A stretch of DNA of 18,436 nucleotides from an uncultured Ignavibacteria bacterium. Its GTDB lineage: Bacteria; Zixibacteria; MSB-5A5; JAABVY01; JAHJOQ01. A program made the translations under genes and the position numbers. The DNA lies in assembly GCA_964415885.1 (NCBI GenBank), contig CAYQCE010000023.1, positions 33,950 through 52,385 on the forward strand, given 5' to 3'. Positions 1-18,436 of this stretch are shown here, in pieces; the first letter of the stretch is position 1, and every line of letters starts with the position of its first letter. The notes under the pieces are model-generated. The model was not told the origin of the DNA. It saw only the letters and a program-made list of their open reading frames with translations, and searched no databases.

Positions 1-104
1 GCGAGAACGATGCGGATTGTCCCAGATGCGACGGAACAATCAGGAAAATCAAAATCTCGGGAAGATCAACTTACTTCTGCAACAAACATCAGAAACAACG
101 TTGA
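1..104 (+). CDS. 3' end (last ~33 codons) of a formamidopyrimidine/endonuclease VIII (Fpg/Nei) family DNA glycosylase; 5'-truncated by the window edge
   Basis: Frame 3 (codons from nt 3) reads ENDADCPRCDGTIRKIKISGRSTYFCNKHQKQR and stops at TGA 102-104. C-x2-C-x16-C-x2-H spacing plus 'GRSTYFC' match the C-terminal zinc ribbon of Fpg/Nei proteins. Too short for the ORF track because it runs off the 5' edge. Confidence 0.5.
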   Translation, partial: ENDADCPRCDGTIRKIKISGRSTYFCNKHQKQR

Positions 105-146
105 TCTGACTTCAGATGTATCGAGCAAATCCCCAGGGAGGTTGCT

Positions 147-1163
147 TTGACTATGGAAACAACATACAGCCCCGGACTGAAGAGACACATCCCTCGAGTC
201 GGACTCGGAACATGGGCTCTCGGCGGATGGATGTGGGGCGGAACAAAGAAAAACGAGCCAATCGACACCATCCTCACGGCAATCGACAAAGGAGTCACAC
301 TGATCGATACAGCCCCGGTATATGGCTTCGGTAAGTCCGAAGAACTCGTGGGCAAGGCTTTGAAAGAGCACGGCGACCGTGAGAGCATAACTCTTGTAAC
401 AAAGTGGGGTCTTGAATGGGACGAGGATGAAAACGTCGTTCGGAATTCATCGATGGAACGTCTCGAGAAGGAGCTCGATGACTCGCTCAAGCGGCTCGAC
501 ACGGACTATATCGATGTCTACCTCGTACACTGGCCCGACACTGCGGTGCCGTTCGAGGAGACCGCAGAGGGCATGAACAAGTTTCTCCAAAGAGGCAAAG
601 TCCGTTCAATAGGCGTAAGCAACTACAGTCCTGCGCAGATGGATGAGTTTCGAAAGATCGCTCCGATCCATTTCGCACAACCGCCATACAACCTGTTCGA
701 GCGAGAAATCGAACATGACGTGATGCCGTACTGCAAGAAGCACGACATTACGATGCTCGGCTATGGCGCTCTGTGTCGCGGAATGCTATCCGGCAACATG
801 TCGCCCGAGCAGACATTCGAAGGAGACGATCTGCGGAATATGGACCCCAGGTTTCAAGATCCACAATTCAAGGAGTACCTGGAGGCAGTCCGCAAACTCG
901 AAGAGTTTGCGATGCGCAACAACGCGCGGCATGTGATCCATCTCGCTGTTAGGTGGATACTCGACAAGGGCATGGACGTTGCCCTGTGGGGGGCGCGCAA
1001 ACCGGAACAGTTGGCACCGCTCGACAGGACATTCGGATGGAAGCTGGACCAAACCGCGCTCAAGGAGATTGATGATATCCTGAATGAGACGATCGAGGAG
1101 CCGGTGGGTGCCAGCTTCATGTCACCACCAACTCGCGGAGAATCGGAAGTAACCAGAGAGTAA
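147..1163 (+). CDS. aldo/keto reductase family oxidoreductase (AKR11/YhdN-like)
   Basis: 338 aa. N-terminal 'LGTWALGG', 'DTAPVYGFGKSEELVGKAL', 'YIDVYLVHWPD' and 'IGVSNYS' are typical AKR motifs. RBS GGGAGG at 135-140. The track start is TTG at 147; ATG at 153 (METTYSPG...) is an equally plausible start. Confidence 0.85.
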   Translation: MTMETTYSPGLKRHIPRVGLGTWALGGWMWGGTKKNEPIDTILTAIDKGVTLIDTAPVYGFGKSEELVGKALKEHGDRESITLVTKWGLEWDEDENVVRNSSMERLEKELDDSLKRLDTDYIDVYLVHWPDTAVPFEETAEGMNKFLQRGKVRSIGVSNYSPAQMDEFRKIAPIHFAQPPYNLFEREIEHDVMPYCKKHDITMLGYGALCRGMLSGNMSPEQTFEGDDLRNMDPRFQDPQFKEYLEAVRKLEEFAMRNNARHVIHLAVRWILDKGMDVALWGARKPEQLAPLDRTFGWKLDQTALKEIDDILNETIEEPVGASFMSPPTRGESEVTRE

Positions 1164-1184
1164 AGACACGGAGGTTTCTGAACA

Positions 1185-2171
1185 ATGGCCAGACTTGCCA
1201 TAAATGGATTCGGAAGAATTGGAAGAGCAGCATTCAAAATCGCACTCGACACGCCCGGACTCGAGGTCGTGGCGATCAACGACCTTATCCCGACCGACAA
1301 CCTCGCATATCTGCTCAAGTATGACACTGTATACGGGAGATTCGGCGGCACGGTCGAGCATGACAATGAGCATTTGAAGATAGACGGGACCAAATACAGA
1401 GTGTACGGCGAGAAAGATCCGGCAAATCTGCCGTGGAAGGACCTCGACGTGGACGTGGTCTTCGAGTGCACGGGCGTATTCACTAACAGCAAGGATCTTG
1501 AAAAGCATGTCAAGGCCGGCGCAAAGTATGCAATTCTTTCGGCACCTGCGAAAGATGAGTTGCCCACGATCGTTCATGGCGTGAACGACAAAGAGGGCGA
1601 AGCACCGAAGATGATGTCCCTCGCGAGCTGCACCACGAATTGTATCACGCCTGTCGTCGACATCGTCGGCCGCAGGATAGGCATCAAAAAAGCGATGATG
1701 ACAACGATCCACGCGTACACATCCTCGCAGTCGATCGTGGACGGCCCGCACAAGAAGCCTCGTCGCGGGCGCGCCGGAGCGGCCAATCTCGTGCCGACAT
1801 CGACGGGCGCTGCGCAAGCGACTACCAGGGCACTACCTCAGTATGAGGGCAAATTTGACGGGATCGCCGTGCGCGGACCGGTTCCGGTGGGTTCGGTTGC
1901 AGACATCACATTCATAACCGAACGTGATGTAACCGTAGACGAAGTCAACGATATCTTCCGGGATGAGGCCGGAAAATCGAACGGCATACTGGCTGCATCC
2001 GAAGATGAGATTGTCTCGTCGGACATTATCGGAGATCCGAGAGCATCGATTATCGACCTGACGATGACTCAGGTCGTCGACGGAGATATGCTGAAAGTTA
2101 TGGCCTGGTATGATAACGAATGGGGCTATGCCAGCCAGATGGTGCGCAAAGCTGTCGATCTGGTTGGGTAG
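1185..2171 (+). CDS. gap: type I glyceraldehyde-3-phosphate dehydrogenase (NAD-dependent)
   Basis: 328 aa. Rossmann 'INGFGRIGR', 'KYDTVYGRF', catalytic 'ASCTTNC' (Cys-His active site) and C-terminal 'WYDNEWGY'. Asp in 'AINDL' suggests NAD specificity. GGAGG-like RBS (acggaggtt) upstream. Confidence 0.92.
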   Translation: MARLAINGFGRIGRAAFKIALDTPGLEVVAINDLIPTDNLAYLLKYDTVYGRFGGTVEHDNEHLKIDGTKYRVYGEKDPANLPWKDLDVDVVFECTGVFTNSKDLEKHVKAGAKYAILSAPAKDELPTIVHGVNDKEGEAPKMMSLASCTTNCITPVVDIVGRRIGIKKAMMTTIHAYTSSQSIVDGPHKKPRRGRAGAANLVPTSTGAAQATTRALPQYEGKFDGIAVRGPVPVGSVADITFITERDVTVDEVNDIFRDEAGKSNGILAASEDEIVSSDIIGDPRASIIDLTMTQVVDGDMLKVMAWYDNEWGYASQMVRKAVDLVG

Positions 2172-2216
2172 CAAAAGTCAAACGTGAGTTCCAAGAAGAT
2201 CAGGAGGTCAACATAG

Positions 2217-2987
2217 ATGGGTAGAGTAGATGGCAAAGTGGCAGTCGTGACAGGCGGATCGAAAGGAATCGGAAAGGCAACGGCACGCTTGCTCGCCGAT
2301 GAAGGTGCGAAAGTCGCGGTTACAGATATCGCAGATGAGAAAGGCCGGGAAGTAGTCAAAGAGATAAACAAGAACGGCGGAGAGGCCGAGTACTACCATC
2401 TCGATGTCGCGAAGGAAGACGATGTCAAAGAGTGTTTCCGCAAAGTCAAAGACAAGTTCGGTAAGATCGATGTGCTGGTGAACAACGCAGGTATTGCCGG
2501 ACCGGATAAACCAACCCATGAGATTGACGAAGAGGAATGGAATAAGCTGATGGGCGTAAACGTCAACGGAGTCTTCCTCTGCACGAAACACGCGATACCC
2601 TATATGAAGGAGGCCGGTGGCGGTAGTATAGTGAACCTCTCGTCGATATACGGAATAGTCAGTGCGCCGGATATTCCGGCATATCATGCATCGAAAGGCG
2701 CGGTCCGAATGATGAGCAAAACGGATGCGCTCTATTATGCTGACGATAATATCCGTGTCAACTCGGTGCATCCCGGATATGTCTGGACTCCGCTCGTCGA
2801 GCAACTCGGCAAAGAATCAGACATGGGTGTGGAGAAATTCCGCGAACATCTGGACAGCCTGCATCCGATAGGGCATGTGGGCGAGCCAAACGACATCGCG
2901 TATGGTATTCTGTATCTCGCCTCCGATGAGTCCAAGTTCACGACCGGTAGCGAACTAGTGATAGACGGTGGATACACGGCGAGGTAG
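2217..2987 (+). CDS. short-chain dehydrogenase/reductase (SDR) family oxidoreductase
   Basis: 256 aa. 'VAVVTGGSKGIGKA' (TGxxxGxG cofactor motif), 'NNAG', catalytic 'YHASKGAV' (YxxxK) and 'PGYVWTP'. RBS AGGAGG at 2197-2202. Confidence 0.88.
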   Translation: MGRVDGKVAVVTGGSKGIGKATARLLADEGAKVAVTDIADEKGREVVKEINKNGGEAEYYHLDVAKEDDVKECFRKVKDKFGKIDVLVNNAGIAGPDKPTHEIDEEEWNKLMGVNVNGVFLCTKHAIPYMKEAGGGSIVNLSSIYGIVSAPDIPAYHASKGAVRMMSKTDALYYADDNIRVNSVHPGYVWTPLVEQLGKESDMGVEKFREHLDSLHPIGHVGEPNDIAYGILYLASDESKFTTGSELVIDGGYTAR

Positions 2988-3006
2988 ATGTTTGAATCAA
3001 CAAAAG

Positions 3007-3060
3007 ACGCGCCCCATTACGATCTTTTCCCGGGGACTCGAAAGGACGCGGGGCGCGTCC
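3007..3060 (+). terminator. GC-rich hairpin(s) downstream of the SDR gene; possible intrinsic terminator
   Basis: GACGCGCCCC (3007-3016) is the exact reverse complement of GGGGCGCGTC (3050-3059). An alternative compact hairpin is GGACGCG (3044-3050) / CGCGTCC (3054-3060) with loop GGG. Only a weak T-tract follows (tgatt). Confidence 0.35.
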
Positions 3061-3106
3061 TGATTAAAGTCCTTGAAACGGCCATTTGGAAGCGGCGGAA
3101 GAAATC

Positions 3107-3841
3107 ATGAGTAGAGGGAAGATACACATAGGAACCTCAGGCTGGCAGTATGATCACTGGACCGACAATTTCTATCCCGGCGATCTCAAGAACGATGAAA
3201 AACTCGATTTCTACGCCGACAGGCTTGATTCGGTCGAGGTCAACAACTCGTTCTACAATCTTCCGAAGAAGGAGACATTAAAGAACTGGCGCAAGACTGT
3301 GCCGAGCGATTTCGTGTTTTCGGTCAAGGCGAGCCGATACATAACGCATATGAAGAAGCTGAACGATCCCGAGGAGTCGACGAATCGGTTTCTGACACGA
3401 ATTAAAGAACTCGGCAGCAAACTCGGACCGGTGCTGTTTCAGTTACCACCGAACTGGAAAGCCAATCGAGAGCGTCTCTCGGATTTTCTGTCACTTCTCC
3501 CAAAACATGTTCGACCAGTTATGGAGTTCAGAGAGGAAAGCTGGTTCGACAATGATGTCTACGATATTCTTCGAGATGCAAACGCTGCAATGTGCGTCTA
3601 TGATCTCGAGAAGGAAAAGACCCCGAATGCGGTGACGGCAGACTTCGTCTATATCAGGCTCCACGGTCCTGAGGAAGAGGCATACAGAGGAAAGTATAAC
3701 AAGCAGGCGCTATCCGGGTGGGCCGGAGCAATTTCAATATGGCGAGACAGGGGGCTGGATGTCTTCTGCTATTTCAACAATGACGACAGCGGATTTGCAG
3801 TGGAAAACGCGCTCGACTTGAGAGAGATGACCGATGCGTGA
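3107..3841 (+). CDS. DUF72 (YecE-like, UPF0759) family protein
   Basis: N-terminus 'KIHIGTSGWQYDHWTDNFYP' is the DUF72 signature (IGTSGW..W...FYP). The track ORF starts at ATG 3086; the internal ATG 3107 (MSRGK...) has a GGAAG RBS 5 nt upstream and gives the usual DUF72 N-terminus. Confidence 0.8.
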   Translation: MSRGKIHIGTSGWQYDHWTDNFYPGDLKNDEKLDFYADRLDSVEVNNSFYNLPKKETLKNWRKTVPSDFVFSVKASRYITHMKKLNDPEESTNRFLTRIKELGSKLGPVLFQLPPNWKANRERLSDFLSLLPKHVRPVMEFREESWFDNDVYDILRDANAAMCVYDLEKEKTPNAVTADFVYIRLHGPEEEAYRGKYNKQALSGWAGAISIWRDRGLDVFCYFNNDDSGFAVENALDLREMTDA

Positions 3842-4010
3842 CTCGTCAACTTACGAATTGCCAGAGATTTACGAACATCCGAGCCCGAGTCTTGTTCTAT
3901 TATATGGAAAGTGGATTAACTTGTAGCAACTCAATCTAAAAGACCAACCTGGAATCTGAACCTATAACTGACCTGGTCTGAGAAGATCGAGTCTTCCTCT
4001 GCGGGAGGTT

Positions 4011-5375
4011 GTGAAAAAACCAATTATGCGGGTACTTCTTGTAACAAACTCAGATGAAACCAAGCCCCGTCTCCAGAAGCTATTGTCAGACTACGAGCCC
4101 GAAATCAAATCCGTGAGTTCGTTGCCTTACGTTTCGAACGCGTTCAAGGCCAGTCAATACGACATAATGCTTCTCAACAGCGAATGCTGTTCCACGAACG
4201 GAAACGGATTCTCGGCCGCCATAAGCACGATCTCTACCGAATCCCCGCGAACACGGGTCATACTTCTCGTCAGGCCGGAAGATATCGAGGTAGCAATGAA
4301 GGGGCTTAGAGCGGGATCATACCAGTACGTCAGACTTCCCGTCAGTGACGAGGAGTTGAAATCTCTACTGACTACAGCTTACGATCTGAATCCGAGAACT
4401 CAATCGGATAGACTGTCGCTGAAAGCAAAGCGAGACAGCCGACTCGGAAAGCTTCTCGGGAGATCCAGCCGAATGCACGCCATTTTCGAGAAGATTCACA
4501 CTGCCGCCGATAACGACATTCCGGTGCTCCTGACCGGAGAAACCGGAACGGGCAAGGACCTCGTCGCCCGCACAATACATGACTTGAGCGAGCGCAAAAA
4601 GTCAGATTTCATCCCGGTAAATCTTGGGGCTCTGCCGATGGAGCTTGTGGCGAGCGAACTATTCGGCCACGAGAAGGGAGCGTTCACCGGTGCGACGGAT
4701 CAACGCAGTGGTGTTTTCGAGAGAGGATCCAAGGGGACGGTTTTTCTCGATGAGATAGACTGCATCGATGAAAAGGTGCGCGTGAGTCTTCTGCGACTGA
4801 TTGAAGAAAAGGAATTCCGACGTCTTGGCGGCAAGCAGACTATCGACAGCAACGCCCGGTTGATCACAGCGACCAACTCCGATCTCGAGAGACTTGTGAA
4901 AGAGGGCAAGTTCAGGGAGGACTTGTACTATCGTCTCGATGTCTTCAGAATCAATCTGCCTCCGCTGAGGGAAAGACGCGAGGACATCCCCTTAATTATC
5001 GATGACCTCATATCCAGGTTCAATAAGAGCCTGAATAAGCGAGTACGAAGTATTGCCCCGAACGTTATGGAGATACTCCAGGTGTATGAGTGGCCGGGTA
5101 ATGTACGCGAGCTCAGAAATGTCATCCAGCGAACGATGCTTGTTTGCAGCGATGGAAAAATAAAAGAAGAGCATCTGCCGGGACGACTGCGGAGCGATGA
5201 TGTCAGAAAGCCGAAAGTGACATTTCCGGTCGGAACCCCGCTCGACCAGGTTGAACGTGATATGATACTCCGCTGCCTATCTGTGACCGGCAACAACCGC
5301 ACGAGAGCCGCTGAGCTTCTCGGAATCAGCAGACGAGCACTCTACAACAAGCTCAAGACACACAAGATAAACTGA
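4011..5375 (+). CDS. sigma-54-dependent transcriptional activator (NtrC family AAA+ enhancer-binding protein) with a degenerate, probably non-phosphorylatable N-terminal receiver domain
   Basis: Walker A 'GETGTGKD', 'ESELFGHEKGAFTGA' (GAFTGA sigma-54 contact loop), Walker B 'VFLDEID', 'WPGNVRELRNVIQR', C-terminal Fis-type HTH 'RTRAAELLGISRRALYNKLK'. In the N-terminal receiver-like region the acidic pair is 'TNSDE', the phospho-acceptor position reads 'DIMLLNSE' (Asn instead of Asp), and K-P is replaced by 'VRLP'. Start is GTG 4011 (RBS GGGAGG 4003-4008) or ATG 4026. Confidence 0.9.
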   Translation: MKKPIMRVLLVTNSDETKPRLQKLLSDYEPEIKSVSSLPYVSNAFKASQYDIMLLNSECCSTNGNGFSAAISTISTESPRTRVILLVRPEDIEVAMKGLRAGSYQYVRLPVSDEELKSLLTTAYDLNPRTQSDRLSLKAKRDSRLGKLLGRSSRMHAIFEKIHTAADNDIPVLLTGETGTGKDLVARTIHDLSERKKSDFIPVNLGALPMELVASELFGHEKGAFTGATDQRSGVFERGSKGTVFLDEIDCIDEKVRVSLLRLIEEKEFRRLGGKQTIDSNARLITATNSDLERLVKEGKFREDLYYRLDVFRINLPPLRERREDIPLIIDDLISRFNKSLNKRVRSIAPNVMEILQVYEWPGNVRELRNVIQRTMLVCSDGKIKEEHLPGRLRSDDVRKPKVTFPVGTPLDQVERDMILRCLSVTGNNRTRAAELLGISRRALYNKLKTHKIN

Positions 5376-5385
5376 TCCGCGGAGT

Positions 5386-5403
5386 GTGTACCGTTACTTC
5401 ACA
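5386..5403. promoter_or_regulatory. imperfect inverted repeat GTGTACC-gttac-TTCACA (motif copy A); candidate operator
   Basis: Between the sigma-54 activator stop and the receiver gene. Shares 13 of 18 positions with copy C at 11148-11165. Confidence 0.3.
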
Positions 5404-5585
5404 CAAGCGCCTCAGCTAGTCCGTTAAGTGTTGCCTCGCGTCCTTACGCAGTCGCATCCGAAAAGGAACCCGCTATTCGCCTTGGACTTACACGAACGCC
5501 CTCCCGACTCGGCATGAAACTTGTTAAGAACCTGCGGTAGACAATGAACCCGATTTCTCGCAACTCGAGACGGAAGGCTTGGGCA

Positions 5586-5933
5586 ATGCTGAAAATACTC
5601 GTAGTGGAGGATCTTGACGATGGTCGATTGGTTGATTCGCTGATAGGGCTTGGCTTTGCCCCGGTGGCGCGTGATAAAATGCACCAGGCCCTGATCAAGC
5701 TCGAGCGCGGCAGTTTCTCGTTCATCGTTCTGGATAGAGAATATGAGGCCATCGATCCTCTCGAGTTTGTTCTCAATGTACGCGAAAAAGACAACAGCAT
5801 TCCTGTTATAATCGTGGGGAACTCAGAGGATAAACCGTACAATGATCTGCTGCGCAACCAGAGAAATGTTCACACGCTTGCCGAGGTCGATAGCCTGAGC
5901 AACGGAGAGTTGATGTCAATATTGCGCCATTGA
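5586..5933 (+). CDS. single-domain CheY-like response-regulator receiver protein (atypical C-terminal half)
   Basis: 'MLKILVVEDLDDG' acidic cluster and 'FSFIVLD' (putative phospho-Asp), but no clear T/S and K signature in the C-terminal half. The track start is ATG 5544 with no RBS; ATG 5586 has GGAAGG 8 nt upstream and gives the canonical receiver N-terminus. Confidence 0.6.
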   Translation: MLKILVVEDLDDGRLVDSLIGLGFAPVARDKMHQALIKLERGSFSFIVLDREYEAIDPLEFVLNVREKDNSIPVIIVGNSEDKPYNDLLRNQRNVHTLAEVDSLSNGELMSILRH

Positions 5934-5988
5934 GCGAGATACACGAGATCGTTAACTGCTGAACAACATATGAAGTGGAGGTTGTATA

Positions 5989-6354
5989 ATGTACGAAGTT
6001 ATAGAGAGCAAAGAAGACAAGTTAGAGATCCTGTTCAACGGACAGGTTACACAGGAGGACTTCCAGCAGGTGGCACATCACATAGAATCGATGTGCGCAG
6101 CACACCAGAATGTGAATGTTCTCTTCGACTTCTCAGGTGCTGGGAAGATCGATCCGAACGCAATCCCCGAGGAGCACAGATCATTCAAGAAGAACTCGGA
6201 GAAATTCGACCGTTTTGCGGTGGTCGGCAACGAGGATATCGTCCAGAAATTCTCTGACAAAATGAAAGCGCTGACGAACGTGCAGGTTACGCCATACCCT
6301 GAAGAACAAATCGATGAGGCCCGCAGGTTCATATTCCCGAGCCCGCTTCCGTAG
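5989..6354 (+). CDS. SpoIIAA-like / STAS-fold protein (DUF3478-like); possible partner-switching or regulatory component
   Basis: 121 aa. 'YEVIESKEDKLEILFNGQVTQEDFQQV...FDFSGAGKIDPNA...FAVVGNEDIV' matches the layout of SpoIIAA-like (STAS_2) small proteins as I recall them. RBS GGAGG 8 nt upstream. Confidence 0.5.
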   Translation: MYEVIESKEDKLEILFNGQVTQEDFQQVAHHIESMCAAHQNVNVLFDFSGAGKIDPNAIPEEHRSFKKNSEKFDRFAVVGNEDIVQKFSDKMKALTNVQVTPYPEEQIDEARRFIFPSPLP

Positions 6355-6457
6355 TACGACGGCCGTACGATATTTCTGTCGGTGACAGAGTACTACTGAT
6401 GCTCGCTCGCGCTGTTTTTGTTGCGGACAGTCACCTCTGTGGATAGTAAATTATGTC

Positions 6458-7540
6458 ATGACCGGAAATTCAGACAACAACAAGCCTCGCAATTACCTGA
6501 GCAAAATCGTAGTCGCGTTCGCGGCTGCTCTGCTTCTCGCGGGGCTGGTCTATGTTTTCTATCATGTCAGCTACATGTTGCTCATGGTCTTCGCGGGAAT
6601 ATTGCTCGGCGTATTCCTCGACGGGCTGGCAACACTACTGCGCAATCACATACGTATGCCCCGGTGGCTTGCGCTTACACTCGTCTCGCTCGTCATTCTC
6701 CTTCTGTTGACTGCTGTCGGCTGGTTTGCCGGTCCGCGTCTGGCAAACCAGTTCGCCAGATTGGCGGAGTTGATACCGAACTCGATACAGAGCCTAATGA
6801 ATAAGCTCACGCAGTATGAATGGGGTCAGAATCTGCTGGCGGACAAACCCAGCGCTCGGGAAATCCTGCCTCCGGTGTCGGAAATCGTAGGCAGCATTAA
6901 AGGCATCTTCTCCACAACACTCGGTACTCTCACGACAGTGTTGATCATACTGTTTATCGGAATCTACACAGCGGCCGACCCGAATGTTTATATCGACAAT
7001 GGTCTTCGACTGGTTCCGAAGAAGAATCGAGGAAGAGCTCGAGAGATAGTTCACTCGATCGGAAATGCAATGCGCTGGTGGCTCGCAGGCCGATTCGCCT
7101 CGATGGCGATAGTCGGTCTTCTCACGGCCGGAGCGATGGCGATTATCGGAATCCCACTCGCGCTCACGCTTGGTTTCATAGCGGCGGTCTTGTCTTTCGT
7201 GCCATACATAGGTCCAATCACGTCGGCAATCCCCGCAGTTCTGGTTGCGCTCACGGTAGATCCCATCCTCACTCTTTGGGTAATTGCGGCATACATCGTC
7301 GTACAGGCAATCGAAAGCTATCTCATCACGCCAATAATCCAGCAGCGCGCAATTTCGATTCCGCCGGTTCTATTGATTACCGGTCAGATTTTGATGGGAG
7401 TACTGGCTGGTCTTGCAGGCGTGTTCCTCGCAACACCACTCGTGGTCATAATAATCGTGCTCATCCAGACACTGTACGTTCAAGACACGCTCGGAGAGGA
7501 TGTCAAAATCATGGGCGTGCACGGAAAAGAACAAAACTGA
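6458..7540 (+). CDS. AI-2E family transporter (PerM/YhhT-like, UPF0118) integral membrane protein
   Basis: 360 aa, about 8 predicted hydrophobic helices, size and layout typical of the AI-2E family. Conserved-looking 'ITPIIQQRAISIPPVLLI' segment near TM7. Confidence 0.6.
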   Translation: MTGNSDNNKPRNYLSKIVVAFAAALLLAGLVYVFYHVSYMLLMVFAGILLGVFLDGLATLLRNHIRMPRWLALTLVSLVILLLLTAVGWFAGPRLANQFARLAELIPNSIQSLMNKLTQYEWGQNLLADKPSAREILPPVSEIVGSIKGIFSTTLGTLTTVLIILFIGIYTAADPNVYIDNGLRLVPKKNRGRAREIVHSIGNAMRWWLAGRFASMAIVGLLTAGAMAIIGIPLALTLGFIAAVLSFVPYIGPITSAIPAVLVALTVDPILTLWVIAAYIVVQAIESYLITPIIQQRAISIPPVLLITGQILMGVLAGLAGVFLATPLVVIIIVLIQTLYVQDTLGEDVKIMGVHGKEQN

Positions 7541-7605
7541 TTTACCACTATAACAACTTATTGTACTGTTGCTTCACATTAACCGTATATATCGAATACA
7601 GGCTG

Positions 7606-7620
7606 TGTGAATTCTTCACA
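7606..7620. promoter_or_regulatory. inverted repeat TGTGAA-ttc-TTCACA (motif copy B; same half-sites, shorter spacer)
   Basis: Half-sites are exact reverse complements, and the TGTGA/TCACA type is the CRP/FNR-family half-site. Lies ~250 bp upstream of the first BON gene and ~110 bp upstream of the sigma-54-like element at 7728. Confidence 0.25.
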
Positions 7621-7865
7621 AACAGGTATTCCGAAGGTCCCGATACGCGGCCTTACCTGCCCTGACGACTGACGATCTTCCCACAACTCACTGTCGCCTC
7701 ACACCTTATGCCAACACAGACCACCGTTGGCATGTTTCTTGTACTTATACCTCAAGTGTAACCAAACTCCTGCGTGACACAATCGTCACGGATCAAACGA
7801 ATGGAAATCAGATGCAGGAATGCACTATCGTTTGATTTGAAGTTTGAAGGAGGGAAACGAAAGAG

Positions 7866-9365
7866 ATGCTTAACAGATGTAGAAACAGCAACCGAGCAAA
7901 TCGCGGCTCTGTACTCAGCGCAATTCTAACGACACTTCTCATAGTGACCGGAATGACAACTGCAAATGCACAACCTGTTGAGATGTCATTGGATGACGAC
8001 GAGATCACCTTTGCGGTGGAAACAGAGCTTCTCGTGGATCAGTTGGTACAGTCGCACCTAATTGATGTAGAGACGAAAGATGGAGTTGTCACACTCAAGG
8101 GAACGGTTGACAACATCCTTGCCAGGAACAGGGCGGAGAGACTTGCAGAGCGTGTGAAAGGCGTACGTTCGGTAATCAACCCGATAATTGTCGAACCGGT
8201 CTATCGAGCCGATGAAGATATTCTAAGCGATGTGAAACTCGCCCTGCTGATCGATCCGGCAACGGAATCATACGACATCGATGTCTCGGTGTCGGATGCG
8301 GAAGTGCGCTTGAATGGAACGGTCGACTCGTGGCAGGAAAAGATGCTCGCCGAACGAGTGGCCAAAAGCGTCAAGGGTGTCCGTGCGATTGACAACGAGA
8401 TCGCAGTCGATTACGCGGCGGACCGAAGCGATCAGGAAATCAGAAACGATATCAAGGGTCGTCTCGAAGCCGACGTCTGGATTGATGAGTGGCTGATCGA
8501 TGTGGACGTCGACAATGGCAACGTCACTCTCAGCGGTTCGGTCGGAAGTGCGGCAGAGAAACGGTATGCCGAGGCGGATGCCTGGGTTGCCGGCGCCACG
8601 TCTGTCGATGTCTCCGATCTCGAGCTGGAATGGTGGGCGAGAGACGAAACGAAGCGTAAGCAGAAGTACCAGGGGGTGGATGATCCGCAGATACGGGACG
8701 CCGTGATGGACGCGCTTTTCTATGACCCGAGGGTTACATCGGCCGGAATAAAGGTCAAGGTCAAGAACGGCGTAGCCAAATTGTCCGGCGAAGTCGACAA
8801 CCTTGCTGCGAAAAAGGCGGCCGAAGAGGATGCCGAGAACACCTTCGGCGTCTGGGTGCTCCAGAACCATATCCGCGTTCGACCAGACGAGATAGCGCGG
8901 AATGACGACCTCAAGAACGATGTCCTTCAGGCTCTGATGCGTGACCCACATATCGAGTCGTTCGACATCGAACCAGAAGTTCGCATGGGTCTGGTTTACC
9001 TCGAGGGTACCGTAAACAGTGACTTCGAGAGACGGCATGTGGAAGAGGTTGTCGAAAATGTGAAGGGTGTTGTCGAGGTAATCAATCTGCTCGACTACAG
9101 GTTCGAATGGGTGCCGATGCCTGACCGCAAAATTAAGCGTAATGTCGCGGAACAGCTTTACTGGTCACCGTTCGTCGACCGCGAGCAAATCGATATTGAG
9201 ATCAACAACGGCATCGTAACGCTTTCCGGCGTAGTCGAATCTTGGCGGGAAAGACATGCCGCCGAGATGAACACGTTCGAGGCCGGAGCCAGGGATGTCA
9301 TAAACCAGATATTGATAGAGGCTCATCCGTACGAAGAGCTGACACCGATTCGCGGAGAAAGATAA
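7866..9365 (+). CDS. secreted protein with six tandem BON (OsmY-like) domains
   Basis: 499 aa. N-terminal signal peptide (…LLIVTGMTTANAQP). Six ~75-aa repeats, each ending in the BON signature V.GV..V.N.I.V: VKGVRSVINPIIV, VKGVRAIDNEIAV, VAGATSVDVSDLEL, TFGVWVLQNHIRV, VKGVVEVINLLD, EAGARDVINQILI. RBS AAGGAGGG upstream. Confidence 0.8.
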   Translation: MLNRCRNSNRANRGSVLSAILTTLLIVTGMTTANAQPVEMSLDDDEITFAVETELLVDQLVQSHLIDVETKDGVVTLKGTVDNILARNRAERLAERVKGVRSVINPIIVEPVYRADEDILSDVKLALLIDPATESYDIDVSVSDAEVRLNGTVDSWQEKMLAERVAKSVKGVRAIDNEIAVDYAADRSDQEIRNDIKGRLEADVWIDEWLIDVDVDNGNVTLSGSVGSAAEKRYAEADAWVAGATSVDVSDLELEWWARDETKRKQKYQGVDDPQIRDAVMDALFYDPRVTSAGIKVKVKNGVAKLSGEVDNLAAKKAAEEDAENTFGVWVLQNHIRVRPDEIARNDDLKNDVLQALMRDPHIESFDIEPEVRMGLVYLEGTVNSDFERRHVEEVVENVKGVVEVINLLDYRFEWVPMPDRKIKRNVAEQLYWSPFVDREQIDIEINNGIVTLSGVVESWRERHAAEMNTFEAGARDVINQILIEAHPYEELTPIRGER

Positions 9366-9404
9366 TAGTACTGACTAACAGGACTCCAAGGGAGGAGATT
9401 TCAG

Positions 9405-9800
9405 ATGTTCATCGCAGATATATTGGCAGCCTTCGTGATCGCGCTGCTATTGAGTTTTCTGCTTGCGGTAGTGTTCGGATGGGAACATCCCGGAAGACCG
9501 GGAGTGTGGCCTTCGCTGCTATTCGTATTCTTCATAATCTTCCTGGCGACCTGGGCGTTCGGTGCATGGATACCGCCGGCAGGACCGGCAGTCTGGGGAG
9601 TTTACTGGCTGCCGTTCATCGGCATCGGCCTGATATTCATGCTCCTGATAGCGGCTCTGATCCCACCGCTAAGAGGGAAACGGAGAAGAACGGCACGCGA
9701 GGAGGAAGCGGCCGAAGAAGCAGGTACCGCCATCGGTGTCTTCTTCTGGGTTTTCATGCTGTTTCTGATAATAACCATAATCGGACATTACGCGTTCTAA
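9405..9800 (+). CDS. small integral membrane protein of unknown function (3-4 TM helices; charged loop RGKRRRTAREEEAAEEAG)
   Basis: 131 aa, strongly hydrophobic. RBS AAGGGAGGAG 9389-9398. No recognisable family motif. Confidence 0.5.
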   Translation: MFIADILAAFVIALLLSFLLAVVFGWEHPGRPGVWPSLLFVFFIIFLATWAFGAWIPPAGPAVWGVYWLPFIGIGLIFMLLIAALIPPLRGKRRRTAREEEAAEEAGTAIGVFFWVFMLFLIITIIGHYAF

Positions 9801-9891
9801 CGGGATAGCGCGTGATCCGTGTAAGACGAGATTTCAAAGTCTCTAATTGGAGAACATCAAATAGATATCATATACCTTAGGAGGTTTAGTG

Positions 9892-10323
9892 ATGCAGATG
9901 AAAGAACTGATGACAGATGAAGTGAGACTTGTACACACAAACTCAACAGTACATGAAGCAGCGGACAGAATGAAGAAATTCGATGTCGGCGCTCTGCCGG
10001 TAGTGGAGGGCGAAAAGGTCGTCGGTATGCTGACCGACCGTGACATAACGGTCCGTGCAGTCGCGAACAAGGCCGATCCGATGAAGACACGAGTTAGCGA
10101 TATCATGACGCCTGAAGTCGAGTACTGCTACGTCGATCAGCCGCTCAACGAATGCGCAAAGATAATGAGAGACAAGCAGATCAGACGATTGGTCGTCATG
10201 GACAGAAACGAAAAGGTCGCGGGAATATGCTCTCTCGGTGATATTGCTCTCAATGCAAGCGATGAGTTGAGCGAAAAGGTTCTCGAAGACGTCTCCAAGC
10301 AGGATAAAGACACCGACACGTAA
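9892..10323 (+). CDS. CBS-pair domain protein
   Basis: Two CBS motifs: '...VHEAADRMKKFDVGALPVVEGEKVVGMLTDRDI' and '...LNECAKIMRDKQIRRLVVMDRNEKVAGICSLGDIA'. The track starts at GTG 9889; ATG 9892 is 7 nt after RBS AGGAGG (9879-9884). Confidence 0.85.
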   Translation: MQMKELMTDEVRLVHTNSTVHEAADRMKKFDVGALPVVEGEKVVGMLTDRDITVRAVANKADPMKTRVSDIMTPEVEYCYVDQPLNECAKIMRDKQIRRLVVMDRNEKVAGICSLGDIALNASDELSEKVLEDVSKQDKDTDT

Positions 10324-10352
10324 TCTATGTTTGCCTGCAAACCAGCATGGGT

Positions 10353-10378
10353 CTGCGCCCGGAAAGCTCCGGGCGCAG
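10353..10378 (+). terminator. hairpin downstream of the CBS gene; candidate intrinsic terminator
   Basis: CTGCGCCCGG (10353-10362) / CCGGGCGCAG (10369-10378): perfect 10-bp GC-rich stem with a 6-nt loop, followed by a T-rich stretch tctcgtgtgtt. Confidence 0.5.
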
Positions 10379-10434
10379 TCTCGTGTGTTGAGTTCTGAAC
10401 AGTACGACACTTCCAACAGGGAGGCGAGAATAAA

Positions 10435-10962
10435 ATGCAGCTCAAAGACAGAAAGCTCGCAATCTTCCTCGAAAATATGTACGAGGATATCGAATTCTGG
10501 TATCCGTACTACAGAATGCAGGAAGAGGGAGCGGAGGTGGAAATCATCGCTCCACAAAAAGGTGAATACAAGGGGAAACACGGAGTGAAGGCAACCGCCG
10601 ACAAGGCAATTGATGACGTCAATTTCGAGGAATACGACGCAGTTATCATTCCGGGTGGTTTCTCACCAGACTACATGCGCCGATCCGACGCAATGGTCGA
10701 TTTCGTGAGACAGATGGACAACAGCAAAAAAGTTGTTGCGGCGATCTGCCACGGTGCATGGCTGCCGGCGAGCGCCGACATACTGAAAGGCAAGAAGCTC
10801 ACGAGTTTCCATTCGATAAAGAAGGACTTGGAAAATGCCGGGGCTGAGTGGACAAATCTACCGGTGGTTAAGAGCGGAAACCTGATTACAAGCAGGAATC
10901 CGAATGATCTCCCGCAGTTCTGCACTGCAATCATCGAAGCGGTAGCGAACAACATACCGTGA
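10435..10962 (+). CDS. DJ-1/PfpI family protein (class I glutamine amidotransferase-like; YhbO / general-stress-protein-18 type)
   Basis: 175 aa. Nucleophile elbow 'AAICHGAW' (Cys-His), 'VIIPGG', overall DJ-1/PfpI length and layout. RBS AGGGAGG upstream. Confidence 0.9.
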   Translation: MQLKDRKLAIFLENMYEDIEFWYPYYRMQEEGAEVEIIAPQKGEYKGKHGVKATADKAIDDVNFEEYDAVIIPGGFSPDYMRRSDAMVDFVRQMDNSKKVVAAICHGAWLPASADILKGKKLTSFHSIKKDLENAGAEWTNLPVVKSGNLITSRNPNDLPQFCTAIIEAVANNIP

Positions 10963-11004
10963 TTCTGTAGATATCTCTCTGCCTCAAATTCCACTTTCCC
11001 CGGA

Positions 11005-11036
11005 GAATGCCGGCTTCTACCCGCAGGCCGGCATTC
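11005..11036 (+). terminator. hairpin downstream of the PfpI gene; candidate terminator
   Basis: GAATGCCGGC (11005-11014) / GCCGGCATTC (11027-11036): perfect 10-bp stem with a 12-nt loop. Only a short T-run (cacttta) follows. Confidence 0.45.
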
Positions 11037-11147
11037 ACTTTAGGTCCTCAGCAAATCAGCCCATTCGCAATTCAATCAGACTTCAGATATGTCAGTATCT
11101 TGTAAATGTACGAAGAATGCATGATCAACCGGCTTGAGTCCATTATC

Positions 11148-11165
11148 GTGTACCATAGCTTCACA
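11148..11165. promoter_or_regulatory. imperfect inverted repeat GTGTACC-atagc-TTCACA (motif copy C); candidate operator
   Basis: In the 367-bp leader of the second BON gene, followed 5 nt later by a GGCAC-N8-GC sigma-54-like element (11171-11184). Confidence 0.3.
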
Positions 11166-11329
11166 TATCAGGCACAACTCCGGCCCTACACGCGATTACG
11201 CATACAGCGCTCAAACATCAGAGTCTTCAGCGCCTTATACGACAGCAACTTACAGCCATCATGCGCTAATCGGCATGATAGTTGTTCTATCACATTATGG
11301 ATGACAAAAACTGATCAAGGGAGGAGCTG

Positions 11330-12778
11330 ATGAACCTGACATATCTCACTAAGAAGAAATCAACAAGTACGTTACTGCTCGCACTGCTATGTGCCATTTT
11401 CGTCGGCGCCGGCGCATCAGCACAAGAAACTCAAGCCGACATTTCTGACGCTGACATAACGTTTGCAACTAAGAACGAGTTGCAACAGGATCCGGTAGTT
11501 GCCGGCAAGTTCATCAATGTTTCGACTACCAACGGAGTGGTCGAGTTGACCGGCTCCGCGACAAGCATGCGGGAGAAGAAGCGTGCGACATTACTCGCCA
11601 AATCCATACGCGGTGTGCTTTCCGTGGTCAACAGAATCTCGGCGAAGGCACCGGAGCGGTCCGATGAGCAGATCAATATCGATGTCCAGGAGGCACTGGC
11701 GTTTGACCCGGCTACTGACAATTATGACATTGATGTGTCCGTGTCGGACGGTATTGTGACCCTGTCCGGAACCGTTCAGTCGTACCCGGAGATGAAACTC
11801 GCGGAAAAGCTCGCAATGGGTGTACCGGGAGTAAGAGACATAGAGAACAACATCTCGATGCACTACTCGGAAGAGAGAGCGGACGCGGCGATCGCCGACG
11901 ATGTAAAGAGACGAATCGCGTACGATGCGCGAGTCGATGATGAAATGATCGAGGTAGACGTCGAGAACGGCAATGTGTTTCTGAGCGGCGCCGTCGGCAG
12001 CGCCGCCGAGAGAAGCCTTGCTTCTGCAGACGCCTGGGTAATTGGCGTTAATTCAGTAGATGTCACGAATATCGAGGTACGTTGGTGGGCTCGCAATGAT
12101 ATGAAAAAGATAGAGGTCTACAAGGACCTTACCGACGCGAAGATCAGAGATGCCATCCTTGAGGCGCTCGTGATTGACCCGAGAATATTCATGGATGAAA
12201 TCACCGTACTCGTAAACGACGGCTTCGTCACCCTTCGTGGCAAAGTCAACGACTTGCGAGCGAAGAAGGTCGCCGAGCAGGACGCGCTGAACACTGTCGG
12301 AGTCTGGGGTGTAGACAACAACCTGACCGTGTCGCCGGACACGCAGCTTTCAGATAACGAAATCGTGAGCAGGATAGAGAGCGCAGTCCAAAAGGAACCG
12401 TACGCTGATATGGAGGCAATCGAGGTCAGTTCAAACGATGGCATCGTGCGGCTAAGTGGCGAGATAGCGAGCGTCTACGAAAGTGAGCTTATCGAGAAGA
12501 TTGCCTGGCGAACCAAGGGCGTAGTTGATGTCTCCAACGAGTTGAGCACAAGTATGGCTCAGATAAACAAACAGGACAAAGAGATTCTCGCGGGGATTGA
12601 ATCAGAGCTGATTTGGAGCCCGCATCTCGATTTGGAGAACATCAACGTCAGAGTTGTTGATGGGAAGGCGACCATCGAGGGTACGGTCGACTCATATCAC
12701 AAGAAGCTTCTCGCGGAGAAGAACGCCTACCAGGGTGGCGCGAGAATAGTCGAGAACAAAATCGAGGTAAGTCGTTAG
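11330..12778 (+). CDS. secreted six-BON-domain protein, paralog of 7866..9365
   Basis: 482 aa. Signal peptide (…AIFVGAGASAQE). Six BON repeats: IRGVLSVVNRISA, VPGVRDIENNISM, VIGVNSVDVTNIEV, TVGVWGVDNNLTV, TKGVVDVSNELST, QGGARIVENKIEV. Collinear with the first BON protein (e.g. 'DPATDNYDIDVSVSDGIVTLSGTV' vs 'DPATESYDIDVSVSDAEVRLNGTV'; 'NGNVFLSGAVGSAAE...ADAWV' in both). RBS GGGAGG 5 nt before the ATG. Confidence 0.8.
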   Translation: MNLTYLTKKKSTSTLLLALLCAIFVGAGASAQETQADISDADITFATKNELQQDPVVAGKFINVSTTNGVVELTGSATSMREKKRATLLAKSIRGVLSVVNRISAKAPERSDEQINIDVQEALAFDPATDNYDIDVSVSDGIVTLSGTVQSYPEMKLAEKLAMGVPGVRDIENNISMHYSEERADAAIADDVKRRIAYDARVDDEMIEVDVENGNVFLSGAVGSAAERSLASADAWVIGVNSVDVTNIEVRWWARNDMKKIEVYKDLTDAKIRDAILEALVIDPRIFMDEITVLVNDGFVTLRGKVNDLRAKKVAEQDALNTVGVWGVDNNLTVSPDTQLSDNEIVSRIESAVQKEPYADMEAIEVSSNDGIVRLSGEIASVYESELIEKIAWRTKGVVDVSNELSTSMAQINKQDKEILAGIESELIWSPHLDLENINVRVVDGKATIEGTVDSYHKKLLAEKNAYQGGARIVENKIEVSR

Positions 12779-12833
12779 TGAAACAGATGACCTGCAAAGC
12801 TAACATTACACTGATCGAAGAGGTGATTCCCCG

Positions 12834-13586
12834 ATGATCCGGAGCACGAATGACATACGCGGATTCAAAGTAGCTGCAAAAGACGGCGAATGCGGTAAAG
12901 TGGACGACTTTTTGTTCGATGACGCCGTGTGGACCGTCAGGTATCTCGTCGTTGACATCGGCGACTGGCTGACGGGCCGCAAGGTACTCATACCGCCGAG
13001 CGAACTCGATGTGCCCAATTGGGAAGAGCAGGCGTTCCCGGTCAATCTCACGAAAGAAGAGATCGAGAACAGCCCGCCGATTTCCTCGGATGAGCCGGTG
13101 TCCCGTCAGCACGAGGTCGCCCTTCACCAGCATTTCGGCTGGCAGCCGTACTGGGGCGGCGGTGTCGCTACCGGTGGAGCAACCGTGCCGGTCACGCGAC
13201 CGACCGATCCGGCCACGGCACAGGAAGGCGAAAGAGAGAAGGAAGTGAAAGGCGATCCGGGCCTCAGAAGCGCGAAAGAACTCGTCGCATACTACATACA
13301 GGCCGAAGATGATGAGATCGGTCATGTCGATGATGTGCTTCTCGACGACGACAATTGGGTGGTCCGATATCTGGTCGTCGACACTCGAAACTGGCTCCCG
13401 GGCAAAAAGGTTCTCGTTGCCGTGGATTGGATCCGTGAGGTCAGCTGGCTCGATACGAAAGTATTCGTGGACCTCACCAAGGAGCGAATACGGAACGGTC
13501 CGGAGTACAACTCATCCGGAAACGTTGATCGTATGTACGAGGAGACACTTTTCGATCACTACCAGCGTCCGAGATACTGGCTGTAG
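12834..13586 (+). CDS. tandem PRC-barrel domain protein (general-stress type)
   Basis: 250 aa. Two PRC-barrel repeats: 'IRGFKVAAKDGECGKVDDFLFDDAVWTVRYLVVDIGDWLTGRKVLIPPSEL' and 'LVAYYIQAEDDEIGHVDDVLLDDDNWVVRYLVVDTRNWLPGKKVLVAVDWI', joined by a Gly/Pro-rich linker. Confidence 0.8.
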   Translation: MIRSTNDIRGFKVAAKDGECGKVDDFLFDDAVWTVRYLVVDIGDWLTGRKVLIPPSELDVPNWEEQAFPVNLTKEEIENSPPISSDEPVSRQHEVALHQHFGWQPYWGGGVATGGATVPVTRPTDPATAQEGEREKEVKGDPGLRSAKELVAYYIQAEDDEIGHVDDVLLDDDNWVVRYLVVDTRNWLPGKKVLVAVDWIREVSWLDTKVFVDLTKERIRNGPEYNSSGNVDRMYEETLFDHYQRPRYWL

Positions 13587-13632
13587 AGTCTCCGGGCGTA
13601 GAATCTCAAATTGTGGAAAGGTGTTCTGACGA

Positions 13633-13923
13633 ATGGATGCCAGAGAGGCGTATCTCAAACGCAGAGAGGCCGAGATCAATGCAATGGAAAATGAACTCAA
13701 CCTGCTCGAAGAGCAATATGACGGTTCAAACAGGCCGGAAGCAGAGCGTCTCGAAAAGGACGTCCGGAGAACACAGCATCTCATCGACAATTTCAAGGAT
13801 GAGATGAGAGCGCAGAAGGAAGAGGGCGATGGCGAGTGGAGTGTTGAAAGGGAGCGCCTGCAGAAGAAATGGAACGTTATCAACGAGTCTCTCACCTCCA
13901 CTCTTCTAAATCTCGGCCGTTGA
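13633..13923 (+). CDS. small coiled-coil hypothetical protein
   Basis: 96 aa, charged and heptad-rich (…EINAMENELNLLEEQYD…KDEMRAQKEEGDGEW…). RBS GGAAAGG 13615-13621, 11 nt upstream. No family recognised. Confidence 0.4.
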   Translation: MDAREAYLKRREAEINAMENELNLLEEQYDGSNRPEAERLEKDVRRTQHLIDNFKDEMRAQKEEGDGEWSVERERLQKKWNVINESLTSTLLNLGR

Positions 13924-14004
13924 AACAGTCAATGGTCCTCACTCGTAAGATCAATATGAAGAGAATCCGCCCTAAACCGAATTCCCAGAACGGAGGTCAA
14001 TGTT

Positions 14005-15165
14005 ATGGAGAGACTCACCAGGAATCATCTCGCAAAACTCACAGAGCGAACCGATGAGAACAGCATATCGATATATATGCCCGCGGAAGTGGGTACGCAG
14101 GGTTTTGAGAAGAACCGCATCAGGTTCAAGAACCTCGTAAGCGACGCGCGAAAGCAACTCAAGAAACGAAATCTCTCCGACTCAGACATCGATGAGATTT
14201 TGAAGCCGATCGAGGAACTTATGCGGGAATCGACATTTTGGAGGAATCTCGGCAACGGGATGGCCTTGTTCCGATCTCCGCAGTACATGGAATCTCTGGA
14301 GCTATCGCGCGATGTAAATGAGCTCTCGGTCGTCTCTGATCGTTTTCATGTTAAGCCACTGGTCCACGAGCTGAACCGTGAGGGCAGCTTCGCACTCCTG
14401 ACTTTGAAACTCGGCGAAGTTCAGTTGTACGAGGGCGACCGAAATTCTCTTACGGCCGTTCCTGAGACAAACATGCCCGCCAGCCTGGCCGACGTTCTGA
14501 AGTATGACGAGTTTCGAAAACAAACGCAGTTTCATACCGGCGCTCCGAACAGGCCGGAGAGCGGCCGCGATGCAATGTTCTTCGGTTCCGGAGACGCAGA
14601 TTACGACAAAGTCAAAGCTGTCAAGACGTACTTTCGCGCGGTGGACAAGGGACTAAGTGAGGCAATCAATGACAGAAACATCCCCCTCGTTCTCGCCGGT
14701 TTGGATCATCTGCTGCCTCTCTACAGGGAAGTGTCCGGCTACAAAAACATTGCGGAGGAGCAGGTCTCCGGTGATCCGAAACAGTTGAACGAGGAGACAC
14801 TCCATGAACGCGCATGGAAAGCCCTCGAGCCCATCTTCGAATCAGACAAACTCAATCGCACCGCCAAATATAAGAGGCTGAAAGCTCAGGGATCCTCCGA
14901 GGCATCATCCGATCTCGACAAGATCGTGCCGGCAGCGGTTCACGGCAGGATCGATACGCTCTTCCTCGAACTCGGAGTGCAGCGATGGGGTAGATATGAT
15001 CCCGATAACATGAGCGCCATCGAACATGATAGCCCCGAGACCGGCGATATTGATCTTCTCGACTTCGCGGCGGCACGGACTCTCGCGTCGGGAGGCACAG
15101 TCTATGTCGTCAAGCAGGATGAGCTCCCGGACGGCGACTCAGCCGCAGCCATAATGAGATACTGA
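14005..15165 (+). CDS. bacterial aeRF1-superfamily (eRF1/Pelota/Dom34-like, 'baeRF'-type) protein lacking the NIKS and GGQ motifs
   Basis: 386 aa. Collinear similarity to eukaryotic eRF1 as I recall it. In the N-domain, 'ENSISIYMP' matches eRF1 'TSMISLIIPP'. At the start of the central domain, 'SDRFHVKPLVHELNREGSFALLTLKLGEVQLY' matches '[31 protein letters not shown]'. In the central domain, 'TYFRAVDKGL…IPLVLAG' matches 'NYVRKVAE…VAGLVLAGSADFK'. At the extreme C-terminus, 'SAAAIMRY' matches eRF1/Pelota 'GGIGGILRY'. The GGQ position reads 'FFGSGD' and the NIKS position reads 'KNRIRFKN'. Confidence 0.65.
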   Translation: MERLTRNHLAKLTERTDENSISIYMPAEVGTQGFEKNRIRFKNLVSDARKQLKKRNLSDSDIDEILKPIEELMRESTFWRNLGNGMALFRSPQYMESLELSRDVNELSVVSDRFHVKPLVHELNREGSFALLTLKLGEVQLYEGDRNSLTAVPETNMPASLADVLKYDEFRKQTQFHTGAPNRPESGRDAMFFGSGDADYDKVKAVKTYFRAVDKGLSEAINDRNIPLVLAGLDHLLPLYREVSGYKNIAEEQVSGDPKQLNEETLHERAWKALEPIFESDKLNRTAKYKRLKAQGSSEASSDLDKIVPAAVHGRIDTLFLELGVQRWGRYDPDNMSAIEHDSPETGDIDLLDFAAARTLASGGTVYVVKQDELPDGDSAAAIMRY

Positions 15166-15272
15166 ACCCTGTCATACAGATTCAGTCGGGCATCTATTTG
15201 CATTGACTGTTGAATCCGGTTCGGGTAACTTTGAGCTGACTGTCGAAAACAACTCCTGAGCAAGGTAATCCT

Positions 15273-15992
15273 ATGGCGGCAAACAGCTATGAATTGACGA
15301 CCGGCCGATCTCTCGGATCTCATTACGAGGTGATCGACTTCATAGGGAGTGGGTGGGAAGGCGAGGTCTACAAAGTTCAGGAGCGTCATACGGGAATCAT
15401 CCGCGCGGCGAAAATATTCTATGAGGAACGATCCCGTCATGGAAAATCGCTGTTGCGGTATGCGCGCAAGCTCTACACGCTTCGATCCTGTCCGATAGTA
15501 ATTCAATATCATCATCGCGGGGTCACGAGAATCAGAGGGAAAAATGTCGAGTTCCTCGTCTCGGATTTCGTTGAAGGAGAGATACTGTCGTCATTCCTGA
15601 AAAGGCAGAAGAGAGGCTCGCTGCCATCGTTCGAGGCGCTCCACCTGATATACAGCCTGGCAGCCGGAGTGGAGGCGATTCACTTCCTCGGAGAATATCA
15701 CGGGGACATCCACTCGGACAATATCATGGTTCAGCGTCGCGGAATTGGCTTCGATTTGCATCTTGTAGATTTCTTCGACCTGGGCAGATCGACACGTGAC
15801 AAGGTACTGTTTGATGTCTACTGCCTGATACAGGTTTTTCACGAGACTCTCGGGGGCGCGAAAGGATACCGCAATGCACCCGACCCGATCAAGCAGATCA
15901 TTAAGGGCCGGAAACGAACGCTCCTCAAAAGAGAGTTCAAAAATGCAGGTGATATCCGTCTCGCGCTCGACAACCTGCAGTGGGAAACCTGA
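15273..15992 (+). CDS. small atypical protein kinase, RIO/Bud32/Kdo-kinase-like
   Basis: 239 aa. Gly-rich loop 'IGSGWEGEVYKV', Lys in 'AAKIF', catalytic loop 'YHGDIHSDNIMV' (compare RIO 'HGDLSEYNIL', Bud32 'HGDLTTSN'), metal-binding 'LVDFFDLG'. No activation-loop or C-lobe extensions of Hanks-type kinases. Confidence 0.75.
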   Translation: MAANSYELTTGRSLGSHYEVIDFIGSGWEGEVYKVQERHTGIIRAAKIFYEERSRHGKSLLRYARKLYTLRSCPIVIQYHHRGVTRIRGKNVEFLVSDFVEGEILSSFLKRQKRGSLPSFEALHLIYSLAAGVEAIHFLGEYHGDIHSDNIMVQRRGIGFDLHLVDFFDLGRSTRDKVLFDVYCLIQVFHETLGGAKGYRNAPDPIKQIIKGRKRTLLKREFKNAGDIRLALDNLQWET

Positions 15993-16004
15993 TCCCCGTC
16001 TGAT

Positions 16005-16034
16005 TTGACAATCCCGCAAGATCTCTCATATTAT
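16005..16034 (+). promoter_or_regulatory. candidate sigma-70-type promoter of the encapsulin operon
   Basis: TTGACA (16005-16010), then an 18-bp spacer, then TATTAT (16029-16034). This would give a ~130-nt 5' UTR before the EncFtn start at 16172. Confidence 0.45.
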
Positions 16035-16171
16035 CCCGATGAACCAACTGGACCAAATGCGGAGCACTGGTGTCCGGGATAAGTCAATAGCGCTTCGGAG
16101 GATAATGGAACATAAACCAGAAAGTCAGTGTTTACTTACAAATTGAGCAACAACATAATTGGGAAGGATTT

Positions 16172-16522
16172 GTGATGTCTGATTACCACGAACCAGTAGA
16201 CGAATTAGATAGCTCAACAAGGAACATAACTCGCGCTCTAACAAGTCTCAAGGAGGAAATCGAGGCCGTAATGTGGTACCACCAGCGGGTGGCTACCTGT
16301 GACGATGAGCAGCTCAGGAAGATTCTCGCTCACAATCGCGACGAGGAGATAGAGCACGCGGTCATGTCGATCGAATGGCTCAGGCGCAATATGGATAAAT
16401 GGGATGACGAACTGAAGACCTATCTCTTCACCGAAGGTGATATCACGAGTCTCGAAGACGAGGATGGCGGCGGAGACGGACCGGAAAGCTCCGACCTCGG
16501 AATCGGCAGTCTTAAGAAGTAG
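16172..16522 (+). CDS. encapsulated ferritin-like protein (EncFtn/Flp-type encapsulin cargo) with a C-terminal encapsulin targeting peptide
   Basis: 116 aa. ExxH-type ferritin-like motifs ('LKEEIEAVMWYHQRV', 'RDEEIEHAVMSIEWL'). A Gly/acidic linker followed by C-terminal 'SSDLGIGSLKK' matches the encapsulin cargo-loading peptide consensus (…LxIGSLK). Lies immediately upstream of the shell gene. Confidence 0.8.
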   Translation: MMSDYHEPVDELDSSTRNITRALTSLKEEIEAVMWYHQRVATCDDEQLRKILAHNRDEEIEHAVMSIEWLRRNMDKWDDELKTYLFTEGDITSLEDEDGGGDGPESSDLGIGSLKK

Positions 16523-16561
16523 AGATAGACCAGACTTCACTGAAAATGATAAGGAGATACA

Positions 16562-17365
16562 ATGGATATTCTGAAACGCTCTCTCGCCCCGATCACAGAG
16601 GAAGCCTGGGAGGAGATCGACGACACCGCGAAGGAGATGCTTCCATCTTTGCTCTCCGCAAGAAAGGTCGTCGATGTCGAAGGCCCGAAGGGACTCGATT
16701 TCCCGGCAGTCACTCTTGGCAGACTCGATCTTACGGAAAAGGAACCGATTGATGGTGTAAACTCCGGCGTGCATACCGTGCAGCCTCTGGTCGAATCCAG
16801 AGTCTCGTTCGAACTGAACATTTGGGAACTTGATAATATTATCAGAGGCGCCAAGGATATTGATCTCGATGCACTCGAGGACGCGGTCAAGAAGATGGCT
16901 CAGTTCGAAGAGCTTGTCGTCTATTCCGGATTCCCGAGCGGCAAAATCATCGGTATGAATTCCGCCGAGGCCCATTCACCGCTTGTTTTCAAGGATGACC
17001 CGAAAGACATCCTCGAGGCGGTTTCGGACGGTGTTACGGACTTCATGAAGGAATCCGTCAGCGGGCCGTACGCGCTCGTCGTAGGACCCAAAATATGGAA
17101 AGTGATCTCCAGCTACACCAAGGGCTACCCGCTGCCGAGACAGATAGAGCGCCTGATAAATGGAGATATCATCCTTAGCCCGTTCCTCGATGGCGCCTAT
17201 TTCGTCTCGCTACGAGGCGGAGATTTGATTTTGACACTCGGACAGGATATGTCGATCGGCTATCTGTCACACAGTGACGGCAAGGTGAAGCTGTTCGTCA
17301 CCGAGTCCTTCACATTTCAGATCGCCGATCCGGCAGCGGTTCGAAAGATTGATCTGAAAAAATAG
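16562..17365 (+). CDS. Family 1 encapsulin nanocompartment shell protein (HK97-fold; 'linocin M18' family)
   Basis: 267 aa. Collinear with Thermotoga maritima encapsulin as recalled: 'MDILKRSLAPITEEAWEEID' vs '[20 protein letters not shown]'; 'VDVEGP'; 'LNIWELDN'; 'GPYALVV'; 'LRGGDLILTLGQDMSIGY' vs 'ERGGDFKLILGQDLSIGY'; 'LFVTESFTFQ'. RBS AAGGAG upstream. Confidence 0.93.
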   Translation: MDILKRSLAPITEEAWEEIDDTAKEMLPSLLSARKVVDVEGPKGLDFPAVTLGRLDLTEKEPIDGVNSGVHTVQPLVESRVSFELNIWELDNIIRGAKDIDLDALEDAVKKMAQFEELVVYSGFPSGKIIGMNSAEAHSPLVFKDDPKDILEAVSDGVTDFMKESVSGPYALVVGPKIWKVISSYTKGYPLPRQIERLINGDIILSPFLDGAYFVSLRGGDLILTLGQDMSIGYLSHSDGKVKLFVTESFTFQIADPAAVRKIDLKK

Positions 17366-17389
17366 ACTCGCTGCAAATCAGATATTACT

Positions 17390-17427
17390 GAGGCGGAAAC
17401 AATCCGGTTTCCGCCTCTTTTATTTCT
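17390..17427. terminator. strong rho-independent terminator shared by the convergent encapsulin gene and the minus-strand gene
   Basis: GAGGCGGAAAC (17390-17400), loop AATCCG, GTTTCCGCCTC (17407-17417): perfect 11-bp stem followed by TTTTATTTCT. The minus-strand gene's stop (17429-17431) abuts it. Confidence 0.8.
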
Positions 17428-17428
17428 G

Positions 17429-17902
17429 TCAGGATTTTCCGCCCAGCTCGATTCCAGCCTCGGTGAGCTTGTCACGCAGTATCTTGCGCAACGATCCTCG
17501 ACCGGTGTAATGCACGAAAACAGCGTTCAAATTGTGCATCTCATATATCTTCTCTTTAGAGTGCGAACGATCGTTGTAGTACGGCATGTGAGTGAATCCA
17601 CATATCTCGAGAAAGAGGTCGTAGTCCGGCAGGTAGAAATCGGGCCGGAATTGACGCTCGCCGAGAAGAATCAGCGGCTCGTACTGAAAGCGGATATTGT
17701 GGAGATATAGGTAGTTAGCTGTTACTCTCTCGGCCTTCGAACGGACTTTCACACCGGATCTCGTTTCGAGATGCGTATCGTATTGCCGCTCCCGCTTCAA
17801 TCGAACACCCCGTCTCGGTCTCGGCATGGGCTTCCCGGTCTTTTTATATCTTTCGCGGCGACGCATACCAAACATGCTACGCAATCGACGGTTCATTCGC
17901 AA
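17429..17902 (-). CDS. Vsr/DUF559-like (PD-(D/E)XK fold) endonuclease-domain protein with an Arg/Lys-rich N-terminus
   Basis: 157 aa. '[23 protein letters not shown]…[26 protein letters not shown]' parallels E. coli Vsr 'TRSKNMRAIATRDTAIEKRLASLLTGQGLAFRVQDASLPGRPDFVVDEYRCVIFTHGCFWH' (shared RSK, RPDF and CGF-H elements). The track start is TTG 17902; an ATG lies at 17896. It is the only minus-strand gene in the window. Confidence 0.45.
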
Positions 17903-17979
17903 TCACATAGCGACTCACCACGGAACGAATCCCCGTGCACATCGTTCTTATCGTTGAAACCTGAAGCGGAGGCAGAAAT

Positions 17980-18436
17980 AATGGCAAAAGCAACATTCGG
18001 AGCCGGGTGTTTCTGGCATCCGGAGGATACATTTCGCAAACTCGACGGCGTTACAGACACCGCAGTTGGGTTCGCCGGCGGATCGGTAGAGAACCCGTCT
18101 TATGAACAGGTCTGCCGAGGCGGCACCGGACATGCCGAGGTTGTTCATCTCGAATACGACCCGAGCGTTATCTCCTATGAGAAACTCCTCGATGTATTCT
18201 TCGAGATACACGACCCCACCCAGAAAGACCGTCAGGGACTGGATATCGGCAGACAATATCGCTCGGCTATCTTTTATCACAATGACGAGCAGAAACAGTC
18301 CGCCCTGAAGAAGGTCGAGGAGTTGGAGAAATCGATCGGCTCGAATCGCAAGGTAGTCACCGAAGTCTCACCACTATCTAAATTCTACCGCGCCGAGGAA
18401 TACCACCAGCAGTACCACGAGAAAAACAGCTGGGGA
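17980..18436 (+). CDS. msrA: peptide methionine-S-sulfoxide reductase MsrA, 3'-truncated by the window edge
   Basis: [61 protein letters not shown]…QYHEKN. Shows the 'GCFW' catalytic-Cys motif, 'GHAEVV…YDP' and 'QYRSAIFY'. RBS GGAGG (17967-17971) 8 nt before the ATG. Not in the ORF track because no stop codon falls inside the window. Confidence 0.9.

Follow-up and report, generated by a model that had tools for sequence, protein, structure and literature searches.

The window, that is, the whole stretch of 18,436 nucleotides of DNA that was analyzed, encodes a sigma-54 enhancer-binding protein (EBP) with a receiver-like domain that has lost its catalytic residues, and directly downstream of it a small stand-alone receiver-fold protein, which we call sREC. 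The interpretation that we consider fairly probable is that this protein is a phosphorylation-independent activator of three stress operons and that sREC, one of its targets, serves as a feedback modulator. That the activator drives the three sigma-54 promoters P1, P2, and P3 is very probable, and that sREC modulates the activator directly is a more tentative proposal. The features on which the analysis is built are listed in the table.

Table. Positions of genes, domains, predicted activator sites (UAS), and sigma-54 promoters in the window
Feature	Position	Strand	Basis or remark
Sigma-54 EBP (activator)	4011-5375	+	Pfam, AF2 model, Foldseek, motif coordinates
Pseudo-receiver of activator	4026-4388		449-aa numbering
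Asn51 codon, AAC	4176-4178	+	Phospho-acceptor position, end of beta3 (AF2 model, homologue alignment)
AAA+ domain with lid	4455-5210		449-aa numbering
Walker A, GETGTGKD	4536-4559
GAFTGA loop, sigma-54 contact	4677-4694	+	Exact motif match in activator
Walker B, FLDEID	4743-4760
Fis-type HTH	5241-5360		449-aa numbering
HTH motif	5295-5354
UAS1, TGTACCGTTACTTCACA	5387-5403	+	Predicted activator site, 124 nt upstream of P1; conserved in L015/L016
P1, GGCATGAAACTTGT	5511-5524	+	Sigma-54 promoter (-24 GG, -12 TTGT), 75 nt before sREC start codon
sREC, 115 aa, stand-alone receiver fold	5586-5933	+	Pfam, AF2 model, homologue alignments
SpoIIAA-like protein (PF11964)	5989-6354	+	Second gene of sREC operon; Pfam 61.9 bits
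AI-2E family transporter	6458-7540	+	Pfam
UAS2a, TGTACTGTTGCTTCACA	7562-7578	+	Predicted site, 167 nt upstream of P2; pattern match, close-relative comparison
UAS2b, TGTGTGAATTCTTCACA	7604-7620	+	Predicted site, 125 nt upstream of P2; pattern match, close-relative comparison
P2, GGCATGTTTCTTGT	7729-7742	+	Sigma-54 promoter, 137 nt before BON1
Predicted operon 2	7866-10962	+	BON1, 131-aa protein, CBS pair, DJ-1/PfpI
BON1 (6xBON)	7866-9365		Operon 2
131-aa protein without known family	9405-9800		Operon 2
CBS pair	9889-10323		Operon 2
DJ-1/PfpI	10435-10962		Operon 2
Hairpin	about 10998-11038		3' of operon 2
UAS3, TGTACCATAGCTTCACA	11149-11165	+	Predicted site, 123 nt upstream of P3; pattern match, close-relative comparison
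P3, GGCATGATAGTTGT	11272-11285	+	Sigma-54 promoter, 58 nt before BON2
Predicted operon 3	11330-15165	+	BON2, PRC-barrel, sll1863-like, baeRF
BON2 (6xBON)	11330-12778		Operon 3
PRC-barrel	12834-13586		Operon 3
sll1863-like (weak)	13633-13923		Operon 3
baeRF	14005-15165		Operon 3

The activator and its receiver-like domain

The activator gene starts at GTG 4011 or ATG 4026, and the public gene call uses the latter, which gives a protein of 449 amino acids. Every sigma-54 activator motif is intact in the predicted product. Pfam matched Sigma54_activat at 211 bits (cut-off 20.2), AAA_lid_14 at 94 bits, and HTH_8 at 55 bits, and together with the motif coordinates these scores bear out the earlier note, which had described an NtrC-type activator with GAFTGA, Walker A and B, and a Fis HTH. 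The best Foldseek matches of the AlphaFold2 (AF2) model were NtrC1, NtrX, NtrC4, LuxO, and FleQ, with 1NY5, 5M7P, and 3DZD matched at E = 1e-36 to 1e-39. No NCBIfam equivalog was reached by the activator and the AtoC and NtrC models matched it far under their cut-offs. The features that place it among the EBPs of family PF00158 are the Walker A/B core, the GAFTGA loop, and the C-terminal HTH, along with the predicted sites that precede -24/-12 promoters. Its best named relatives, at about 50% identity, come from KSB1, Planctomycetota, Sedimentisphaerales, and Calditrichaeota.

Residues 1-121 of the activator are modeled as a (beta-alpha)5 receiver fold (pLDDT 85) with strands at residues 2-6, 26-30, 47-51, 77-82, and 100-103 that alternate with helices. 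The fold is CheY-like and the DD-D-T-K set of catalytic residues is missing from it. Thr7-Asn8 occupy the position of the acidic pair, Val82-Arg83 follow beta4 without a Thr or Ser, and Arg103-Leu104-Pro105 replace the Lys-Pro motif; the Response_reg (PF00072) match, at 27.2 bits, is below the gathering score of 30.2. The alignment to receiver domains that had been suggested earlier was carried out, and with CheY and NtrC it agrees with the loss of these positions, while neither of the two candidate start codons restores the acceptor Asp. The loss of the acidic pair, the Asn at the acceptor position, and the Arg-Leu-Pro had all been read correctly from the letters of this DNA. Among 70 activator homologues the acceptor position is Thr in 49, Ser in 11, Asp in 3, and Asn in 2, that is, Thr, Ser, or Asn in 62; at the Lys position 54 of them have Leu and none has Lys. 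Judged from these alignments, the domain is a pseudo-receiver, incapable of accepting phosphate on Asp, and this holds throughout the family, as the earlier claim that canonical Asp phosphorylation does not regulate the activator would have it. Phosphorylation on Ser or Thr was also considered, as the acceptor position is Thr or Ser in 60 of the 70 homologues and is followed by Ser in 59, and was ruled out here, where the protein has Asn. What is strongly conserved in the pseudo-receiver is its alpha4-beta5-alpha5 face (YQYAKLPxSDEEL).

Predicted sites, promoters, and the regulon

When sigma-54 promoters were mapped across the window, three -24/-12 promoters were found, each 123-125 nt downstream of a 17-bp site with the pattern TGTRY-N7-DYACA (spacings of 124 nt, 125 nt plus 167 nt, and 123 nt). 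They were seen only after orthologous intergenic regions had been compared, and generic sigma-54 scans (TGGCAC-N5-TTGCW with up to 2 mismatches, and TGGC-N8-TGC) gave no enrichment in the window. The pattern TGTRYN7DYACA has four matches in the window against 0.40 expected, a number reached in 1 of 200 shuffles, and GGCAYN5YTGY has five against 0.75 expected, reached in 0 of 200 shuffles; since both patterns were derived from a few of the same loci, these counts are partly circular, a problem that does not affect the spacing peak or the footprints. All four sites and three of the five promoter matches are confined to three intergenic regions, in the order site, promoter, gene, and the remaining two promoter matches (969 and 1983) are inside genes with no site near them. 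The -12 element is TTGT and not the canonical TTGC at all three promoters of the window. No predicted UAS was found upstream of the activator gene itself.

In a close relative (L015/L016), which shares 88-89% protein identity with the window in both the activator and sREC, footprinting showed the sites and promoters as conserved blocks amid more variable spacers. The geometry was also found further afield, where site and promoter are 123-129 nt apart in 40 of 55 non-redundant pairs and 167-170 nt apart in 8; the -12 element of those 40 pairs is TTGC in 32 and TTGT in 8. Within the HTH recognition region, residues vary little or not at all throughout the activator family, which fits a DNA site that is conserved across phyla. 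The Fis-type HTH of the activator would most likely be what binds the 17-bp near-palindrome, and the site could also be bound by something else, namely another regulator. From a site bound about 125 nt upstream, and optionally from a second one at about 167 nt, the GAFTGA loop and AAA+ ring of the activator would open the sigma-54 holoenzyme at P1, P2, and P3. P1 would then give sREC and the SpoIIAA-like protein; P2 the BON, 131-aa, CBS, and DJ-1/PfpI proteins; and P3 the BON, PRC-barrel, sll1863-like, and baeRF proteins. The AI-2E transporter may belong to the sREC transcript, since nothing more than a weak terminator-like hairpin (6354-6368) lies in between. Operon 3 might reach as far as a kinase-like ORF (15273-15992). 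An encapsulin pair was set aside as part of this operon, having its own strong sigma-70-like promoter, and ORF 11106-11330 was rejected as a gene, as it matches no family, contains UAS3 and P3, and is probably spurious.

Three pairs of UAS and sigma-54 promoter, conserved in the close relative, thus support the earlier suggestion of control over the surrounding stress genes by the activator. The stress-type cargo in the window consists of BON, CBS, DJ-1, and PRC proteins, and the cargo in other loci, which includes lysine 2,3-aminomutase, ProA, MTTB, TreT, and dodecin, is often osmolyte-related; the BON cluster upstream in one locus (L001) has no recognizable site-promoter pair. Guilt by association points to a role that is probably that of a stress regulon, with osmotic, salt, or desiccation stress as the presumed signal.

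sREC as a target and possible modulator of the activator

The start of sREC is placed at 5586 and not at 5544 because the 115-aa product is on record, a GGAAGG Shine-Dalgarno sequence lies ahead of it, and homologues align from there. The protein is modeled as a (beta-alpha)5 fold (pLDDT 86) whose best PDB matches are receiver domains, and it scores 20.6 bits with Response_reg, under the threshold of 30.2. Its signature is D57-x2-E60-x2-L63-N64-x-R66-[D/E]67-x5-P73. A search with the single sequence returned only a near-identical relative, and a profile search returned 24 proteins.

In 9 of 12 related loci, whose record titles name Nitrospiraceae, Lentisphaerae, Calditrichota, Brocadiaceae, and Planctomycetota, the activator gene is immediately followed by sREC; three activator loci (L003, L007, and L011) have no sREC. 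In the reverse test an activator homologue is directly upstream of sREC in 45 of the 66 metagenome loci that have enough upstream sequence, about a third of sREC genes thus not adjoining an activator, and a strict sigma-54 promoter lies ahead of sREC in 56 of 80 loci, some of which have no adjoining activator. The pair, the site, and the spacing of about 125 nt are found again in dozens of metagenome loci and in loci whose labels name seven phyla. A profile search of contigs with the activator alignment gave 8 loci, the window's own genome not being among them. This distribution supports a functional coupling of activator and sREC. By the same comparisons sREC is the most conserved predicted target of the activator, the first gene behind a UAS and a sigma-54 promoter, and is not an obvious upstream input. 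Such a position is more in keeping with a feedback modulator or an output than with an input. The earlier idea that the orphan receiver controls the pseudo-receiver by heterodimerization thus stands as far as the coupling goes and is not supported as to an input from upstream.

In the mechanism that we propose, sREC would bind back to the activator and modulate it, the likely contact being the pseudo-receiver or the conserved alpha4-beta5-alpha5 face, and the result would be a feedback loop, of presumptive sign, that works without phosphorylation. It is rather unlikely, in our judgment, that the activator is regulated without sREC, either because it is constitutive and controlled through its expression or because the pseudo-receiver senses a ligand, a physical cue such as ionic strength, or a second messenger such as c-di-GMP, with sREC a pure output that acts on another target. 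The alpha4-beta5-alpha5 face is what one would expect of a dimer or intramolecular interface, the unlinked third of sREC genes and the lack of a UAS upstream of the activator gene agree with such regulation, and pseudo-receivers that bind ligands or dimerize constitutively are documented (PMC12632262). What it leaves unexplained is why, from phylum to phylum, the gene that constantly comes first behind the site is sREC and not cargo, and why sREC has a receiver fold, as one would naturally expect of the partner in a receiver-receiver interface.

We regard it as distinctly unlikely that sREC is a true phospho-acceptor fed by an unlinked histidine kinase and that phospho-sREC heterodimerizes with the dead receiver to switch the activator on. 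The tight linkage of the two genes is compatible with this, as are the residues of the window sREC, which retains Glu8-Asp9 and Asp50 ('FIVLD'), the latter position being Asp in 125 of 149 family representatives. The earlier statement that the orphan receiver keeps its Asp is therefore right for that residue, but the rest of the DD-D-T-K set is incomplete, as the window protein has Gly78 in place of the Thr and lacks a Lys behind beta5. Of the 149 family representatives, 85 have Gly and only 9 an acidic residue at the first acidic position, and 104 have Gly where the Thr would be; a Lys behind beta5 is missing here too, and some lineages that retain the whole module have Pro, Ser, Glu, or Asn instead of the Asp. 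Because the family as a whole lacks the Thr, the Lys, and the acidic pair, and some lineages lack even the Asp, canonical phosphotransfer is unlikely as the conserved mechanism of sREC, as far as residues can tell; the window sREC, unusual in having Glu8-Asp9 along with Asp50, might receive phosphate from an unlinked kinase in this organism. The absence of a histidine kinase that had been pointed out before was confirmed for the window, in which no scanned ORF has a HisKA or HATPase_c domain and a cognate kinase gene of a two-component system is thus missing, and a kinase is nearby in only 1 of 4 Logan/NCBI loci with called genes, paired there with its own response regulator. Moreover, sREC lies behind the activator's predicted UAS and sigma-54 promoter and so would be made after activation.

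A partner-switching input, in which stress would reach the activator by way of the SpoIIAA-like protein as an anti-anti-factor, is very improbable and weakly refuted by distribution. The gene comes after sREC in L002, in L015/L016, and in the window, but in only 2 of 80 metagenome loci, and it is not conserved with the activator-sREC module. Its product matches PF11964 and not a canonical STAS family and has as its sole PDB relative an uncharacterized protein (E = 0.096), and a Pfam scan of the ORFs in the window found no RsbW/SpoIIAB-type kinase, HATPase_c, or PP2C phosphatase domain. The earlier label of a SpoIIAA-like STAS protein is thus right in its first half, and the gene is best described as occasional regulon cargo.

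The way in which pseudo-receivers are turned on and off is a recognized unsolved problem (PMC12632262). The activator-sREC module offers a clean and widespread test case, with a defined DNA site, a rigid promoter geometry, and one small partner that is invariably the first target. If our reading is true, it provides a regulator for the stress and compatible-solute genes of BON, CBS, DJ-1, ProA, lysine 2,3-aminomutase, and TreT in sediment phyla that have received little study (Planctomycetota, Calditrichota, KSB1, Lentisphaerota, and Nitrospirota), for which a literature search found no comparable stress regulator described. The signature of site and promoter can be used directly for regulon mapping in metagenome-assembled genomes. 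A wider version is doubtful but conceivable, in which a sigma-54 regulon for osmotic or general stress spans several phyla, the two phosphorylation-dead receivers, one fused to AAA+ and one free, form a kinase-independent feedback switch through receiver-receiver contacts, a signaling logic that is not known to have been described for proteins derived from two-component systems, and an unassigned osmolyte pathway of ProA, a GCS2-like ligase, and an MTTB-like methyltransferase is under the same control.

Comparison with known systems

Feedback by an anti-activator that is encoded in a target is established for FleN on FleQ and PspA on PspF, and HrpV acts on HrpS by the same logic. FleQ/FlrA of Pseudomonas and Vibrio is, like the activator described here, a sigma-54 activator with a receiver-like domain that has no phospho-acceptor, and the models of the activator and of sREC each have FleQ structures among their fold matches. 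FleN tunes FleQ and belongs to its regulon, and we propose the same of sREC. The second messenger c-di-GMP is sensed by FleQ and also by VpsR. Unlike FleQ, the activator has no match to the FleQ domain (PF06490) in Pfam and only a weak one to Response_reg; FleN is a MinD-like ATPase whereas the partner here is a receiver-fold protein; and the FleQ regulon comprises flagella whereas the predicted regulon here comprises stress or osmolyte genes. The window has no ParA/MinD-like gene and the system is not of the FleQ type. The gene for PspF, as here, adjoins a sigma-54-dependent target operon of a stress response, and feedback on PspF comes from PspA, which this operon encodes as its first product, a step that we presume for sREC. 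PspF, however, has no N-terminal domain whereas the activator has a pseudo-receiver, and PspA, which binds the AAA+ domain, has a coiled-coil (ESCRT-III-like) structure whereas sREC has a receiver fold.

NtrC1, NtrC4, DctD, and NtrX share the receiver-AAA+-HTH architecture of the activator, which differs from them in having lost all five catalytic receiver positions and in having no cognate kinase gene nearby. Receivers without the aspartate, or pseudo-receivers, are described in RitR, ChxR, HP1043, GlnR, and FrzS (PMC4395418, PMC12632262), and a conserved Asp with a possibly structural role has been reported for GlnR and RamR. Like the activator and sREC, RitR, ChxR, HP1043, GlnR, and FrzS have the receiver fold without the set of residues for phosphotransfer. 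A literature search found no described example of a regulator and its target that are both pseudo-receiver proteins. What sets the present case apart from the known pseudo-receivers is that two such domains, one fused to AAA+ and the other free-standing, make up a conserved regulator-target pair.

The activator and its receiver-like domain

The full set of sigma-54 activation motifs is present in the activator, as the earlier note had said: Walker A (GETGTGKD), GAFTGA and Walker B (FLDEID), together with an AAA lid and a Fis-type HTH. The solved folds closest to it are NtrC1, NtrX, NtrC4, LuxO and FleQ. Its N-terminus matched Pfam Response_reg at 27.2 bits, which is under the threshold of 30.2, and in an AlphaFold2 model made with 70 homologues as input residues 1-121 form a (beta-alpha)5 receiver fold. 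From this model and from alignments with CheY and NtrC it was found that Thr7-Asn8 occupy the acidic-pair positions, that beta3 ends in Asn51, which takes the acceptor position, that there is no Thr/Ser after beta4, and that Arg103-Leu104-Pro105 stand in place of Lys-Pro. The loss of the residues for Asp phosphorylation, as noted earlier, is borne out, and no start-codon error hides an Asp since the outcome is the same with GTG 4011 and ATG 4026. No histidine kinase domain was found in the window, which also agrees with the earlier note.

A search returned thousands of homologues, the best 120 of which are about 50% identical over the full length and carry source labels that include KSB1, Planctomycetota, Sedimentisphaerales, Phycisphaerales and Calditrichaeota. 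In 70 of these best 120 (alignment A6) the acceptor position is T in 49, S in 11, D in 3 and N in 2, Leu fills the column of the canonical Lys, a Lys or Arg standing one residue before it, and the segment YQYAKLPxSDEEL, from beta5 to alpha5, is almost invariant. The activator reached no NCBIfam equivalog cut-off. As judged from this alignment, it is a member of a large family that is Asp-less throughout. The T-S dipeptide at the place of the Asp (Thr/Ser in 60/70, then Ser in 59/70) might serve as a Ser/Thr-kinase site in other members of the family; the window activator has Asn-Ser at positions 51-52 (449-aa numbering).

Promoters and predicted activator sites

Scans with generic sigma-54 patterns gave no enrichment in the window. 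The elements were derived by comparing the intergenic stretch 3' of the activator across four related loci, which have in common GGCA[CT]-N5-[CT]TG[CT], 65-160 nt upstream of the downstream gene, with TGT..ACA palindromes upstream of it. In the window GGCAYN5YTGY occurs 5 times vs 0.75 expected (at least 5 in 0/200 shuffles) and TGTRYN7DYACA, the predicted 17-bp activator site (UAS), 4 times vs 0.40 expected (at least 4 in 1/200 shuffles), these raw counts being partly circular because a few of the same loci had served to define the patterns. All four sites and three of the five promoter matches are confined to three intergenic regions, in each of which the site comes first, then the promoter, then the gene (Table). 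The remaining promoter matches, 969 and 1983, are intragenic with no site close by and are probably due to chance. An ORF at 11106-11330 (74 aa, ATG), which has no family match and contains the UAS and promoter (P3) of the BON2 operon, is probably not a gene.

Two observations are independent of the circularity. The first is conservation in L015/L016, a close relative with an activator and a sREC 88-89% protein-identical to those of the window, in which the sites and promoters are conserved blocks amid more variable spacers. The second is a sharp spacing peak: the 55 non-redundant site-promoter pairs from all fetched loci are 123-129 nt apart in 40 cases and 167-170 nt, about four helical turns more, in 8. 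Of those 40, 32 have TTGC as the -12 element and 8 have TTGT, so that on this comparison the TTGT of the window is a variant which an otherwise canonical sigma-54 promoter tolerates.

Genes and regulatory regions of the window, and the commonest sREC operon at a related locus
Feature	Coordinates	Strand	Remarks
Aldo/keto reductase	147-1163	+	
GAPDH	1185-2171	+	
SDR	2217-2987	+	
DUF72	3086-3841	+	
Sigma-54 activator	4011/4026-5375	+	
sREC regulatory region	site 5387-5403, promoter 5511-5524		spacing 124 nt
sREC, small receiver-like gene	5586-5933	+	
SpoIIAA-like gene	5989-6354	+	PF11964, 61.9 bits
AI-2E transporter	6458-7540	+	
BON1 regulatory region	sites 7562-7578 and 7604-7620, promoter 7729-7742		spacing 167 and 125 nt
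6xBON protein (BON1)	7866-9365	+	
131-aa protein	9405-9800	+	no family match
CBS pair	9889-10323	+	
DJ-1/PfpI	10435-10962	+	
BON2 regulatory region	site 11149-11165, promoter 11272-11285		spacing 123 nt
Second 6xBON protein (BON2)	11330-12778	+	
PRC-barrel protein	12834-13586	+	
96-aa protein	13633-13923	+	weak sll1863-family match
baeRF protein	14005-15165	+	
Short Hanks-kinase-like ORF	15273-15992	+	239 aa
EncFtn	16172-16522	+	
Encapsulin	16562-17365	+	
MsrA	17981 to window end	+	
sREC-ProA-ligase-methyltransferase operon	L019 3986-8321		similar: L021, L032, L038, L040, L049, L056, others

sREC and its relation to the activator

The start of sREC was placed at 5586, as the recorded product has 115 aa, homologue alignments begin there and GGAAGG lies 5' of it. 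It has no Pfam family; its predicted structure is a receiver fold (pLDDT 86), for which receiver domains are the best PDB matches. The earlier description of an atypical orphan receiver with its own Asp holds, with Glu8-Asp9 and Asp50 present, Gly in place of the Thr and no Lys. When 1.84 billion representatives were searched with a profile, 314 matched at E <= 1e-10; of the matches listed, nearly all stand alone and are roughly 100-170 aa long. When 149 of the 314 were counted, the acceptor Asp was present in 125; at the first acidic position 85 had Gly and only 9 an acidic residue, 104 had Gly at the Thr position, none had a Lys after beta5, and D-x2-E-x2-L-N-x-R-D-x5-P, a signature that lies on helix alpha3 and just beyond it, was almost invariant. 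Glu8-Asp9 is unusual among these relatives, and in some lineages with the whole module intact the Asp is replaced by Pro, Ser, Glu or Asn. Because the family is without the acidic pair, Thr and Lys, and because of these Asp substitutions, sREC is best described, from its sequence, as a second pseudo-receiver.

A sREC homologue was found directly 3' of the activator in 9 of the 12 loci fetched via the activator, the linked records being titled Nitrospiraceae, Lentisphaerae, Calditrichota (two loci), Brocadiaceae and Planctomycetota; Gemmatimonadota and Desulfatitalea loci have the activator without sREC. In the reverse test, 80 metagenome loci were fetched via the sREC motif, and the activator was immediately 5' on the same strand in 45 of the 66 with enough upstream sequence. 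A strict sigma-54 promoter was upstream of sREC in 56 of the 80, several of them without an adjoining activator. By this gene order the activator and sREC are a conserved module. At the Gemmatimonadota locus L007, where sREC is not present, a UAS and a sigma-54 promoter with 126-nt spacing (4925-5413) stand in front of a dodecin gene that comes just before the activator gene, and the activator may be autoregulated there.

A well supported reading of the sequence evidence is that the activator works independently of phosphorylation, binding the conserved site about 125 nt upstream of the promoter, from where it would drive sREC and the stress operons. sREC would in turn feed back on the activator. 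We infer this step because sREC is the one constant first target, because it is genetically linked to the activator, because its receiver fold is a natural partner of the activator's conserved receiver surface, and because three well-studied activators are under an anti-activator from their own regulon, PspF by PspA, FleQ by FleN and HrpS by HrpV. An alternative is that sREC is a kinase-fed input, which would make use of the Asp of the 125 relatives and would have to accommodate its substitution elsewhere and the kinase-less window. Another is that sREC is a pure output and the pseudo-receiver itself senses something; the promoter before sREC is consistent with this, and the linkage favours feedback.

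Genes of the predicted regulon and comparison with known systems

All substantial genes of the window are on one strand, and behind its three promoters are BON, CBS, DJ-1/PfpI, PRC-barrel, sll1863-like and baeRF genes. The SpoIIAA-like gene, whose only PDB relative is the uncharacterised 2Q3L (E = 0.096), is SpoIIAA-like as the earlier note had it, by its match to PF11964, and the partner-switching role proposed with it has essentially no support, as the gene follows sREC in only 2/80 loci, plus L002 and close relatives; by its distribution it is occasional cargo and not a core part of the module. ProA follows sREC in 31/80 loci (NCBIfam 525 vs cut-off 289 bits), in 22/80 sREC is followed by a GCS2-like carboxylate-amine ligase and, after this, an MTTB-like methyltransferase, and at other loci by lysine 2,3-aminomutase, BON or PRC proteins; at one locus (L002) TreT and PfkB lie farther along the same gene run. 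The commonest operon behind a UAS and sigma-54 promoter, that of sREC, ProA (glutamate-5-semialdehyde dehydrogenase), a GCS2/YbdK-like ligase and an MTTB-like methyltransferase, looks like an unassigned pathway that is possibly osmolyte-related. Gene association alone points to a regulon for osmotic, salt or general stress.

The 96-aa protein scored 24.9 bits against the NCBIfam sll1863 stress-response family (cut-off 35), and in L001 and L002 small ORFs homologous to it sit 3' of PRC-barrel genes. In Synechocystis the sll1863 protein is induced by salt. Upstream of the window in the same organism (L001 1-6100) is a further stress-gene run, with BON, PRC-barrel, two ~100-aa proteins, a ribosome-hibernation S30AE/CSD fusion, a phosphoribosyltransferase and a Cu-SOD/OsmC-like protein; no UAS-sigma-54 pair is recognisable there, only a degenerate site-like sequence at ~937-953. 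The baeRF (bacterial archaeo-eukaryotic release-factor-like) gene has the kinase-like ORF 3' of it (14005-15992), to which the P3 operon possibly extends. EncFtn and encapsulin have their own strong sigma-70-like promoter (TTGACA-18-TATTAT, 11/12 matches, 16005-16034) and a strong terminator (17390-17417) closes the stretch (16005-17417); the two seem to be a unit apart, for iron storage or oxidative stress, within the same stress island.

A published PSSM survey independently predicts that control by sigma-54 is enriched in Planctomycetia for MscS channels and UspA proteins, and names no activator for it (PMC12316311). There are reviews of pseudo-receivers in general (PMC4395418, PMC12632262), and FleQ and FlrA are known sigma-54 activators which, like that of the window, have pseudo-receivers. 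No description was found in the papers searched of this activator family combined with the site and its rigid geometry, the pairing with a dedicated free-standing pseudo-receiver and the connection to stress/osmolyte genes across many phyla.
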